In this document: one piece after another, positions 1-64,000 of the stretch | How the letters are laid out: each line of letters opens with the position of its first letter | How positions within the stretch are numbered: the stretch's first letter is position 1 | IMG/VR virus record: IMGVR_UViG_3300043570_000986 | Coordinates: 1 to 64,000 of that record | DNA length: 64,000 bases | Origin: a virus | Reading direction: 5' to 3' (one strand) | Notes under the pieces: model-generated | Database searches by the model: none | Seen by the model: the letters and a program-made list of their open reading frames with translations, nothing else | Told to the model about the DNA's origin: nothing | Program-made: the position numbers and the translations under genes

Positions 1-229
1 CTTTTTTAACATCTTCCCAATAAGAATAATAGTTTTGTTTATCTTCAAATTCATCTAAATAAGCTCCATAACGTAAATTCAAGCCACCATTATATATTTC
101 ATCAACTGCTATTAAAGCACATTGTTTAGCCGAATCTATATAATCTTCCCATCCTAATACTTCGTGAAATACTCTTGTGTGAGGAATATATTTATCAATT
201 AACTCTATTGCTTTTTCTTTTGGCGTCAT
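1..229 (-). CDS. small phage protein (MTPKEKAIEL...), 3' end outside window
   Basis: ATG at 229 after junction motif A; open frame to the window edge; not in ORF track. Confidence 0.75.
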   Translation of the reverse strand, partial: MTPKEKAIELIDKYIPHTRVFHEVLGWEDYIDSAKQCALIAVDEIYNGGLNLRYGAYLDEFEDKQNYYSYWEDVKK

Positions 230-230
230 T

Positions 231-521
231 TTATTTGTTTTTATAATTAATAATGTTTTCTGCATCACCTAATGACAAACCATAACCTATACAATCCATA
301 GGATTTAGCATTTCTTTTGTCTTATAATCTATAAGGTCTTTTAAATAAGTAGGTAACTCATTTGGTAAATTCTCACAATTCCAAAACCACCATTGGTCGC
401 CCATACTTTGTGGTGTTGCGTGTTGGTAGGTAATTCCTAGTTCTTTCATTACTACTTGTGGATGCCTATTTTCTTTACAGTTAATTCCTGCTTCCATAAT
501 GTTAAATCTTAAATGTTTCAT
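231..521 (-). CDS. hypothetical protein, 96 aa
   Basis: ORF track; ends YKNK* in motif A. Confidence 0.8.
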   Translation of the reverse strand: MKHLRFNIMEAGINCKENRHPQVVMKELGITYQHATPQSMGDQWWFWNCENLPNELPTYLKDLIDYKTKEMLNPMDCIGYGLSLGDAENIINYKNK

Positions 522-523
522 AT

Positions 524-649
524 TTATTTGTTTTTATTGATTAATTTTATTTTAATGTAATTCTTGACTATTTTAAAGAATTTAGCTATTTGGTGCATAT
601 CACTTACTGTTATATCAACATTATAAGGATTCCATTTTGTTTTTTTCAT
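524..649 (-). CDS. small hypothetical protein, 41 aa (MKKTKWNPYN...INKNK)
   Basis: Hand-translated; ATGA overlap with upstream gene; ends in motif A. Confidence 0.65.
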   Translation of the reverse strand: MKKTKWNPYNVDITVSDMHQIAKFFKIVKNYIKIKLINKNK

Positions 650-1035
650 ATTTTTTTTATAGATAACCTCATATTATAATCATTTATAATTTCTTGTAAT
701 AATCTTTCAGTATTTTGATATGTTTTTTCTACCCCAGCAAAAAAACCTGCATCATATTTATTTTCAATTAAAATATTTGCTTCTTTTTGCGTAATAGCAT
801 TTCCCCTCATTCTTATACAATCATTATAAAGAATCATCACACTTTCAAATAAATCTTCATGTTTAGTTATTTTGACTTCTATTGAATTGTTTATTTTTAC
901 TAATTCATTTAAAATCTGCTCATCCTCTAAAGTATCTTTCCAACTTCCAATAACACTTAATAATTCATCATTAGCATTAAGTTTTTCAAGTATGGTATAT
1001 ATTTCATTTATTATTTTTAAATCTATTTCACTCAT
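646..1035 (-). CDS. hypothetical protein, 129 aa
   Basis: ORF track, co-oriented with neighbours. Confidence 0.75.
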   Translation of the reverse strand: MSEIDLKIINEIYTILEKLNANDELLSVIGSWKDTLEDEQILNELVKINNSIEVKITKHEDLFESVMILYNDCIRMRGNAITQKEANILIENKYDAGFFAGVEKTYQNTERLLQEIINDYNMRLSIKKI

Positions 1036-1071
1036 ATTAATTTATTTTATTTGTTATTAGTTTTTATTTAT

Positions 1072-1179
1072 TTACATTTTTTCAGCTGTCCAATCATGAA
1101 ATAAATTAGACCATTTTGAGTTAGTAATTAACAAAGGGTGTGCTATACAATTATGTATTATATTCCAAAATCTTTTCAT
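1072..1179 (-). CDS. small hypothetical protein, 35 aa (MKRFWNIIHNCIAHPLL...HDWTAEKM)
   Basis: Hand-translated; ATG 1 nt after the upstream stop. Confidence 0.65.
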   Translation of the reverse strand: MKRFWNIIHNCIAHPLLITNSKWSNLFHDWTAEKM

Positions 1180-1180
1180 A

Positions 1181-1363
1181 TCAGTCTTTCTTATCTAATT
1201 TAATTAATTCATTTAGTGGATAAGATAGCATTGAAACCATAATTGTGGATAGTATAAAGCCAAACCTACCTGACTGTTCCCATTGTGATGGATTCCATTG
1301 CCACATTGTAAAGGAAAAGCAAAAGTAATTCAATAAAATCATTGTTATAATTATTTTTTTCAT
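1181..1363 (-). CDS. small two-TM membrane protein, 60 aa
   Basis: Two hydrophobic stretches. Confidence 0.7.
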   Translation of the reverse strand: MKKIIITMILLNYFCFSFTMWQWNPSQWEQSGRFGFILSTIMVSMLSYPLNELIKLDKKD

Positions 1364-1387
1364 GTTTTTTATTTGTTTTTTAGTTTA

Positions 1388-1609
1388 TTAATTTTGTTTA
1401 AATGTTTGATTATAGTATTCTTCTGCATCATTTTTATAATGACCTGGGGTTGCTGCTATAAACATTTGTCCAGAAATATTAGCATCTATTATCTGTTGCT
1501 TTTCCATTTCTTTGGCTCTATCTATTTCATTTCTATAATTACTCCATTCTATATTAGGTAATGCAAATTCTAATTGTTCAATTAAATATTCAACTGCTGT
1601 TTTTTCCAT
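1388..1609 (-). CDS. MEK(KQ)TAVE-family small protein, paralogue 1
   Basis: Shares TAVE and AKEMEKQQI blocks with 1625..1870 and 2407..2652. Confidence 0.8.
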   Translation of the reverse strand: MEKTAVEYLIEQLEFALPNIEWSNYRNEIDRAKEMEKQQIIDANISGQMFIAATPGHYKNDAEEYYNQTFKQN

Positions 1610-1624
1610 ATTAATCTTGTTTGT

Positions 1625-1870
1625 TTAGTGAGTTTTTTTAAATATTTTATTGTAGTAATCTTCTCCACTTACGTAATCATTAAGACCAGCTTCACATTTT
1701 ACCCCAACATTGAAGCTATTGATAATTTCATATTTTTCTATAATTTTCGCCTCATTTATAATGTTTTTTAATTCTTCAATAAGAATACAAAATTGATACA
1801 TATCACCACCTTTTTTAAGTTCTTTAAATCTGGATTCTATAAATTCTACTGCTGTTTGTTTCTTTTCCAT
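1625..1870 (-). CDS. MEKKQTAVE-family small protein, paralogue 2
   Basis: N-terminus identical to that of 2407..2652; YYNKIFK tail resembles paralogue 1. Confidence 0.8.
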   Translation of the reverse strand: MEKKQTAVEFIESRFKELKKGGDMYQFCILIEELKNIINEAKIIEKYEIINSFNVGVKCEAGLNDYVSGEDYYNKIFKKTH

Positions 1871-1883
1871 TTTTTATTTGTTT

Positions 1884-2030
1884 TTAGTTATTAATTAAAT
1901 TTATTAAATATGCTAATATTATTATGATTAAAAAAATAGAGATAGTAAGAAACCAAGCTCCTAACCCTAAAATAATGTCAATTCTATCTTTGCTTTTAAA
2001 AAGCATACATTGGTTAAAAAATTGTTTCAT
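1884..2030 (-). CDS. small single-TM protein, 48 aa (MKQFFNQCML...)
   Basis: Hand-translated; ATG follows motif B; long hydrophobic C-terminal half. Confidence 0.6.
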   Translation of the reverse strand: MKQFFNQCMLFKSKDRIDIILGLGAWFLTISIFLIIIILAYLINLINN

Positions 2031-2063
2031 ATTAGTCTTGTTTGTTTTTAATTGTTAAATTTT

Positions 2064-2387
2064 TTATACCAACCTCAACTGACGAAACCAATTTAATATT
2101 CTACTTTTATCTCCACTACCATAAGACCATTTACCCGTAATGATAAAAGCAAAAGGAAGTCCGATAAACATTAGAACAAGAAGTATCAATGCGAATGGAA
2201 GCGTTAATCTAATCCAACCTTTTACTTCTGTTTTTTCTTCTGTATAAAATTCGATACCAAGCGAAATCCACCTATCACACATTTCTTCGCTTGATACTTT
2301 GTTTAGTTCAGGGAATGTTTCTGTGAAATTTGGTATGTAATTCATATCATTATGCGACCATACCCTTCTTAATTTTCTGAATACCAT
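2064..2387 (-). CDS. hypothetical membrane protein, 107 aa
   Basis: ORF track; hydrophobic segment LPFALILLVLMFIGLPFAFII. Confidence 0.75.
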   Translation of the reverse strand: MVFRKLRRVWSHNDMNYIPNFTETFPELNKVSSEEMCDRWISLGIEFYTEEKTEVKGWIRLTLPFALILLVLMFIGLPFAFIITGKWSYGSGDKSRILNWFRQLRLV

Positions 2388-2406
2388 ATTTATTTGTTTT
2401 TAGTTG

Positions 2407-2652
2407 TTAATCTTGTTCAAGTTCACTATCTACATTTCTATTACATTTTGGACACCAATAGCCACCAAATACTCCAGGCACAAATTCTTTATCAAGGTGT
2501 AAACAAATTTCTTGATTATCTATAATCTGTTGTTCCATTTCTTTGGCTTGTTCATAATATTGTTTTTTATCAATATCATATAATGCTGTTTTTGGAATCA
2601 TTCTTTCAAGTCTTTCATATAACCATTCTACTGCTGTTTGTTTCTTTTCCAT
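2407..2652 (-). CDS. MEKKQTAVE-family paralogue 3 with CxH...CxxC C-terminus
   Basis: Paralogous N-terminal half plus CLH...CPKC Zn-ribbon-like tail. Confidence 0.8.
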   Translation of the reverse strand: MEKKQTAVEWLYERLERMIPKTALYDIDKKQYYEQAKEMEQQIIDNQEICLHLDKEFVPGVFGGYWCPKCNRNVDSELEQD

Positions 2653-2653
2653 A

Positions 2654-2911
2654 TTAGTCTTGTTTGTTTAGTGAGTTTTCTTTTTTAGTAGTTGATTCAT
2701 CTATATACTTGTTCTCTGTTTGGTCATTAAGTTCTTTTAATAAAGCATTTGCTAATTCAACAGATTCTTTAGCATATGTATTTACATCCCATCCAGTAAT
2801 GTTTTCTCTAAGATAATTTGCACATAATCCTTGCATAGCTAGTCCTGCAAAATATTCTTTTTTAGTTAATGTTTTAACTTCATCTTTAAAAATTGGTATA
2901 TTCTTTTCCAT
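2654..2911 (-). CDS. conserved small phage protein (LTKKEYFAGLAMQG motif)
   Basis: Motif common in phage hypothetical proteins; ends LNKQD* (motif B). Confidence 0.8.
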   Translation of the reverse strand: MEKNIPIFKDEVKTLTKKEYFAGLAMQGLCANYLRENITGWDVNTYAKESVELANALLKELNDQTENKYIDESTTKKENSLNKQD

Positions 2912-2912
2912 T

Positions 2913-3311
2913 TTATTTGTTTTTAGTAATTTCTATTAGTTTATCTAAGCATGCTTGTTCTGCTTCTTCATAGGTTTCATAACTCCATTCATCTCCTGGT
3001 TTATCAATTGACCATTCCTCAATAGTCCAAGGTTTCCATATTCTCCAACTAAAACCTACTGAACCATCAACTTCAGTACATTCTGTAGTTATTTCTGAGT
3101 AATATTCTTTTTCTCTAAACCATCTAAATGCTTGTGAGAATGTTGGTGCTGAACAAGATGGTGCATCCAGTGGTTGATTACAAAATGTTCCATATTGATT
3201 TTCATTATTTGGGAAATATAAACTTTCATCATAAAATCCAAAACAAGGTTCATCAAATCCTAACTCTTTAACAGCTAAGGCTTGTTCATAGGTTATAAAT
3301 TCTTTTTTCAT
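2913..3311 (-). CDS. conserved Bacteroidota-phage hypothetical protein (MKKEFITYEQALA...APTFSQAFRWFRE)
   Basis: ORF track; ends TKNK* (motif A). Confidence 0.8.
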   Translation of the reverse strand: MKKEFITYEQALAVKELGFDEPCFGFYDESLYFPNNENQYGTFCNQPLDAPSCSAPTFSQAFRWFREKEYYSEITTECTEVDGSVGFSWRIWKPWTIEEWSIDKPGDEWSYETYEEAEQACLDKLIEITKNK

Positions 3312-3335
3312 TTTTTTATTTGTTTTTAGTTGTTA

Positions 3336-3593
3336 TTAGTCTTGTTTGTTTAGTCTTTTAATAATTACTTTTAAGGTTCTCCCATCATCTTGATAAGATA
3401 GTTCTACTTTACAATAATGGTCACTATATGCTCTACCATATTCATCAATGACTTCAAATCTTGTTAATGTTTGGTCTTTAGCCATATCTTCTTGGCATTG
3501 AGTGTAGCCATCTATATATGCAAGTCTTTCAGATGATGATACATTATTACAATATTTTTTAAATAACTGTTCTATTTCTTCTTTGCTTTTCAT
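3336..3593 (-). CDS. hypothetical protein, 85 aa, possibly chimeric
   Basis: ORF track; ends LNKQD* (motif B). Confidence 0.8.
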   Translation of the reverse strand: MKSKEEIEQLFKKYCNNVSSSERLAYIDGYTQCQEDMAKDQTLTRFEVIDEYGRAYSDHYCKVELSYQDDGRTLKVIIKRLNKQD

Positions 3594-3609
3594 GTTATTA
3601 GTTTTAAAT

Positions 3610-3643
3610 AAACTCTTACAAGATATTTCACAAGTAAGAGTTT
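3610..3643. terminator. intergenic hairpin at the head of the small-gene array
   Basis: aaactcttac/gtaagagttt 10-bp inverted repeat. Confidence 0.45.
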
Positions 3644-3648
3644 AATTG

Positions 3649-4080
3649 TTATTTGTATTTTTTAAATGTTTTTAATAAAGTATCATATTTAATACCACCT
3701 GCTAATATTTTTTTATTATTTGTAGTATTTAAATTAATACTTGATATAATATACCAATTATCAATTGGAGCTTCAGTATTAATCATAATTGTTTTAGTAT
3801 TAGTTCCTTTGTAAGATACTGATATTTCAAATTCAGTATTATAATCTAAAGATAATATAAAATTTGATGATGCTTTAACACTTGTTAATACTCCTGTATT
3901 GTAATTAACAATATCTAATAAATATGATGTATCAGGTATTTCTTGATTATTAATTTTAATTGTTAAATCTAATTTAACTACTTTATTTGTTTGTGCTACT
4001 GCACATGCTGTCATTAAAACTATTAATAACCCTGTTACTAATAATTTGATTTTCATTGATTCTGTCATTTGAGTTTTCAT
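3649..4080 (-). CDS. exported or lipid-anchored beta-rich protein, 143 aa
   Basis: N-terminal signal-like segment KIKLLVTGLLIVLMTAC. Confidence 0.75.
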   Translation of the reverse strand: MKTQMTESMKIKLLVTGLLIVLMTACAVAQTNKVVKLDLTIKINNQEIPDTSYLLDIVNYNTGVLTSVKASSNFILSLDYNTEFEISVSYKGTNTKTIMINTEAPIDNWYIISSINLNTTNNKKILAGGIKYDTLLKTFKKYK

Positions 4081-4380
4081 ATAATTTTAGTTTAATTGGT
4101 TTAAGTTTAAAAAAACAGGCTTTGCACCTGATTGAATGCTTCATGTTTATGTATTAAAGACCCATAAAATCTAATAATACAACTACCTAGTTAAAGGACA
4201 GCATTTGAGTAATTTGTTAAATGTAAGTTAATGCACAAACAGGTACATGACTACCTTACAAACATTAACTTAACATTTAACTAATATTTTAAATAAAGGT
4301 TTAACCAACTAACCTCAAAGGAGTGTTTTTACAGAACACTTAAACTGTATTAGGACAACTATCACATAACCTAATATAAG

Positions 4381-4454
4381 GTATGATAGTGGGAATTGAA
4401 CCCACTACCTCCTGATTAATATCAGGTGCTCATACACAACGAGCTATATCATAC
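4381..4454 (-). tRNA. tRNA-like gene or pseudo-tRNA with a 6-nt anticodon loop; isotype undetermined
   Basis: Cloverleaf: GTATGATA/TATCATAC acceptor, GCTC/GAGC D-stem, CCTGA/TCAGG anticodon stem, GTGGG-TTCAATT-CCCAC T-arm; no D-loop GG, no encoded CCA. Confidence 0.65.
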
Positions 4455-4466
4455 TGTTTAACTTAA

Positions 4467-4913
4467 TTATGCATTAAGTTTTGCTGAAGCTGTTGAAGCT
4501 GCAACTGGTGCTTCACTTGTGTAAGCTACTAACACATTTTGTGCATTCAAATCAGTTGTGAATTCTGTTTCACGATAAATTGGTTGACCATTAAATAATA
4601 AGATACCACCATCTTTGCCTTTACGCTTAGGCTCTTGATTAGCACGGAATGGATTCTTAGTTGTAGATTCTTTAACAATAATCTTACCATCTAAGATTTC
4701 ACCTGCTACTAATGGAGCTGCATCAAATGCTTCTCTACTAGTTGAACGAAGTGCTGATAATACAGTTACTTTGTCTAATGCACCACTTCTATCTACAAAT
4801 GTAGATTGTACTGTGTACCATCCATACTCTTTACCATCTTTTGCACTGATTCCTGTTGAATTAAATACTAAACCTGTTGTTTTGTTTGCGATCACTACTA
4901 CTGAATTTTTCAT
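4467..4913 (-). CDS. conserved crAss-like protein, possible ssDNA-binding protein
   Basis: Beta-rich with aromatic/basic residues, flexible Ala-rich tail, codon usage like highly expressed genes; function inferred. Confidence 0.6.
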   Translation of the reverse strand: MKNSVVVIANKTTGLVFNSTGISAKDGKEYGWYTVQSTFVDRSGALDKVTVLSALRSTSREAFDAAPLVAGEILDGKIIVKESTTKNPFRANQEPKRKGKDGGILLFNGQPIYRETEFTTDLNAQNVLVAYTSEAPVAASTASAKLNA

Positions 4914-5155
4914 AATTTTTGTTTTTTTAATTGTTTAATTGATTTTTTAATTGATTTATTTGATTTTAACAAAGTTTAAGTCTGTGTTAAGACTATTGAA
5001 CAATTAACAAGATGATATAACTAATATATTGGCTATGCCAGAGTGCTATAAATAGCTAATTAGAATATATGAGAGCTTATTAGTTGTTGAATATTGTTTA
5101 AGATAATGTTATTGTATTAAGTCTAGCTTCTAAAGCTAACCAATATTGTACAAAC

Positions 5156-5428
5156 TTAACGTAGTTCTTTTCTGCTTCTGTAATTGTCAGCATGATTTTT
5201 AGATTTTTTTTCATCAACCCATAATGCAAGTATAATACCTGAGTATAAGATGAAGATAATTAATATTCCTATTGCTAAGGTTGGAATAATTGACCATAAA
5301 CTTATTATTGATACTAGTCCTAATCCTATATGTGCAGATAATTGTCTGGCATATGTTAAATCAGCTAATACATTGCATCCATACCAAGTTGTTGATATGA
5401 ATGCAATTATAAAGATTGTATTGTCCAT
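5156..5428 (-). CDS. small multi-TM membrane protein, 90 aa
   Basis: Up to three hydrophobic segments, basic tail. Confidence 0.7.
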   Translation of the reverse strand: MDNTIFIIAFISTTWYGCNVLADLTYARQLSAHIGLGLVSIISLWSIIPTLAIGILIIFILYSGIILALWVDEKKSKNHADNYRSRKELR

Positions 5429-5431
5429 TGT

Positions 5432-5626
5432 TTAAGTTGTTAATAATGAAACTGATACACAAATTGATGCCCATATTTGGTCATGACTAGGTTTATTATT
5501 TACATAACCTAATTCACGCTTAATAGTGTTTAATCTATTGTGTACTGAAAATTGATACTCAGGTAATTTAGTAGACCTATTTATAATAGGCCTACCATTC
5601 TTTGTAGTTTTTTGTAATGTGTTCAT
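5432..5626 (-). CDS. hypothetical protein, 64 aa
   Basis: ORF track, co-oriented with neighbours. Confidence 0.6.
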   Translation of the reverse strand: MNTLQKTTKNGRPIINRSTKLPEYQFSVHNRLNTIKRELGYVNNKPSHDQIWASICVSVSLLTT

Positions 5627-5645
5627 GATTGGATAGTTTTTATGA

Positions 5646-5789
5646 TTATTTTCTTGCCCAAGTAGGACATTTATCTACGTTATACTTAACTATAGATTTT
5701 TTTGAAGCACAACTTGTTAATGAAGTCATTGCTATAAGACATACGATTGTTACTAAGTAACACACTGTTAAATACACTAGTTTTTTCAT
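5646..5789 (-). CDS. small lipoprotein, 47 aa (MKKLVY...LTSC-ASKKSIVKYNVDKCPTWARK)
   Basis: Hand-translated; MKK, hydrophobic core and LTSC lipobox. Confidence 0.7.
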   Translation of the reverse strand: MKKLVYLTVCYLVTIVCLIAMTSLTSCASKKSIVKYNVDKCPTWARK

Positions 5790-5811
5790 TTGATTTTTGT
5801 TTTAGATTGAT

Positions 5812-6012
5812 TTAGAAATTGTTTTTTTTGTTGTTAAATTCAATATGTAGAATACCATTTTCATAATATCCTTTAAGAGTATCATTTTTAGTAATAGATT
5901 GATACTCTTCTGGTAAATCTATTTTAACATCTGAAATAATTGTTATAATTATAAGGAATATTCCAGTTATTATAAAATTTACAATAACTGACTGTATTAT
6001 TAATTTTTTCAT
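5812..6012 (-). CDS. membrane-anchored small protein, 66 aa
   Basis: N-terminal TM helix. Confidence 0.7.
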   Translation of the reverse strand: MKKLIIQSVIVNFIITGIFLIIITIISDVKIDLPEEYQSITKNDTLKGYYENGILHIEFNNKKNNF

Positions 6013-6049
6013 TTTTAATAGTTTTTGATTGTTAATAATTATTTAATTT

Positions 6050-6590
6050 AAATCCCCAGGCGACCACCGTTAAGAGATTTTGTATTATTTATTTAGAAAC
6101 CTTGGGCAATTTGTAGACCCCAAGATTCCTCCTTGATAAGTATAATATATTAGTAATTAATTAGATTACCCATATTATAGTATCTCACGTAGCTCTTAAT
6201 GTGTTAATTAGACACCTATCACCATTCTACGATTACAAGTTTTAGTCAACACTTGTTATATCTATTTACAAATCAAGTTGTAAATCTTTTTAATTCATTA
6301 TTGAATTAAAGTATTTTATCTTAAGCACTTGGTTGTAATATTGGAAGTCTAGACCTACTCTACTTTTATTTTCCCAAAGGAAATGGTTAGGTTACTTTGC
6401 TATAAGCCATCTATTACAACTTAGTGCATTAGGAATGTGTTAAGCTTATTAATAGTATTATTTTAAAACGTGACCTGTACCTGCAACTGACCACAGTTTA
6501 GCATTAAATGGTATTTTACAGCAATCATCTTAAAATTGAAAGTTTACCCAATTAAGGTAGAATTCCCTTTGAGAATTCTTTAGTTTATTA
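6050..6590. ncRNA. candidate large structured non-coding element
   Basis: No ORF; at least eight local and long-range inverted repeats. Confidence 0.4.
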
Positions 6591-6857
6591 GTTAATCTGT
6601 TTATTTTTAATGAGTGGTAAGTTCATTTATTTTCAACAAGCTAATAAACGACACTACATCTGAGTGCCATACTTTCTGTTTTAAACTATTAAATAAGCTA
6701 TGTATATAATAGGGTAAGTTATAATGAGGTTAATTGAAAAAGAGGTGAAATGTATTGGAAGGGAAGTGTAACCCACTGATACCAACACTTTACTACAATT
6801 TGTAGCAATTGTTTGCTATATATTGTCCAACATTTGTATATTATTTGTTAGTCAACT

Positions 6858-6881
6858 AATAAACAACTCCCCGAAGGGGGA
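6858..6881 (-). terminator. C(UUCG)G hairpin terminator after 6884..7129
   Basis: Minus strand CCCC-TTCG-GGGA followed by GTTGTTTATT. Confidence 0.6.
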
Positions 6882-6883
6882 TA

Positions 6884-7129
6884 CTATAAGGTAAAACTCC
6901 TTATAGCATCCTTAGCATTGAATAATACATATGCTTCAGCATCTAATGTATTACCTTTAGCATCTTCAAGTCCTTTCTTCAAGTATGCAGGCTTGCTCTC
7001 ATCAAATTTATGAGCAACAATAATCTTGATACCTTTAGCAGTACCAAAAGCATGCTTACCTTCAGTGTACTGGTTGAATTCAATAGTTTCAACATCTAAC
7101 ATTTCTTTAAAATCTTGTAATGAGATCAT
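6884..7129 (-). CDS. hypothetical protein, 81 aa; first gene of the leftward unit
   Basis: ORF track; followed by a terminator. Confidence 0.8.
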   Translation of the reverse strand: MISLQDFKEMLDVETIEFNQYTEGKHAFGTAKGIKIIVAHKFDESKPAYLKKGLEDAKGNTLDAEAYVLFNAKDAIRSFTL

Positions 7130-7215
7130 GATAGTTTTTGCAGGGAACAGAGGTTTGGTTTTCCTGCTAAATTTAGGTAGGGGGGGTGTTTTGGGGATGC
7201 CCCAAATCCTCGATT

Positions 7216-7286
7216 ACACAAATTTTTTTAAAAAACTATTTTTTCAAATCTTCAATCACACAAAATTTTTTAAAAAATTATTTTTT
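7216..7286. repeat. 29-bp imperfect direct repeat x2 (A/T tracts) at the strand-divergence point
   Basis: 7216-7244 vs 7258-7286, 2 mismatches, 42-bp period. Confidence 0.75.
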
Positions 7287-7409
7287 GTAACAAATTTAAT
7301 GTAGGATTGTTACAACATTATGGCCCATATATTAGCTTAATGTAGTATATTTCATACATTATATATAACATATTAGCTATATTCTATGGTACTCAATTTA
7401 CAATACTTA

Positions 7410-7441
7410 TTTGGTTATTAAGTACTTAATGATTAACTTTA
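7410..7441 (+). promoter_or_regulatory. Bacteroidota primary-sigma promoter
   Basis: TTTG-N20-TAACTTTA; ATG 4 nt downstream. Confidence 0.65.
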
Positions 7442-7445
7442 GGGC

Positions 7446-7658
7446 ATGGAAATTAAGATATTACACCGTACTCCAGATCCTGATCATACTACTATTGTAC
7501 TAGGAGTCATACATCATGTAGTTACTACAGTAGAATATGCTGAGATAATTAAACCTGCTACTAGAGTAGAAGGCTCTGGTTCTGATTATGTCAAAGCTAG
7601 AAACAAGATATTACAAGAGTATTTTATTAATGGACCTAAAGAACAATTTAGTTGGTAA
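7446..7658 (+). CDS. hypothetical protein, 70 aa
   Basis: ORF track. Confidence 0.7.
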   Translation: MEIKILHRTPDPDHTTIVLGVIHHVVTTVEYAEIIKPATRVEGSGSDYVKARNKILQEYFINGPKEQFSW

Positions 7659-7780
7659 TGGCTAGTACATCAGAATTTGAACAACAACAGTTTTGGGAAG
7701 ATAAACCTATTGAGGTTATCTTAGGGGATAACTCTTCCTGGGAATTAACAAATAAGCATAATAATGAGAACAAAATCTAA
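7658..7780 (+). CDS. small acidic protein, 40 aa (MASTSEFEQQ...)
   Basis: Hand-translated; TAATG coupling; fills the gap between neighbours. Confidence 0.55.
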   Translation: MASTSEFEQQQFWEDKPIEVILGDNSSWELTNKHNNENKI

Positions 7781-7976
7781 GAATTTTAATGACTCCCAGG
7801 TAAAAGGAATATTACCTGATGGATCAATATACCTTAAAATGGGTGTAACCAAGAAACACTATAATGATAAACTAGATTATGAAGATATGGATCAGATTAA
7901 TGAGAGTTTACTTATGGCTGAAAAAATTAACAAATTTTATTTATTAACAGGGACTAGTCCTATAGTTGAGGAGTAA
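7764..7976 (+). CDS. hypothetical protein, 70 aa
   Basis: ORF track. Confidence 0.7.
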   Translation: MRTKSKNFNDSQVKGILPDGSIYLKMGVTKKHYNDKLDYEDMDQINESLLMAEKINKFYLLTGTSPIVEE

Positions 7977-7978
7977 TT

Positions 7979-8161
7979 ATGAAATTGATATATGATTTAC
8001 AATCAATACCAAAAGATATGAGTATTGAAGAATTTTTAAACTTTGTACATACTGAAAAAATAGTTTTCTGGGATTCTTCTAGGGGAGGTGGTATAGCTCC
8101 AATAGTTGAACCAGATTCAGGTTTACAAATTAAAGATGTTTCTAAAGATTTAACATCTTAA
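7979..8161 (+). CDS. hypothetical protein, 60 aa
   Basis: ORF track. Confidence 0.7.
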   Translation: MKLIYDLQSIPKDMSIEEFLNFVHTEKIVFWDSSRGGGIAPIVEPDSGLQIKDVSKDLTS

Positions 8162-8162
8162 A

Positions 8163-8194
8163 TTAGGATATTGTCTAAAAATAGTGTATATTTA
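8163..8194 (+). promoter_or_regulatory. promoter upstream of candidate ncRNA
   Basis: TTAG-N20-TATATTTA. Confidence 0.5.
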
Positions 8195-8199
8195 AATGT

Positions 8200-8528
8200 A
8201 CTCTAACTTAAACAGTTAGTCACCAGGGAACACCTAATAAGTTAACACCTGGTTAGAAGTTGGATAGTAGTCCGCACTCTTGAAATAATAGAGATTATAG
8301 CAGACAAGGTTTCTCCAATAGGTACAAAAAAGGTTATAAGTGAAATTCTATAGCTGCTACAAGAGGTATGAAGTATCCTCCTGAATTAACAGGATCAAAG
8401 TAAGCAGACACCTAGGCAACTAGGGAGGGTTAAAGACAGATAGATATAAGTTTATAATTAATCCAAACATCTAGTGTACAAACTGGAAGGGGAATATTAT
8501 GTCTTGTAGATAACTAAGTTAGTTATAT
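8200..8528 (+). ncRNA. candidate ~330-nt structured ncRNA
   Basis: Own promoter, no ORF, about 10 stems including CCTAG-GCAA-CTAGG (GNRA loop). Confidence 0.55.
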
Positions 8529-8534
8529 AATTTA

Positions 8535-8566
8535 TTTGGTTATTATAATTAAATCAGTTATATTTG
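8535..8566 (+). promoter_or_regulatory. consensus Bacteroidota promoter
   Basis: TTTG-N20-TATATTTG, exact -33/-7 consensus. Confidence 0.8.
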
Positions 8567-8570
8567 ATGT

Positions 8571-8654
8571 ATGGAATTAAACAATTTAAATTTAGTACAC
8601 CTACTAATAGGATTAGGTATATCAATTTGTGCTTATTTTAAAGATAATAAATAA
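8571..8654 (+). CDS. 27-aa hydrophobic peptide, probably leaderless (MELNNLNLVHLLIGLGISICAYFKDNK)
   Basis: ATG 4 nt after the -7 box; TAATG coupling to the next gene. Confidence 0.55.
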   Translation: MELNNLNLVHLLIGLGISICAYFKDNK

Positions 8655-8974
8655 TGGAATATACACTTAAACTCCCTATATCTAAAAAGACTGAATATCT
8701 TATTCAAATGTTAAATCCTGTTATGGGTAATTTAACAGATAAAGAGATTGAGATATTAGTTGTCATTGCTGATAAGCAAATATCTATTATTAATAAGGAT
8801 ACTAGAACAGATGTTCGTATGTTCTTAAATATGGATAAGTTTAACTTTAATAATTATATTAAGAAGTTAGTTACTAAGAAAGTATTACAACAAGTAGATA
8901 GGTTAACTCTTAAAGTTAATCCTAATATTCTACATATCTTAAAACATGATTCAGTTAATTTAAGTTTTGTATAA
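8654..8974 (+). CDS. winged-HTH DNA-binding protein
   Basis: LTDKEIEIL...NNYIKKLVTKKVL pattern. Confidence 0.6.
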   Translation: MEYTLKLPISKKTEYLIQMLNPVMGNLTDKEIEILVVIADKQISIINKDTRTDVRMFLNMDKFNFNNYIKKLVTKKVLQQVDRLTLKVNPNILHILKHDSVNLSFV

Positions 8975-9204
8975 TGAATTCAACTAAAAGTAATATATAT
9001 GAAGAAATATTGGATGAAATTAAAGGTGAATTTACATTGTCTAAAGTGGAACTTGAAAGAATATGTGATTCTCAGTTTAGGGTTATAAGAGATACAATGT
9101 CTAAAAGAGAAGGTAAGGTAGTTCAGTTAATTTACTTAGGTAAGTTTAGACCTACTATTTATAATACAGATTATACTAAACGTAAAAAACTAAAAGATGA
9201 GTAA
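8974..9204 (+). CDS. IHF/HU-like DNA-binding protein
   Basis: Two helices then VQLIYLGKF; typical crAss-like position upstream of TerL. Confidence 0.65.
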   Translation: MNSTKSNIYEEILDEIKGEFTLSKVELERICDSQFRVIRDTMSKREGKVVQLIYLGKFRPTIYNTDYTKRKKLKDE

Positions 9205-9409
9205 ACTTAAAGAGATATTAAATGGATTTGCTAACTTAGTTTGGTCAAATCCTAGAGTTGAAAAAATAGCACATGATCGTGCAATAATTTGTGCAGCATG
9301 TGATACTAATGTTAATAATTTTTGCAGTATTCAAAAAGGTGGATGTGGATGTTTTATTCCAGCCAAAACTTCTAGTGAATATTCAAGTTGTCCTAAGAAG
9401 TTTTGGTAA
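9197..9409 (+). CDS. Cys-rich Zn-binding protein
   Basis: CAAC...C...CGC...CPKKFW. Confidence 0.7.
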   Translation: MSKLKEILNGFANLVWSNPRVEKIAHDRAIICAACDTNVNNFCSIQKGGCGCFIPAKTSSEYSSCPKKFW

Positions 9410-9978
9410 TGAATAGTTATATTACAAAAGATCAAGGATTATATATGATATGGTCTAATGTAAAACCAGACTATTATTACATTGGTTCTTCTAATAATAT
9501 TAGAAGACGTTATAATGAACATATGTCTTATTTTAAAAGAAATAAACATAGTAATACTAAATTACAAAACCATGTAAATAAATACGGAATTAATGATTTA
9601 AAATTTTGCGTACATATAATAGATAATTCTTTAAATAATAAAGAGTTAAGAGAATTAGAACAAAAAGAAATACTATATTTTAATACTTATAAAAAAGGAT
9701 TTAATTTAACAGAAAATACAGAACATGCAACAATGTCTGAAAGTGGTAAATTGAGATTAAGTTTAAAAGCTAAAGAAAGACAATCTACTAAAGAAGTAAA
9801 AGAAAAATTAGTTATACAAAATAGTGGTGAAAAAAATCCTAATTCAAAATTAACAAATGCAGATATATTATTTATTAGAAATAATTTGCATTTAAAAAGA
9901 AAAGAATTATCTTTACTTTTCAATGTTTCATATAAAACAATATGGAGAGTTAAAAACAATAGAACTTATGTAATATGA
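9403..9978 (+). mobile_element. free-standing GIY-YIG homing endonuclease
   Basis: GLY...YYIGSS, RRYNEH, ELEQKEI, GFN; C-terminal GEKNPNSKLT plus HTH. Confidence 0.85.
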
Positions 9979-10247
9979 CTATAGAACTAGAAGTTATATC
10001 TCAATATCCTTTACCTGAAAAAGGTAGATCTATTGCTAAGTATGTACCAATGAGAGTATTTCAAAAGAAACTCTTTGTTACAGAGTCTATGCAAATAGAA
10101 GAAAATATTGATAGTAAGGGAGCTACTATCAAACAATTTACTATTTGTAAATATGATACAGAGTATTATAAGATTAACATGCCTTACAAAGAATTAAGAG
10201 ATAAGTATTTTACACCAATTGTAATTAAAGGTTTACATAATGCATAA
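9975..10247 (+). CDS. hypothetical protein, 90 aa
   Basis: ORF track. Confidence 0.75.
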   Translation: MTIELEVISQYPLPEKGRSIAKYVPMRVFQKKLFVTESMQIEENIDSKGATIKQFTICKYDTEYYKINMPYKELRDKYFTPIVIKGLHNA

Positions 10248-10644
10248 AGAATTAATAATTCCTATATATGATTGTTTAGTTAGTATTCAAGTTACTAATG
10301 ATATGAATCTTGCAGTAAAACATCTTACAGATACTTATGGTATTACTGAAGATGAAGATTTAACAAATATGGGAGGATTTTGTAATTCAGATCATTCTTC
10401 TATAATTGATAGACAAGTATATTATTTAGTAGTAGGTTATACTTTAGATAAGAAAGAATATTGGGCTACTATTGCTCATGAAACAATGCATTTGATACAA
10501 GAAGTATTAGAATCTAGGGATATTTATTATCTTAGAAAACAACCTAATGAACCATACGCTTATATGTATGGTTACTTTATATCAGAAAACTTTGAGTTCT
10601 TTGAACAAGCATATTCTAAATTTAAAAGAGTTAAAATAAAATGA
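10240..10644 (+). CDS. zincin-like metallopeptidase
   Basis: AHETMH plus downstream NEPYAY. Confidence 0.65.
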   Translation: MHKELIIPIYDCLVSIQVTNDMNLAVKHLTDTYGITEDEDLTNMGGFCNSDHSSIIDRQVYYLVVGYTLDKKEYWATIAHETMHLIQEVLESRDIYYLRKQPNEPYAYMYGYFISENFEFFEQAYSKFKRVKIK

Positions 10645-11162
10645 TAAAAATAATAGATTTAGTAGACGGTAAAATTATAGTTGCTCCAGAGTGTTTGGTT
10701 ATAGAACCATTTAAATCTATTTGGGAGAAAGATAAATCTAAAGATAAGACTCATGCATTTAATATGATTAAATATACTTGGTATTATTCTTCATTTAAAT
10801 CACCTTTTTTTCAACATAATAATGCAGATAGATCTAAGTTAATTTTAAGTCATATTATTAAAGATGATAAGTTTAAATTAACTAAAGAGTTAGAAGAATG
10901 TATTAAGATGTATGAAACTATTAATACTACTCCTGCAATGAAGTTATTTAGAGCAGTACAAGAATCTATTAATAAGATGGAAGAGTTCTTTAAGACTGTA
11001 GAATATGATGAAGATAATATTAAGAAAATAACAGATACTATTATTGCTATGCCTAAAGTACAGGAAGCTATTCAAGCAGCATTAAATAACTGTAACAAAG
11101 AACAAGCTTCTGGGGACACTGTCCGTGGCCAGGCAACATTAGGAATTTTTGAAGATGTATAA
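10641..11162 (+). CDS. conserved crAss-like protein upstream of TerL (terminase small subunit candidate)
   Basis: Synteny; helical C-terminus ending VRG. Confidence 0.5.
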   Translation: MIKIIDLVDGKIIVAPECLVIEPFKSIWEKDKSKDKTHAFNMIKYTWYYSSFKSPFFQHNNADRSKLILSHIIKDDKFKLTKELEECIKMYETINTTPAMKLFRAVQESINKMEEFFKTVEYDEDNIKKITDTIIAMPKVQEAIQAALNNCNKEQASGDTVRGQATLGIFEDV

Positions 11163-11164
11163 TT

Positions 11165-13261
11165 ATGCAAAATAATAATCCATATATACAACATATAGAA
11201 TATTTTGAATCTACTAAAGAATTTAGTTATTTAGCTGAAGTTTACAATAAAACAGGAATGTATACTAATACAATAGTTGGAACAATTGAATATTTAGATT
11301 TTTGGACACAAGTTAAAGATTATTGTATTAATGGTTTTGAAAACTCAAAAGGTTTTAAAGTCACAGGTCAACATTTCTTTTATCTTAACTTCTGTCCAAT
11401 ATTAGGTCTTAATGAAAAGACTGGAAAGAAATCTAAAATCTTTCCTAGGTTTATAGATTTAGATTATGAGTTCTTCCACATGGTAGAATATTGTAGACTA
11501 AATCAAAAATCATTAGTTGCAGTAAAAGGTAGACGTCAAGGATGGTCTTACAAAGCTGCAGCAATATGTACACATGAGTTCTATTTTTACCCAGATAGTA
11601 AAGCAGTAATAGGAGCATTCTTTAGTTCATTTAGTCAGAATACCATGAACATGGTTGTAGATAATTCTAACTTTATTAATACTAATACTGAGTTTAGAAA
11701 ACAACGTAATCCTGACCTTAAAGATTTTATTAAAGCTAGATACCAAGCTACAGTAAGTGGTGTTAAAGTTTGGAAAGGATTTAACTCTGAAGTTAGAGCA
11801 ATATCATTTAAAGATAATCCTACTGCTGCAGTTGGTTTAAGTGCTTCCTGGTTAATCTTAGATGAGGCAGGTGTATTTAACAATATTACAGATACTTATG
11901 GATATACTGAACCACTTATTAAAGATGGTTCTAAATATACAGGGGTAGCATTAATATTTGGATCTTCTGGAGATATGGATTCAGGTAGTAAATATTTCTA
12001 TGAGATGTTTACTAATCCTGAAAAGTATAACATGTTAGATTTTGAAGATCCATTTAATCCTAATGGTAGAATAGGATTCTTTAGTTCTGCTACAAAAGGT
12101 AGGTTAGGTTTATGCCTTAATCCAGATTCTAAATGGTATAAAAAACACATGGTAGATGAAGACGGTAATTCTAATTATGAAGCAGCACAAGATGATATTG
12201 ATTTCTTAAGATCTAAAGCTAAACATGGTTTAGATCCTAAAGCAATTCATAATATTACTACTCAGTTCCCATGTACTTGGAAAGAAGCATTCTTAAGAAA
12301 TAAAGGTAATGTATTTGGTTCTCCAGAAATGTTAGAATGGTTAGGTCATTTAGAAAATACTCCTAGTCTTAGAGGTCAAGCTCAAAAGGGAGAATTATTT
12401 TTTGATGAAGGAACTGTTAAATGGAGGCCTAGTAATGAATTAAATTATATTACAGATTTTCCATTAAGAAAAGATCCTAAATCTGGAGAATCATTTTCAA
12501 CAGATAGTTGTGTAGTAATCTGGGAACACCCTGAGAAACAAGATAATGGAGAAATACCTAATTACTTATACATTGCAGGATGTGACCCTTATGATCAAGA
12601 TAAGTCAGAATCTGGTTCCTTAGGTTCATTTTTTGTATATAAAAGATTTTATAGAGCAGATAGAACTCATGATATTATAGTTGCTGAATATACTTCTAGA
12701 CCAGATACTGCAGAACAATTCTATGAAAACTGTAGAAAGTTATGTATATATTACAACTCTAAAGTATTGTATGAGAATCAGTTAAAAGGTTTAAAAGTAT
12801 ACTTTGAGCAAAAGAATGCATTACAATATATGTGTGAACAACCAGGTATTATTAGAGATATTGTTAAAGACTCTAGAGTACAACGAGGATATGGTATTCA
12901 CATGAATAGAGGAACTAATGGTTCAAGTGGTATTAAAGATCAATGTGAGTTATATCTTAAGAAGTGGTTATATGAAGAAGTTAGTGGTGAAACTGAAGGT
13001 ACTAAAGTGTGTAGGTTTCAAACTATTAAATCAATACCATTACTTAAAGAATTAATAGCTTATGATAGAGATATTAATACAGATAGAGTTATAGCACTAA
13101 TGCTGTGTGTATTACAAACATACGAATTACATAGAATACATGTGGAAGAGCTATTAGACATGAAAACAACGTCTGGTGATTTCTTAGAAAAAATATACCA
13201 AAAAAACCTTATATTTAACAGGAGGAATTCTCAATCCCAATTTAATCCAAGCAGAAACTAA
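11165..13261 (+). CDS. terL: terminase large subunit
   Basis: Walker A KGRRQGWS, Walker B LILDEAG, nuclease GCDPYD and NTDRV. Confidence 0.93.
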   Translation: MQNNNPYIQHIEYFESTKEFSYLAEVYNKTGMYTNTIVGTIEYLDFWTQVKDYCINGFENSKGFKVTGQHFFYLNFCPILGLNEKTGKKSKIFPRFIDLDYEFFHMVEYCRLNQKSLVAVKGRRQGWSYKAAAICTHEFYFYPDSKAVIGAFFSSFSQNTMNMVVDNSNFINTNTEFRKQRNPDLKDFIKARYQATVSGVKVWKGFNSEVRAISFKDNPTAAVGLSASWLILDEAGVFNNITDTYGYTEPLIKDGSKYTGVALIFGSSGDMDSGSKYFYEMFTNPEKYNMLDFEDPFNPNGRIGFFSSATKGRLGLCLNPDSKWYKKHMVDEDGNSNYEAAQDDIDFLRSKAKHGLDPKAIHNITTQFPCTWKEAFLRNKGNVFGSPEMLEWLGHLENTPSLRGQAQKGELFFDEGTVKWRPSNELNYITDFPLRKDPKSGESFSTDSCVVIWEHPEKQDNGEIPNYLYIAGCDPYDQDKSESGSLGSFFVYKRFYRADRTHDIIVAEYTSRPDTAEQFYENCRKLCIYYNSKVLYENQLKGLKVYFEQKNALQYMCEQPGIIRDIVKDSRVQRGYGIHMNRGTNGSSGIKDQCELYLKKWLYEEVSGETEGTKVCRFQTIKSIPLLKELIAYDRDINTDRVIALMLCVLQTYELHRIHVEELLDMKTTSGDFLEKIYQKNLIFNRRNSQSQFNPSRN

Positions 13262-15834
13262 TGAGTCAAGATATATATGCCAATTTAGGTGGTCAAAATT
13301 TACCTCAACAAAAATTACCTATGTCCCAAAAGGATAAAGAATGGGGTAAATCTTGTATTAATTATTATTCAAATTATAGATATACTAATGGTAGTAACTT
13401 AAGATCTGATAGATTTAGAAAGTTAATTAACTATGATTTATATAATGGTAAAGTAAACCATAAAGATATTGAAACTATTTGTGATCCATTAGGAGTTAAT
13501 ACTTCTAATACATTCTCAGCTAGATTTCAACATTATGATATAGTGTCAGAACCTATTAGATTACTAATTGGTGAAGAAACTAAAAGACCTGATAATCATA
13601 TTGTAATATCAGAATCTCCAGAAGATATTAATCGTAAAACAGCAGGAGTTAAACAAAGAATATTTGAAGCTTTACAACAAGGTTTAGCTTATCAAATAGA
13701 TCCTAATGCTGATCCTAATAATCCACCCCCACCGCCAGAAGAGATAGTTAAGCAAGAAAAGTATACTCCTTCAGATATGATTGAATCTAAAGCAAATAAG
13801 ATTCTTAAAGTATTGAAGAAAAAAGTTAATACTAGATTGTTATTTAGTCAAGGTTGGAAAGATGCATTAATTGCAGGAGAAGAAGTTTATTGGGTAGGTA
13901 TTGAGAATGGTGAAGTAACTATGCGTAGAGTTAACCCAGTTAACTTAACAGTTATTTTAGATGGTGATACAACTTTTATTGATGATGCTATAGCAGTAGT
14001 TGAAGAAAGAATGTTAGCTATTAATACTATCTTAGATGAGTATGGTGATATTCTTTCTAAAGATGATATTGACAAATTAGAAAACTATACTAGAGGAACC
14101 TTTGGTTCTTTTAATACTGCTGGTGGATTTGAACCTCAGTTTGATGTTGTTAATGGTCAGAATGCTTTTGCAGGAATTACTCCTACTAATGCTTACAATG
14201 GAAATAATAGTAATAACTATTCTATTAGAGTTACAAGAGTTGAATGGAAATCAATGAAAAAGATTGGTGAATTAACTTGGACTGATGAAGAAGGAACTCC
14301 ACAATCAGAAATAGTTGATGAGTTATTTAATACAAGAATATTTAAAGAAGCTTTTCCAGATGCCAAAGTAGAATGGTATTGGATTAATGAAGCATGGGAG
14401 GGTGTTAAAATAGGATTAGATATTTTTACAGATATTAAACCTAAACCTAACCAAAGACGTAGATTAGATAATCCTTATTTCTGTAGATTAGGTTATACAG
14501 GATTTATATATGAAGCAACTAACTCTCAATCAGTTAGTTTAATTGATAGGTTAAAACCTTATCAATATTTATATGATATTATATCTTATAGATTAGAGAT
14601 AGCATTTGCTTCTGATCAAGGTAAGAAGTTTATCATGGACTTAGCTCAAATACCAGAAAGTCATGGTATTGACATGGATAGATGGTTATACTATTTAAAA
14701 GAAATGAATATTGCTTTTATTAATAGTTTTGAAGAAGGTAAAAAAGGAATGGCTACTGGACAACTAGCAGGTAGCAAGTTTAATCAATTCCAAGCAATAG
14801 ATTTAAGTCTTAGTCAATCTATTCAGCAGTATATCAACATGCTAGATTATATTAAGTCACAAGTAGCCTTTGTATCTGGAGTTACTCCACAAAGATTAGG
14901 TGCTATTAATAACTCTGAATTAGTTGGTAATGTAGAAAGATCTGTTAATCAATCTTCTTTAATTACTGAATATTTATATGAAGCTCATGCTGAAGTAAAA
15001 CGTAGAGCTTATACTTGTATGATTGAAGTAGCTAAGATTGCTTATAAAAAAGGATTAGTTGCTCAATACATGTTAGATGATACATCTATTGAATTATTAC
15101 AATTAGAAGAAAATGAATTTGAGAACTCAGAGTTTAGTGTATTTGTAACTAACAACACTAAAGATTTAGAATTAAAAGCTAAGTTAGATCAGTTAGTTCA
15201 AGTAGCATTACAATCTGAAAAAGTAGATTTATCTGCAATAGTTGAAACATTAATAAATGATTCTCCTAGAGATATTATTAGATTATTACAACGTAAAGAA
15301 GAAGAATTTTATAAACGTCAAGCTGATCAAGGTAAATCTCAACAAGAACATCAGATGCAGATTGAACAATTACAAAAACAAATGCATGATGAACAAGTTG
15401 AATTTGACCATCTTAAACTTGATCAAGAAAGATATATTGCTGAACAAAACAATGAAACTAAAATACAAGTTGCTGAGATTGCTGTATTTAATAAACAACA
15501 AGACATTGACCTTAATGATAATGGTATACCAGATTCTTCAGAGATTGCTGCTAATGCTTTAGCTCAACAAGAATTATCTTCTAGAATGTTCTTAGAACAA
15601 TCTAAGATAGGACATGATAAATCTAAACATGAAGCTCAAATTGCATTAAAAGATAAAGAAATAAAGCTCAAGAATGAGCTTGAAAATAAAAAAATTGAAG
15701 CCATAAAAATTCAAAATGCTAATCAGATAGAACTAGCTAATAAGAAAGCTAAATTAGATAGAGAGATGATGGATAAGAAAATGCAGATTGAAAAAATGAA
15801 AATTGCTTCCAAACCTAAAACACCTAAAAAATAA
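13261..15834 (+). CDS. portal protein
   Basis: Follows TerL; LPQQKL, SLIDRLKPYQYLY, GVTPQRLG crAss-like motifs; coiled-coil C-terminus. Confidence 0.9.
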   Translation: MSQDIYANLGGQNLPQQKLPMSQKDKEWGKSCINYYSNYRYTNGSNLRSDRFRKLINYDLYNGKVNHKDIETICDPLGVNTSNTFSARFQHYDIVSEPIRLLIGEETKRPDNHIVISESPEDINRKTAGVKQRIFEALQQGLAYQIDPNADPNNPPPPPEEIVKQEKYTPSDMIESKANKILKVLKKKVNTRLLFSQGWKDALIAGEEVYWVGIENGEVTMRRVNPVNLTVILDGDTTFIDDAIAVVEERMLAINTILDEYGDILSKDDIDKLENYTRGTFGSFNTAGGFEPQFDVVNGQNAFAGITPTNAYNGNNSNNYSIRVTRVEWKSMKKIGELTWTDEEGTPQSEIVDELFNTRIFKEAFPDAKVEWYWINEAWEGVKIGLDIFTDIKPKPNQRRRLDNPYFCRLGYTGFIYEATNSQSVSLIDRLKPYQYLYDIISYRLEIAFASDQGKKFIMDLAQIPESHGIDMDRWLYYLKEMNIAFINSFEEGKKGMATGQLAGSKFNQFQAIDLSLSQSIQQYINMLDYIKSQVAFVSGVTPQRLGAINNSELVGNVERSVNQSSLITEYLYEAHAEVKRRAYTCMIEVAKIAYKKGLVAQYMLDDTSIELLQLEENEFENSEFSVFVTNNTKDLELKAKLDQLVQVALQSEKVDLSAIVETLINDSPRDIIRLLQRKEEEFYKRQADQGKSQQEHQMQIEQLQKQMHDEQVEFDHLKLDQERYIAEQNNETKIQVAEIAVFNKQQDIDLNDNGIPDSSEIAANALAQQELSSRMFLEQSKIGHDKSKHEAQIALKDKEIKLKNELENKKIEAIKIQNANQIELANKKAKLDREMMDKKMQIEKMKIASKPKTPKK

Positions 15835-16361
15835 TGAGTAGTTTAAAACTAACACCTCCAGCAGCAAAGACAAATCCTTTTGTAAGTAAGGAATGTATTG
15901 ATATATTAAACTTTAGAATTGAACAAGAAGAATATTCTTCAAGATTTTATACTGCAATGTCAATGTGGTTAAATGACCATGGGTATTTAGGTGCTGCAGC
16001 AGTTTGGGAAAAAGATGCAGAAGGAGAAATGGTTCATGCAGGTTGGGCTAAGTCTTTCTTATTGGATATGGGTATTACACCTAAGACTCCAGCATTGAAA
16101 GAACCACCTCAAACATTTACAGGTTTACCTGATGTTATTAAACAATCATATGCTCATGAAATAATGGTTACACAACAATGTAATGATTTAGCTTCACATG
16201 CTATGAAATATGGTAATCATTTATTATATCAGTTAGCTATGAAATTTTTAACTGAGCAACAAGAAGAATTAGGAAAAGTACAAAACTTAGTTGATCAATT
16301 AGAAGCATTTGGTGAAGATAAGATTGCAATGAGATTATTTGATCATGAACTAAAAGGATAA
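15834..16361 (+). CDS. non-heme ferritin
   Basis: Four-helix bundle pattern E..SS..Y..MS.W, EMVH, HE..VT, EQQEE. Confidence 0.85.
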   Translation: MSSLKLTPPAAKTNPFVSKECIDILNFRIEQEEYSSRFYTAMSMWLNDHGYLGAAAVWEKDAEGEMVHAGWAKSFLLDMGITPKTPALKEPPQTFTGLPDVIKQSYAHEIMVTQQCNDLASHAMKYGNHLLYQLAMKFLTEQQEELGKVQNLVDQLEAFGEDKIAMRLFDHELKG

Positions 16362-16364
16362 TGA

Positions 16365-16571
16365 ATGTCATTAATTCACGAAGTAAAACAAATACTTTGG
16401 GTAACAACCCCTCATGGTGATGGTATAGTATTATTTATAATGGATTATGGTCCACAAGAAAATACTGTATTTGTTGTAGCACTTGAAGAGAATGGTATAA
16501 TAAAACATTATAATAGTAATGATGTTAGATTATGTAAAAATGATACTTTTAATATAAATAAGAATGTATAA
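16365..16571 (+). CDS. conserved small phage protein (VTTPHGDG)
   Basis: ORF track. Confidence 0.7.
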   Translation: MSLIHEVKQILWVTTPHGDGIVLFIMDYGPQENTVFVVALEENGIIKHYNSNDVRLCKNDTFNINKNV

Positions 16572-18438
16572 TAAGTTACCAGTAAAAGAAAGAATAGAAT
16601 TGATGAAGTCTTATAGAAAGGCTAACAAAGATATGTCTTATCGTGACATGGTTAAAGATTATAATGATAGTTATGAGAAGTTTCAAGATGGTGGTAAATA
16701 TATAGTTAAGTCTGGTGATAATTTATCTACAATTGCTAAAAATTATAATACTGATATAGGTACTATTCAAAAATTAAACAACATACAAGATGTTAATAAA
16801 ATAGGTGTTGGTCAAAATATTGTATTACCAGAAAGACAAAACAACATTGTTCAACAACCTGTTAATACACAACAATCTGCAAATTTAGATAGTTATGATT
16901 TTAATACAGCATTTAAAATAGCTAGACAAGAATTAGGACCAAATAAAATATTTGAACATAAAGGTAAAAAATTTGGAACTAATTTAAAAAGAGAAACATT
17001 TGTACCTGATAAAGAAGAATTAGCTAATAATAATATGTTAAATGATTCAACATTAACTCATTTAACTGATCAAAATAAAAAAGTTAAATCTATTTATACA
17101 AGTAAAGAAACTGTTAAGTTACAACCTACTTGGAAAGAATCTACAGAAATAGAAAAACAAAATCAGGAATTTAATAAATTAAAAAATGCAGAGTTAATTA
17201 ATAAATACCAATCTATTAGAAATCCTAATGAAAAATATATTATTGTAGATAAGAAGAAAGGTAAAATGCATGTATATTTAGGAGGAAAAGAAATTGAATC
17301 TTATAATGTAGGTACTGGTGAAAATAAAGGTGATGAACAAACAAGAACTTGGGTAGATAAAGAAACACATAAAACAGATTGGTCTAAAGGAAATAAACAA
17401 ACAGGAGCAGGAGTTTATACAATATCTTTTATTGATGAACACAATAAGCATTATGGTAATGTTCCTTCTTTTCATTTAAAAAATGAAAATGGTGTAGAAG
17501 TACCAACTGCTATACATGCTGGATTTGGAGATAGGTTAAAAAGGATTGCAAATAATGATTTAAATAATAATGATCCAGAAAGTGGAAAAGATACTAGATT
17601 TTCTAATGGTTGTATAAATGGATTATGTAAAGATATGACTGATCTATATCAAAATGATTTAAAAGCTGATAAAAAAGGAAATCAAGGTACTAAAGTATTT
17701 ATATTACCAGATGATGATAATAATTTTTATCAGATAAAAAATGGTAAGTTAAATTTAACAACTAAAGAATATAATCCTAATGTAGCATATTCTCCTAAAA
17801 ATCTAAAAGCTAATCCTGTTAAAATAAATGTTACTAATGAAGAAAATAATACTCCACATGTAAAAGGAATGGCATATACATTAGAAAAACTTAAATCTAC
17901 TTTAATGAAAGATGGTAAAGTTGATAATGATACCTACAATAAGTTAAGTAAGTTAGTTATAGGATTAGCTTTACAAGAAACTAAAGGTGGAGAAGATTAT
18001 CGTGTAAGATCAGGTTCTTTAAAAATTCCTTTTACAAATAAAGAAACAGATCAAGGATTAGTTAATTACTTAAAAGATTTAAAAGGTTCTAATAGTATAA
18101 ATTCAAGAGGATTAACTCAAATTAAATATGATGCTCAAAATGACGAATTAAAAGCACAATTTAAAAAATATGGAGTAACAAAAGATAATTTAAATGATGG
18201 TGCACATGCTTCTATTGCAACAATGTTAATGTTAAGTTATATGTACAATAATGAATTACCTAGTTTAAAAGAAAAACTTAAAAAACAAGGAATATCAGAT
18301 GAAGAAGCATTACTTTATTTAAATCAAGGTAAGAAATCTGAAATTGTAAAAGGTACTGCTACACCAAGTAAAAACATATATATTCAAAATGTAAAAAATT
18401 TTGGTAAGAATATTAGCGTACAAGAAGAATCATATTAA
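16564..18438 (+). CDS. LysM + YkuD (L,D-transpeptidase-like) + lytic-transglycosylase-like protein
   Basis: YIVKSGDNLSTIAK LysM; AIH...SNGCIN; LQET...GLTQIK. Confidence 0.8.
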   Translation: MYNKLPVKERIELMKSYRKANKDMSYRDMVKDYNDSYEKFQDGGKYIVKSGDNLSTIAKNYNTDIGTIQKLNNIQDVNKIGVGQNIVLPERQNNIVQQPVNTQQSANLDSYDFNTAFKIARQELGPNKIFEHKGKKFGTNLKRETFVPDKEELANNNMLNDSTLTHLTDQNKKVKSIYTSKETVKLQPTWKESTEIEKQNQEFNKLKNAELINKYQSIRNPNEKYIIVDKKKGKMHVYLGGKEIESYNVGTGENKGDEQTRTWVDKETHKTDWSKGNKQTGAGVYTISFIDEHNKHYGNVPSFHLKNENGVEVPTAIHAGFGDRLKRIANNDLNNNDPESGKDTRFSNGCINGLCKDMTDLYQNDLKADKKGNQGTKVFILPDDDNNFYQIKNGKLNLTTKEYNPNVAYSPKNLKANPVKINVTNEENNTPHVKGMAYTLEKLKSTLMKDGKVDNDTYNKLSKLVIGLALQETKGGEDYRVRSGSLKIPFTNKETDQGLVNYLKDLKGSNSINSRGLTQIKYDAQNDELKAQFKKYGVTKDNLNDGAHASIATMLMLSYMYNNELPSLKEKLKKQGISDEEALLYLNQGKKSEIVKGTATPSKNIYIQNVKNFGKNISVQEESY

Positions 18439-18452
18439 CATAATAAAGCTAT

Positions 18453-18480
18453 AAAAAGTTATCTGGTTATGTAACTTTTT
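18453..18480. terminator. hairpin flanked by A and T tracts
   Basis: aaaaagtta...taacttttt. Confidence 0.45.
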
Positions 18481-18483
18481 GTA

Positions 18484-18515
18484 TTTGCAAACAATAACCA
18501 AAACAGTTATATTTA
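18484..18515 (+). promoter_or_regulatory. promoter for capsid operon
   Basis: TTTG-N20-TATATTTA. Confidence 0.7.
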
Positions 18516-18541
18516 TAGTATATTACTAATAAGGCAAAAAA

Positions 18542-19657
18542 ATGAGTAAGGAAAAAAAAGAATTTAATATTCTTGACACACCATTTGGTGAAGGTCTAGA
18601 AATGCAGTTTAATGATGAGTTCTCTAGTGATTTTCAAGAGAACAATTCAGTAGCACAACCACTAGTTCCAGAACTAGAAGATGTAACACCTCAAGTTGAT
18701 GAAACTAAAGAAGTTGTTAAAGATCTACCTAAAGAAGAAACCAAAGAAACTAAAGAAGTTGCTAAGGTTGAATCTAAACAAGAAAGTACTGAGGAAAGTT
18801 CTTCTCTCAAAGTATTTGCAAGTTGGTTAGGTGATAAAGGTTTAGTAGACTACGATGAAGAAACTTTTGAAGATTCAGAAGAAGGTCTAAAAAAACTAAT
18901 GAGTTCTACTGTTGAACGTGAAGTGGAAAACTACAAAAATAGTTTACCAGATGATGTTCACAAGTTAGTAGAATTTGTTGAAGCAGGAGGTAATCCTAAA
19001 GATTTTATTAATGCATATTATAATGAAGTAACTTGGAGTGATTTTGAAATAGACACTGACACTACTCAAAAAATTGTATTAAGAGAATATTTAAAAGCAC
19101 AAGGAGAAGATATTGAAGAAATAGAAGAAACTTTAGATACATATGAAGTTTCTGGTATTTTAGAAAAGAAAGCTAAGAGTGCATTAAGCAAATTACAGAA
19201 CTATGAGAAAGGTTATCAAGAACAATTGGTAGAATCTCAAAAGAAGTATGAAGCTGAACAAAGAGCAGCAGCTAAGAAACAATATGAAGATTTCAAAGCT
19301 GACTTATATGCTAAAGAAGAAATTCAAGGGTTTAAATTAACCCCTAAAATGAAAGATAATCTTTGGGAATTCATTATGAAACCTGATAAGACTGGTAAGA
19401 CAGGATTACAGAAACATAATGAAACTAACACTAATGCTCAATTCATGTATGCTTATTTAGCAATGAATGATTGGGACTTAAGTAAGTTAGAAAGACAAGT
19501 TAAAACTAAAGTTAACTCTGAGTTAGCAAGTAAGTTATCTAACTTTAAAGATGGTAGATCTAAATTAAAGACTGGTCAGTCTGATAGTTTTGGATCAGAA
19601 AAATCTTCAGGTAACTTCAGTGTTTTTAAACAAGCTTTAGATAAAGGCTTTTTATAA
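18542..19657 (+). CDS. putative capsid scaffolding protein
   Basis: Very acidic, helical, directly upstream of MCP. Confidence 0.65.
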   Translation: MSKEKKEFNILDTPFGEGLEMQFNDEFSSDFQENNSVAQPLVPELEDVTPQVDETKEVVKDLPKEETKETKEVAKVESKQESTEESSSLKVFASWLGDKGLVDYDEETFEDSEEGLKKLMSSTVEREVENYKNSLPDDVHKLVEFVEAGGNPKDFINAYYNEVTWSDFEIDTDTTQKIVLREYLKAQGEDIEEIEETLDTYEVSGILEKKAKSALSKLQNYEKGYQEQLVESQKKYEAEQRAAAKKQYEDFKADLYAKEEIQGFKLTPKMKDNLWEFIMKPDKTGKTGLQKHNETNTNAQFMYAYLAMNDWDLSKLERQVKTKVNSELASKLSNFKDGRSKLKTGQSDSFGSEKSSGNFSVFKQALDKGFL

Positions 19658-19697
19658 AAAATAGAACAAATTATTAATTTAATATAACAAAAACAAA

Positions 19698-21149
19698 ATG
19701 CAAATTAGTCCATTACAAATAACAAACATGAATTGGCATGCTGGTCTTACTCAAGACTCTCATTTGTCCACATTCTTTTTAACTGAGCCAGCTATTGCTA
19801 GTCAAGTTATCACTCGTATTTATAACAAACAAAATGGTTATAAAAATGCTCTTTCTTTCTTAACAGGTGGAATGGGTAAAGCTAAAGAAATTGATGGTAT
19901 CCAATATCGTTGGAATATCATTGGTGACTCTCGCAAAGCAATATCTATTACTCGTTCAGTATTTGATGCTGCTAGTTCAGTAGGTATTAACGCTACAACT
20001 TTTAAAATTGGTGTAGGTGAGAAATGGTTCTCAGAAGGTGACGTTTTATTATTTGACAGTCCAGATTATAAAGCTCGTGTAATTTCTGAACCAATTTATG
20101 ACGGTGCTGATTACATCTTAGTATGTCAATTAGTTACTGCAGATATCACTAAATCTGTACCTGCTACTTTAGTAACAGTTGGTAAAGAGGTATCTAAAGA
20201 ATACAACATTGTAGAACATGATCATTCTCGTACATCAGGTGAAACTCACTATGCTACACCAATGATGTTAGAAAATTACATGACTACATTGCGTAAGAAA
20301 TATTCTGTAACTGGTGCTGCTCACAGTCGTGTTATGGTTATCTCTATGTTAAATCCTGAAACTAATGAAAAAACTAACACTTGGGTAAAATATGCTGAGT
20401 GGGAATTTTGGAAGCAATTCATGGATGAAATTGAAGTTATGTTAATGTTTGGTGAATCTAACATTAAATCTAATGGAACAACTGATTTAAAAGGTGCTTC
20501 AGGAAATACAATTTATTCTGGTGCTGGTTTAGAAAATCAAATTGCTCCAGGTAACAAACGTCTTTACACTACATTGAATGAAAAAACTATCCGTGATTTC
20601 ATGGGAGATTTAGCATACAATGGTACTGAAGATGGTCCTCGTGAGTATGTTGCTTTATGTGGTCGTGAATTCATGAACTTATTTGATCAAGCTATGAAGC
20701 GTTCAGCTTCTGCTTTCAACTTAGTTGATAGTAAATTCATCGCAGGTGAAGGACAAAACTTAGAATTACATGGTCAGTTTATGACTTATACAGGTTTAAA
20801 TGGAGATAAAATTACATTAAAAGAGTATAAGCCTTATAATGATACAATGAGAAATCGTTTATTACATCCTCAAACTGGTAAACCAGCAGAGTCTTATAAA
20901 GCGACTTTCTTAAACTTTAAATCTTATAACAAAGGAGAACCAAATATCCAAAAAGTATATTCTAAAGATCGTGAGATGGTAACAACTTACATTGAAGGAA
21001 TGTATGGCCCTTATGGACCTAAGAAGAATGGTTCATCTGCAAGTTCAGTAGATGGTTACACATTTGAAGCAATGACAGAATGTGGAGTTATGTTACGTGA
21101 CCCATCAGATGCTGCTCAATTAATTTTAGATGCTTCTAGCATTAGCTAG
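19698..21149 (+). CDS. major capsid protein (crAss-like)
   Basis: Size, synteny, WHAGLTQDSHL and SGAGLENQI motifs, strong codon bias, downstream terminator. Confidence 0.9.
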   Translation: MQISPLQITNMNWHAGLTQDSHLSTFFLTEPAIASQVITRIYNKQNGYKNALSFLTGGMGKAKEIDGIQYRWNIIGDSRKAISITRSVFDAASSVGINATTFKIGVGEKWFSEGDVLLFDSPDYKARVISEPIYDGADYILVCQLVTADITKSVPATLVTVGKEVSKEYNIVEHDHSRTSGETHYATPMMLENYMTTLRKKYSVTGAAHSRVMVISMLNPETNEKTNTWVKYAEWEFWKQFMDEIEVMLMFGESNIKSNGTTDLKGASGNTIYSGAGLENQIAPGNKRLYTTLNEKTIRDFMGDLAYNGTEDGPREYVALCGREFMNLFDQAMKRSASAFNLVDSKFIAGEGQNLELHGQFMTYTGLNGDKITLKEYKPYNDTMRNRLLHPQTGKPAESYKATFLNFKSYNKGEPNIQKVYSKDREMVTTYIEGMYGPYGPKKNGSSASSVDGYTFEAMTECGVMLRDPSDAAQLILDASSIS

Positions 21150-21170
21150 TTAAAGAATAAAGGTTTTTTA

Positions 21171-21207
21171 GAGAGTGTACCTTATATCAAAACACTCTCT
21201 TTTTTTA
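21171..21207 (+). terminator. intrinsic terminator after MCP
   Basis: agagtgt...acactct stem plus T tract. Confidence 0.7.
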
Positions 21208-21235
21208 AACTAATAAAGGCAAATTATTAAAAACA

Positions 21236-22033
21236 ATGGAAGTAATTAACAGACAGTATGTTATTAGACCTATCATACGCAATAAATTTTCAGGTCAATC
21301 TTATTACAATAAAACTCTTACTGTAATAATGGGAGCACAGTTAAGTAATACTGGTTTATATAAAACAGGATTATCAACTGAAGATGAAGCACATTTTGAA
21401 AAGGAGTTAAACCTAGCTAAAGGAACTTTAAGTAAGCGTAATGCTGACTTTTGGGGAGATATGGAAGTAAGGTTAAGAAACGACAAGTTAACAATATTTA
21501 ATATAGTTAACGCATATGATGAATTAAAGTTTAGAATGTTACAACAACATGATTGGATTGCTAATACAGAGCATGATGTTGTAGGTAATTCAACTGCTAG
21601 ATTTTACATATATGATCCAGAAGCAGCAAGTAAAATTGAAGATGCTAAAATGGAATTTGAATTTGCAGCAATGGAAGCTTTCCATAAAACAACTGTTGAA
21701 GAAAGAAGAGGGTTACTAAGAGTCTATGGTAAAACAGGTGTAGATAATATGTCTGAAACTATGATTAAAACAGAATTATTTAAAGAACTTAAAAAAGACT
21801 TTAAAGAGTTTATTAGAATCACTTTAGCTAAAGATACTCCAATAAGAGCTTTAGTAAAAGCTTTAACTGAGAAAGAAATAATTAAACAAAAAGGTACTTA
21901 TTTTTATAATGGTGAAGATTTATTAGGTAGTTCAACTGATGAGGTTGTAAGTTACTTAGCAGATTTAAAAAACCAAGCTATTAAATTAGCATTAGAAAAT
22001 AAATTAAAACCTAAGAAAGCCAAAACTGAATAA
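21236..22033 (+). CDS. conserved crAss-like protein downstream of MCP
   Basis: Synteny; TGL...FW and GTYFYNGEDLLG motifs. Confidence 0.7.
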   Translation: MEVINRQYVIRPIIRNKFSGQSYYNKTLTVIMGAQLSNTGLYKTGLSTEDEAHFEKELNLAKGTLSKRNADFWGDMEVRLRNDKLTIFNIVNAYDELKFRMLQQHDWIANTEHDVVGNSTARFYIYDPEAASKIEDAKMEFEFAAMEAFHKTTVEERRGLLRVYGKTGVDNMSETMIKTELFKELKKDFKEFIRITLAKDTPIRALVKALTEKEIIKQKGTYFYNGEDLLGSSTDEVVSYLADLKNQAIKLALENKLKPKKAKTE

Positions 22034-22710
22034 TGACTATTGTAGAAGCTCATCAAGAATTTAAGTTTAGATGTGATAAATTAGATGCTCTAAATTATCC
22101 TAACTTCTTACCAGAAGAAATAGATTTAATTTTAAATAATGCTCAACAAAGAATTATTAAACAAAGGTATGGTCTTTCTAATAATAAAAGACAATCTTTT
22201 GAGGAAACTCAGAAAAGAACTGAAGATTTAAAAAATGTTACAGTAAATGCAGTATTAACACCTTTAGCTTATGCTTCAGATAATATTGATGTAACTGCAA
22301 GATTTTTAACTTTACCTACTGATCATTGGTTTACTGTACAGGAAAGATGTAGTATTACATGTACTATATGTGGTACACCAGTAACACAACTAGTTGAAGT
22401 TATTCCAACAAGTCATTCAGAATTTTCTAAAGTGATCAAAGATCCTTTTAAACAACCTACTAATACTAAAGTTATTAGATTAATGGAAGCAGGAAGAGTT
22501 GAATTATTATCATCTTGTACAATTGTAGATTATAGAATGAGATACATTAAACAACCAGCTACAGTTAATATTAATACAGGTGTTACATTTGATTTATCTG
22601 AACACATGCATTCAGAAATTATAGATCAAGGAGTATCAATAGCTTTAGAAGGAATAGAGGGTAAAAGAACACAATCATTTAATCCTTTGATTAATAACAC
22701 TAACGAATAA
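22033..22710 (+). CDS. tail ring (neck) protein
   Basis: PEEIDLILNNAQ, FEETQKRTEDL, YIKQP, HSEIID. Confidence 0.7.
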   Translation: MTIVEAHQEFKFRCDKLDALNYPNFLPEEIDLILNNAQQRIIKQRYGLSNNKRQSFEETQKRTEDLKNVTVNAVLTPLAYASDNIDVTARFLTLPTDHWFTVQERCSITCTICGTPVTQLVEVIPTSHSEFSKVIKDPFKQPTNTKVIRLMEAGRVELLSSCTIVDYRMRYIKQPATVNINTGVTFDLSEHMHSEIIDQGVSIALEGIEGKRTQSFNPLINNTNE

Positions 22711-22730
22711 TAAATAAAAATTAAATTAAA

Positions 22731-23150
22731 ATGGCAATAGCAACAATATCACCTAAGTATTTCTTGGGTTCATTCATTCCAAATGTTAAAATTTTATCAG
22801 CTAAAGTTGATGAGATTATTAACTACATTAATGGTACACAAGTAGCAGTAACACAAGGAACAAGTATTACAACTGGAGTTACAGCTAATGCAACTAAAGG
22901 TGTAATTACAACTGTAAGTTTAACTACTGCAGCAAGTACTGTAGCAGGACCTTTTGTAGTAACTAACTCTAAAGTAACAACATCATCTATTGTTCAAGCA
23001 AATGTAGAATATGCTACAGGTAAAACAGGTTTTCCTGTATGTTTAATAGAAGCAGTAGCAGCAGGATCTTTTAACGTAAGATTATTAAATGCTAGTACTG
23101 GTGCAGCATTAAATGATGTAGTTAAAATACATTTTGATGTAATCAATTAA
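22731..23150 (+). CDS. small virion structural protein (head fibre/decoration candidate)
   Basis: Thr/Ala/Val-rich beta protein in the structural operon. Confidence 0.55.
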   Translation: MAIATISPKYFLGSFIPNVKILSAKVDEIINYINGTQVAVTQGTSITTGVTANATKGVITTVSLTTAASTVAGPFVVTNSKVTTSSIVQANVEYATGKTGFPVCLIEAVAAGSFNVRLLNASTGAALNDVVKIHFDVIN

Positions 23151-23195
23151 TTAAAAACAAATATCTTAATAAATAAAAATTAAAAATTAAAAACA

Positions 23196-24527
23196 ATGTC
23201 AATTCATAAAGTAACAAACACATTTGTAGGTAATGGTTCAGCATTAGAAGCTAACGTTAATACATTAACTCCAGGTAAATTAGGAGTATTTAAAGCTGAT
23301 CAATCAGTTTTAGCAGCAGCTCAACCTTATGTTGCAGGAACTGCAACTAATGATATTCAGTTATCTGAAACATTTGCTGATGGTTCATTTAAAAAATCAA
23401 TGAAAATTGATGGTCGTGCAGTACAATCTGCAAGATTTGAAAAATATGCTCCTGCATCTCGTGATGTATGGACTATTGGTTATCAACGTGGTTATAGAAA
23501 TGCTGATGGTACTACTTACACAGCAGCAGGTGGTTCAATTGAAGTAAACAATTCTTCTGATTATACAGCTAGTATTCGTTTTAAAAATGATAAATCTTTG
23601 TATTCTGAAAGACCAGAAATGTTAAGAATTAACTTTACATCTTCTGCAACAGCTACTCAATTATCTATTGCTACTCAAATTGCAGCATCAATTAATAACA
23701 GTGGTTTTAAAACATTAGTAAAAGCAGTTGTAATTGGTAATGGTACAGGTATTTTTGGTTTAACAGGTGCTACAGCATATGGTGTTGAAATTACAGCATT
23801 AGATATTAATCAATTCCGTAGTTCAACTTATAAAGAAAATCGTGTATATTTTTCAGTTCAAGTAGAAGATGCTACAGGATTTGGAACAAGTACAACTTGT
23901 ACACAAATTTCTGCAAATAGTCCAGGTGAAGGAACTTATAATTATGTTTATAACAAAGAAAACTTTGATTATCAATATGAAGGTTTATCTAATCGTAGAT
24001 TATGGCCAGCACAACAAGTTAGTTTTAATGTAGTTAATACAGGAGTATTAACTGGAAATATGGCTGCTGTTGTAACTAATCCTACAGGTAACGTAGTAAC
24101 AATACTTGATGAAGATGTAGCAACTGTTACTTCAACATTAGCCTTAAGAGCAGGTGAAATTATTGATGTAGATGGTGTTAAATATGAAATTAAATACATT
24201 GTTAGTGCTACTAAATTTGTACTTACTTCACAAGCATCTGTAGCATATTCAGGAGCAAATCTTAAATTAAGATATTTTTATGATGTTTTAGTAATTACTT
24301 TTGCAGACAATACTTTTACTTCAGGTGCTGATCTTCAAGCATTAGCTCCAAAATCAATCTATATAGCTACACCATCAATTATTACTGGAGCAACAGATCC
24401 TTTACTTAGACCAGCAGTACCAACAACGGTAAGTTATTCTACAGAAGGTGTTGCTTTATTAGTAAATATTGGTGCTTGGTTAGCTGGAACTTCAACTAAT
24501 ATTACAACTGCAGTATTAGTAGCATAG
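23196..24527 (+). CDS. auxiliary capsid protein candidate
   Basis: Synteny, high-expression codon usage, PGEGTY motif, own terminator. Confidence 0.6.
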   Translation: MSIHKVTNTFVGNGSALEANVNTLTPGKLGVFKADQSVLAAAQPYVAGTATNDIQLSETFADGSFKKSMKIDGRAVQSARFEKYAPASRDVWTIGYQRGYRNADGTTYTAAGGSIEVNNSSDYTASIRFKNDKSLYSERPEMLRINFTSSATATQLSIATQIAASINNSGFKTLVKAVVIGNGTGIFGLTGATAYGVEITALDINQFRSSTYKENRVYFSVQVEDATGFGTSTTCTQISANSPGEGTYNYVYNKENFDYQYEGLSNRRLWPAQQVSFNVVNTGVLTGNMAAVVTNPTGNVVTILDEDVATVTSTLALRAGEIIDVDGVKYEIKYIVSATKFVLTSQASVAYSGANLKLRYFYDVLVITFADNTFTSGADLQALAPKSIYIATPSIITGATDPLLRPAVPTTVSYSTEGVALLVNIGAWLAGTSTNITTAVLVA

Positions 24528-24594
24528 TCTAGTTCTTAGACTACAACTCACATCATTCTGATGTGTCAAACTTTAAAGCCTTAATTAGTATAAT

Positions 24595-24640
24595 AAGCCC
24601 CTGGTTTCTCTTCCTTAAAAGTTTTCCAGGGGCTTTATTT
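24595..24640 (+). terminator. intrinsic terminator
   Basis: aagcccctgg...ccaggggctt plus T-rich tail. Confidence 0.75.
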
Positions 24641-24659
24641 ATGCTTAAAAAATAAAAAT

Positions 24660-25235
24660 ATGTTATCACTAAAATTTGATCTTTGTGTAGTTAATGCGTG
24701 TACACAATTAAGATTTACAGAAACTACAGGAATTTATTCAACAGCTAATTTAGGTGGATGGGGATTACCTAATATACAAATATCTGATGCTGTTACAGCA
24801 ACTTTAGCAATAACTCCTTATGGTTCTACAACAACCTATACAATAGACTTATTAGCTACTACATTATTTCCTACAGATAATACTTCATTTACTGCTGATA
24901 TACCATTAGGTACTATTGGTAATCCTACAAGTATTGCAGATGGAAAATGGTTATTTACATATACTGTAACAGATGCTACAGATACATATACTAAAAATAT
25001 CTATAAATACTTCTACTGTAATACTGAATGTTGTGTAACAAATATGTTAGCAGCATTAGATTTATCATGTGATTGTTGTAAAGATTCAACAGAATACAAA
25101 AATTATATTCTTGCGTGGACTCAATTACAATCTCTTAAAAAAGCAGCAGCTTGTGGAGATGAAGCTAATTTTACAGCTATTAAAAAAATAGTAGATAAAT
25201 TATGCTTAAATAGTGGGTGTAAAACTTGCAAATAA
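24660..25235 (+). CDS. tail hub / fibre-docking protein candidate
   Basis: Ig-like N-terminal part plus Cys-rich helical C-terminus (CKTCK); synteny. Confidence 0.55.
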   Translation: MLSLKFDLCVVNACTQLRFTETTGIYSTANLGGWGLPNIQISDAVTATLAITPYGSTTTYTIDLLATTLFPTDNTSFTADIPLGTIGNPTSIADGKWLFTYTVTDATDTYTKNIYKYFYCNTECCVTNMLAALDLSCDCCKDSTEYKNYILAWTQLQSLKKAAACGDEANFTAIKKIVDKLCLNSGCKTCK

Positions 25236-25256
25236 CAAATAAAAACCTTATATTAA
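25225..25256 (+). promoter_or_regulatory. weak-consensus promoter
   Basis: CTTG-N20-TATATTAA. Confidence 0.4.
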
Positions 25257-25268
25257 TATATAGAAAAT

Positions 25269-25850
25269 ATGTGTACAGATTGTAATGAAATAACAATACC
25301 TACAGGTCCAACTGGAGCTACAGGAGCTACAGGAGAAACTGGTCCTGCTGGTACCGATGGAACTAATGGAACTAATGGTACAAATGGTACTACAATATTA
25401 AGTACTTATAATAGTACTACTGGTGTAGGTACACCTTCAGGATTAACTGAAACAACATTATTTACATATAATATACCTGCTAATACATTAGCTATAAATG
25501 GTGATGAATTAGAATTATACGCATATTATGAATACTTTAATAATGATCCTGTTACATTAAGAATAAAATTAGGAGCAAAAATAGTTAGTTTTACAGTAGC
25601 AGATGCAGAAAATGATTATAGAATTTTAAAAATTAAAATCTCTAGAATTTCTTCTAATTCTCAGTTATGGACAATTGAAGAATCAATTAGACAAGCAGGA
25701 GAAGGAACTGTTGCAGGTTCTATTAGAGTAGATTCATCTACTGTAGATTTAACAACTATTTTAGCTTTTGAAATTACTGCTCAAAATACAGCAACTGGTG
25801 CTAATCAATTATTACTTAAAAAAGCGACACTTTATAAATATGCAATTTAA
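25269..25850 (+). CDS. collagen-like fibre protein
   Basis: About nine G-X-Y triplets GPTGATGATGETGPAGTDGTNGTNGTN. Confidence 0.7.
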   Translation: MCTDCNEITIPTGPTGATGATGETGPAGTDGTNGTNGTNGTTILSTYNSTTGVGTPSGLTETTLFTYNIPANTLAINGDELELYAYYEYFNNDPVTLRIKLGAKIVSFTVADAENDYRILKIKISRISSNSQLWTIEESIRQAGEGTVAGSIRVDSSTVDLTTILAFEITAQNTATGANQLLLKKATLYKYAI

Positions 25851-26707
25851 TGATAATAGGTTTTTTAAATACTGTTAAATCTCCAGGAACAATTACTATT
25901 ATTAGTGATGATAGTGGTAATGTAATCCCAGGAGATATTGTTTCTTATGAGAAATTAATAGGAACATTTAATATTGAAGATGTTGTAACTTTTGATATAG
26001 ATTTTACACAAAGAACACCTATAGCAAGTAATGTTACATTATATACTGCTCCTCAGCAAAATATAACTAATTTAAATACTGTAAATAATCTAAATACAGT
26101 AAATAATTTAAATATAGTATTAACTAACTCTTTGTGTTGTATTTCAGAACAAGCTGTTAAGGTATCTAAACTATATTCTATAGGTGATAAGTGTGCTGAT
26201 TCTGAATTACAGAAGTTAAAACTAATGAATGATTGGTTTGAAGCTTTAAGATGTTATAATGCTAATGAAAGTATTAATGCAGAATTTGCATTAACAATTA
26301 CTTATAGTGCTTATACTGCATTATCAAATGTATTAAGAAATTATACAGTTAATGTTAATGGTGTTGAATCTACTTTACCTGGAGATGGTATTAAAACAAG
26401 ATTTGAAATACTTTCAGAATTATTAGATATTGTATTACCTAATAATATTACTAATATAGTTATAGATCCTGATGGTAGAGATGAAAGATATGTTACAATA
26501 TACGTTATAGGATTATGTGATACTGAAAATATTACACTATCAACATCATTAATATCTACAGGAGCATTATTAAGTACTATAAATTTTACTAAATATAAAA
26601 ATGGATTATGTACAGTTTTAAATTGTTTAACAGAAGCTGATTTTAATATTTTACTAAGTAAACTAATGAAAGAATGTGATATTTGTGATTGCCAATTAAC
26701 AACTTAA
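25850..26707 (+). CDS. tail hub-related structural protein
   Basis: Cys-rich, CLTE...CDICDC C-terminus; 18-nt NLNTVN tandem repeat at 26069-26119. Confidence 0.5.
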   Translation: MIIGFLNTVKSPGTITIISDDSGNVIPGDIVSYEKLIGTFNIEDVVTFDIDFTQRTPIASNVTLYTAPQQNITNLNTVNNLNTVNNLNIVLTNSLCCISEQAVKVSKLYSIGDKCADSELQKLKLMNDWFEALRCYNANESINAEFALTITYSAYTALSNVLRNYTVNVNGVESTLPGDGIKTRFEILSELLDIVLPNNITNIVIDPDGRDERYVTIYVIGLCDTENITLSTSLISTGALLSTINFTKYKNGLCTVLNCLTEADFNILLSKLMKECDICDCQLTT

Positions 26708-26718
26708 AATAAAATAAA

Positions 26719-27069
26719 ATGAATTTACAATTCGGAAATCAAAGTAAAAGTTATTTAGACCAGTTACTTAAACAAAATCTTAATAGTTTTAAAGCTTTTA
26801 GTTATCAAAAACTAACAGTTACAGGTACTGCAGCAACTTTAACTGTTCCTGCAAATGCTAAATATGCAGAAATTAGATTAGAATCTACAATTACTGCAAC
26901 TATTGCAGCAAGATATTTAATTACAGGTGGTGTTCCTACAGCAACTGATGGTATGGCTTTAAATAATTTAGATCTATTTGACATAAGTGATTATCAAAAT
27001 CTAGTTAACTTTCAAGTAATACAAACTGGTGCAGGTACTCATACTTTACATATACAATACTATAAATAA
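26719..27069 (+). CDS. small beta-sandwich virion protein
   Basis: ORF track; tail region. Confidence 0.6.
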   Translation: MNLQFGNQSKSYLDQLLKQNLNSFKAFSYQKLTVTGTAATLTVPANAKYAEIRLESTITATIAARYLITGGVPTATDGMALNNLDLFDISDYQNLVNFQVIQTGAGTHTLHIQYYK

Positions 27070-27075
27070 TAAAAC

Positions 27076-27516
27076 ATGATTTCAGCTATTAAAAATATAA
27101 AAAGAGTATTTTCTCAAAATGGAGGAAGTGGTGGAGCTGCTGTTAACTTAGTAGGCTCTCCATGTGAAATCCAATTAGCTGCAAGTGATGAATCTACTGC
27201 TTTAACAACAGGTACATCTAAGGTTAGCTTTAGAATGCCTTACGCTATGACCTTAACAGAAGTTAGAGCTTCTTTAGTTACTGCTCAAGCAAGTGGAACT
27301 ATATTTACAGTAGATATTAATGAGGCAGGAGTTAGTGTTTTATCAACTTTATTAACAATAGATAATACTGAATTAACTAGTGTAACTGCTGCAACACCTC
27401 CTGTAATATCAGATAGTGGTTTAGCAGATGATGCTTTAATAACTATTGATATTGACCAAATAGGAGATGGTACTGCTAAAGGTTTAAAGATATTATTAAA
27501 AGGAACTAGGGCATGA
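27076..27516 (+). CDS. short tail-fibre/appendage protein
   Basis: FRMPYAMTLTEVRAS...AKGLK domain typical of fibre C-termini. Confidence 0.6.
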   Translation: MISAIKNIKRVFSQNGGSGGAAVNLVGSPCEIQLAASDESTALTTGTSKVSFRMPYAMTLTEVRASLVTAQASGTIFTVDINEAGVSVLSTLLTIDNTELTSVTAATPPVISDSGLADDALITIDIDQIGDGTAKGLKILLKGTRA

Positions 27517-29105
27517 TAATAAATCCGTACATATATGGAGTTGCATCTACCTATGACCCAGATGCTCAACTATTTTTTAATGCTCAAACAGCAGCAGGAG
27601 TAACTCTTTCTACTACTGAAAAAAATGCTGTTAATCAATGGGTAGTAGATAGCAAAGCAGCAGGTATATGGGCTAAGTTTAAAGCTATTTATCCTTTTGT
27701 AGGAAGCACAGCAACATCTCAAAAGTTCAACCTTAAAAATCCTTTAGATACCAATGCAGCCTTTAGACTAAGTTTTGTAGGTGGTGGAACTCATAGTTCT
27801 AATGGCTACCAACCTAATGGTATAAATGCCTATGCAGATACTTTTTTAATACCAGCACCAAATTTATTGGTAAATAGTACCCACTTATCTTACTATTCAA
27901 GAACAACAAGTAATGGTCTTGAAGTAGAAATTGGATGTCGAGATTTATCAATGAATAGTTCTTTGCTTGAAATAAGAACTACTGGAGTAACTTATGGAGC
28001 ATTAAATAGTTCTCCAACTTATATAAGTTTTACAGATTCTGATAGTAAAGGGATGTACACATTAAATAGAAGTGCATCAAATGTTGTTAAAATATTTAAA
28101 AATAATATAATAGGTGTTAGTGGAACAACAGTAAGTACATCAGCACCCACAACCTACCCAATAACTATTGGTGCATTTAATGGAGCAGGAACTACTCAAT
28201 ACTATTCCGCTAAACAATGTGCTTTTTCAACAATAGGAGATGGGCTTACTGATTTAGAATCTCAATTATTCTACCAAATAACTGAAAAATATCAAGTAGC
28301 TTTAGGTAGAAATATAAATGCTCTACAATCATTCTACTATAATAGTGCTTATAACAATGAAACTAATGCTTTCTTATTTAGTACACAAATAACAGATAAC
28401 ACTATTCAAACTGCTACAAACACTTTAGTGAGTGATTTAAAGACTGCTAATATCTTTACTAAGATGAAAGCTATCTACCCTATGGTTGGTGGAACTGCAA
28501 CTACTTGTAAATTTAACTTAGTTAATGCACAAGATACTAATGCTGCTTATAGATTAGTGTTTAGCGGTGGTGGCACGTTTAGCGCAAACGGGTATCAGCC
28601 AAATGGAACTAATGCTTATGCAAATACTTTTTTAGCACCGTCTGCATTTTATTCAACAAACATGCACTTGTCTTACTATTCAAGAACATCTGCTATTGGA
28701 ACTGTTTTAGAAATAGGCAACTCTCAAATAATATCGGGTGGAACAACTTATTCTACATTAGCAACAGCAAGAAATTCTATTTTTGGTTTTACAACAAATG
28801 GGTTAATTAGTTATTTAGCACAAGCTAATTCTTTAGGTTTTTTCTTAGGTCAAAAATTAACAAATTCATCTAGAAAAATTTTTAGAAATGGTATTGTAAA
28901 TAATTTAACAGTAACAACTGATGCAAATAATTTACCAAATACAAATGCTTATATAGGTGCTATAAATGACAATGGAACTTCTGCATTTTATTCATCTAAA
29001 GAATGCGCCTTTGCATCAATAGGTGATGGATTAACAGATGCTGAGGCCTTAGCGTTTTACAATGCAGTTAATGCCTTCCAAGTAAGTTTAGCTAGAAATG
29101 TTTAA
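27513..29105 (+). CDS. receptor-binding/fibre protein with tandem duplicated ~265-aa lectin-like domain
   Basis: Two copies of KAIYP.VG.TA...HLSYYSRT...CAF..IGDGLTD...QV.L.RN. Confidence 0.7.
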   Translation: MIINPYIYGVASTYDPDAQLFFNAQTAAGVTLSTTEKNAVNQWVVDSKAAGIWAKFKAIYPFVGSTATSQKFNLKNPLDTNAAFRLSFVGGGTHSSNGYQPNGINAYADTFLIPAPNLLVNSTHLSYYSRTTSNGLEVEIGCRDLSMNSSLLEIRTTGVTYGALNSSPTYISFTDSDSKGMYTLNRSASNVVKIFKNNIIGVSGTTVSTSAPTTYPITIGAFNGAGTTQYYSAKQCAFSTIGDGLTDLESQLFYQITEKYQVALGRNINALQSFYYNSAYNNETNAFLFSTQITDNTIQTATNTLVSDLKTANIFTKMKAIYPMVGGTATTCKFNLVNAQDTNAAYRLVFSGGGTFSANGYQPNGTNAYANTFLAPSAFYSTNMHLSYYSRTSAIGTVLEIGNSQIISGGTTYSTLATARNSIFGFTTNGLISYLAQANSLGFFLGQKLTNSSRKIFRNGIVNNLTVTTDANNLPNTNAYIGAINDNGTSAFYSSKECAFASIGDGLTDAEALAFYNAVNAFQVSLARNV

Positions 29106-29117
29106 CAAATAAAAATT

Positions 29118-29378
29118 ATGAAACTAACAGATATAACAAGAGCAGAATACACTACTTATGTAGGACTTCTAACAGTGGAACAAAAAGATGAATTAGTAGG
29201 GCAGATGTATGCTCCAGATTGTTATTTTAATCCTATAATGGATAATGCAGATAATTGGGTTATCTCTATTGAGGAGATGGAATATAACATAAATCCTGTA
29301 TATGCTTGGGTAAAAGATTTAGACTTAATATTGTATATACCTAAAGAAAATCCTTTTCCACCAATTAGTGAAAATTAA
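29118..29378 (+). CDS. small protein, probable fibre chaperone/partner
   Basis: Follows the fibre gene. Confidence 0.55.
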   Translation: MKLTDITRAEYTTYVGLLTVEQKDELVGQMYAPDCYFNPIMDNADNWVISIEEMEYNINPVYAWVKDLDLILYIPKENPFPPISEN

Positions 29379-29383
29379 TAAAT

Positions 29384-30925
29384 ATGGGACAGTCAGCAGT
29401 AAAGAATCCTAGAAAAATATTCAGTCAAGCTGGGGCAGACCCTGCATTAAATAATCGTGTAACAAATTTAGAAAATAATGAATATAAAATCCTTTACTTC
29501 CAGACCATCAGTTCAACAACAGGCACAATCACGAAACCCACAGGTGCGACAATACTTTTGGACCAATTTTATAGTGGTGGTGATGCTCTTGTTGAAACAC
29601 TTAGTAATGGGCAACCAACTGGACAATCTCCGCTTACCATTGGTGGTGCAGTGGTATCGGTTACTAGTTTTGATACTAGTGGGAATTATGTCCTTAGTGG
29701 TACTCCTTCCGCTTATCCTGTAGCATTAGTCTACATATTTAAAATTAAAGCTATTGATTTACCTAATCTAAACATGACTAACATCATGCAAATGGATGCT
29801 AATGGGTATGTACCTTATGTAGGTGCAATTACAGATTTAGATTTAGGGGAATATGAATTAAAAGCAGGTCAAATAGAATTAGATCAAAGTCCAACAGGAA
29901 CAGCAGGTGTTGCAGTTACTAGATGGAATGATACTATTGGTAGTACAGAAACTACTTTAAAAGGTGGTAGCGTTGTTATAAAAAATGGAGTTGATTTAAT
30001 GGCTAGAGTAGTTAATAAAGTTACTCCAAACACTACATTAACTAAGGCGGCTTATCAAGTAGTTAAAGTAAGTGGCGCACAAGGTCAAAGATTAGCAATT
30101 GATTTTGCTCAAGGTAATAATGACTTAAATAGTGCGGACACAATCGGAGTAGTTACTGAAACTATTTTAACTAATCAAGAAGGCTTTATTTTAACAGTAG
30201 GTCAAATTGAAGAAATAAATACAACAGGTTCTTTACAAAGCGAAACTTGGGTAGATGGGGATGTATTATATTTAAGTCCTACAGTTGCAGGTGCTATGAC
30301 TAATATTAAACCAACTGGATTAACTGGTCATATAGTTGTTTTAGGATATGTAGAATATGCACACGCTATTCATGGTAAAATCTATGTTAAGATAATGAAT
30401 GGATGGGAATTAGATGAATTACATAACGTTTATATAAACCCAACTACATTAGCAAATAACGATGTACTGCAATACGAAAGTTCTACAAGTTTATGGAAAA
30501 ATAAACAAATAGATAATATATTTACAGTTCAATTTGAAACAGGCCCATTAAGCCCAGCGGATGCGACAACTTATTATTTTGGTGACGTAAGAATAACTCC
30601 AAATCTAACTGCAACTAATTTTAATTACAACTTAGGTTCTGCTTATACAATAATTGGTGCTAGAATAAGTATTGGTAACAATACCAGTAGTGGCACAACT
30701 GAATTAGCAACTTTACAAATTAGAAATATAACACAAAGTACAACTTCTAGTTTAGGTACATTTAGAACAGATGCTACAAGTACTTCAATTAAAGGCACTA
30801 CATTTACAGGTGCAAGTATATCCGTTGCTGCTAGTGATGATATTGTTGCTCAAATTGACTTTCCAACGTACGCTACTAATCCAACAACTATCTTAATTTT
30901 TTTAACTTTAATTTGTAAAAAATAA
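29384..30925 (+). CDS. tail fibre protein
   Basis: VPYVGAITDLDLG, GDVLYLSPTVAG, ELDELHNVYI...LQYESSTSLWKN fibre segments. Confidence 0.75.
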   Translation: MGQSAVKNPRKIFSQAGADPALNNRVTNLENNEYKILYFQTISSTTGTITKPTGATILLDQFYSGGDALVETLSNGQPTGQSPLTIGGAVVSVTSFDTSGNYVLSGTPSAYPVALVYIFKIKAIDLPNLNMTNIMQMDANGYVPYVGAITDLDLGEYELKAGQIELDQSPTGTAGVAVTRWNDTIGSTETTLKGGSVVIKNGVDLMARVVNKVTPNTTLTKAAYQVVKVSGAQGQRLAIDFAQGNNDLNSADTIGVVTETILTNQEGFILTVGQIEEINTTGSLQSETWVDGDVLYLSPTVAGAMTNIKPTGLTGHIVVLGYVEYAHAIHGKIYVKIMNGWELDELHNVYINPTTLANNDVLQYESSTSLWKNKQIDNIFTVQFETGPLSPADATTYYFGDVRITPNLTATNFNYNLGSAYTIIGARISIGNNTSSGTTELATLQIRNITQSTTSSLGTFRTDATSTSIKGTTFTGASISVAASDDIVAQIDFPTYATNPTTILIFLTLICKK

Positions 30926-31092
30926 TGAAAACTTACGAGATTAAATACGAACCAATTACTATTGATGGTAAAGTTATTGATAAATATAACATCTATTATT
31001 ATATAGATAATGTTTTAGAAAATAAAGAATTTTATGGATATAATTTAGAATTACCGTTAATTAAAATAAGAGAAAATTATAATTTAAAATAA
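30925..31092 (+). CDS. 55-aa protein (MKTYEIKYEP...), possible fibre chaperone
   Basis: Hand-translated; TAATG coupling. Confidence 0.6.
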   Translation: MKTYEIKYEPITIDGKVIDKYNIYYYIDNVLENKEFYGYNLELPLIKIRENYNLK

Positions 31093-31108
31093 AAGAACTT
31101 AAAAAACT

Positions 31109-31507
31109 ATGAATGCCTCAGAATTAATATTTGGAATAAAAGACGTAGTAGCAATTATCATAGGATTAGGTTCTATAGTTAGTTTTGTTTATGTTATAAA
31201 ATCAAGTTCAGAAAAAGCTAACATTAAAATATCTGAAGTTAATGATGAATTAGATGAATTTAAAAAAGTTGTAACTGAGAAGTTTTTACATTCTAAAAAT
31301 ACAAAAAAAGCAACAGTAGAATATATCATGGATACAGTAGAAAAAAAAGAGAATTTAATTTACAGTAAAATAACTGAAATAAAAAGTGAACAAGAAGTAG
31401 CTCACAATAAGTTATGGAACAAGTTAGACACTGTAGAGAAGATGCAGCAAAACATTAGTAATAATTTAGCTGAACTAACAGGTTATTTAAAAGCTAAAAA
31501 TATTTAG
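31109..31507 (+). CDS. TM plus coiled-coil protein (holin/lysis-associated candidate)
   Basis: N-terminal TM; directly upstream of the lysin. Confidence 0.5.
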   Translation: MNASELIFGIKDVVAIIIGLGSIVSFVYVIKSSSEKANIKISEVNDELDEFKKVVTEKFLHSKNTKKATVEYIMDTVEKKENLIYSKITEIKSEQEVAHNKLWNKLDTVEKMQQNISNNLAELTGYLKAKNI

Positions 31508-31509
31508 TT

Positions 31510-32055
31510 ATGAAAAAATACAAAGTTGAAGAATTACAATTACAATTTAACAAGTTAGGTTATAAGTGGTTGCCATTTCAGATAGTTGGTATTAGATCAA
31601 AAACAGATAGTCCAAATAAGTTTGATGACTTAATAGGACTTATTGAAAAAAATAATATCACTTGGTTTACAGGTACAACTAATCCTGGAGTACATTGGTT
31701 AAAGAATTTACTAAATCCAAAAGGTGCAGCATTACTTAAACCTAATCAGTATTTAGATACTTGGAAATTAGATTTACATCAAGGTAAATACTTAGCTCTT
31801 TGTCAAAGAAAACCTGTAACTGTTTACAGAGATTCTAATAAGAATAATTTTGCTGAAGAAACAGCAATAGTTGATACAGGATTATTTGGTATTAATATAC
31901 ATAGAGCAAATCCATCTGTAATATCTAGTATAATAGATAAATATTCGGCGGGCTGTCAAGTATTAAATGATCCTACTGATTTTAACTTCTTAATAAAAAG
32001 ATGTAAAGAATCAGGATTAAAAGATTTTAGTTATGTTTTACTTAAAGAATTTTAA
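31510..32055 (+). CDS. endolysin candidate (YkuD-like His/Cys fold)
   Basis: VGIR...FDD...GTTNPG...GINIHRA...SAGCQV. Confidence 0.7.
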   Translation: MKKYKVEELQLQFNKLGYKWLPFQIVGIRSKTDSPNKFDDLIGLIEKNNITWFTGTTNPGVHWLKNLLNPKGAALLKPNQYLDTWKLDLHQGKYLALCQRKPVTVYRDSNKNNFAEETAIVDTGLFGINIHRANPSVISSIIDKYSAGCQVLNDPTDFNFLIKRCKESGLKDFSYVLLKEF

Positions 32056-32245
32056 TATGACAAAGAAAAGAATAGCAGACTATGGAGCAACAGTACTAAG
32101 TTTAATAGTAGCAATAGCTTCTGCATGGATGACAATAGATTGGACAACTTTTGATATTAAAAAAGAATGGCCTAAATTAGTACTTTCTGCAGTTATTGCT
32201 GCAGGTGGTTATGTGTCAACTTTTAAATTAAAGAATAAAGCATAA
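32033..32245 (+). CDS. holin candidate
   Basis: Two TM segments, basic tail; true start likely the second Met (32057). Confidence 0.55.
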   Translation: MFYLKNFNMTKKRIADYGATVLSLIVAIASAWMTIDWTTFDIKKEWPKLVLSAVIAAGGYVSTFKLKNKA

Positions 32246-32251
32246 TTAAAT

Positions 32252-32836
32252 ATGTGGTCTAAAATAAAAGATAATTGGAATTTAATAGCTACAGTTTTAA
32301 TAATCTGTGTAATATTTTTATGGGGTAAAAGTTGTGGAACTAAAGAGTTTAAACCTGAAGAACCTACTGTTATTACTATAACTAATTACAGAGATACTAT
32401 ATTTCCTAAAGATACTATTTATGAAAGTAAGTGGTATCCTAGTAAACCTAAACATGATACAGTATGGGTACCTTTAGATTCAGTAGATTGTAATAAAGTA
32501 TTAGTATATAATGATACTATTAAAAAAGTTGAATATGAAGCATATACTCAAACTACTATTCAAGGTGTGTTAAGAGATATAAAGTTAGGTATTAAACTTA
32601 AAGTTCCTTTAATGATTAAAGATTGTACAGTAGTTAAAAAAGATAGTTTGATCTATAGACCATATAAATATGAAATACATGGTGGATTAATTGTAGGACT
32701 TACAATGTTAGCACCTACAATTGATTTAAGTATAGACAGATGTACTTATAGTATTGGATATAATCCATTTAATAGACAACCTATAATTGGATTTAAATAT
32801 AGAATGTTTGGTTGGACACCTAAAAAGAAAAAATAA
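32252..32836 (+). CDS. spanin-like membrane/lipoprotein
   Basis: TM/lipobox-like GKSC, DT[IV] repeats, C-terminal beta strands; lysis cassette. Confidence 0.5.
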   Translation: MWSKIKDNWNLIATVLIICVIFLWGKSCGTKEFKPEEPTVITITNYRDTIFPKDTIYESKWYPSKPKHDTVWVPLDSVDCNKVLVYNDTIKKVEYEAYTQTTIQGVLRDIKLGIKLKVPLMIKDCTVVKKDSLIYRPYKYEIHGGLIVGLTMLAPTIDLSIDRCTYSIGYNPFNRQPIIGFKYRMFGWTPKKKK

Positions 32837-32838
32837 TT

Positions 32839-33519
32839 ATGTTAAGTTTACGGAAAATTGTTGCAGATATTAGAAATATTGCTGATTCAGGTGAGAATAA
32901 CTACTCATTTAGAATTAGTGATGAACAATTTGCTTTTTGGATAAGTGAAATAAGATCAATGCTTATTTCTCAAGCTGTTAGTAAACGTCAAGATATTTCA
33001 GATATTTGGGTACAGTCAATACCTTGTCTAGAATTAGAATTAGTTGATAATTCTGATTGTTGTATTATTACAACAGATTGTTATATTCTTAGAACTAAAG
33101 TAAGATTACCATCTACTATTGAAACTAGTAGTGATAATTTTATATTAAGAGTTACTACTCCAACAGGAGATATTATATCTAAATCAAATCCTTTTGAAGT
33201 TAAATATAATAAGTATAATAAATATACTTCTAAAAAAGCTAATTGGTATCTTCAAGATGGATATTTATATATTACTTCAGAATTACTTTTGGAATATGTA
33301 AATATATTTGCTATCTTTGAAAATCCGGAAGAACTAGTTGAATATTCTACTTGTGGAGGTTCAGCATGTTTTAACTGGGATAGTAATTATCCATGTTCAT
33401 TGAAGATGGCTAATGATATAACAAATATTATTATGCAAACTAAAGTAATGCCTTTCTTACAAATGCCACATGATACTAGTAATGATGCATTATCTCAAAA
33501 TCAATTAGGTAAAAAATGA
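32839..33519 (+). CDS. tail ring protein
   Basis: Synteny; RSMLISQ, DGYLYI, AIFENPEE motifs. Confidence 0.65.
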   Translation: MLSLRKIVADIRNIADSGENNYSFRISDEQFAFWISEIRSMLISQAVSKRQDISDIWVQSIPCLELELVDNSDCCIITTDCYILRTKVRLPSTIETSSDNFILRVTTPTGDIISKSNPFEVKYNKYNKYTSKKANWYLQDGYLYITSELLLEYVNIFAIFENPEELVEYSTCGGSACFNWDSNYPCSLKMANDITNIIMQTKVMPFLQMPHDTSNDALSQNQLGKK

Positions 33520-34007
33520 TAGAATTTAAAGCAACTAAAAGAACTAAAGGAAAATTTACTAAAGATTTATCAACTAAAGATTTTTACAAAGATTATTGTA
33601 GAGCATCTTTTAACAACAAAAGAATACCTGTTGACTATGCTGTATATTATAAAGTTGTAAGAGCATTTAATAAATCTTTACAAAGTAAAATAGTTAGTGA
33701 AGCTGGATCTTTTAAGATGCCATATAATTTAGGTTATCTAGGAATTATTAAATATGATGTCAACTTTGACATAGATAAAATAAAAAACTGGAAAGTTAAT
33801 TATGGTGAATCTAAAAAACAAGGTATGTTAATTTACTATGATCAACCATTTAGATATAAATGGAAATGGGATAAAACTAAATTAAAACTTACAGGTAAAA
33901 AATATTATAAATTTTCTCCATGTAGAGAAGCATCTAGAGCTATCCCTGAACATATTAGGAATACTCCAGGTTTTGATTATTATGAAACTTTAACTAGAAA
34001 ACAATGA
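33516..34007 (+). CDS. IHF-like protein of the crAss tail module
   Basis: FKMPYNLGYLGI, YKFSPCR; conserved position before the tail tubular protein. Confidence 0.6.
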   Translation: MIEFKATKRTKGKFTKDLSTKDFYKDYCRASFNNKRIPVDYAVYYKVVRAFNKSLQSKIVSEAGSFKMPYNLGYLGIIKYDVNFDIDKIKNWKVNYGESKKQGMLIYYDQPFRYKWKWDKTKLKLTGKKYYKFSPCREASRAIPEHIRNTPGFDYYETLTRKQ

Positions 34008-34705
34008 TAGTAAATTTTAAATCATCTAAAGCATTAATTGCTGGGTTATATAGAGATCTTGGAAACAATACTGAGATTAATGAAAGTGATATAATTGAAT
34101 GGTTGGCGGAAGCTCTATCTATGATAGGTTCTTATGCTCAAAATAAAGAAGTATCTACAGTTCTTACTGTTGCAAATCATACTGTAACATTACCTTGTGA
34201 TTTTATATATCCTAAAGATATTACCCATAATGGTAAAGCATTATCTTGGTCAACTAAATCTGCAGCTAATAATTATAAGTGTGATACTTGTAACGCAATA
34301 CCAACATGCTGTACAGATTATAATTTTTATATCTCTGATGGATGTTTAAACACATCATTAGAGTCTGGAGATTTGTGTATAGTATATCAAGCAATACCTG
34401 TAGATGAAGATGGTTTTCCATTAGTTCCAGATAATGTATATTTTGATAAAGCTTTAAAAGCTTATGTAACTTACATGTTAGATAAAATACAATTTAGAAG
34501 AGGATTAGTTCCTGAAGTTGTCTTTAGAATGTCAGAAAAAGATTGGTATTTTTATGTTAACTCTGCTAGAGGTTCAGCATATATGCCTGATGCTGCTCAA
34601 ATGGATAGATTACAAAAAGTTTGGGTAAGATTAATTCCTAAACCACATGAGTTTTCTAATAACTTTAGAAATCTTGAAAATCATGAAAGAAGAAATTTAA
34701 GATAA
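34004..34705 (+). CDS. tail tubular / ring protein (P22 gp4-like role)
   Basis: IIEWLAEAL, LPCDF, YQAIPVDEDGFPLVPD. Confidence 0.75.
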   Translation: MIVNFKSSKALIAGLYRDLGNNTEINESDIIEWLAEALSMIGSYAQNKEVSTVLTVANHTVTLPCDFIYPKDITHNGKALSWSTKSAANNYKCDTCNAIPTCCTDYNFYISDGCLNTSLESGDLCIVYQAIPVDEDGFPLVPDNVYFDKALKAYVTYMLDKIQFRRGLVPEVVFRMSEKDWYFYVNSARGSAYMPDAAQMDRLQKVWVRLIPKPHEFSNNFRNLENHERRNLR

Positions 34706-34706
34706 T

Positions 34707-37700
34707 ATGGAAAGTATAAATTCATTTTCGTCAGGGATGAACTCTGATCAGTCTAAAACTATTTTAAATAAGGAAACTTATTTACAAGCATTGAATTTTC
34801 GTGGATTAAGTGAGCTAGGATCTTCTAATGGTTCATTAGTTAATATTAAAGGTAATGAATGTAAACTTACATTCCCTGATTTACAACCTGTTTTTAAAAT
34901 AGAAGTAATTCAAGCAGAATCTGATACGGCTAACCCTACAGATATTACTATTAATGGTGTTACAGATAGTATAGATATTTTAAATACTACTACAGGATTT
35001 GATTTATTTACATTCATAACTAGCAAATTTTCAAACTGTTATCAATATACAGGTACTACAGTAGCTACTAAAACATTTGCTGTAGCTTATGAAGATAATT
35101 ACATTGTAATTTATAATCAACCAGTATATCAAAATTGTACAACAGTAGCTTCTATTGCTCCAACAATAGTATTAACACCAGATGAAGATGATGGTACTAG
35201 AGCATTATTATATTTTATTAATCAAAATGCAGCTAATAGTTTAACTCAAAATACAGCTAAGCCATATGTGGCAGGTTGTCCAAGTTCTTTAGTTAAACCT
35301 ATTGGTTCTACATTTATATTAAATGATATTTATATATTAACAGCTACTGATAATCCAACTTATGGACCAGCAGGTGCTCCAAATGAAATACCATCTAATG
35401 ATGAATTACAATTTGGTGGAGCTATATGGAAATTAAATATTGATGATATATCTAAACAACATACATTAACTTTAGTATATTCTAATAACTTAGATTTTAC
35501 TAAATATCATCCAATTCCACCATCTGCTATTACAGGTAGATATGAGAGTATTGATATTAAACGTATATACTGGTCTGACAACTATAATAAGATTAGAACT
35601 ATAAATACAGAAGCTCCTCAATTAATGGCTTTAAATCCAACAATATTGAGTATAATGCCTCTTGTAGAATACACTCAAGGAATATTAAATTCTATAGGAA
35701 TAGGTTCTTTACCTGCTGGATGCTATCAGTTAGCTTATAGATTATCTAAAGTACTAGGTTCTGTAACTAATTTTTCTGAATTAAGTAATCCAGTATACCT
35801 TACAACTAGTCCTGAATCTAATGCTTTTCATTTATATGAAGGTGGACTTGGTGCTACAGGTAAAAACATTACTTGGAAATTAGATAATTTAGATTTAAAT
35901 TTTGATCAAATTGAATCTATTATAATATATAGAAGTTCAGATTCTTCAATACCTACAATAACATCTTTAGGTGTTCAAACAATATCTAGTACAATGAATA
36001 TTGTTTACAGTGATCCTAATGCTACAACTAATAGTGAAATTACACTAGATGAATTTTTATTATTTAATGGTACATTTACACATGCTAAAACTTGTGATAC
36101 AAAAGATAATAGATTGTTTTGGGGTAATGTTAGAGCTCCAAGAAAAGATTTAGAGCTTTATGATGCTAGAGCTTTTAGAGCTAATGATGCAGGTGAAATA
36201 AGATTAGTTAATAATGCAGATGGTGGAGCACCATATACTTTTTCTCAAGCTAAAGCATTAGCACAAACTGAAGATACTATTAACGAATATTATAATTCTA
36301 ATACCGGAGATTATTCAACAAATGCTTGTTATTTAAAACCAACTGATTTAACAAAATTAGGAGGAGAAGGTGCAAATATTTCATATGAATTTGGTACATA
36401 TATATTATCAACAGATGATCAAGCAGGTCCACAAGGAGAAGATAATTGGGATTTATATATTAATCATGTAGGTTCTCCATATAGAGGTTCTATTACAGAA
36501 TCATCTCCTATTACTAATAGTAATTTAGTTTATAGTTATCCTCAAAATGGAAAATTTGCCGCTTTAAAACAACCTGAAAGAACTTCAATCTTAAAAGGAT
36601 TTCAACATGAAGAAATTTATAGATTTGGTATTCAGTTTTTTGATAAAGAAGGTAATCCTTATTTTACTAAATGGATAGGTGATATTAAAATGCCTAGTTA
36701 TGGGGATAAAAATGATAATCCAGGTGGTTCAGTAAATGATTTTAGATTATCATATCAAGGAGCGTTTAATGATATTATATCACAAGCATTGTATATTAAA
36801 TTTACAGTTGATATTTCTTTCATTCAAGATTTAATAGGAGGTTATCAAATAGTTAGAGTTAAAAGAGAAGGTACTAATAAAACTATTTGGGGAGTAGGAT
36901 TAATTAACCCTATGATTTCTTATGATGGAACTGACGGAGGAGGCACTGCTTCTTTACCTGCAGGATTTGAAAGTGAGTTTACTAACTTTACAATGCCTCC
37001 TGTATTTGGACCTGTTCCTTTTCCTAGAAGATATTATAAACCATATCCTTCACAAGATTCTGTTGAAACATTAAATATTTCTTATGATAATTCTTCTAAT
37101 CCTAATTTTGCAAGATTTAAAACATTTGATTGTTGGGATTTTGATTTAGGTAATAGACCATCATTTGCAAATACTGATAAATTATTTATTAGAAGTAGAT
37201 TAGAGTCTGTAAATTACAGAAATTCAGCAGGTGGTTATAGACAATGGTTTGATAAAGATTATGGGACAACAGCAGGACAAGAAGTTCCAACAGATGCAGC
37301 AAGTATAGATAATGGTACAACTCCACCTTTTTTTTCATCTTTAGGTTCAAATAATGATAATTCACATCAACCATTTTTTATATTTAAATTAGTTGATAAT
37401 TTTTTACATACTGATTATACTCAATTTGTAACAAGTGGTACAAATAAATTTAATTATAATTTAGTACATGCTGAATATATTCCAGGTAATGATTCTATTA
37501 CATGGTCAGGTTATTCAATTAATAATAAAGGATTAGATAATCCAATTGCTCCAGCTACTACAACAGGCAGCCCAGCAGGAGGTAAACAAACTTTATTTTT
37601 AGTAGTATCAAATAATCTTCCCAATACTAAAGCTTCTTTATTTACAAGTGACAATGATGCTGCATTTAATTATAACTGTACAGATACTTCAAATCCATTT

Positions 37701-39446
37701 TATAAATTATTAGCATTATATTATAAACCAAATTCATCATTATATGGTGGAGCAACTTATGTAGCTAGAACTAATAATGAATATATTCCTTGTGGAGAAT
37801 ATGTACCAACAATGCAAAATGGTTCATTTACAATACCTTCGGGTATTAAAACATTAATGACTTTTGGTGGTGATGTTTTTACTGTAACTTATGATTTTCA
37901 AAAAACATTTAAACCTTTATCAGGTGGTGCTACATATTTTAGATTTGATTACAATAGTTCAGGTACAGTTTTAAATTTGTTATCTGCTGAAGCAAGATTT
38001 AGTACATCTTTTTTTGTGCCTTGTACAAGTATATCAAATCAAGAATTAAGATTGGGAAATCATCCTAATAAAAGTATTACTGCAGAAGCAGGTTATGAAG
38101 AAGATGATTATTCATATAATACATATAATAATGCTGAAAATGATGTTAAAACATATTTTCCCAAACCATTAAACTTTCAAACATCTGAAGAATGGATTAA
38201 TAGAATATATTGGTCAGAAGTTAAGTTTAATAATGAAATACAAGATTCATGGTCAGTATATCTTACAGATAGTTTTTATGATGTAGAAGGTAACTATGGT
38301 GGTATTAATGCATTAGTATCTCTTAAAGAAAATATGTATTACTTACAAGAACGTGGTGTTGGTTCACTAATGATTAATCCTGTATCATTAATTAATGATC
38401 AAATGGGACAACCTATTAAATTAGGTGGTAGTGCTTCTAATAGTCCTGTAATACAAAAACATTATTATAAATCTATTGATACTGGTACTTTTCATCAGTG
38501 GTCAGTATATAGATCTCAATCTACAATAACATTTGTTGATGCTAGACATAAAAAGATTTATTTATTTAATGGTGAATCTGTAAGTCCTATTTCTGATATT
38601 AAAGGACAAAGAAATTTTGTTATTAAAAGATTACATAATGAATTATTAAAATTTGATAACCCTGTAATTAATAAAGGTGTATTAACTACTTATGATTATT
38701 ATCATAATGAATTTTTATATACTTTTAACAATGACTTAGAAGGAGATACTATTAATAATGAAAATCTTACATTAGCTTATTCTGAAGTATTAAATGCATT
38801 TACAGGAATGTATTCATTTACACCTAACTTATACATCAATAGTAATAAGTATTTAATTAGTACAAAAAATTCTAATGTAGGTCCATATTATCCTAGTAAC
38901 AAATTATGGTTTCATAATTATGGTGCTTATGGATCATTCTATAATACAGTATATCCTAGTACATTAAAATTATTAATTAATGATAATCCTTTATATACTA
39001 AAGTATTTGATAACATGACTATTGAATCAGAAGCTATAGATGATAATGTTGAATGGAATGATGATTTAAATATCTATCCAGGTTCACCAACTAATCCTTC
39101 ATATCCAGATGATGTAAATATTAAAGACTCTACTTTTCAAGAAGTTAGATGTTACAATCAATATCAAAATACTGATTGGACTACATTAACTATTGCTCCA
39201 CCTAATAATAACATTAGAAAAGTTGAACAAGGATTTAACTTACAATTACCTAGAAATAAGTTTGATTATGATACTTATAATCCATCTACTTATTCAATCT
39301 TTGATCCTAGTAAATTAACTAAAACTACCTTTGGAGAAAGGCTTAGAGATAAGTGGTTAATTGCAGACTTTAAATATGACAATCTATTAGGTCTAAGATT
39401 TATAATTCACAATATTAAAACACTACTTAGAATATCTGATAGATAA
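34707..39446 (+). CDS. tail stabilisation / muzzle protein
   Basis: NSFSSGMNSD, YRFGIQFFD, GGDVF, RIYWSE, RLRDKW motifs. Confidence 0.8.
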   Translation: MESINSFSSGMNSDQSKTILNKETYLQALNFRGLSELGSSNGSLVNIKGNECKLTFPDLQPVFKIEVIQAESDTANPTDITINGVTDSIDILNTTTGFDLFTFITSKFSNCYQYTGTTVATKTFAVAYEDNYIVIYNQPVYQNCTTVASIAPTIVLTPDEDDGTRALLYFINQNAANSLTQNTAKPYVAGCPSSLVKPIGSTFILNDIYILTATDNPTYGPAGAPNEIPSNDELQFGGAIWKLNIDDISKQHTLTLVYSNNLDFTKYHPIPPSAITGRYESIDIKRIYWSDNYNKIRTINTEAPQLMALNPTILSIMPLVEYTQGILNSIGIGSLPAGCYQLAYRLSKVLGSVTNFSELSNPVYLTTSPESNAFHLYEGGLGATGKNITWKLDNLDLNFDQIESIIIYRSSDSSIPTITSLGVQTISSTMNIVYSDPNATTNSEITLDEFLLFNGTFTHAKTCDTKDNRLFWGNVRAPRKDLELYDARAFRANDAGEIRLVNNADGGAPYTFSQAKALAQTEDTINEYYNSNTGDYSTNACYLKPTDLTKLGGEGANISYEFGTYILSTDDQAGPQGEDNWDLYINHVGSPYRGSITESSPITNSNLVYSYPQNGKFAALKQPERTSILKGFQHEEIYRFGIQFFDKEGNPYFTKWIGDIKMPSYGDKNDNPGGSVNDFRLSYQGAFNDIISQALYIKFTVDISFIQDLIGGYQIVRVKREGTNKTIWGVGLINPMISYDGTDGGGTASLPAGFESEFTNFTMPPVFGPVPFPRRYYKPYPSQDSVETLNISYDNSSNPNFARFKTFDCWDFDLGNRPSFANTDKLFIRSRLESVNYRNSAGGYRQWFDKDYGTTAGQEVPTDAASIDNGTTPPFFSSLGSNNDNSHQPFFIFKLVDNFLHTDYTQFVTSGTNKFNYNLVHAEYIPGNDSITWSGYSINNKGLDNPIAPATTTGSPAGGKQTLFLVVSNNLPNTKASLFTSDNDAAFNYNCTDTSNPFYKLLALYYKPNSSLYGGATYVARTNNEYIPCGEYVPTMQNGSFTIPSGIKTLMTFGGDVFTVTYDFQKTFKPLSGGATYFRFDYNSSGTVLNLLSAEARFSTSFFVPCTSISNQELRLGNHPNKSITAEAGYEEDDYSYNTYNNAENDVKTYFPKPLNFQTSEEWINRIYWSEVKFNNEIQDSWSVYLTDSFYDVEGNYGGINALVSLKENMYYLQERGVGSLMINPVSLINDQMGQPIKLGGSASNSPVIQKHYYKSIDTGTFHQWSVYRSQSTITFVDARHKKIYLFNGESVSPISDIKGQRNFVIKRLHNELLKFDNPVINKGVLTTYDYYHNEFLYTFNNDLEGDTINNENLTLAYSEVLNAFTGMYSFTPNLYINSNKYLISTKNSNVGPYYPSNKLWFHNYGAYGSFYNTVYPSTLKLLINDNPLYTKVFDNMTIESEAIDDNVEWNDDLNIYPGSPTNPSYPDDVNIKDSTFQEVRCYNQYQNTDWTTLTIAPPNNNIRKVEQGFNLQLPRNKFDYDTYNPSTYSIFDPSKLTKTTFGERLRDKWLIADFKYDNLLGLRFIIHNIKTLLRISDR

Positions 39447-39475
39447 CTAAAATAATTATACTTAACACATATAAC

Positions 39476-39515
39476 AGCCCTGGTTATTACTTAACTGTAA
39501 ATACTAGGGTTTTTA
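39476..39515 (+). terminator. intrinsic terminator
   Basis: agccctggt...actagggtt plus T tract. Confidence 0.65.
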
Positions 39516-39547
39516 TTTGCATATTACAAAAAAATAAACTATATTAT
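39516..39547 (+). promoter_or_regulatory. promoter for cargo/vRNAP operon
   Basis: TTTG-N20-TATATTAT. Confidence 0.5.
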
Positions 39548-39576
39548 ATAGTACACATATAACCAAATTTGTTATC

Positions 39577-42570
39577 ATGAAAAAATCAAATAAGAAAATT
39601 CCTAAAACACATTTACCTAAATATTTTTATGGTGATGAAGTTCCTATGAATCAACAATCTTCATATAATCCTAATGTAAATCCTATGTATAGAACTAATG
39701 ATTCTGGTATGGGACCTAATGGACAAGCAGATGCTTATCAAGCACCTAGTGCTACTGATCAAGGTGGAGGTACTCAAAATATTTATAATCAAAAAAGATC
39801 TTTTGGTAAAAATATAGGACAGTATGCAGGTTATGCTGCGGCTGCAGGACAAACTGCTAGTAATTTAGCAGCTATTAATAATCAAAACTATAATGGTGAT
39901 ACTAAAGCTGCTTATCAATCACAAGCTATAGGTAGTGGTATTACTCAAGGTATGGGTAGTCTTAGTCCTTATATTGCTATGGGTACAGGTATTAGAAAAT
40001 CTGCTACAGGGATGATTGGTGATAAACAGGGAGCTAATAGAACATTATCTAATTGGGCGGCAGCACCTCATGAAGCAGCTAGTTCAGATATTGCTGCAGC
40101 TAATAATTCACAAAATACTCAATCTCAAAAGATTGGAGGATATATGTCAGCTATTGGTGATATTACAGGTATGAGTAAGATGCGTCAAATGTTTTCTTAT
40201 GGTACAGGTAATGATGAAAAGACTACAGGATTTTGGGGTAAGTATAATGATTTATCAGGTATTAGTGCTAGAAATAACCAGAAAAATTCTTTAGAACAAG
40301 AAAATTTAGCAGCTCAGAAAGCTCAAGAAGATGCTTATGCTCAACAACAAACTGATTATCAAAATCAACAACAATCAATGATGGATGCTGCTTTTGCTAG
40401 AGGATACGCAAATCAAAATCAAACAGGAGGAGGTGCATATGTTCAATATGCTAAATATGGTGGACAAATGAAATATGCCATGGGTGGTATGAACATACAA
40501 CCTAATGCTGAAGTTGAGGGTAATGAAATGATTACTTCAAATACACCACCACAAGTATTTGCTAATGGTGGAGTTGAATTAGCTTCCAATAATCCATATG
40601 GTACACCTACTTATAAAACTAATGGTGCTAGTCATGAAAATGGTGGAATACCTATGAATATGGCTCCAGGTTCTATTGTTAATGGTAAAACTAAAAATCC
40701 TTTAACAGGAAATAAGTTTACCAAAGATGTTGATATTATTGCTAAAATGGAAAATAAATATACTAAAAAAGCAGAAAGCGGTGATAAATTTTCTAATACA
40801 AATGCTAAACTTATATTACCTATTTTAGCACAAAAGAAAGATTATTTAAATAATTTACAAAATGCTATTATTGCTAATCAAAAACAAGCTAAAGCATTAA
40901 GTAGAGGGGAGTTACCTCAAGTTCCTATGGATAATCAACAAATGCAATCTCAAGGTATGCCTGGACAACCTCAAAATGCAGTAGCAATTGGTAAACATGG
41001 TGGTATGATGAATAAGATGGCAATGGGTGGAGTACAACTACCTTTTTATAATACTGATAATGCAGGTAATCCAATGTATGCAATGGGTGGTGGTTATCCA
41101 GCAATGACTAATCCTTATAATAACTTCAGAGGTAGTATACCTATGTATCCTGATGGTGGTATAAATGCACAAGGATTAACTAAACCTGAATATGAACAAG
41201 CACAAAGAGATAGTAGTGTAATTTATAAATCTGGACTTGCTAAAATTCCTAATTATCAATTTCCAGGTTTTACAGAATCTTCAATGAGAGAAGGTCTTCG
41301 TACTAATCCTAGATCACCAGCGATAAAAACAGCTACAGGACAACCATATGGTAGTGATGCTGGTGTTAATATGATGGACAGTGAAGCTTCTGATTTTAGT
41401 AATTTTAAAACTACAAGAGTTCCTTGGCAAGAATATATTCCCGGTACTGAAAAAAGTGGTGTTGCTATTGAAAATAAACCACTTGAAAAACCTGTTAGTT
41501 CTCCAAATTGGGGATCTACTACTATTTTAAAAGATGGTAGACATTTAAGAGCTTATCCAGATGGACATACTGAAATAGTAGGAAATCCAAGAAAAGTAGT
41601 AAATGTAGGTAATCTTGAAAAGAAAAAATACGGTGGTCAAATGTTACCTAAGTTTTTAGTAGGTGGAAGATATATTGATGGAGTTTGGGTAGAAGATAAT
41701 CAACCTACTGCAGGATTTCAAACTGATGCTTGGCAACAATCAAGTGGTCCTGTTAATAATATAGGAGAAAATTCTAATGTAAATAATTTAATTACTAATA
41801 AAGATTTTAATAAGTTTAAAAATGCAAATGCTGAAATAACAAATGATCAAATTATAAATCAAAATAATAAAGATCGAATGATTGGTAACACTAATGCAAG
41901 AATGCATCAAGCCAATAGATTATCAGGAGAATCTCAATATTTACCAGATAATAACAATGTTAGAAATAATCCTAATTTAAAACAAACTCAAAGAGAAACT
42001 GATCCTAATTCTAAAAACTTTGATTGGGGTAGCTTAGCGTTAAATGCTGGTAACTTTGCAGGACAAAACATGGGTAATATTTATGATTTAAGTAGAAAGA
42101 ATGCTCCTTTACAAAAGTATGATAGAGCTACTGGAAAATTTTTAGATCCTACAAAAGCAATTGCTGGTGAAAATTATATATACAGACAAACTAAAAATAC
42201 ATTACCTGGTCTTACTGGCGGAAATGCAGGAGCAACTATGGCTTTATTATTTGCTAATAAAGCAAATACTGCTACTAGAATTGGTAGACTTCGTGAAACA
42301 TATGATAATGCTAATGCACAAATTGGTAATCAATTAAGTCAGTATAATACTGAGATTGCTTATCGTGAAGCAGAAGCTAGAGCTAAAGATGCTGCAATGA
42401 AAGAAAATATTAGAAGTCAAGCTATTCATGGTATTGGTTCAAGTTTTGGTAAAGCTACTAAATCAGGTAAACAAGATGAAATGGATGAAAAAACTTTAGC
42501 CATGTATAAAGAATATTATAATAATCCTCAATTTAGAGCTGCATTAAAAAAAGCAGGTTATGATGTTTAA
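39577..42570 (+). CDS. internal virion cargo protein
   Basis: Low complexity Q/N/G/M; AEVEGNE...GASHENGGIP motif; repeated [FY]xxGG; follows the muzzle gene. Confidence 0.7.
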   Translation: MKKSNKKIPKTHLPKYFYGDEVPMNQQSSYNPNVNPMYRTNDSGMGPNGQADAYQAPSATDQGGGTQNIYNQKRSFGKNIGQYAGYAAAAGQTASNLAAINNQNYNGDTKAAYQSQAIGSGITQGMGSLSPYIAMGTGIRKSATGMIGDKQGANRTLSNWAAAPHEAASSDIAAANNSQNTQSQKIGGYMSAIGDITGMSKMRQMFSYGTGNDEKTTGFWGKYNDLSGISARNNQKNSLEQENLAAQKAQEDAYAQQQTDYQNQQQSMMDAAFARGYANQNQTGGGAYVQYAKYGGQMKYAMGGMNIQPNAEVEGNEMITSNTPPQVFANGGVELASNNPYGTPTYKTNGASHENGGIPMNMAPGSIVNGKTKNPLTGNKFTKDVDIIAKMENKYTKKAESGDKFSNTNAKLILPILAQKKDYLNNLQNAIIANQKQAKALSRGELPQVPMDNQQMQSQGMPGQPQNAVAIGKHGGMMNKMAMGGVQLPFYNTDNAGNPMYAMGGGYPAMTNPYNNFRGSIPMYPDGGINAQGLTKPEYEQAQRDSSVIYKSGLAKIPNYQFPGFTESSMREGLRTNPRSPAIKTATGQPYGSDAGVNMMDSEASDFSNFKTTRVPWQEYIPGTEKSGVAIENKPLEKPVSSPNWGSTTILKDGRHLRAYPDGHTEIVGNPRKVVNVGNLEKKKYGGQMLPKFLVGGRYIDGVWVEDNQPTAGFQTDAWQQSSGPVNNIGENSNVNNLITNKDFNKFKNANAEITNDQIINQNNKDRMIGNTNARMHQANRLSGESQYLPDNNNVRNNPNLKQTQRETDPNSKNFDWGSLALNAGNFAGQNMGNIYDLSRKNAPLQKYDRATGKFLDPTKAIAGENYIYRQTKNTLPGLTGGNAGATMALLFANKANTATRIGRLRETYDNANAQIGNQLSQYNTEIAYREAEARAKDAAMKENIRSQAIHGIGSSFGKATKSGKQDEMDEKTLAMYKEYYNNPQFRAALKKAGYDV

Positions 42571-42607
42571 ATTTTGTTTCTAACTAATTAATTAATACCT
42601 TTACAAA

Positions 42608-44668
42608 ATGCCAATAAATAGATTTTCTACCGTAGGTCAAAGTGAATATACTCCACAACATGTACCATTACCTTTTGAGGCAATAGGTGCATTAGGTGAA
42701 AGAACTCAAAAAGCACATGATGCTGCTATTGATGATACTTATAAATTAAAAGATTTAATGACTAAAGTACCAGCAATTTATGATCCTAATTTAGGTTTAT
42801 CTAATATTCAAAAGAAAAAAGAATTAGATGCTCAATTTGCACCTAAGATTGATGAACTTACTAATAAGATAATGGCAGGAGATTCTAATGCTCCTAGAGA
42901 ATTAGAACAACTTAAAAGAGATTTTGCTAATAATCCTATTAGACAAGAACTTGAAAATTCATATGTAGACTATCAAGCATATAAAAAAGATATGATGGAT
43001 AAAAAAGATGCATATGCTGTTTATAAAGATCCATATAGAAATAAAGCGTTAATTAATGAAGCTGGTGAACTTCAACCATTTAGATATTCTGGTATGGGTG
43101 AAAAACAAGATCATGCAACTGAAGCTAGAGCTCAAATGTCAGATATTGCTAAATGGGGATATGATTCTAAAAATTCATATTTAGATCCTAAAGATGGTAA
43201 TATTTATACTAAAGGTTCTAGTGGTAAATATATTAAAGATGAAAGAGTTAGACAATTAGCAAATACCAAAGCTGATAAATTTATTCAAACTCAAAAAGGT
43301 CAAGATTATTTACAATTATTACATTATCAAAATCCCAATGCTACACCTCAAGAATTAATGCAAGGAGTATCTGATTATTTATATGCTGCTGGTGCTAATC
43401 AAGTATTTCAAGATGTTGGTGGAATGACTGATGTTCAAGCAACAAGTATGTCTGGAGATATTAGAAAAGAAAAACAAGAATTTGCTGGACCAATGCCTAC
43501 ATATCAAAATCCATTAGCAACTACTGGAACAACACTTACTCCTAAATCAGGATTAGGTTGGTTAGGTATTAATACAAATTCTATTAATGATGATGGAACA
43601 GTTAATCATAGAACAAATATTGATTCTAAATATATTGTAACAAAAATTGATGGTACAACTTCTACATATTATACAAGTCAAGAAGCTCATAAAGCTGCTG
43701 GAAATACAGGTATTATAACTCAACAAAAAACAGATAAAGGTGAACAACAGCAAAACTTAACTAAATTTTACAATGATTTATTAACTACAGCTAGAGGTTT
43801 AGGTTTAGAAATACCTAAAAAATCTAATGATAAATCTAGAACAGATTATGATGAATTACAAAAACAATTATCAAAATATGGTCAAAATATGCAACAACAA
43901 GGTAATACTTCTGCAGGATTACAATCAAGATTTGGTAATAATTTATCTAATGAATTATTAGGAACTGTTACTGCAAAAGATGATGGTACTACAGTATTTA
44001 AAAAATCTCCATTATTAGGAGGTGCTAAAATTGTAGATCAATCTACAGGAGAAGTTATTTCAGAAAATAAAGAAGAAGTAGCAAAAGATGGAGCTATTAG
44101 AGGTATTAATTATTTTGCTCCTGAAGCAGGTACTTATAGAATGGATTCTAAAAACAAAGCTTACAATTATAATCCTGGAGATAATAATTTAAACGCTATG
44201 ACTAAAAATACACATAGTTTAACACAAGATATTGTTAAAGCTAGACAAGGTAAACAAAATAGTAAAACAATTATTGATAGTGATAATAATACTGTTGGAG
44301 ATTATGCTAACAATATTGTAAATAGTTTAAAAGAAAACTTTAAAACAATACCTGCAAATAACCCACAAGGATTAATATTAGCTAATCATTTAAGTGAAAA
44401 TCTTGCTAAATTAAATGGATATGAACCAGTTAGTGTTAAAACTAGTGATATTTTAATACAAGAAGGTTCTCGTAGAGGATCTCCAAAATATAATTATGTA
44501 GCTTATGAACATAAAGGATTTGGTACTACTAATGAAGCTGATGATAAAATATTAAGAGTGGATGCTGAAAGTGGACAAACAGAAATTATGACATTAGGTG
44601 ATATTCATGCTAGTGAAAGAGATTATTTACAACAAAATTATGCAGGTGCATTTGAACCAACTAAATAA
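42608..44668 (+). CDS. internal virion cargo protein
   Basis: NRF...YTPQHVPLPFE N-terminus; synteny before vRNAP. Confidence 0.65.
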   Translation: MPINRFSTVGQSEYTPQHVPLPFEAIGALGERTQKAHDAAIDDTYKLKDLMTKVPAIYDPNLGLSNIQKKKELDAQFAPKIDELTNKIMAGDSNAPRELEQLKRDFANNPIRQELENSYVDYQAYKKDMMDKKDAYAVYKDPYRNKALINEAGELQPFRYSGMGEKQDHATEARAQMSDIAKWGYDSKNSYLDPKDGNIYTKGSSGKYIKDERVRQLANTKADKFIQTQKGQDYLQLLHYQNPNATPQELMQGVSDYLYAAGANQVFQDVGGMTDVQATSMSGDIRKEKQEFAGPMPTYQNPLATTGTTLTPKSGLGWLGINTNSINDDGTVNHRTNIDSKYIVTKIDGTTSTYYTSQEAHKAAGNTGIITQQKTDKGEQQQNLTKFYNDLLTTARGLGLEIPKKSNDKSRTDYDELQKQLSKYGQNMQQQGNTSAGLQSRFGNNLSNELLGTVTAKDDGTTVFKKSPLLGGAKIVDQSTGEVISENKEEVAKDGAIRGINYFAPEAGTYRMDSKNKAYNYNPGDNNLNAMTKNTHSLTQDIVKARQGKQNSKTIIDSDNNTVGDYANNIVNSLKENFKTIPANNPQGLILANHLSENLAKLNGYEPVSVKTSDILIQEGSRRGSPKYNYVAYEHKGFGTTNEADDKILRVDAESGQTEIMTLGDIHASERDYLQQNYAGAFEPTK

Positions 44669-44674
44669 TAAATT

Positions 44675-47600
44675 ATGCCAGAAAATCCTATAATTACACC
44701 AATTACATTTGATCCAGATAAACAAATAAAATCTTTAACAGGTGGTCAAGCTACACAATTAGGAATTGAAAGTGGAGAAGCTTTTGGTTTAAGTGCACCA
44801 TCATTTGGAACATCTCAATATGATAAACCTCAAGAAACATCTTGGAGTGAAGTAAAATCAGGAGATTTTAAATATCTTCGTGGAGAAAGACAAACTAAGT
44901 TAGATAAACTAGGTAATGGTTTAATTAACATGGCAGGTAAAACTCTTACTACTGCTGCAGAAGGTATTGTTAATCCATTTTATGGAACTATTGCAGCATT
45001 AACTAATACTAATGAAAAAGGTGAGTGGGATCCAAGTGCTAATGCTTATTATAATAATGCTTTAACTCAAAGTTTAGATAATGTAGGTAAAGGATTTGAA
45101 GAATTTGCACCTACCTATGAAACTAAAAAAGAAGCCACGGCTACAGGATTAGGTAAATTATGGTCATTTAATACTATATCAAGAGATATATTAGGTGGTG
45201 CTGGTACTACTATTGGTGCTGCATTAACAGGTGCTGCATGGTCTAAAGGAATGTCTTTAGTTGGTAAAGCATTAGGTGCTGCAGGATCTTCTCAAGAAGC
45301 TGCTACAATAATTGCTGAAGCTGCTGAGTCAGGTATTGCTGCATCTGCAGATAAATTAAAATATGTTGCTAATGAATCTTTAAAGAAAACTATTAAAGAT
45401 GGTGCTAGACAAGGAACTATTGCTATAACTTCTGCATCAGGTGAAGCAGGAGCAGAAGCTCGTGAAGCTGAAAAGAATGTATATTATAAATTAACTCATG
45501 ATGACTTTGGTAATGAAAAAAGAATGTCTGAAGGTGAGTTAGAATATGCTAAGATGATGTCTAAACAAGCAGGTGATGCAGCTTTTGCAATGAACTTACC
45601 TGTAATTATGGCTGATAACTGGATTACTTTTGGTAAAGCTTTATTTGGAAATAAGACAAATGACTTTGCTAAAAAAATTATTAAAGAAGGTTCTGTATTA
45701 GATGAAGCTACTGGAGCTTATAAAGCTATTGAAAAAGGTAAATATGCTAACTTAGGATATAGAGCAGGTAAAATAGGTGGTACTATGGCTTCTGAGGGAA
45801 CTCAAGAGCAACTACAATTTGGTATTGGTAAAACTGTTGAAGATTATTATAAAAATAAATATTACAATCCTAATGCTGCAGACTTTGCAGATTCAATGAC
45901 TAAAGGTTTAGCTGAAGCTTATGGAACTCAAGAAGGATGGCATTCAGGCATCATAGGAGCATTGTCAGCAGGTATTGCAGGGCCAGGTATAGTATTAGCT
46001 AGTAAAGGAGGTAAAGCTTTTAAAGATGAATATATTACTAATCCTGAAGATGCTATTATTGCTAAAGGAGTTGAATCTTTAAATCAATATAGTGCAGAAG
46101 TTATTAGAAAAAAGTTTGTAGATAATTTTGTAAGATCTGCAAATATTACTGAAAATAAAGATGAAGCATTAGCTAATAATGATGATTTTAATTATCATAA
46201 TGCAAATGAAGATATGATATTTTCATATGTTTATAATAGAATGCAAAATGGTAAGTTAGAAGATCTTAAACAAGAATTAAATGCTTTTAAAGATTTAACT
46301 GTAGAAGAATTAAAAAATCAATATGGTATAGAAATTAATGTTAATAATAAAAGTAAGTTTGATGAATTAACTTCAACAAATGCTGTTAAAAAGTTTGTTG
46401 AATCTAGAATGGAAAAAGTTGCAGCTATTGAAGATACTTACAATTCTGTAACTAAATTATTTCCTAATGCTAATCCTGATGTAAAAGAGTTACTTATGTA
46501 TTCTGCTCAAGGTATGGAAAATACTAAAGAGAGAAGAAAATCATTAGGTGTTGAAATTAGTGAAACTGTAGGACAACCTGTATTACAAGAATTAATTACA
46601 AGAGCAGTACCTGAACAAGAAGTATTGTCTACATTTATAACAGCTACTCCAGAAAACTTTGGTACAAGATACGCAAGTTTAAGTTTAGAAAATCAAGAAA
46701 ACTTTAAAGCTTTTTTAAAAGCTACTAAAAATGTTAATGAGTTAAAAAAAGATGAAGTAATTAAAAAACTTGATGATTTAAGTTCTTTAACAAATAGAGA
46801 AAAAGATTTTGTTGCTGCTTATAATGCATTAAAAACTCCTCAATTACAAGATCAATTTTTACAACAATCTCAAACTCTTTGGGATAAATATGCTAATATA
46901 GAAAAACAAAAGAATAAGCAAGATGTAGCTGAAGAACAAGCTGCAAATCAACCTCCTGTTCAACCTCCGGCTAATCCATTAGATCCTAATGATCCAAATA
47001 ATGCTAATCCACCAGCACCAGGACAACAACCTGTTTCTGCACCTGCTGCAAAAGTTGATCCAAGTAATCCTTTAGCTCAATGGTATACTGCTAATAAAAT
47101 AGATTATAGTATTTCTGAAAAAGATTTAACAGATGCATTAAATAGAGATGTTGCTAATAAAACAATTAGTGAAGAAGAAGCAGGAAATATATTTGCTGAT
47201 TGGAGTGATAATCAAAATAAACAACCTGCACCTATACAAGGTATTACTCCTGAAAGTATAGAAAGAGAAAAACAAAAAGAACTTGAATTTTGGAAAGATA
47301 ATCTTGATGATGCTTGGAAAGCTGGAAGTAAAGAAACTATAAGAGAACACATAGAAAAAAAATATAATGATCTTTTAGCTTCTATTGGTAAACAACCTGC
47401 ACCTGAACAAAATACTAAAGATCCTAAAAGACCTCAGTCATTTTTAATGACTCAAACTAAAGATAGAGATACTGCATTGCAATCTAATGGTGCTGTTATA
47501 GGTAACTTTAGAGGAACTAAAGAAGATGGTACACCTAAATATGGAATACCAGTTAATGGTCAACCTGTAGTATTATCTACATTTGCTGAAGTACAAGGTA

Positions 47601-50600
47601 AATTAAAAGAATTAATTGATTCTAAAGAAAATTTAAATGATCATATTAATTTTGAAATTACAGATTCAGGATTTGTATTAATACTTATAGATGATATGCC
47701 AGTATCTGTTATAGATAATGGTAAAAACTTTAAAGGTACTGAAGAACAAAAGAAAGATTTTTTTGAAGTAAATTATTTATTTTATAAAAATACTGTAGCT
47801 AGAACTATTGAAGAACTAAATGCTAATAAAGCATTAATTAACTTTACAGCTACTTCATTATTAAACTTTACAACTAATAATGAAGATACTCAAACTACAT
47901 TAGAAACTTTACAACAAGAAAATCCTCAAATACCTTTTGTATTAAAAATAGGTCCTAATATGTTAGACCCTTTAAATACTGATACAGATATTTATTATAA
48001 TGAAGAAACAAAAGGTCAATCTGTTAGTAGCAATGAATCTATTGCTAATATTCAAGATGGACTACATTTAGAAATAACTGAAAACTCATATCCTCAATTA
48101 CCTATTAAAGTTAGAATTGCACCTCATGCTAATCTTCAAGAAGAATTAGATAAAGTTAATGCTGCTACAACTCCAGAAGAAAAGATTGCTGCAGTTAAAG
48201 CATTTAATAATGAAGTATTTATTGCATTAAAACCTGTTAAAGGAGTTAATAGAAAAATATCATTATTCTATGATACTAAATCTGATATTTTTGCTTTACA
48301 AGTTGAAGAAAAAACATCTGGTTCTAAATGGGGTGGTGAAACTACTAAAAAGACTGCTGAAATTGTATTACCTAATGTTTCTACTGAATCTATTTTACAA
48401 GGATTAAATGCTAGACAAGTTAATGGTAAAGATGCTAGAGCATTAGTTGAAGCAGATATTAAATACAACAATTATATTGATGAAGATAATCAAGTTATCC
48501 CATCTAGACTTTCTACACCTATTGGACAAGAAGGTTTATTTAAATATGATTTACAAGCACAAATTGCTGATGATGTTAAACCTGCAAGTTCAACTGTAGT
48601 TACTACTACACCTGCTCAACAAACACCTGCTCAAACTACAACAACTACAACTCTTACAAATGAAGAACAAATTGCTAAATATAGAGCAGATGAACAAGCA
48701 GAACTTCTTAAAGCAATACCTAATATAGCTGATTATTCAGATACTTATGGTGAAAATCAAGGCAATATGCCTGATAATTTATATGCTATATACAAACCTA
48801 TTTATGATAAATATAATAAATTAATTACTGATGTATCAGAAAGTAAACCTACTACAGATGCTAAAGCTGATATAGAAAGAAGAAGACAAGAGGAATTAGA
48901 AGCTTTACCATTTGATGAAGAAGCTAAACAAAGACTAGAATTTGCAAAAACAAAAGGGCAAGAAAGATATTTAAGAGAATTAAAATTACAAGCATCTAAA
49001 ATAGCAGGAAGAGTAGATACCTCAACAGGTAAAAGCATACTTATTCCTAGTGGTAGTGATATAATAGAAAAACATAATGCTGAAGATGTATTAAATAATT
49101 CAAATTCTGATATTGAAAGTAGAATTATGGCTATTCAAAAATTAGCTGAAATAAGTAAACCATATAATGAAGGAAGAAAATCTGATATTTTAAAAAGCAT
49201 TGTTAAAATAAAATCAGGAGAGATCTTAGGTGTTGAAGATCTTGAAATTAAAAAAATATATGATGCAGAACTAGCTGCTTTAAAAACTAAACCTGTTACA
49301 ACGTCTACTGCTAATACAGAATTAGAAGCAGATTTTGCTACAATGAATAATAGTACTGCATTTGTAGGTAAAGTTAAAGAAGATTTAATTAATAAATGGA
49401 ATCAAATATTAGGTACTAATTTTCCAACTAAACCTAAGTCTGCACAATTAAGTTTATTTAAATCTGCTGTTGAATCTTATCTTAATAAAATTAATCCTGA
49501 AAGAGGTAAAGATATTGTATATTCAATTGGATTAGAAGAATCTACTGGTATTACTCAACAAGAAATTGATGCAATTAAAGCAATACTTCCTAAGTTTATA
49601 TCTATTGATGATATTAAAACTATTGCTCAAAATTTAAGAGTTAAAGGTATTCCTTATGGTGCATTTAAAAATAAAGTAATTTATTTAAATACTGCTAAAG
49701 GTAAACCAGGTACAGCATACCATGAAGCATTCCATGCTGTATTCAGAACAATGTTAACTGATGCTCAGATACAAAAGTATTTAATGGCTTCTGCTAAAGA
49801 CTTTGTTAAATCTGGTAAAAACATGCAAGAAGAAGTTGCTAAACTTCGTGAAACAGTTGCTGACTATTTAACTAAATCTGATTTAGAATTACAAACTATT
49901 GTGTTAGAAGAACACATGGCGGATAAGTTTCAAGCTTTTTCTGAAAATAAAGTAGGTAGAGAAACTGAACCTTTTTTAAGACAATTGTTTATTAAAATTA
50001 AAGAATTTTTTAAACAATTATTTAGAATGGGTAATGAGTTAGACATGTTCTATAGTAACATTCTAAAAGGTGCATTTGTTAATGCTACACCTATTTCTAA
50101 TGTCTATACTAAGTCTAATGATACAGTATTTAAATTATTACCTAATAAGTTTACAGCTACAGATAATGGATTCTTTACTGCACAAGAATCTAGAAAAATA
50201 ATAAACTCTTTTGCTATTGATATTTATAAGTTTAAAACTGGTAAGTATGGTAAGATTGAAGAATTAACTAATAAAGATGGTTCTGTTAAATCAGATGAAC
50301 AAATTTTAAAATATTTTGTCAATAAGCGTGTTAATGATTTAACAACCAAAGGTTATGATTATGCTGATAGTTTCATGGATACTAATGAAGTTATGGCTAA
50401 TGAAATTAGTAGTAACATTGAAAAAGAACTTTATTTGTATGATGATAAAAATACAAATAGTTCTAACACAAATGGTTATGAAGTATTGAGTAGTTCAGTT
50501 TTAGAAAAATTAAAAATATTTAATTTTAAAAATTCTAGTGAAGATATAACTGAACAAGAAGGTGGTGATGAAAATCAAGAAATTAAAGAAAAGTTTAGTT

Positions 50601-53600
50601 CTCAAGATGCTTGGTTATCAGGAGGTCATGATTCATTATCTCAAACTATTAAAAAGTATGCAGCATTTACTACTAGAACTGAAAAAGATCCTTTAACTGG
50701 TGAAAATAGAGAAGTTGCAATTGATGATGTTACTTTATATAATGGATTAACTAGAATATTAGCAGATACTGCTGAAGAAAATATGATTGCAAAATTACAT
50801 TATGCTTCAGAAAGTAATCCTAATGTTAAAGCTTTTTATGAGCAAATGATTAAAGATTTAGGTGTTACATTTAATTCTGAAGATGGAACTATTACAACAC
50901 CTAGTAATTCTAATAATTATAATATTTACAGAGCATTCTTAAGTAACTTTAAAAAATCTAGAATATCTCAATTAGATGTATTATTAGGTAAAACAGGTTT
51001 AACTTGGGGTAATGCTAATCAAAATGATCCAGCTAAAGTTTCTTTAACTCAATGGGAAAATAATTTATTAGTTGCTTCTGTTAAAAATAAAGCAACTGTT
51101 ATTGCTGCTTCTGCTAAAATTTATGAAGAAGCTAATGATTTTATTAAACCTAAAAAAGATAATGCTGTTGCATTAGAAAAGAAAGTTGAAACATTAAAAA
51201 AAGAATTTGCTAAGTTAGGTATTAATATTACTACTGCTTATATTAGATTTTCTATTTTAAAACAAAAATCTTTATTAAAAACAGTACAAGAAAATCCTAG
51301 TGCTTATTTAACTAAAGATCAAATAACTTTTTTAAATAGTTATGATATAGAAATACCTATTAACTTTGGTACTTTTGCACCAAAATCTGCAAACTTAAAA
51401 ACATTTAGTATTGAAACTTTATTACAAAATGATCCTATTAGTATTTATAAAAAAGATGCAGGGTTAAGTGAGTTAAAAAGTATAGCTGAAAACAATGCTT
51501 TATTTGATGAATCTATTGGTAACTTTTCATTTACTAATGCTGAAGGAGAAAGAGTTTATGAAATTATTAATAAGTCTTATGTATTAGAAGCTATTTCTAA
51601 ATTTAAAGATGGTACTTATTTAAAAAGTTTAATTAATGGTACTGCTATAGGTTTAAATGAAACTGAAACTAAAAATAATTATTTTTTAAAGAATAACTTG
51701 TTAGTTAACAAGTATCAAGATTACTTAAAAGATTTAAAATTAAATATTCTTAGTGGTATTAGAGATACTAATCCAGGTCCTAATAATGAAAATAGAGCAG
51801 GTATTACTTTTGGTAAATTTGATGGTAGAAGTTATTTAGTAAGTGCTTTAGCATTATTTAATAACAATGGTAATAAAGAATCTGGTAAGTATATATTCAG
51901 ACAAAATGAAGCTTCTAGTACTGCTTATGTTGCAGAGTTACCTAAGTTAGCTTTAGTTGGTGAAAATACAATGGATGACAAAACCATTAATGATTTCTTT
52001 GGTAGACAGTTTTTAAATGAATTTGAAAGAATTGGTAGAGAAAAGAAATTATTTGATGCTGGTAAAGGTACTAAATATGAAAAATATAATACTGCATTAA
52101 CAGATAGAGCTTTTGATTTTACTGAATTCCAATATTTAAAAGATATAATGGGTGAAGCTAAATATCAAGAATTAGTTGATACAGCTTTAGCAGGTACACA
52201 ATTAACTGATGTTCAAATGGCAGAAGTTTTAGGTGCTGTTAATACTTATTTAAATAGTGGTTTTGCTGATTTCTTAAAATTAGTAGATGACTATGGACTT
52301 AAATTTGTTGATGGTATTTCTAAAGAAATGTTATCTAATGCAAATTTAAAAAACTTCTACATTAATGATTATATGATGTCTACATCAATAAATGAATTAT
52401 TAGATGGAGATTATGCATTAGGTAGAAAAGATAAAACAGATATTTCTAAAAGAAATAAATCTGCAATGGCTTCTGGTGTTGATTATGGTAAAGGTAGTCA
52501 TAACTCTGCTATCATTAAAGATATTCCAGTTTATGTAAGACAAAATCCTCAAACTAAAGTTTTAGAAAGAGTTGATGCTTCACAAGTTACTAAAAAAGGA
52601 AAAAAATATTTTGATAATGAAAATAATGAAGTTAATGAAATAACTAGTAATGATGCTCAATCTTATGCTGCTCAACATCATATTATGATGGGTTCATTAA
52701 GAATGGGTAGACTAGATGAAAAAACTAAAGAGATTTATAAAAACATTATTCAGTTTACCAAAAGAGATGAGAAAGGTAAAGTTGTAAGAAATGTTAATAT
52801 TGGTAATAAAAATCAATCTCATTTATCTGATGCTTTAGCTTCATTAAACTCTAAAAAAACAGTAGCTTTTGATGGTGTTAATTCATTAATCTTAAAGATG
52901 TCTGAATTTGGTTTAGTTAGAAGTTCAATATCTTATATTGAAGATAAAGATGTAGATAATTTTACAAACTTAACAAATCAGTTAACTGATTTAATGTTTA
53001 ATAAAGATGACTTTGAAAGTGAAGAATTTAGAAGTCTTACTGCTCAAATAGCTAAGTTATATAAACCAGTACCAGGAATGGAATACTGGCATAATTTAGC
53101 TAACAATATGGATAAGAATGCTGTAGATCATGTTGCTACACAATCTGCTTCTAAAGGAGCTACAACACTTGCTGAAGATAGTTTATCTGGTGATTTAAAC
53201 TTATCTAAATCAAGATTTAAAGTTGCTAATAATACTAAAAGATTACAAGTAGAAACTCCTACTGGTAAAAAAGAAATTGTATTTGGTTCTCAAATATTAA
53301 CTATTATTACTAGTGAGTTAGATGACAATTCAGATGTTAATTTTTTAATTGGTGGTAAAGAAATTAAAAATTTAGGTGAATTAAGAGCTGCTTATAATGA
53401 TGCAATTAATGATTCTAGAAATTCTGAATTTACTAAAGCAATTGCTGTTATTAAAGATTTAAAAGGTAAGGCTTTAAGTCCAGATAGTAATTATGATGGA
53501 ATGATTGATACTACGGAGTTAGATGAGATTGTTAAAAGATCTTTAGCTGCAAGTGGTGCTGATGTTCAACAAATGCAATATTTTGAAGGTGGTTATAACT

Positions 53601-56600
53601 ATAACATGATTCAAATGTTAGTTAAAGCTGAACAAGTTATTTTAGCACATTTTAGTAAAGGTGTTTTAAATCAAAAAGTTAATGGTGATAAAGTATCATT
53701 GTTATCTGGTTCAGGTATTACTGTTGTTAGAAATATTGCTACAGGTAATGTTATATCTCATCATGAAGTTGTTAAAAACCCTTCTAAATATACTGACAAA
53801 ACTAAATATTCTACAAATACTACTTTAAAATATAATGAAGAAGATAAAGATGGTAGAAGATATTCTGAATGTATTTTATCTCAAGCTATTTTAACTAGAC
53901 ATGGTTTAAAAGTAGGAGATGAAATTACTGAAAAACATCCAGAGTTATTAAAAATGTTTGGATACCGTATTCCTACAGGTGATAAACAATCTGCTATGTC
54001 ATTAAAAGTAGTTAGTTTATTACCAGATTATTACAATGGTGTAGGTATATTTCCTGATGAAATTGTGTATTTATCTGGAGCTGACTTTGATATTGACTCT
54101 GAGTTTATTCAAATGCCTGCATTTTGGATTAATTCAGAAGGTGTACCAGTTAAATTTGGTACTGAAAAAACTAATGCTGAAAAGTTTGAAGCTTATAAAT
54201 ATTATAACAAAAAATATGATAAGAATTTTAAAGCAGTATACAACAACATATTATCTAAAGATGCTAGACTTACTTCGTTAATAGGTAATGAAGATTTAGA
54301 TAAAGATCAAGTTTCAGCTATTAAAACAATTGTATTTGATGAAGCTTATAAAGAAGCATCTATTAAATTAGGTTTACCTTTTAATGAAAAAGACTTTATT
54401 AAATCTAAATTACAACCTACAGCTAATTACAATAATATAGCAGTAGATTCAATGATTTCTATTTTAACTAATGATTCATTAAATGGTATTACTAATAATA
54501 CTACATCAACAGATGCTTTAAAAGATGTTGCTGAAAATTTAATTAATGGTGGATTTATTAAACAAACTAAAGGTAATATTCAAGAAAAAAATAAATCTGC
54601 TCATGATATTAATGGTAAGTTTGATGCTAATAAAAAGAACTCTGATGGTAAAAATGGTATTGGTATAGCCGCTAATAAAATTCAACAGTTTGCTTTTTTA
54701 ATGTCTAAAATAGGAAATAAAAGTGTCATATTTAATGAAGAATCTTTTAAATTTGAAATTGCTGGACAAGTTGGTGGTATATATCAAGAAAAAAATAAAG
54801 AAGGTCAACGTATTGCAGATAACTTAAACTTACTTTTAAATGCTTTTACAGATAATGCTAAAGATCCTATTGCTGGTAGATTAAACTTAAAGTTTGAATT
54901 ACTTGGTGGTGCTATGGAATTAATTATGCAAGGTATGACATTTGAAAATACTATGAAGTTAATTAATTTACCTATTATTCAAGAATATGGTGAGTTAGCT
55001 AAAACTTTAAAATATGCACTTAAGACTGGTGTAGAATCTAGTTTTACTAAAGAGTCTATTAAAATTGCAGCAATTGCTAAAATACTTTATCCAGAAGAAG
55101 CTAAAAAGAAATTAAGTAGTGCTATTGAATTAGTAAAAAATGCTAAACAAAATAAAGATCCAGAATTACAAACTATATCTAAAAATAATATTGAAAATAT
55201 CTTATTAGGTAAAGGTTTTGAAAGTTCAGATGCTAATGATTTTGAAAATAATAATGATGTACAAATACAAGCATTATTTCAATTTTTAAAAGTTGTTGAT
55301 CAAAATAATGTAATGTCTAACATTAATACATTCCTTAAATTAAATCAAGGATTAGATGTATCATTTACAAACTTACATGATGATTTACATCAAGCAATTG
55401 ATACTTTTAAAATTAATGATTTAGTAGAAACACCTAGTGAAGAATTACAAGTAACTGATGAACCACATATTGATATTACTAGTTTATTAGAAGGAGATAA
55501 AAATACTTTAAATAATATTAAGCGTGCTTTAATTGTAGAAAAACAAGTAGGTCAAAAGATATTTATTGAACAAACTAAAGTATTTAAAAATGAGTTTCAA
55601 AAGTTTTTAAGTAGTTTAAGTCCTTCTTTTACTAAGACTGGAGATAATTTAGCTAAAATAAGTAGAGAGTTTTTAGGATTCTTAGCTGTTAAATCTTATA
55701 TTGCAGATTTAGAAAAATTAAAAAAAGACTTAAATACTTCTGAGGATAACAAAGAAAAAGTAGAAGCAGTTGACAAAAGATTAAAATCAATTGATTTAGG
55801 TTTAGTATTTAATGAATTAAATGCTGAAGGTAAAAAAACTTTAGCTCAACAATTAATTGTCTTAAAAGCTGATCAAGCAACTAAAAATAATTATATTGTT
55901 AACTATTTTTCAGCTAAAATAAATGATGTTAATTTACAACCAGAAGATCAATCTATATATGAAGCTGATGTTATAGATACTAAATCTTTTGTTAAAGAAA
56001 GTAATGAAACTATATCTTTATTAATAGATTCAGTTAAATCTTTATATAGTGATAATACAACTAAATTAGATGAAACAGGATTAACACCAAGAGATTTTGT
56101 TAATAACATGTTAGGTTATTTAATGGTTAAAGATAACATGACATTTAAAAATAATAGTGTTGCAAAATACTTACCTGTTGAAATGTTTGGTAATTATTCT
56201 AAATCATTAGATAATATTATTGAAGCATTAGTTACTAAGTCTGATAAATTATCTGTTAAGTTAGATGATTTAGGATATAACTTTAGAAAACTATATGCTA
56301 CAGATTTAAATACTCCTTACAATGCTCTTAAGTTTGCAGGTATTCAAGATAATGGTAGTTCAATTACAATTACTGAAAATAATCAAGAAATTACATTTAA
56401 AACTAAGAGTAATACTGCATTAGAAATTGCTAAGATAAAATTTCAAATTAGTCAAACTTCTAATGAACAAGTATTAGCAGAATTACAAAAACAACAAAGT
56501 ATATTAGAAAATAAGTTATCTAAAGAAAAACCTATTATTGAAAATAAAGAAGTTTTAGATAAAATGTTTAAATCTGAAAAGACTGAAGAAAAAGGTAGTT

Positions 56601-57322
56601 ATAAAGATAAAGATGGTAAAACAGTTACGTATGATAAATCTTCTTATATCTTTCCTCAGTTTATGCAAATTAGAGTTGGAGAAAAAGGTGAAGCTAAAGC
56701 TCAAGTTTATGAATTAGTTAGTTACACTAGTGAATTAAATAAAAATAAAACTATAGGTATGCAAAAGCATACACTAAATGAAGGTTTTGCTATAGGTGAA
56801 TCTGCTGTATATAAATTAGTTGAAAAGACAGGTAATAAAGGTGTTAGTATATTTTCTACTGGAACTTACGATAATGCAGTTAGTATATTTAGTAAAATTA
56901 CTAAAAAGACTCCTGCTCAAAGAGATGCTGAAAATGTTGTTAATACTGAAGAAGAAGTAGCTGCTCAATTAACTGCAGCTAAAACTACATTAAGTCCTAA
57001 AGAACAACTTCGTGCAGATATTCTTAAAAGAAATCCTAAGTTAGAAACTGAAGCTAATACTCAAGTTATTAATGTAATTCCTGATGAAAATTTGGAAACT
57101 ACTAAAAAAAGCATTAACTTAGATGCAAAAACACAGATGCTTAAAGGTATTGTAAAAGATTTAATTAGTTCTAATAAAGATAAAATTGATTTATTACTTA
57201 CACCTGAAGAAAGAGATATAATGAATACAAGATATAAAAATGTTAGTTCTGTTGAAGAAATTAAAGCATTAAGAGATGATGTATTTCAAATGATTGAAGG
57301 TAAAAACCCATTTAAATGTTAA
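44675..57322 (+). CDS. giant single-chain virion RNA polymerase with zincin domain
   Basis: Catalytic GYRIPT...SGADFDIDS; NDAQSY and LQVETP beta-like motifs; HEAFH...EEHMAD. Confidence 0.9.
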   Translation: MPENPIITPITFDPDKQIKSLTGGQATQLGIESGEAFGLSAPSFGTSQYDKPQETSWSEVKSGDFKYLRGERQTKLDKLGNGLINMAGKTLTTAAEGIVNPFYGTIAALTNTNEKGEWDPSANAYYNNALTQSLDNVGKGFEEFAPTYETKKEATATGLGKLWSFNTISRDILGGAGTTIGAALTGAAWSKGMSLVGKALGAAGSSQEAATIIAEAAESGIAASADKLKYVANESLKKTIKDGARQGTIAITSASGEAGAEAREAEKNVYYKLTHDDFGNEKRMSEGELEYAKMMSKQAGDAAFAMNLPVIMADNWITFGKALFGNKTNDFAKKIIKEGSVLDEATGAYKAIEKGKYANLGYRAGKIGGTMASEGTQEQLQFGIGKTVEDYYKNKYYNPNAADFADSMTKGLAEAYGTQEGWHSGIIGALSAGIAGPGIVLASKGGKAFKDEYITNPEDAIIAKGVESLNQYSAEVIRKKFVDNFVRSANITENKDEALANNDDFNYHNANEDMIFSYVYNRMQNGKLEDLKQELNAFKDLTVEELKNQYGIEINVNNKSKFDELTSTNAVKKFVESRMEKVAAIEDTYNSVTKLFPNANPDVKELLMYSAQGMENTKERRKSLGVEISETVGQPVLQELITRAVPEQEVLSTFITATPENFGTRYASLSLENQENFKAFLKATKNVNELKKDEVIKKLDDLSSLTNREKDFVAAYNALKTPQLQDQFLQQSQTLWDKYANIEKQKNKQDVAEEQAANQPPVQPPANPLDPNDPNNANPPAPGQQPVSAPAAKVDPSNPLAQWYTANKIDYSISEKDLTDALNRDVANKTISEEEAGNIFADWSDNQNKQPAPIQGITPESIEREKQKELEFWKDNLDDAWKAGSKETIREHIEKKYNDLLASIGKQPAPEQNTKDPKRPQSFLMTQTKDRDTALQSNGAVIGNFRGTKEDGTPKYGIPVNGQPVVLSTFAEVQGKLKELIDSKENLNDHINFEITDSGFVLILIDDMPVSVIDNGKNFKGTEEQKKDFFEVNYLFYKNTVARTIEELNANKALINFTATSLLNFTTNNEDTQTTLETLQQENPQIPFVLKIGPNMLDPLNTDTDIYYNEETKGQSVSSNESIANIQDGLHLEITENSYPQLPIKVRIAPHANLQEELDKVNAATTPEEKIAAVKAFNNEVFIALKPVKGVNRKISLFYDTKSDIFALQVEEKTSGSKWGGETTKKTAEIVLPNVSTESILQGLNARQVNGKDARALVEADIKYNNYIDEDNQVIPSRLSTPIGQEGLFKYDLQAQIADDVKPASSTVVTTTPAQQTPAQTTTTTTLTNEEQIAKYRADEQAELLKAIPNIADYSDTYGENQGNMPDNLYAIYKPIYDKYNKLITDVSESKPTTDAKADIERRRQEELEALPFDEEAKQRLEFAKTKGQERYLRELKLQASKIAGRVDTSTGKSILIPSGSDIIEKHNAEDVLNNSNSDIESRIMAIQKLAEISKPYNEGRKSDILKSIVKIKSGEILGVEDLEIKKIYDAELAALKTKPVTTSTANTELEADFATMNNSTAFVGKVKEDLINKWNQILGTNFPTKPKSAQLSLFKSAVESYLNKINPERGKDIVYSIGLEESTGITQQEIDAIKAILPKFISIDDIKTIAQNLRVKGIPYGAFKNKVIYLNTAKGKPGTAYHEAFHAVFRTMLTDAQIQKYLMASAKDFVKSGKNMQEEVAKLRETVADYLTKSDLELQTIVLEEHMADKFQAFSENKVGRETEPFLRQLFIKIKEFFKQLFRMGNELDMFYSNILKGAFVNATPISNVYTKSNDTVFKLLPNKFTATDNGFFTAQESRKIINSFAIDIYKFKTGKYGKIEELTNKDGSVKSDEQILKYFVNKRVNDLTTKGYDYADSFMDTNEVMANEISSNIEKELYLYDDKNTNSSNTNGYEVLSSSVLEKLKIFNFKNSSEDITEQEGGDENQEIKEKFSSQDAWLSGGHDSLSQTIKKYAAFTTRTEKDPLTGENREVAIDDVTLYNGLTRILADTAEENMIAKLHYASESNPNVKAFYEQMIKDLGVTFNSEDGTITTPSNSNNYNIYRAFLSNFKKSRISQLDVLLGKTGLTWGNANQNDPAKVSLTQWENNLLVASVKNKATVIAASAKIYEEANDFIKPKKDNAVALEKKVETLKKEFAKLGINITTAYIRFSILKQKSLLKTVQENPSAYLTKDQITFLNSYDIEIPINFGTFAPKSANLKTFSIETLLQNDPISIYKKDAGLSELKSIAENNALFDESIGNFSFTNAEGERVYEIINKSYVLEAISKFKDGTYLKSLINGTAIGLNETETKNNYFLKNNLLVNKYQDYLKDLKLNILSGIRDTNPGPNNENRAGITFGKFDGRSYLVSALALFNNNGNKESGKYIFRQNEASSTAYVAELPKLALVGENTMDDKTINDFFGRQFLNEFERIGREKKLFDAGKGTKYEKYNTALTDRAFDFTEFQYLKDIMGEAKYQELVDTALAGTQLTDVQMAEVLGAVNTYLNSGFADFLKLVDDYGLKFVDGISKEMLSNANLKNFYINDYMMSTSINELLDGDYALGRKDKTDISKRNKSAMASGVDYGKGSHNSAIIKDIPVYVRQNPQTKVLERVDASQVTKKGKKYFDNENNEVNEITSNDAQSYAAQHHIMMGSLRMGRLDEKTKEIYKNIIQFTKRDEKGKVVRNVNIGNKNQSHLSDALASLNSKKTVAFDGVNSLILKMSEFGLVRSSISYIEDKDVDNFTNLTNQLTDLMFNKDDFESEEFRSLTAQIAKLYKPVPGMEYWHNLANNMDKNAVDHVATQSASKGATTLAEDSLSGDLNLSKSRFKVANNTKRLQVETPTGKKEIVFGSQILTIITSELDDNSDVNFLIGGKEIKNLGELRAAYNDAINDSRNSEFTKAIAVIKDLKGKALSPDSNYDGMIDTTELDEIVKRSLAASGADVQQMQYFEGGYNYNMIQMLVKAEQVILAHFSKGVLNQKVNGDKVSLLSGSGITVVRNIATGNVISHHEVVKNPSKYTDKTKYSTNTTLKYNEEDKDGRRYSECILSQAILTRHGLKVGDEITEKHPELLKMFGYRIPTGDKQSAMSLKVVSLLPDYYNGVGIFPDEIVYLSGADFDIDSEFIQMPAFWINSEGVPVKFGTEKTNAEKFEAYKYYNKKYDKNFKAVYNNILSKDARLTSLIGNEDLDKDQVSAIKTIVFDEAYKEASIKLGLPFNEKDFIKSKLQPTANYNNIAVDSMISILTNDSLNGITNNTTSTDALKDVAENLINGGFIKQTKGNIQEKNKSAHDINGKFDANKKNSDGKNGIGIAANKIQQFAFLMSKIGNKSVIFNEESFKFEIAGQVGGIYQEKNKEGQRIADNLNLLLNAFTDNAKDPIAGRLNLKFELLGGAMELIMQGMTFENTMKLINLPIIQEYGELAKTLKYALKTGVESSFTKESIKIAAIAKILYPEEAKKKLSSAIELVKNAKQNKDPELQTISKNNIENILLGKGFESSDANDFENNNDVQIQALFQFLKVVDQNNVMSNINTFLKLNQGLDVSFTNLHDDLHQAIDTFKINDLVETPSEELQVTDEPHIDITSLLEGDKNTLNNIKRALIVEKQVGQKIFIEQTKVFKNEFQKFLSSLSPSFTKTGDNLAKISREFLGFLAVKSYIADLEKLKKDLNTSEDNKEKVEAVDKRLKSIDLGLVFNELNAEGKKTLAQQLIVLKADQATKNNYIVNYFSAKINDVNLQPEDQSIYEADVIDTKSFVKESNETISLLIDSVKSLYSDNTTKLDETGLTPRDFVNNMLGYLMVKDNMTFKNNSVAKYLPVEMFGNYSKSLDNIIEALVTKSDKLSVKLDDLGYNFRKLYATDLNTPYNALKFAGIQDNGSSITITENNQEITFKTKSNTALEIAKIKFQISQTSNEQVLAELQKQQSILENKLSKEKPIIENKEVLDKMFKSEKTEEKGSYKDKDGKTVTYDKSSYIFPQFMQIRVGEKGEAKAQVYELVSYTSELNKNKTIGMQKHTLNEGFAIGESAVYKLVEKTGNKGVSIFSTGTYDNAVSIFSKITKKTPAQRDAENVVNTEEEVAAQLTAAKTTLSPKEQLRADILKRNPKLETEANTQVINVIPDENLETTKKSINLDAKTQMLKGIVKDLISSNKDKIDLLLTPEERDIMNTRYKNVSSVEEIKALRDDVFQMIEGKNPFKC

Positions 57323-57325
57323 ACT

Positions 57326-57769
57326 ATGGCTTGTAATGTATTAAATAACGCAATAAAAGACATGTATTATAAAGGTATTATGTCTGAAGCTAGGATGGTA
57401 AATCCTAATAAAATAACTGAATTCGATATTGCTAATGAAGAACTTAAAAAAGTTGCTCAAGATTTATATGGAGTTAAAGATAAAGGATTACCTTTTACTA
57501 TTATAGATGAAGGTTTAAAAAAAGAAATAACTGGTTCTACTTATCGTAGAGATAATACTTCTAATGTATTAAGAGCTGAACCTAATAATGAATTTTTTAA
57601 TGAACTTCAGACAAATTTTGATTTAATTGAAACTGAAAATGATAAGTTAGATTATGAAGAAGAAAATAAAATGTCTGAAGATATGTATGAAAGATCAGAT
57701 TATGATGGAATACAAGATTTTGAAAAATTATTAGAGTCAGGAGAAATAACACAATTTTGTAGTAGATAA
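57326..57769 (+). CDS. hypothetical protein, 147 aa
   Basis: ORF track; MAC start like the next gene. Confidence 0.7.
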   Translation: MACNVLNNAIKDMYYKGIMSEARMVNPNKITEFDIANEELKKVAQDLYGVKDKGLPFTIIDEGLKKEITGSTYRRDNTSNVLRAEPNNEFFNELQTNFDLIETENDKLDYEEENKMSEDMYERSDYDGIQDFEKLLESGEITQFCSR

Positions 57770-57783
57770 TTAAAAATAATAAT

Positions 57784-60700
57784 ATGGCATGTTTATACTC
57801 CCACAATGGGAAAACTTATACTAAAGAAGAATTAATTGATTATTTAAAAAATAATCCTAATATTTATAATATTAAACCAGATTTTAGTAATATTAATGAA
57901 ATTATTGAACAAATAGCTAATGAACCTGAGGTCACTGAAAAAAAAGTGTTAGGCAATCAAACTATTAAGCGTTTAAACAACTTGATTCAAAATCAAATTA
58001 AAATTTTACAAAGTAGAATACTTGAGTTTGAATCAGCTAAAGAAAGAAAAGGTTATTTACCTAAAGAAGATACTATTAATAGGTTAAAAGATTTAAAAGA
58101 AAAGTTATCTACTTTAGAAAATGTAGATGCGTTTACAAATACTGCTGATTTTATTCATCAAGAATTAGGTATTGTTGAAAATTTTTTAGATAATACGTTT
58201 GATGTAAATAATGAAAATCATATTAATTTTGTTTTACAAATTAGAAAACAATTAGAATCTTATAAAGAGTTTGCTACATTTTTACCTGAAATGTCTGATT
58301 TAAATTCAGAAATTAAAAAGATTGCTAGTGAAATAGATTCTATGTATAAAAATACTCAAGAAAGAGTTGAAGAAATTCTTGAAGAATACATGATTAATTT
58401 TGTTAAAACTAATACTAAAAGAAATATTAGTAAAGAAGATATTAAGCAAATGTTAGATGAGTCTAAAGATATATCTTGGCAAGAAATGAAGATGGGTGGT
58501 TTATCTAATAGTATGGATCCACTATTACAATTATTGCAAAGACATGTTGAAAAGACTAGAGAAGAAGTTTATGAAAACACTAATAACTGGATTGCTAAAG
58601 TTAAAAATCAAATATCAAAACTTAAGAAAGCAGGAATAGATGGATTTGATTGGATGTTTCAAAAAACAAAAGATGGTAAATTAACAGGTAGAATACTACA
58701 AAGAGTTAATGAATTATATTATAAAGATAGAACTGCTATTTTTAGTATTTTAAGAGATGCTAAAGGAGATAAGAGAGAGTATATTTATAAACCAGGAGAA
58801 ACTTTATCTGAAGCTGAAAAACAACATAATTTAAAATTTTCAGAAGATAAAAAGAAAGTTGGTTCATTTTTAAGTGCTGAAACAGTTGATAATACTGGTG
58901 CTAGAGATGGTGAAAATCATAAATATTCTGATGAGTTTAAACAAGAAAGAAATAACTTTGAAAAATTAGTTAGTTATGAATCAGGATATACTGAATGGGT
59001 TAAAAAACCATTTGTACCAGGAACTAAAAAACTTAATGGTGAAGAATTGACTCAAAAAGAATATGATAGATTATATACTACATATAAAAGAAAATATTAC
59101 ACTGAACTTAAAGAAGGTTTTAGATTAAAAAGTACTTATGATAATGCAACTAAAAGTTGGGTTAGTGATGGTACTGTTGAAAGAACTGAAACTTCTAGAG
59201 TTAAACCTGAATATGTTGAAGTTGTTACTGAAATAAATGGTGCAACAACTAAATATGCAGATAAACAATATCATTCTCTAATGAATGATAATAGTCCTGC
59301 AGGTATTGCAAGAAAAGAGTTTTTTGAATTTTATAGAAATACTTCTAATGAATTATTAGATAAATTACCTTTAGCTACTAAGCAAAAAATGCAAGGTAAA
59401 ATGTTTAGAGTTAGAAGTTCTATTGCTAAAGATATTAAATCTATAGGTATATTTAATACTGTTAAAAAATCTATTAGACAATATGTTAATCCTGATGTAA
59501 TTTTTACTTCTAGAGAATTAGATGAAGAAGGAAATATGTTAGAAGATGTGCCTATTTTTTATACAGGAGAATTAAAAAGTAATAGAAAAATTGAGCAATT
59601 AACTAAGAAATTAGAAGAATTAAGAAAAGAACTTCAAACTAATGCTAAAGATAAATCCTTAGCAAATAAAATTAAGATGACTAAAAATCTTTTATTAATT
59701 GAAGAATCTAAACTTACTCCTGATGAATTAGAATTAGATATGGGTAAATCATTAATTAAAGCTGCTCAAATGGCTGAGAATTATGATTTAATGAAACAAG
59801 CTGAAGCTACATTACTTATTGCTAAAAAAGTAATTGAACAAAAAAACTTTTTTAAACTTAATGCTGCAGGGCAAAAAGAAATAATTAAAGGTATTGATTC
59901 TAATGTAAATAAAAGAATGAAAAGTTACATGACAATGATATTTTATTCTAATTCTACAGCTAATCAAGATCAAATATCTAAACTCATACAGAATTTTAAT
60001 AGTTTTGTAGCTTATAAATCCTTAGGTTTAAATCCATTTTCAGCTATTAATAATACTGTAATGGCTAAAATTAATAATAGAATAGAAGGATTTGGTAAAC
60101 AATTTGGATTTACTAATAAACATTTAAATTCTGCAATTGCAGATACTGCAGAGTATATTAGAAGTTTAAGTTATATGAAAAATTTAGGTAAAGATGAATA
60201 CTTGTTAGATCCTTCTAATAAGTTTGAAGCAATGCTTAAAAAGTTTAACTGGTTAGATAGAAATCAAATTATTGAAGATAGTTCTGCTATTAGTAAAGTG
60301 ATGTTTATGGGTATTACAGGTGGTGAATTTATTGCACAATCTAATACTGCTATTGCTAAACTTAGATCTCAAATACTTACTAATTCTAAAACTGGTGAAA
60401 AATTATCAGTTTGGGAAGCACATGAATTTATCAATGGAGAATTAAAACTTAAAGATGGTTTTGAATATTCTGCACAAGAAAAAAGAAGTATATCTGTAGA
60501 TATTAAAAACATGAATAAAATGATTCATGGTAACTACAGTGGAAATGATAAAGTTGCTATGCAAGAACATGCTTTAGGTCAATCTGCAATGCAATTTAAA
60601 AAGTGGGTATATAACTTTGCTAAATCTAGATATGGTAATACTTATTATGATGAAACTTCTGGAGATTACCAAGAAGGTAGATATAGAACTTTTAAAGATT

Positions 60701-61218
60701 TTATAATGATTTTAAAAGCTGGTGCAGCATTTGATTTTAAAACTATTAAAAATACTTTTGAATCTTTAGAAGATTATCAAAAATCTAATCTTAAAAAATT
60801 ACAAGTAGAAGCTATTTATTGGGCGACAAGTGTAGTATTAATGTTATTATTAGAAGGATTATCTAAAGGTATTGATGATGATGATGAAGAACTTAAAATG
60901 TTTGTAAACTTTTTAAGAAAACAGTCAGATAGAGTTGGTGGTGAATTAGATGCTGCAATTAATCCTAAGTCTATTGCTGCTAATATTAAAAATCCTGTAT
61001 CAGGAATAAGAGCAGCAAATGATTTTGGTGATATTTTAGTAGAGTTTATAAAACTTCCATTTAATTATGCTGGTGATTCTAAAGATTTGTATGTTCAAAA
61101 AGGATCTCACAAAGGTCAGTTAAGATTAAATAAAGAAATACAAGATATTATTCCTATTGCAAATTTAGAAAATCAATTTGACAACTTATTAACATCAGGA
61201 AATTTCTATTTTAAATAA
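57784..61218 (+). CDS. large cargo/ejection protein
   Basis: IHGNYS, MQFKKW, EGRYRT motifs; late hydrophobic helix; last gene of the operon. Confidence 0.7.
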   Translation: MACLYSHNGKTYTKEELIDYLKNNPNIYNIKPDFSNINEIIEQIANEPEVTEKKVLGNQTIKRLNNLIQNQIKILQSRILEFESAKERKGYLPKEDTINRLKDLKEKLSTLENVDAFTNTADFIHQELGIVENFLDNTFDVNNENHINFVLQIRKQLESYKEFATFLPEMSDLNSEIKKIASEIDSMYKNTQERVEEILEEYMINFVKTNTKRNISKEDIKQMLDESKDISWQEMKMGGLSNSMDPLLQLLQRHVEKTREEVYENTNNWIAKVKNQISKLKKAGIDGFDWMFQKTKDGKLTGRILQRVNELYYKDRTAIFSILRDAKGDKREYIYKPGETLSEAEKQHNLKFSEDKKKVGSFLSAETVDNTGARDGENHKYSDEFKQERNNFEKLVSYESGYTEWVKKPFVPGTKKLNGEELTQKEYDRLYTTYKRKYYTELKEGFRLKSTYDNATKSWVSDGTVERTETSRVKPEYVEVVTEINGATTKYADKQYHSLMNDNSPAGIARKEFFEFYRNTSNELLDKLPLATKQKMQGKMFRVRSSIAKDIKSIGIFNTVKKSIRQYVNPDVIFTSRELDEEGNMLEDVPIFYTGELKSNRKIEQLTKKLEELRKELQTNAKDKSLANKIKMTKNLLLIEESKLTPDELELDMGKSLIKAAQMAENYDLMKQAEATLLIAKKVIEQKNFFKLNAAGQKEIIKGIDSNVNKRMKSYMTMIFYSNSTANQDQISKLIQNFNSFVAYKSLGLNPFSAINNTVMAKINNRIEGFGKQFGFTNKHLNSAIADTAEYIRSLSYMKNLGKDEYLLDPSNKFEAMLKKFNWLDRNQIIEDSSAISKVMFMGITGGEFIAQSNTAIAKLRSQILTNSKTGEKLSVWEAHEFINGELKLKDGFEYSAQEKRSISVDIKNMNKMIHGNYSGNDKVAMQEHALGQSAMQFKKWVYNFAKSRYGNTYYDETSGDYQEGRYRTFKDFIMILKAGAAFDFKTIKNTFESLEDYQKSNLKKLQVEAIYWATSVVLMLLLEGLSKGIDDDDEELKMFVNFLRKQSDRVGGELDAAINPKSIAANIKNPVSGIRAANDFGDILVEFIKLPFNYAGDSKDLYVQKGSHKGQLRLNKEIQDIIPIANLENQFDNLLTSGNFYFK

Positions 61219-61322
61219 CCATCACTGAATAAAGACAATAAAGCCTTTCTTTTCATAGTTTGTAGCTGACTGCTACTTGTTGTGATGGTTTTCATAGTTG
61301 ATAGTTTTAGGGTTAAAAAATT

Positions 61323-61352
61323 AAACCCCTTAGTGATTGCTAAGGGGTTTTT
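61323..61352. terminator. bidirectional terminator between convergent units
   Basis: aaaccccttag-tgattg-ctaaggggttt. Confidence 0.8.
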
Positions 61353-61360
61353 AGTTTATT

Positions 61361-61555
61361 TTAATCAGGTAATTCACCTGGTTCTTTAATTCTGTTTTCA
61401 TTAATGTGTTCAAAATCTGATTCATTAAGTGTTTTTTCTAAACCACATACATACCAACTAGTACATATACCACTTAGTTTTATATGTTTTTCAAATATTG
61501 CTATTTGAAAAATACCTTCATATTTAACCCAATAATATCCTTCTTGTCTTTCCAT
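61361..61555 (-). CDS. hypothetical protein, 64 aa
   Basis: ORF track. Confidence 0.7.
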   Translation of the reverse strand: MERQEGYYWVKYEGIFQIAIFEKHIKLSGICTSWYVCGLEKTLNESDFEHINENRIKEPGELPD

Positions 61556-61950
61556 TATACTGAATCTTTAATTCTAAAAATTAATTCTTCTTTAAATAAT
61601 TCTTCATAAAAAGGATTATTTTTAGCATAATTACCATCTAATATTGCTTGAATATGATCAGAAGTCATATCTTTAATTGGACTATAGATTGTTTCAGGTA
61701 ATCTATTCATATCTTTATCATAGTTTTTACCCCATGTAAGATATTGCCTTCTAAGTTCATGTGTACCATCATCTTCTATTGAAGTATCTGTAAAATCAGA
61801 TATTTCAGTAAACATTGTTCTTTTATAATCTTTACCTCCATCTACGGCAACTTTACCACAAGTGCATTTAACAAAATCATGTCTATGTTTAGACTCTATC
61901 TCATCATTACAATGATTACATTTTATACTATTTCTTAACATTATCTTCAT
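61555..61950 (-). CDS. Zn-ribbon domain phage protein
   Basis: CNHC...HRHDFVKCTCGKVAVDGG. Confidence 0.75.
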   Translation of the reverse strand: MKIMLRNSIKCNHCNDEIESKHRHDFVKCTCGKVAVDGGKDYKRTMFTEISDFTDTSIEDDGTHELRRQYLTWGKNYDKDMNRLPETIYSPIKDMTSDHIQAILDGNYAKNNPFYEELFKEELIFRIKDSV

Positions 61951-62215
61951 ATACTTTTAAACCCCACATTAAATCTATTTGTGATATAACATTGTTAATT
62001 TTGTGAGGATTGTAATTAACTTTTGCTTTTAAAAACTTTTTTAACCAATCTAAAAATTCTTGTTTACTTTCAGGAGTATCCCAATAGTATTCAAACCAAT
62101 CTACATTGTTAATTCTAGGTTTCTTTTTAACTGATTTATAATCAGCATCAAACTCTCTTAACATGTAATCTACAACTGTAGATACAAATTCTTCACTATT
62201 TAATTTTATTTTCAT
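61928..62215 (-). CDS. hypothetical protein, 95 aa
   Basis: ORF track. Confidence 0.7.
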   Translation of the reverse strand: MKIKLNSEEFVSTVVDYMLREFDADYKSVKKKPRINNVDWFEYYWDTPESKQEFLDWLKKFLKAKVNYNPHKINNVISQIDLMWGLKVYEDNVKK

Positions 62216-62531
62216 TTAATTCTTTTTTAAGTCTTGTTAAAAATGTTTCTGGTCCATCATCACCACTCAACAGCCAATCTATTCGATGAGCATAAATATA
62301 AGCTTCTTTAAGCTTTTTTACACCTATTTTAAATTCATTAATTACTTCATCAGAATATTTGTAATAGAATTTTTCTTCAGGATATTTTTCATAATATTCA
62401 GGATCATATCCACCCCATTCTCTTAATTCTTCTTTGGTTTTTGCTCTACCACTTCTATCAATTTGTGCTTCAATTGACTCAATTATATCATTGATTCTAT
62501 GTTGTTGGTATTCAAAATGTCCTCCACTCAT
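62196..62531 (-). CDS. conserved phage protein (MSGGHFEY...RIDWLLSGDDG)
   Basis: Recurrent phage motif. Confidence 0.75.
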   Translation of the reverse strand: MSGGHFEYQQHRINDIIESIEAQIDRSGRAKTKEELREWGGYDPEYYEKYPEEKFYYKYSDEVINEFKIGVKKLKEAYIYAHRIDWLLSGDDGPETFLTRLKKELNENKIK

Positions 62532-62536
62532 GTTTT

Positions 62537-62923
62537 TTAAATTAAAGTTTTATTATTATATTGTTCTTTGCATATTTCTAATAATTTAGGATCATTAAAT
62601 TCATACATATCTGGTATATCTAAAACATAGCACTTATGTATTACATTTAATTTTTCTAATTCTTCTTTTACATGTTGATAATTTTCATTATTAACAAATA
62701 CTATTTCATCAGCCCACATTACTAAAGCTTCACTAATAGGTATTAATGCATAAGATTCTACTGTACCACAGTTCCTAACATTATATCCATATTCTTTAAT
62801 AAGCATATTTTGAAGAGTTGCAGATCTTAATAATCCTGCAGAACATACTGTTAATACTTTCTTAGTTTCTCCTTGAGAAGCATTATTAACATTGTATAAT
62901 TGATTTCTAGTTCCTTTTATCAT
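62537..62923 (-). CDS. low-molecular-weight protein-tyrosine-phosphatase-like protein
   Basis: P-loop VCSAGLLRS (CX5R) and LDIPD. Confidence 0.8.
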   Translation of the reverse strand: MIKGTRNQLYNVNNASQGETKKVLTVCSAGLLRSATLQNMLIKEYGYNVRNCGTVESYALIPISEALVMWADEIVFVNNENYQHVKEELEKLNVIHKCYVLDIPDMYEFNDPKLLEICKEQYNNKTLI

Positions 62924-62947
62924 AATTATTTTTTAATTTTAAAAATA

Positions 62948-63361
62948 CCAGGCGAAGTTAGCTTCCTGGATTAATATAAGCACTAGACATCTCTATCAAG
63001 GGATACAAATGTGGTATACTAATCTTATATAGCTACTTAGACTTACACTCGAGTTGTATCTAAGGCACTCAACTTTAAACATATTCAGAGGTTGTTGGTA
63101 CAATGTTTTTAAATAACTACAAAATATTAGGTGTAAAAAATTTAAATTACCAACTTTAAAAGTTAGAGGTTAAACTAATATATGTAGTTATTTAATGTTT
63201 TAACAGAGGGTTGTTCAGCTCAACCCATAACTTGTTTTTCTTATTAGCGATAAAGCTATGCATGGCACAAGTTAGAAAGTATAATATTGGCATATTATGT
63301 GTAAGCTCTACAATCGTGGGCCAAAATCCACCTAGTCTTCACACTTCAACCCGAGTCTGTT
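62948..63361. ncRNA. candidate cluster of structured RNAs
   Basis: No ORF; 13-bp, 8-bp and several 5-6-bp stems. Confidence 0.4.
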
Positions 63362-63392
63362 TTTATTTTATCTGTTAAATGTTAATTAATAC

Positions 63393-64000
63393 TTATAAAT
63401 CCATAGGTAATAAAATTGGTAATTTTCCTTTATTAAGTATTACTCCACAAGAAATAATAAATTTTCTAGGATTAGCTTTAGCATAATCAAATGCATATTT
63501 TCTATCATCTACTCCACAACCTACTTGCATACCATAAATTATATCATTTTTAGATACATTATAACGTATATTAGATTCTGAATGAAGATGACCTTGAACT
63601 ACAGACATTCTTCTATTTAAAGCTTTATTGTAAGCTGCATTTTGACCAGAAGTACCTGTTCCATGTGTAAACAATACATTATGTTCAGTATGTTCAATAT
63701 CAAAATTCCAACCTGGAACTTCTAAAACATCTTCTAGCCCTTTAATCCATCTTTTAGATAGTCCAGAACTAAAAGCTTTACGATTAATAATTAAATCATG
63801 ATTACCAAGACATACTCTAACTTTTGGAAATTCTTTATACATTGTTTTAAGTTGATCAATAGCATATTCTAATTCATCTCCTGCACTATGTCCATCAGGA
63901 TTAGTTTCATGAAATGATGAATATGCATTATCTACAACATCTCCAATATGAATTATTGTTCCACAATTATAGTCTTTTCTACACTTTATTAAATGTTCTA
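63393..64000 (-). CDS. calcineurin-like metallophosphoesterase, 5' end outside window
   Basis: Frame stays open beyond the track start: HIGDVVD, GNHD, THG, GHLH. Confidence 0.85.
   Translation of the reverse strand, partial: EHLIKCRKDYNCGTIIHIGDVVDNAYSSFHETNPDGHSAGDELEYAIDQLKTMYKEFPKVRVCLGNHDLIINRKAFSSGLSKRWIKGLEDVLEVPGWNFDIEHTEHNVLFTHGTGTSGQNAAYNKALNRRMSVVQGHLHSESNIRYNVSKNDIIYGMQVGCGVDDRKYAFDYAKANPRKFIISCGVILNKGKLPILLPMDL

Follow-up and report, generated by a model that had tools for sequence, protein, structure and literature searches.

Recurring A-rich joints between the mini-genes of a crAss-like lake phage: candidate stop/start elements and favoured crossover points

We analysed a window of 64,000 nucleotides (positions 1 to 64,000) of the IMG/VR record IMGVR_UViG_3300043570_000986, an 87,245-bp contig of a crAss-like phage from lake water. 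The ends of the contig share a 127-bp overlap, so that the contig closes on itself and the array of tiny minus-strand genes at the left end of the window continues into genome positions 85,940-87,118; in all, the array extends leftward from about 3,600, across position 1, as far as about 85,900. It comprises about 20 tiny accessory genes (21 genes, 20 junctions) of 15 families, among them six MEK..TAVE and two MTPKEKA paralogues, and keeps a single orientation throughout, which gives it a cassette-like look. The 14 mini-genes that a first-pass annotation had placed in the window were all found, with starts at 3593, 3311, 2911, 2652, 2387, 2030, 1870, 1609, 1363, 1179, 1035, 649, 521 and 229. 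The array is a hypervariable accessory region heading the leftward (replicative) gene block of the phage; the example of phage phi14:2 makes early expression of this block probable. A Pfam scan of 10 larger proteins among the roughly 50 further minus-strand ones identified helicases, a primase, a 5'-3' exonuclease and a GIY-YIG endonuclease, and no recombinase or integrase family. None of the RNA runs searched for the stretch contains it.

Two related motifs, A (ACTAAAAACAAATAA) and B (ACTAAACAAACAAGAYTAA), recur at the gene borders; they are A-rich, G-free and, hybrids included, 15-21 nt long. All the following features lie on the minus strand and are given in leftward order. A hairpin (CTCTTAC..GTAAGAG followed by a T-run, 3606-3640) stands directly before the first array gene and is kept in five of five relatives; read by eye it is terminator-like, and a terminator scan made no call there. 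The first gene (3336-3593, 85 aa) belongs to a large metagenomic family of mini-proteins, labelled c0 here (MK[ST]KEEIEQL..GYTQCQEDM..; 409 clusters at E<=1e-3), and its last codons, RLNKQD-stop, are motif B. This copy (3336-3354) and a copy of A (3316-3330), which ends 4 nt ahead of the ATG at 3311, form the stacked pair at 3316-3354 that had been described earlier. The next gene (2913-3311, 132 aa), whose PHROGs matches are families of unknown function only, ends in EITKNK-stop, and this tail is an exact A (2913-2927) lying 1 nt ahead of the ATG at 2911. An 85-aa gene that is not c0-related follows (2654-2911), with the tail SLNKQD-stop as an exact B (2654-2672), 1 nt ahead of the ATG at 2652. 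After the MEKKQTAVEW gene (2407-2652, 81 aa), one of the six paralogues, an exact A is fully intergenic (2390-2404): it ends 2 nt ahead of the ATG at 2387, and the upstream stop is 19 nt ahead. A 107-aa gene (2064-2387; phrog_36118, unknown function) is separated from the next by an intergenic A/B hybrid (2032-2052), A-like in its left half and B in its right half with one edit, 1 nt ahead of the ATG at 2030.

Further left, a hydrophobic 48-aa gene (1884-2030) ends in NN-stop on the first TAA of the next A, which is exact (1874-1888) and lies 3 nt ahead of the ATG at 1870. The MEKKQTAVEF paralogue (1625-1870, 81 aa) ends in KTH-stop, its stop codon being the first TAA of B in a frame other than that of LNKQD; this B is a T variant (1611-1629), 1 nt ahead of the ATG at 1609. 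The MEKTAVEY paralogue (1388-1609, 73 aa) is followed by an intergenic A with one extra A (1369-1384), 5 nt ahead of the ATG at 1363. Two genes within 1072-1363 (1181-1363, 60 aa; 1072-1179, 35 aa) are joined by a 9-nt remnant of B only, and a copy of A with one mismatch (1047-1061) stands 11 nt ahead of the ATG at 1035. Here begins a pair of genes of 129 and 41 aa (524-1035) that overlap at ATGA, no motif separating them; the second ends in INKNK-stop within A (524-538), and the pair travels as one unit, at 86-100% amino acid identity, in phage genome G006. A 96-aa gene (231-521) with the tail YKNK-stop, which is A with two mismatches (231-245), lies 1 nt ahead of the ATG at 229, where the 5' part (1-229) of an 86-aa MTPKEKA gene begins. 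This gene crosses the contig end to genome position 87,087, and its homologue in G006 spans the junction. An exact 186-bp repeat centred on one joint contains positions 1-127, which duplicate the last 127 bases of the contig. The genome segment 85,940-87,118 adds two exact copies of A and seven motif-bearing junctions.

Altogether, one of A, B or their hybrid, at no more than two edits, is present at 18 of the 20 array junctions, 1-5 nt (once 11 nt) ahead of the ATG. In the window, A is exact four times (3316-3330, 2913-2927, 2390-2404 and 1874-1888), has one mismatch at 524-538 and 1047-1061 and two at 231-245, and carries the extra A at 1369-1384; allowing two mismatches there are 12 matches against 3.1 expected, a number reached in none of 100 shuffles. 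B is exact at 3336-3354, 2654-2672 and 1611-1629, and the four matches in the window, against 0.35 expected, include as the fourth a 3-mismatch copy (2032-2050) that is really the A/B hybrid. The assignment of A to starts in the first-pass annotation thus stands, more weakly at 1035 given the distance of 11 nt, as do its endings (three KNK-stop, two LNKQD-stop, KTH-stop and NN-stop). Its placing of B holds at 2652 and 1609, while the copy before 2030 is the hybrid and the 'loose B' before 1179 is the 9-nt remnant only. Between the copies at 1611 and 2654 there is a single mismatch in 35 nt, a longer match than the 26 nt claimed. Conservation is at the nucleotide level, as had been proposed: in 7 of the 18 motif-bearing junctions the upstream gene ends in frame with the last TAA, in 4 it stops at the first TAA and is out of frame, and in the remaining 7 the motif lies entirely between genes. 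The motif copies remain exact while both flanks are unrelated, and they precede genes of at least 12 unrelated families.

Copies of the motifs with at most one mismatch all lie, genome-wide, inside the array. With two mismatches allowed, A occurs within -35..-1 of 12 of 18 array genes and of 1 of 97 other genes; the motifs do not mark gene starts in general in this phage. The array leaders have A at -3 with a frequency of 0.83 and a G content of about 0 over -20..-1. Their mean folding energy over -30..+21 is -0.24 kcal/mol (18 genes), as compared with -2.01 kcal/mol for the 97 others (p=7e-7). Baez 2019 reports that Flavobacterium does without Shine-Dalgarno sequences and that initiation is promoted by A at -3 and by weakly structured mRNA. 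The A-rich, G-poor and unstructured array leaders match this expectation, in agreement with the earlier suggestion of a Bacteroidota-type start.

The gene content of the array varies among relatives. Five close relatives (84-99% identity in a flanking 148-aa protein) keep the flanking genes, and between two conserved genes they carry 0, 2, 3, 9 or 10 genes, compared with 17 in the window phage; no fixed gene order is kept. Motif windows make up 9.4% of the array and contain 11 of the 33 distinct left ends of homology blocks and 7 of the 32 distinct right ends, an enrichment of 2.3-3.5 times. The majority, 22 left and 25 right ends, are outside these windows; BLAST block ends are also imprecise. 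One cassette, which L003 has and L005 lacks, is flanked by copies of AAGACTAATATGA, a sequence that corresponds to the right half of B together with the ATG. Another, MRKIMYYAW, is 94% identical in two different contexts, and its homology begins at the motif. A one-gene indel between two relatives that are 99% alike is bounded by the 9-nt gene start ATGGAAAAT, not by A or B; an 865-nt gene outside the A/B array is a clean indel at the microhomology AAAACAA..ATGAAT; and further indels lie at other start-proximal microhomologies or inside genes. Indel ends thus cluster at gene starts, enriched in but not confined to the motifs, and breakpoints are scattered over -40..+50 around starts and over different microhomologies. 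The idea that the joints are recombination points is supported by the enrichment and by the hybrid joints, but not in the form of sole crossover points. Since the intergenic space is almost all motif, selection for intact genes alone would place surviving breakpoints near motifs.

The joints also extend beyond close relatives. The head genes of G006 are only 21-27% identical to those of the window phage, yet the two share cassettes that are 82-100% identical at the amino acid level, reordered, and accompanied in G006 by nine copies of A. Joints are shared with other phages of the same lakes; the contig joints seen in lake metagenomes have short sides (20-32 nt) and reveal the joint in further contexts rather than rearrangement inside one population. 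In IMG/VR, B followed by the start codon (TATG) has 62 distinct sites on 56 stretches, one site being in a T4-like genome (G001) that holds three B copies, and in 596 Gb of cellular genomes it did not occur at all. The genes after B at the IMG/VR sites fall into 35 clusters among 60.

Taken together, these observations make it somewhat probable, in our view, that the joints are dual-use stop/start elements for translation without Shine-Dalgarno sequences as well as favoured, non-exclusive crossover points, rather than integron-like sites or demonstrated promoters. The joint closes the upstream gene, often as its last codons (TKNK-stop or LNKQD-stop), because TAA stands in two of its reading frames. 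As it ends 1-5 nt ahead of the next ATG, it provides the next gene with an unstructured leader free of AUG and Shine-Dalgarno sequences and with A at -3, as Bacteroidota ribosomes favour, and it leaves the terminating ribosome beside the next start, an arrangement that would promote translation. About 20 copies in the same orientation, common to other lake phages, would offer ready homology for general or annealing-type recombination, by which whole genes could be deleted, duplicated, reordered and exchanged between phages, a pattern seen directly in the comparisons. Crossovers also use whatever short identity there is at gene starts, as well as conserved intragenic blocks.

A rather unlikely alternative is that the motifs are a passive by-product: conserved last codons and leaders of a few large mini-gene families (LNKQD-stop, TKNK-stop) that were duplicated in tandem, with recombination at any border microhomology and no special role for the joints. 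At the IMG/VR sites, 47 of 61 proteins upstream of B belong to one large mini-protein family and LNKQD-stop is read in frame at 54 of 62; among the best 120 unselected homologues 61 end in LNKQD, the others varying (LDKQD, PLKQD, SNKQD) as by ordinary coding drift. B is therefore first of all the conserved coding tail of one large family, which qualifies the earlier picture of shuffling joints that the variable relatives and the enrichment otherwise uphold. The paralogues in the array, the indels at non-motif repeats and the low share (22-33%) of distinct block ends inside motif windows point the same way. Against the by-product reading, 11 of the 18 motif-bearing joints are out of frame or fully intergenic, the motifs are followed by at least 12 unrelated gene families, and the LNKQD tail is found in at least nine unrelated protein families. 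Hybrid joints, exact copies between unrelated flanks, leaders far less structured than those of other genes and the persisting enrichment of block ends also speak against it.

It is distinctly improbable that A is a promoter, that is, a site for a phage RNA polymerase (the crAss-type virion polymerase, residues ~2300-4215 of a 4215-aa protein) or a phage-modified host polymerase, with each mini-gene on its own short-leader transcript and the cluster driving the downstream replicative block. Where a conserved motif recurs ahead of many small early genes, it is usually a promoter; examples are PeSL, the repeats of halovirus HF2 and P23-45, whose virion two-barrel polymerase has an AT-rich motif at 14 of 23 transcript starts (bioRxiv 10.1101/2022.12.01.518664). 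The promoter of crAss-type virion polymerases is described as unknown, the phi14:2 early transcripts having yielded no common motif, which is compatible with such a function of A. The position of the array at the head of the leftward block and the DFDID sequence in the giant protein also suit a promoter, as does the background level of A in five large records (one T4-like) that lack a clear crAss head protein. However, G006 has its nine A copies and no product matching window 44,675-57,322, nor DFDxD in any of its five ORFs of at least 600 aa, and B is present in a T4-like genome. No copy of A with at most one mismatch lies ahead of any of 50 other leftward genes, and a host-type promoter pattern was not found in the array. 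That all copies lie within 1-11 nt of an ATG is more in keeping with a translational element than with a promoter; promoters so placed would mean nearly leaderless mRNAs, whereas according to Baez 2019 most F. johnsoniae transcripts are leadered. Least probable of all is a dedicated cassette system, in which the joints would be sites of a phage recombinase or nuclease (integron-like, with no known integrase) or RNA-processing sites cutting polycistronic RNA into single-gene messages: the one-way array, the same joint beside many different genes in many phages and the encoded GIY-YIG endonuclease and 5'-3' exonuclease would suit it, but the G-free joints lack inverted repeats and hairpins (folding energy about 0), the 10 larger proteins scanned gave no integrase or recombinase, breakpoints take no fixed position, and joints occur in phages with unrelated cores and no obvious common enzyme.

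The dual-use joints resemble several known systems. In the modular theory of mosaic phages, linkers between modules, such as the lambdoid 'boundary sequences', are short conserved sequences at gene borders, proposed as homologous crossover points for the exchange of unrelated modules. The joints are likewise conserved border sequences and proposed crossover points, but here about 20 copies of the linker occur within 5 kb, and the linker also serves as coding tail and leader and recurs at the 62 metagenomic sites. With the P23-45 polymerase motif they share a strongly conserved AT-rich sequence before many small genes (pre-early in P23-45) of a virion-polymerase phage; unlike it, they abut ATGs and also occur in phages in which no such polymerase was found (G006, T4-like G001). 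The PeSL (promoter-early stem-loop) cassettes of the hyperplastic regions of T4-type phages, as characterized by Arbiol et al. 2010 (PMC2839356), likewise consist of a short repeated regulatory sequence, always in the same orientation, that separates small genes which are non-essential and mostly orphans; here too the region differs among close relatives by insertion, deletion or replacement of whole genes, with recombination between repeats as the proposed cause. PeSL places a sigma-70-type promoter and a terminator hairpin between genes, whereas the joints have neither a hairpin nor a recognisable host promoter, overlap the gene end, abut the next ATG and are common to unrelated phage types. 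The Start-Associated Sequences (SAS) of Cluster K mycobacteriophages, on the account of Pope et al. 2011 (PMC3203893), are, like the joints, short and asymmetric, a few nucleotides ahead of the start (3-7 bp for SAS, 1-5 nt for the joints), in one orientation, restricted to the non-structural part of the genome and placed before different gene families; the upstream stop codon sometimes lies inside, host genomes lack them, and a role in translation initiation is proposed for both. SAS (GGGATAGGAGCCC) holds a Shine-Dalgarno core, is scattered over half the genome, is tied to conserved gene families and has an extra inverted repeat (ESAS) in about half the cases; the joints, in contrast, are A-rich without such a core, lie close together in one hypervariable array, often encode the tail of a protein and are found in phages that are only distantly related. 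The array is a new example of a mode of gene swapping already known in phages, with joints of the same kind as PeSL and SAS.

The virus record is a single contig of 87,245 bp, whose first 64 kb form the window, and sequence comparison showed that its first 127 bases are identical to its last 127; the contig therefore closes on itself. Two features mark it as crAss-like: a major head protein of crAss type and a DFDxD motif in a giant virion protein. The protein encoded at 19,698-21,149 had matches in 145 phage records, the top ones being crAss-like major head proteins at 35-38% identity, and a 4215-aa protein (44,675-57,322) has DFDID at residue 3137, in keeping with the DFDxD-type catalytic motif of the crAss-type virion RNA polymerase named in the phi14:2 abstract. 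The stretch, or part of it, is present in 24 DNA sequencing runs of lake-water or freshwater origin, which come from 22 studies; no RNA run was among those listed. Genes were called as simple ATG-to-stop ORFs, and the comparative material was metagenomic throughout. The replicative block contains, on the minus strand, a GIY-YIG/NUMOD homing-endonuclease-like gene (genome 64,298-65,152; 298-1152 of L001, a later part of the same genome) and a 5'-3' exonuclease (FEN-like) gene (genome 67,154-67,906; L001 3154-3906).

The first-pass annotation had described an array of 14 minus-strand mini-genes joined by two short A-rich sequences, motif A and motif B, that lie just before the ATGs (hereafter joints), and we found the genes and motif copies at the positions it had listed. 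Because the contig is circular, the array goes on, on the minus strand, into genome positions 87,118-85,940. From the gene starting at 3311 to the gene starting at 85,940, 18 of the 20 junctions carry A, B or an A/B hybrid (up to 2 edits), the two exceptions being the joints before 1179 and 649. Every copy is on the minus strand, and the distance from motif end to ATG is 1-5 nt, once 11 nt. In the window, motif A at up to 2 mismatches had 12 matches against 3.1 expected, a number reached by none of 100 shuffles, and motif B at up to 3 mismatches had 4 matches against 0.35 expected. A and B are related: hybrids of the two lie at window 2032-2052 and genome 86,105-86,125, and at genome 86,285 a B-type end (..KQD before the stop) overlaps the start of A.

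At seven junctions the upstream gene stops at the last TAA of the motif (six proteins ending in ..KNK, one in ..LNKQD), at four it stops out of frame at the first TAA (..NN, ..TH, ..QD and ..NN), and at seven the motif is fully intergenic. This mixed placement bears out the earlier suggestion that the motifs are conserved at the DNA level. The copies at 1611 and 2654, previously noted as matching over about 26 nt, are in fact alike over 35 nt with one mismatch. A second ..LNKQD tail belongs to the first array gene (3336-3593), whose B copy is stacked upstream of an intergenic A. The array's 21 genes (3593 to 85,940) make up 15 families: MEK..TAVE with six members, MTPKEKA with two, and 13 singletons. 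Pfam gave no match for any of 10 array proteins; PHROGs matched four of nine, all to families of unknown function, and gave no match for the flanking 148-aa anchor protein. An assembly artefact was discarded as the source of the repeats, since different genes carry the copies and independent IMG/VR contigs have them too. The count of one unit needs care. An exact 186-bp direct repeat (86,477-86,662 = 87,060-87,118 plus 1-127), seen in positions 6477-7245 of L002 (a later part of the same genome, here 86,477-87,245), runs from the tail of an MTPKEKA gene across an A-variant joint into the first part of an MEK..TAVE gene. Because the 127-bp end overlap sits within this repeat, the copy number of the MTPKEKA/MEK..TAVE unit in the true genome is uncertain.

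Could the motifs be a generic translation-start signal, as common before other genes as in the array? The first-pass annotation had named equal frequency before core structural genes as an outcome that would tell against its shuffling proposal, and the counts reject such a generic signal. Among 115 called genes of at least 40 aa, with 35 nt examined before each start, A (up to 2 mismatches) lies upstream of 12 of the 18 array genes and one of the 97 others. Five array genes have an exact A within this distance; at up to 1 mismatch A precedes none of the 97 non-array genes, and all copies at this stringency in the 87-kb genome are within the array. The non-array genes have in common only leaders that are broadly rich in A and poor in G (A at -3 = 0.73), in keeping with a host that makes no use of Shine-Dalgarno sequences. 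The motifs themselves are A-rich and G-free, and there is no G enrichment at -20 to -1 before the phage's gene starts. The array leaders have practically no structure: folding energy from -30 to +21 averaged -0.24 kcal/mol for the array against -2.01 for the other genes (Mann-Whitney p=7e-7), with a median of 0.00 kcal/mol for the array leaders. Flavobacterium johnsoniae mRNAs are described as being without Shine-Dalgarno sequences, with initiation tuned by mRNA structure and an A at -3 (Baez et al. 2019, PMC6847099).

Exact copies of motif B followed by TATG (23 nt) occur at 62 distinct sites in 56 IMG/VR stretches; a search of 596 Gb of bacterial and archaeal genomes found none. For 54 of these 62 sites, B is read in frame by the gene before it, which ends in ..LNKQD. 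The upstream proteins belong in 47 of 61 cases to one family, c0, a large metagenomic mini-protein family that includes the first array gene; the rest include at least nine unrelated families with the same tail. The genes downstream are diverse, with 35 clusters among 60. An unselected search with the window's c0 protein yielded 409 clusters, all metagenomic, and LNKQD ends 61 of the best 120 c0 homologues, the others being drifted variants. Given these ends, B originated as the coding tail of the c0 family and for the most part remains so. The c0 proteins (from loci L009-L064) are themselves mosaic, with a conserved N-terminal part (..GYTQCQEDMADKKYTEED), several unrelated C-terminal parts and a common ..INSLNKQD tail, and their KKYTEED block is also joined to other N-termini; this suggests a second crossover box inside genes. 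Motif A alone was rejected as a tracing probe because it is too simple: a 16-mer of A plus one A occurs in at least 117 IMG/VR stretches, 78 of the 80 listed having one match and 2 having two, and such single chance-like matches abound in IMG/VR.

The joints extend to phages with quite different cores. The five largest records with B all lack a clear crAss head protein; each has 1-3 clustered B copies and no A array. One of the five, G001 (181,588 bp, estimated to be complete), is T4-like, with a T4-type Gp23 scoring 222 bits and 3 B copies. A second phage genome, G006, is complete at 76,304 bp with terminal repeats, and its head genes are 21-27% identical to those of the window phage. Its array has a c0 gene first and 9 A copies (5 exact), and the cassettes that it has in common with the window phage are 82-100% identical in amino acids and stand in a different order. 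The giant polymerase protein had no match in G006, nor was DFDxD present in its five ORFs of at least 600 aa. Outside the array, the structural region at window 26,700-31,500 has 62-99% protein identity to G006, against only 21-27% for the head, portal-like and terminase-like genes, which suggests a recent module exchange between distant podophages.

We used the flanking 148-aa protein (4467-4913) as query for close relatives and obtained five IMG/VR loci at 84-99% identity; one at 36% was left out. All five keep the order of the 148-aa gene, a lipoprotein-like gene, a hairpin, a c0-family gene and, later, the MQESKFKK gene with the genes that follow it. The number of genes between c0 and MQESKFKK is 9, 10, 2, 0 and 3 in the five relatives, compared to 17 in the window phage. 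As in promoter-early stem-loop (PeSL) regions, this is a hyperplastic small-gene region with whole-gene indels between close relatives, and the indels end at or near joints. Loci L003 and L004 are distinguished by a single 229-bp gene flanked by the 9-nt repeat ATGGAAAAT, and a cassette of L003 that locus L005 lacks is flanked by AAGACTAATATGA, made up of B's right half and the ATG. The MRKIMYYAW cassette is 94% identical between the window phage and L005, stands in differing contexts, and its homology begins at the motif. In all pairs the homology upstream of MQESKFKK starts at an A-type motif, 22-39 nt ahead of that gene's ATG. Gene-sized indels also occur outside the A/B array, at other start-proximal repeats, and some breaks fall inside genes, the c0 gene itself being mosaic.

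Block ends were counted in comparisons with 138 other loci (HSPs 70 nt or longer, with 80% identity or more), after removal of 7 loci, 2 from the phage's own genome and 5 duplicate contigs under another id. The ends of homology blocks, which are approximate in BLAST, fell in motif windows in 11 of 33 distinct left and 7 of 32 distinct right cases, with motif windows covering 9.4% of the array. Block ends are thus enriched 2.3-3.5 fold at the motifs and are not exclusive to them. Contigs from four runs had many joints ending at ATGs or motifs (e.g. 2404 to 1394, 229 to 1369, 2652 to 1367 and 3593 to 238). Because their short sides are only 20-32 nt, we read these as the same joints in other contexts and not as rearrangements within a population; uncovered parts (e.g. 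281-560 in X10) were excluded as evidence. In four lake metagenomes, summed contig depth, a rough guide only, was several-fold above that of the neighbours at window 1401-1540, 2521-2660 and 3081-3360, which are conserved parts of the MEK..TAVE and 132-aa families; from this raised depth, many other phages of these lakes seem to carry the blocks.

Possible small-RNA features lie near the array. A tRNA-like gene (window 4381-4453, minus strand; Rfam tRNA, 46.8 bits; anticodon not named by ARAGORN) is flanked by the 148-aa gene and the lipoprotein-like gene, and an Rfam gathering search of the window and genome 80,001-87,245 found nothing beyond it. Directly past the array, genome 85,130-85,330 (minus strand; L002 about 5130-5330) is GC-richer, without ORFs and without Rfam match, and looks structured. 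The relatives carry differing pieces in this slot, tRNA-like sequence among them, and it may be a variable small-RNA slot.

The joint, then, closes upstream genes in two of the three frames and adjoins the next ATG. It is array-specific, gene content in the region is hypervariable, and distantly related phages carry the same joints and cassettes. Bacteroidota ribosomes do not use Shine-Dalgarno sequences, and the joint most likely serves as a portable leader that is unstructured, has no Shine-Dalgarno sequence and couples stop and start tightly. Being reiterated and shared between phages, it would also be a favoured substrate for homologous or annealing-type recombination. If the translational role is true, the joint is a natural portable leader for Bacteroidota that could be used in expression tools for Flavobacteria. 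For annotation, tiny genes in such arrays become callable from their joints, and the mini-proteins (15 families, none of known function) are candidate factors for taking over the host early on or for countering its defences. It is a good deal less likely that the joints are an evolved, community-wide standard connector kept by unrelated lake phages, crAss-like and T4-like, and we consider this improbable. Under such a connector, a mini-gene from a co-infecting phage would be expressed at once and then passed on; if true, this would amount to a recombinase-independent exchange of cassettes, common to phages, for accessory (perhaps anti-defence) genes.

The evidence argues against promoter, PeSL-type or integron-type elements as an explanation of the joints: they are strictly adjacent to ATGs, they are without hairpin or host promoter pattern, and the motifs are present in phages in which no crAss-type polymerase was found. 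A promoter role keeps a small probability, and a bolder version of the connector idea would make motif A the early promoter or processing signal of these podophages as well. Against a promoter, the Bacteroidetes -33/-7 host-type pattern had 3 matches in 64 kb compared to 4.4 expected and none in 1-8000, and a sigma-70-type scan gave 56 matches compared to 64.6 in shuffles, with nothing above chance in the array. Nor is the motif confined to phages with a matching polymerase, as the A copies of G006 and the B copies of T4-like G001 indicate; a polymerase-domain homology search of five records also gave no match, an empty result that is weak on its own. In the phi14:2 study, the early genes are those of the entire replicative block, and no upstream motif common to them was reported (bioRxiv 10.1101/2020.03.07.982082).

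PeSL cassettes (PMC2839356) resemble the array in modular shuffling. Their feature is a host-type promoter plus a hairpin, and the joints show neither; the three terminator-like stem-loop sites in 1-9000 are all outside the array, and the motifs are G-free. An integron-like system was rejected, as the joints show no attC-like inverted repeats or hairpins (no self-complementarity, folding energy about 0). No tyrosine-recombinase integrase appeared in a Pfam scan of 10 array proteins and 10 of about 50 further minus-strand proteins, larger ones of the replicative block. The Start-Associated Sequences (SAS) of Cluster K mycobacteriophages (PMC3203893) look much like the array: a short asymmetric repeat a few nt before starts, in one orientation, in the non-structural half only. 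Absence or rarity in cellular genomes is a further likeness, which holds here for B plus TATG. The SAS consensus, however, is GGGATAGGAGCCC with a Shine-Dalgarno core, and the joints have neither core nor consensus. Without promoter and hairpin, and without this core and consensus, the joints fail the defining features of both PeSL and SAS.

No cultured relative of the array was found among the phage records searched: blastn of window 1-4200 against 50,697 phage records gave only two matches of 74-85 nt, to huge uncultured phages, tblastn with the 81-aa MEKKQTAVEW protein gave no match in phage records, and the 132-aa protein matched 4 records at no more than 43% identity. Full-text literature searches found neither motif string nor INSLNKQD (LNKQD alone occurs in 6 unrelated papers), and the literature retrieved on early-gene motifs of crAss-like phages and on hyperplastic regions in Bacteroidetes phages does not describe these joints. 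The 'linker' idea of modular phage evolution holds that short conserved border sequences are exchange points for unrelated genes; to our knowledge, few cases are well documented. In this array such a sequence is plain to see: about 20 copies stand within 5 kb, where they encode protein tails and adjoin the next start codon. It is common to phages of the same lakes with unrelated cores, and close relatives differ there by 0 to 17 genes.

Follow-up and report, generated by a model that had tools for sequence, protein, structure and literature searches.

A conserved, folded noncoding RNA family flanked by two promoters ahead of the terminase gene in crAss-like phages

The window analyzed in this study, a stretch of 64,000 nt (positions 1 to 64,000 of the IMG/VR record IMGVR_UViG_3300043570_000986), contains an RNA of approximately 335 nt (~8199–8535, plus strand) that belongs to a family carried by a clade of freshwater crAss-like phages; the source is itself a crAss-like phage from lake water. 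We are highly confident that this RNA exists and that it adopts the fold described here; the relatives support eleven helices, nine of these through compensatory changes. The RNA is part of a conserved rightward unit that opens with a host-type promoter, continues through the RNA and an AT-rich hairpin, and closes with another promoter. The RNA represents a new, uncatalogued family.

The element lies between complete ORFs, as the preceding ORF stops at 8159–8161 and the following gene has its own promoter. No ORF of at least 30 aa is present on the plus strand within 8162–8653 under table 11, and no convincing frame was opened in this interval by reading TAG as Q, by table 4 or by reading TAA as Q. 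A gene hidden under an alternative genetic code was therefore rejected. The G+C content is 0.34–0.35 across 8175–8474 compared with 0.20–0.29 in the downstream flank. An earlier reading of the sequence alone (hereafter the sequence-only reading) had described an ORF-free and relatively GC-rich stretch at this position, and both properties hold, the former under all four genetic codes. The element is present as a single copy in the 87-kb genome, and a repeat or a DGR template was rejected because of this single copy. Downstream, the adjoining protein of 106 aa shows only a weak likeness to a DNA-binding wHTH regulator, and a homing-endonuclease-type ORF, a GIY-YIG gene, is located nearby at 9403–9978. 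The PHROG and Pfam scans of the neighboring genes gave no RNA-related lead toward a partner protein.

Homologues of the RNA were found in 111 of the 140 loci that we fetched (TerL identity 50–96%), which correspond to 52 distinct sequences, and they are always located on the TerL strand, 1.6–4.2 kb upstream of the large terminase gene. We define the type A family by the core PB-PC-PD-PE-PF with the loops UAUGAAGUAU and AAUUAA, as detected by the model R1. This model places the window within type A with a score of 162.1 bits (E 5.9e-30), and it yields 53 matches at E up to 0.001 in 54 sources. Of 49 distinct stretches ahead of TerL that reach 3.5 kb or more upstream, 44 carry the type A RNA, and in 16 of 20 syntenic loci the conservation of the RNA is 74–87%, similar to that of the neighboring genes. 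Judged from these sequences, the RNA is essentially universal in a clade of crAss-like phages. The complete records of five named crAss-like or related phages, Fpv20, ProJPt-Bp1 and the gut phages cr10_1, crAss001 and Carjivirus communis, gave nothing significant with the model R1; the best score among these five phages (E 0.55) falls inside a dpsA-like CDS of crAss001. Nucleotide similarity to deposited phages was found in neither the near nor the distant mode. In addition, a single degenerate pattern of 28 nt had no occurrence in 185,579 bacterial species genomes, a result that, for one pattern, is no proof of absence. In sister lineages, the same slot is occupied by unrelated-looking folded elements, which we refer to as types B and C.

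The sequence-only reading had considered the RNA undescribed and had named a comparison with Rfam as a check, and its view is borne out: no family of Rfam 15 (4227 models) matches any of the four members compared (the window and the loci L114, L030 and L087), and we found no literature on this RNA. At the gathering threshold, the sole match in the whole window is a tRNA at 4381–4453. At E up to 10, the interval 7900–8800 and the three other members gave chance matches to snoRNA, lncRNA and flavivirus families only, none of which reached half its gathering score.

The evidence for the fold derives from the relatives. In the model-fitted alignment, 97.5% of the cells of the core pair compared with 73.1% in shuffles, and 18 of the 22 pairs change on both sides; when the partner was slid by 1–3 columns as a control, at most 48.9% of the cells paired. 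In an alignment constructed with MAFFT and scored with PD entered one column off, 91.7% of the core cells pair compared with 70.7% in shuffled alignments, 18 of 23 pairs show two-sided changes, and none of the 500 shuffles reached the observed pairing. Also under MAFFT alignment, H2 and PX together pair in 99.3% of cells (73.7% shuffled), and 10 of their 12 pairs change on both sides. The search for syntenic homologues and covariation, which the sequence-only reading had also suggested as a check, was thus answered positively on both counts. The sequence of the RNA drifts while the fold is kept, and the loops and junctions are invariant or nearly so. Moreover, G-U cells outnumber A-C cells by 65 to 3, and therefore the RNA is read from the plus strand, in agreement with the orientation that had been proposed from its GNRA loop. 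By itself, the predicted fold of the single sequence would not be convincing (z of -1.65 on the plus strand and -0.44 on the minus strand), and the conserved long-range helices are absent from its minimum-energy structure.

These observations bear on whether the element acts as RNA at all. A pac site, an origin or a group of protein-binding repeats acting at the level of DNA would suit a position upstream of the packaging genes and a density of inverted repeats such as that observed here. However, double changes leave the helices paired, and just one strand accepts G-T (the 65 to 3 ratio above). Furthermore, the terminal repeats of the genome are located at the ends of the record rather than at this element, of which the genome holds no further copy. 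We consider a DNA-level element to be extremely improbable.

The RNA has two domains, all on the plus strand: a 5′ domain made up of H1, H2 and PX with a variable arm, and a 3′ domain made up of the core inside PB, followed by PG. The 5′-terminal hairpin H1 (8204–8209/8215–8220) recurs at this place as a hairpin of at least 4 bp in all 35 distinct sequences, the stems of which are unrelated in sequence. H2 (8222–8227/8248–8253) encloses a 20-nt loop, and all six of its pairs show two-sided changes, with 99.5% of the cells pairing among 35 sequences. It is joined to the long-range helix PX (8259–8264/8314–8319; 99.0% of cells pair and four of six pairs change on both sides) by the junction UAGAA (8254–8258), the alignment columns of which are nearly invariant; together with U 8253 of the last H2 pair and G 8259, which opens PX, this junction reads UUAGAAG. 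The variable arm within PX (8265–8313) is extended by an insert of 45 nt in some relatives (L002, L003, L007, L008 and L044) and in RNA-library contigs, and it contains an inner hairpin (8277–8280/8290–8293) with a conserved AAAUA-type loop, in which three of four pairs change on both sides. The linker between PX and PB (8320–8346) varies in architecture, and no helix common to all of the aligned sequences was established there.

In the 3′ domain, PB (8347–8351/8440–8444; two-sided changes in five of five pairs, 97.5% of cells paired) closes a multiloop that contains the three-way junction of PC, PD and PE together with the hairpin PF. PC (8354–8360/8400–8407), which has one bulge and closes the three-way junction, pairs in 95.8% of cells, with two-sided changes in five of seven pairs. 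PD (8364–8366/8377–8379; 97.2% of cells, two of three pairs) carries the nearly invariant 10-nt loop UAUGAAGUAU. PE (8380–8383/8390–8393) pairs in 100% of cells with two-sided changes in three of four pairs, as illustrated by the replacement of CCUG/CAGG by CUGG/CCAG in L010, and it carries the conserved loop AAUUAA. In PF (8411–8415/8420–8424; 98.5% of cells), all three modeled pairs change on both sides; its loop is GCAA in the window and GUAA or GAAA in many relatives, although not in all. Divergent members have an extra hairpin with a GNRA-type loop. PF is followed by a conserved unpaired stretch, GAGGGUUAAAGACAG (8425–8439; GGGYUnAAnAC in the family), with invariant or nearly invariant columns, and farther on is the hairpin PG (8471–8475/8482–8486), which pairs in 87.5% of cells among 19 sequences, four of its five pairs changing on both sides.

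The ten stems listed by the sequence-only reading can be compared with this fold. Seven of them are supported by the relatives: ctaact/agttag corresponds to H1, ccagg/cctgg to H2 with its compensatory changes, gagg/cctc, tcctg/cagga and cctag-GCAA-ctagg to the covarying PD, PE and PF, and tctagt/actgga to PG, and three of the four pairs of ctct/agag change on both sides. The other three found no support. The stem gga/tcc pairs in only 38.6% of cells; the long-range pairing tagcag/ctgcta does so in 66%, and its 3′ arm really pairs with 8400–8407; and the long-range pairing aagaca/tgtctt is conserved in close relatives only and performs no better than shuffles across the family. Both of the long-range stems proposed were therefore wrong, and the real ones, PX, PB and PC, had been missed. 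As a whole, the observation of a promoter-led structured RNA is partly confirmed. Its interpretation is partly supported: the RNA is undescribed, structured and read from the plus strand behind its own promoter, and late expression or a role as a packaging or scaffold RNA, a protein sponge or a ribozyme would be conjecture.

The loops of the core raise the possibility of a self-assembling or virion-associated RNA, that is, an RNA-only multimer similar to ROOL and GOLLD or a packaging or procapsid RNA similar to that of phi29. The RNA is large and ornate, it has GNRA-type loops in PF and in the extra hairpin of divergent members, it is phage-borne and encoded 2–3 kb from the terminase gene, and its sequence drifts with the fold kept. 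In addition, the nearly invariant loop AAUUAA holds a self-complementary tetranucleotide, but this palindrome is lost in three loop variants (AGAUAA, AAUAAA and AAGUAA). Furthermore, ROOL, GOLLD and the phi29 pRNA are among the Rfam families, none of which matched the four members compared. We regard this reading as unlikely.

The promoter P1 (8163–8194, plus strand) consists of the -33-like element TTAG (8163–8166), a 20-nt spacer and the -7 box TATATTTA (8187–8194), whereas most relatives have TTTG-N20-TATATTTG; transcription is predicted to start near 8199. A loose promoter pattern occurs no more often in the window than expected by chance (31 found compared with 30.1 expected), and a sigma-70 scan did not detect P1. 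Because the motif alone is at chance level and the sigma-70 scan is blind to it, the identification of P1 depends on conservation and on the -7 box of Flavobacterium, for which the published consensus is TAnnTTTG at -12 to -5 (PMC9723704). The TATATTT of P1 is invariant in an alignment of 13 sequences and is kept in nearly all rows of the 36- and 53-row alignments. Both boxes of the promoter that had been noted at this place from the sequence alone are present and are conserved in relatives.

At the opposite end, a terminator-like AT-rich hairpin (8510–8516/8520–8526, plus strand) is followed by a U-rich tract to 8537, and its pairs in RNAalifold show one- and two-sided changes. This hairpin was not called by a generic terminator scan, which requires three G-C pairs, and it is missing in two relatives, L019 and L020. 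Directly behind it is the promoter P2 (8535–8566, plus strand; TTTG at 8535–8538, a 20-nt spacer and TATATTTG at 8559–8566), which is not part of the RNA, is conserved across the family as well as P1 is, and also occurs in type C loci. The unit thus ends just ahead of the next promoter, as had been noted earlier. Because P2 directly follows the hairpin, it can serve the downstream genes, and it probably drives the wHTH-like gene.

Three RNA-library contigs, drawn from two studies, fall entirely within the RNA (8226–8492, 8224–8438 and 8308–8450), and run X15 yielded no other assembled part of the 2-kb stretch. These are Logan contigs with a depth of 2–5, for which DNA carry-over is possible, and their confinement to the RNA is a weak hint of a discrete transcript; parts without RNA cover were not counted as evidence. 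The contigs cross the core without a joint, and their sole skip, from 8269 to 8307, is replaced by the longer arm of the relatives. A stand-alone RNA is plausible: it has a promoter of its own, a hairpin and another promoter follow it, and short contigs are confined to it. In L010, an ORF of 184 aa is located between the RNA and the hairpin, and the alignment rows of L004 suggest a small ORF at the same place; therefore, the RNA is a 5′ leader in those phages. The absence of the hairpin in two relatives and the ORF before the hairpin in others make a leader role possible.

The jointless contigs are also relevant to a possible ribozyme, whether one that cleaves or processes itself or a degenerate self-splicing intron. 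At first glance, the complex conserved fold, the invariant unpaired nucleotides at its junctions and the homing-endonuclease-type ORFs nearby (the GIY-YIG gene and the ORF inserted in L010) appear to fit such an RNA. However, the four members showed no match to group I, group II or small-ribozyme families at E up to 10, and the group I intron model RF00028 in particular was not matched. In addition, with a promoter of its own and complete genes on either side, the element offers no exons to be joined. A ribozyme or intron is, in our opinion, quite improbable.

As a mechanism, our best guess, which we hold tentatively, is a free-standing scaffold RNA that acts in trans. The host RNA polymerase would initiate approximately 5 nt past the -7 box of the Bacteroidota-type promoter, and transcription would mostly end at the AT-rich hairpin, with the 5′ and 3′ hairpins conferring stability on the product. 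The RNA would then serve in trans as a compactly folded scaffold, the loops (UAUGAAGUAU and AAUUAA) and junctions (UUAGAAG, GGGYUnAAnAC and GAAGGGG) of which may, in the infected cell, hold a protein of the phage or the host or else further copies of the RNA. Several observations count against this proposal: the AT-rich hairpin was uncalled by the terminator scan and is missing in two relatives, an ORF ahead of the hairpin makes the RNA a 5′ leader in L010 and perhaps in L004, the neighboring 106-aa protein weakly resembles a DNA-binding regulator, the SD-like AAGGGG-N6-AUG mini-ORF, which terminates within the hairpin, resembles an element acting in cis, and a cis element would likewise occupy a constant place in front of an operon.

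This mini-ORF begins behind the invariant GAAGGGG (8486–8492), with the AUG six bases on (8499–8501) and a UAA stop at 8511–8513. All 36 aligned sequences keep the GGGG. The frame spans a median of four codons among 25 evaluable tails, and it also spans four codons in the window, where its stop falls within the 5′ arm of the hairpin (8510–8516). The main rival to the scaffold, which we consider possible but rather less than probable, is a cis-acting leader or attenuator that controls the passage of P1 transcripts across the hairpin into the operon of packaging and structural genes. Its details carry the same limited likelihood: a ribosome on the SD-like AAGGGG-AUG mini-ORF (2–4 codons) might melt the hairpin, and the fold might gate access to AAGGGG, for example by the pairing of this sequence with the C-rich strand 8311–8316 instead of PX. 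In a put- or EAR-like variant, the RNA would modify the polymerase directly. An ATG or GTG is located 5–7 nt past the GGGG in 28 of 39 distinct tails, with the stop of the window inside the hairpin arm, but the remaining 11 tails have ATA, ATT, GTA or TTA where the start codon is expected, and short frames would arise anyway at such a high A+T content. The C-rich strand is contested by PX and 8489–8494 (RNAalifold, 19 sequences), but in 8311–8316/8489–8494 only one of six pairs changes on both sides and some cells are broken; we rejected it as a helix because it conflicts with the far better supported PX, and it represents an alternative pairing at most. The element heads the run of plus-strand genes that extends to ~61 kb, inserted ORFs between the RNA and the hairpin are tolerated, and in L019 and L020, which lack the hairpin, transcripts must continue, all of which favors the attenuator; however, the conserved P2 right behind the hairpin makes read-through unnecessary. 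Moreover, types B and C occupy the same slot without AAGGGG-AUG, approximately 335 nt is far above the size of known antiterminator RNAs, and SD sequences are generally absent from Bacteroidota mRNAs (PMC6847099).

We think it unlikely, although somewhat less so than a ribozyme, that the RNA is a riboregulator in which GAAGGGG, presumably complementary to the 3′ end of 16S rRNA, pairs with that end and recruits ribosomes to the AUG six bases on. Bacteroidota ribosomes normally hide their anti-Shine-Dalgarno tail. Under such a mechanism, either the hairpin would be opened and the ~50-kb packaging and structural operon licensed, or a special pool of ribosomes would be trapped; the fold would gate the event by PX against 8311–8316/8489–8494, and in other crAss-like lineages, RNAs of separate origin would have come to fill the slot.

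Large, intricate RNAs with strong covariation are rare, and nearly all of those that are understood are ribozymes, riboswitches or the cores of RNA-protein machines. The crAss-like phages are among the most abundant phage groups, and their gene regulation is poorly known. Sister lineages fill the slot, which lies between two host-type promoters at the head of the packaging and structural genes, with unrelated-looking folded elements; this suggests that RNA performs a general function in these phages, one that has escaped protein-centered annotation. For the type A RNA, an alignment, a model and coordinates are now available.

Among known systems, the short transcript from lambda PR′ to tR′ is likewise promoter-proximal and ends at a terminator before the late genes, and leader-peptide attenuators likewise have a mini-ORF that overlaps the terminator. 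However, these leaders have no large conserved folds, whereas the RNA described here has one, 11 of its 39 tails carry another codon at the start position, and its host phylum rarely uses SD sequences. HK022 put and the Bacillus EAR resemble it in layout: they follow directly on a promoter, stand first in a long operon and precede a terminator. These antiterminator RNAs are approximately 70–120 nt long, have simple two-hairpin or small folds and act in cis only, whereas the RNA described here is ~335 nt long and has a second promoter behind its hairpin. The phi29 pRNA, which is linked to packaging, is likewise a phage-encoded structured RNA with a drifting sequence and a kept fold; in contrast to the pRNA, our RNA is without an Rfam match in four members and is known from sequence rather than from particles, and crAss-like phages package with a terminase-portal system. 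ROOL (RF03087) and GOLLD (RF01998), two families of no known function that comparative genomics brought to light and that phages or prophages often carry, share with it a large, intricately folded, noncoding and phage-borne nature and GNRA-type loops. It differs from them in the absence of an Rfam 15 match in the four members, in its smaller size (~335 nt), in its confinement, as searched, to a crAss-like clade, and in the single slot that it occupies, flanked by two promoters ahead of the terminase gene.

Downstream of a 60-aa ORF, whose stop codon is at 8159-8161, the plus strand contains no ORF of at least 30 aa under translation table 11 until the next long gene begins at 8654, and the G+C content is 0.34-0.35 across 8175-8474 vs. 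0.20-0.29 in the downstream flank, much as the sequence-only reading had described. A gene hidden by recoding was also considered, and reading TAG as Q, applying table 4, or reading TAA as Q yielded no credible frame in 8162-8653. The single-sequence fold is unimpressive (z of -1.65 on the plus strand and -0.44 on the minus strand). The window sequence by itself would prove nothing.

Relatives of the stretch are numerous. Twenty syntenic loci were recovered with the downstream 106-aa protein as the query; 16 of these match 8159-8577 in blastn with 74-87% identity, which is similar to the conservation of the flanking genes. An exact 29-nt core pattern matched 23 viral contigs, a terminase search yielded 80 loci (50-96% identity), and a degenerate pattern identified 19 metagenome contigs from lakes and activated sludge; in species genomes of bacteria and archaea (n = 185,579), the same degenerate pattern had no match. 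With nhmmer profiles, the element, which we call the type A RNA (about 8199-8535), was found in 111 of 140 loci. In every case it shares the strand of the terminase and lies 1613-4169 nt ahead of that gene, and the family comprises 52 distinct sequences. Three loci that at first seemed to lack it (L010, L014 and L015) carry a very divergent copy. In 49 distinct stretches the sequence reaches at least 3.5 kb upstream of the terminase, and 44 of these carry the type A family, 43 detected by nhmmer and L010 by a covariance model. In the remaining five, this slot in front of the 106-aa homologue holds a different element of 330-450 nt that lacks an ORF, either type B (L106:4160-4500, L078:733-1031 and L079:1481-1779) or type C (L107:1521-1760 and L111:1944-2142). 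Each is followed by a hairpin and has a promoter-like box in its surroundings, and in each at least one stem is visibly compensated; in type B, this stem is TGTGA...TCACA vs. GAATGG...CCATTC, and the terminator hairpin contains G+C. Both types appear unrelated to the type A RNA.

The predicted plus-strand fold begins with a 5′ domain consisting of the hairpin H1 (8204-8209/8215-8220), the covarying helix H2 (8222-8227/8248-8253), the junction UUAGAAG and the helix PX (8259-8264/8314-8319), which surrounds a variable arm bearing a 45-nt insert in some relatives. After a variable linker, PB (8347-8351/8440-8444) closes a multiloop. Within it lie the PC/PD/PE junction, PF and, after PF, the conserved stretch GAGGGUUAAAGACAG. 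PC (8354-8360/8400-8407) closes PD (8364-8366/8377-8379, loop UAUGAAGUAU) and PE (8380-8383/8390-8393, loop AAUUAA), and PF (8411-8415/8420-8424) carries a GCAA loop. The hairpin PG (8471-8475/8482-8486) and an invariant GAAGGGG follow, and then an AT-rich hairpin (8510-8516/8520-8526) that has a U-rich tail.

Covariation among homologues, which the sequence-only reading had named as a check, argues strongly for this fold. A column-pair scan of the MAFFT alignment (36 sequences) recovered five helices, each with at least two covarying pairs. In the same alignment, 91.7% of the cells of core PB-PF are paired vs. 70.7% after shuffling, with 18 of 23 pairs changed on both sides, in a count that took PD one column off. 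For H2 and PX (35 sequences), the values are 99.3% vs. 73.7%, with 10 of 12 pairs changed on both sides. When 49 distinct rows were aligned to R1, a covariance model of the core (162 positions, 22 pairs), 97.5% of cells are paired vs. 73.1% and 18 of 22 pairs changed on both sides, although this alignment leans towards the structure to which it was fitted and the MAFFT counts are free of that bias. None of 500 shuffles scored as high in any of the three comparisons, and sliding the 3′ partners by 1-3 columns in the R1-fitted alignment left at most 48.9% of cells paired. H1 is a hairpin of unrelated sequence in the same place in 35/35 distinct sequences, and double-sided changes affect four of five pairs in PG and three of four in a small hairpin of the variable arm. 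G-U cells outnumber A-C cells by 65 to 3; therefore, the RNA is read from the plus strand, as the sequence-only reading had proposed. An element acting as DNA is scarcely credible. Seven of the ten stems listed in that reading stand. Two are rejected, gga/tcc, which pairs in 38.6% of cells, and tagcag/ctgcta, which pairs in 66% (its ctgcta arm is part of PC). The tenth, aagaca/tgtctt, is kept in close relatives only, with sides that hardly vary, and is family-wide no better than shuffles. PX, PB and PC were absent from the list.

The promoter that the same reading had placed at 8163-8194 is also well conserved. The boxes of this promoter, P1, are TTAG-N20-TATATTTA, for which most relatives have TTTG-N20-TATATTTG. 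Few alignment columns are better conserved than these boxes, although the motif alone is not enriched in the AT-rich window (31 found vs. 30.1 expected), and generic promoter and terminator scans detect neither P1 nor the hairpin. According to a passage of PMC9723704, the sigmaA -7 box in Flavobacterium psychrophilum reads TAnnTTTG and occupies -12 to -5, which would set the start near 8199. Behind the hairpin lies a second promoter of the same form, P2 (8535-8566), whose conservation extends to type C loci. Expression was assessed from assembled contigs of four runs recorded as RNA, out of 24 listed, in libraries that may contain DNA. Two lake metatranscriptome runs of one study each gave one contig that falls within the RNA over its whole length; the first (313 nt) spans 8226-8492 and the second (261 nt) 8224-8438, and both represent a longer-arm variant at a depth of about 5. 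No other part of the 2-kb stretch assembled in run X15. A different study supplied a third contig (8308-8450), and a contig of run X19 joins the upstream gene to 8179-8255. Run X16 also gave a contig of 3476 nt at depth 85; it comes from a relative in which 881 letters, similar in size to the divergent RNA plus inserted ORF of L010, replace 8195-8509. These contigs hint weakly at an abundant, discrete RNA and fall short of a mapped transcript.

What sequence comparison demonstrates ends at a conserved, folded plus-strand RNA behind a conserved promoter. Because of this dedicated promoter, the end hairpins, P2, the invariant loops and junctions, and the contigs confined to the RNA, we tentatively favor a free-standing, stable, trans-acting scaffold, at somewhat below even chances. 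P1 would drive the RNA and P2 the genes behind it, hairpins at both ends would protect it, and the invariant loops and junctions would act as binding surfaces. The main rival, a cis-acting leader, is somewhat less likely. In 28 of 39 distinct tails, ATG or GTG lies 5-7 nt beyond the invariant AAGGGG, and the resulting mini-ORF (median of 4 codons in 25 evaluable tails) stops, in the window, within the 5′ arm of the hairpin, so a translating ribosome could prevent termination there; moreover, the C-rich strand 8311-8316 has two alternative pairings, one within PX and one with GGGGAA 8489-8494, as a switch would need. However, P2 lies behind the hairpin, 11 of the 39 tails have no standard start codon, short frames are expected in AT-rich DNA, and Shine-Dalgarno use is described as rare in Bacteroidota (PMC6847099). 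That the scaffold candidate is instead a multimeric or virion RNA is improbable.

The whole record is 87,245 bp with direct terminal repeats, and the window covers its first 64 kb. Genes run leftward to about 7.3 kb and rightward from 7446 onward, the latter including a 4215-aa ORF, the 698-aa large terminase (11165-13261) and an adjoining 857-aa ORF. Because of the terminase similarities (35.6% identity to gut crAss-like phage cr10_1, 30% to Flavobacterium phages and 28% to crAss001) and the presence of DNA of the stretch in lake-water metagenomes, we identify the source by sequence as a freshwater crAss-like phage; its relatives and promoter type indicate that the host is probably a member of Bacteroidota. 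The gene after P2 encodes the 106-aa protein (plus strand, ATG at 8654), present in all three slot types and weakly similar to winged-helix regulators (3r0a, E 0.0047; CodY-HTH-like by language-model features). It is followed by a small protein with a sub-threshold HU-type match, a GIY-YIG-type homing endonuclease (9403-9978; PHROG matches at E 5.7e-14, 1.4e-12 and 5.5e-10), small ORFs and the terminase.

Several differences among relatives were observed around the slot. Inserted ORFs sit exactly between the RNA 3′ end and the block of hairpin and P2 (L010:1516-2070; L004 about 2533-2854). The L010 insert encodes a 184-aa protein whose C-terminal half reads as endonuclease-like, and that of L004 and L063 a small protein located behind P2 instead in L013 and L020. 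In L086, L087, L088, L094 and L131, the RNA starts, immediately ahead of H1, with a Shine-Dalgarno-like AGGAGG(U) that is perfect or nearly so, whereas the remaining subgroups have UGUAC or UAUAGGC at the start. The 60-aa ORF (7979-8161) is absent in most relatives, in which P1 lies directly behind a 70-aa gene homologous to 7764-7976; this absence is also visible as a 182-nt skip in one RNA-library contig. A hydrophobic peptide of 27 aa (MELNNLNLVHLLIGLGISICAYFKDNK) is encoded in the 83-nt stretch 8571-8654, between P2 and the 106-aa gene, and its stop codon overlaps the ATG at 8654. The stretch is seemingly missing in L002, L003 and most other close relatives, in which the 106-aa gene starts at the position of the small ORF, and L004-L006 align across it at 91.6%. 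Elsewhere, 4380-4453 (minus strand) is a tRNA-like gene (46.8 bits in Rfam) in which ARAGORN reads no anticodon ('tRNA-???', 'tt'), and 6012-6884, which contains the candidate RNA 6050-6590 of the sequence-only reading, has no listed ORF of at least 30 aa except 31-35-aa scraps. In gut crAss-like phages cr118_1, cr56_1 and cr7_1 (MT774379.1 / NC_055872.1, NC_055890.1, NC_055895.1), the terminase match consists of two separate pieces over about 3 kb, a pattern that an intron or intein in the gene would give.

R1 detects a single copy in the genome of the phage itself and nothing significant in five named phages (best E 0.55, inside a crAss001 CDS), and full-text searches, judged mainly from their listings, found no literature on such an RNA. 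A covariance scan of the whole window against Rfam 15 at gathering thresholds gave no match for the RNA, and four family members matched no family at E up to 10, which speaks against a ribozyme, a very unlikely reading. The families so covered include group I and II introns, small ribozymes, riboswitches, ROOL, GOLLD and pRNA. The novelty claimed in the sequence-only reading thus stands: compared with these models, the type A RNA is uncatalogued and resembles no known family, and it is therefore new as an RNA family.
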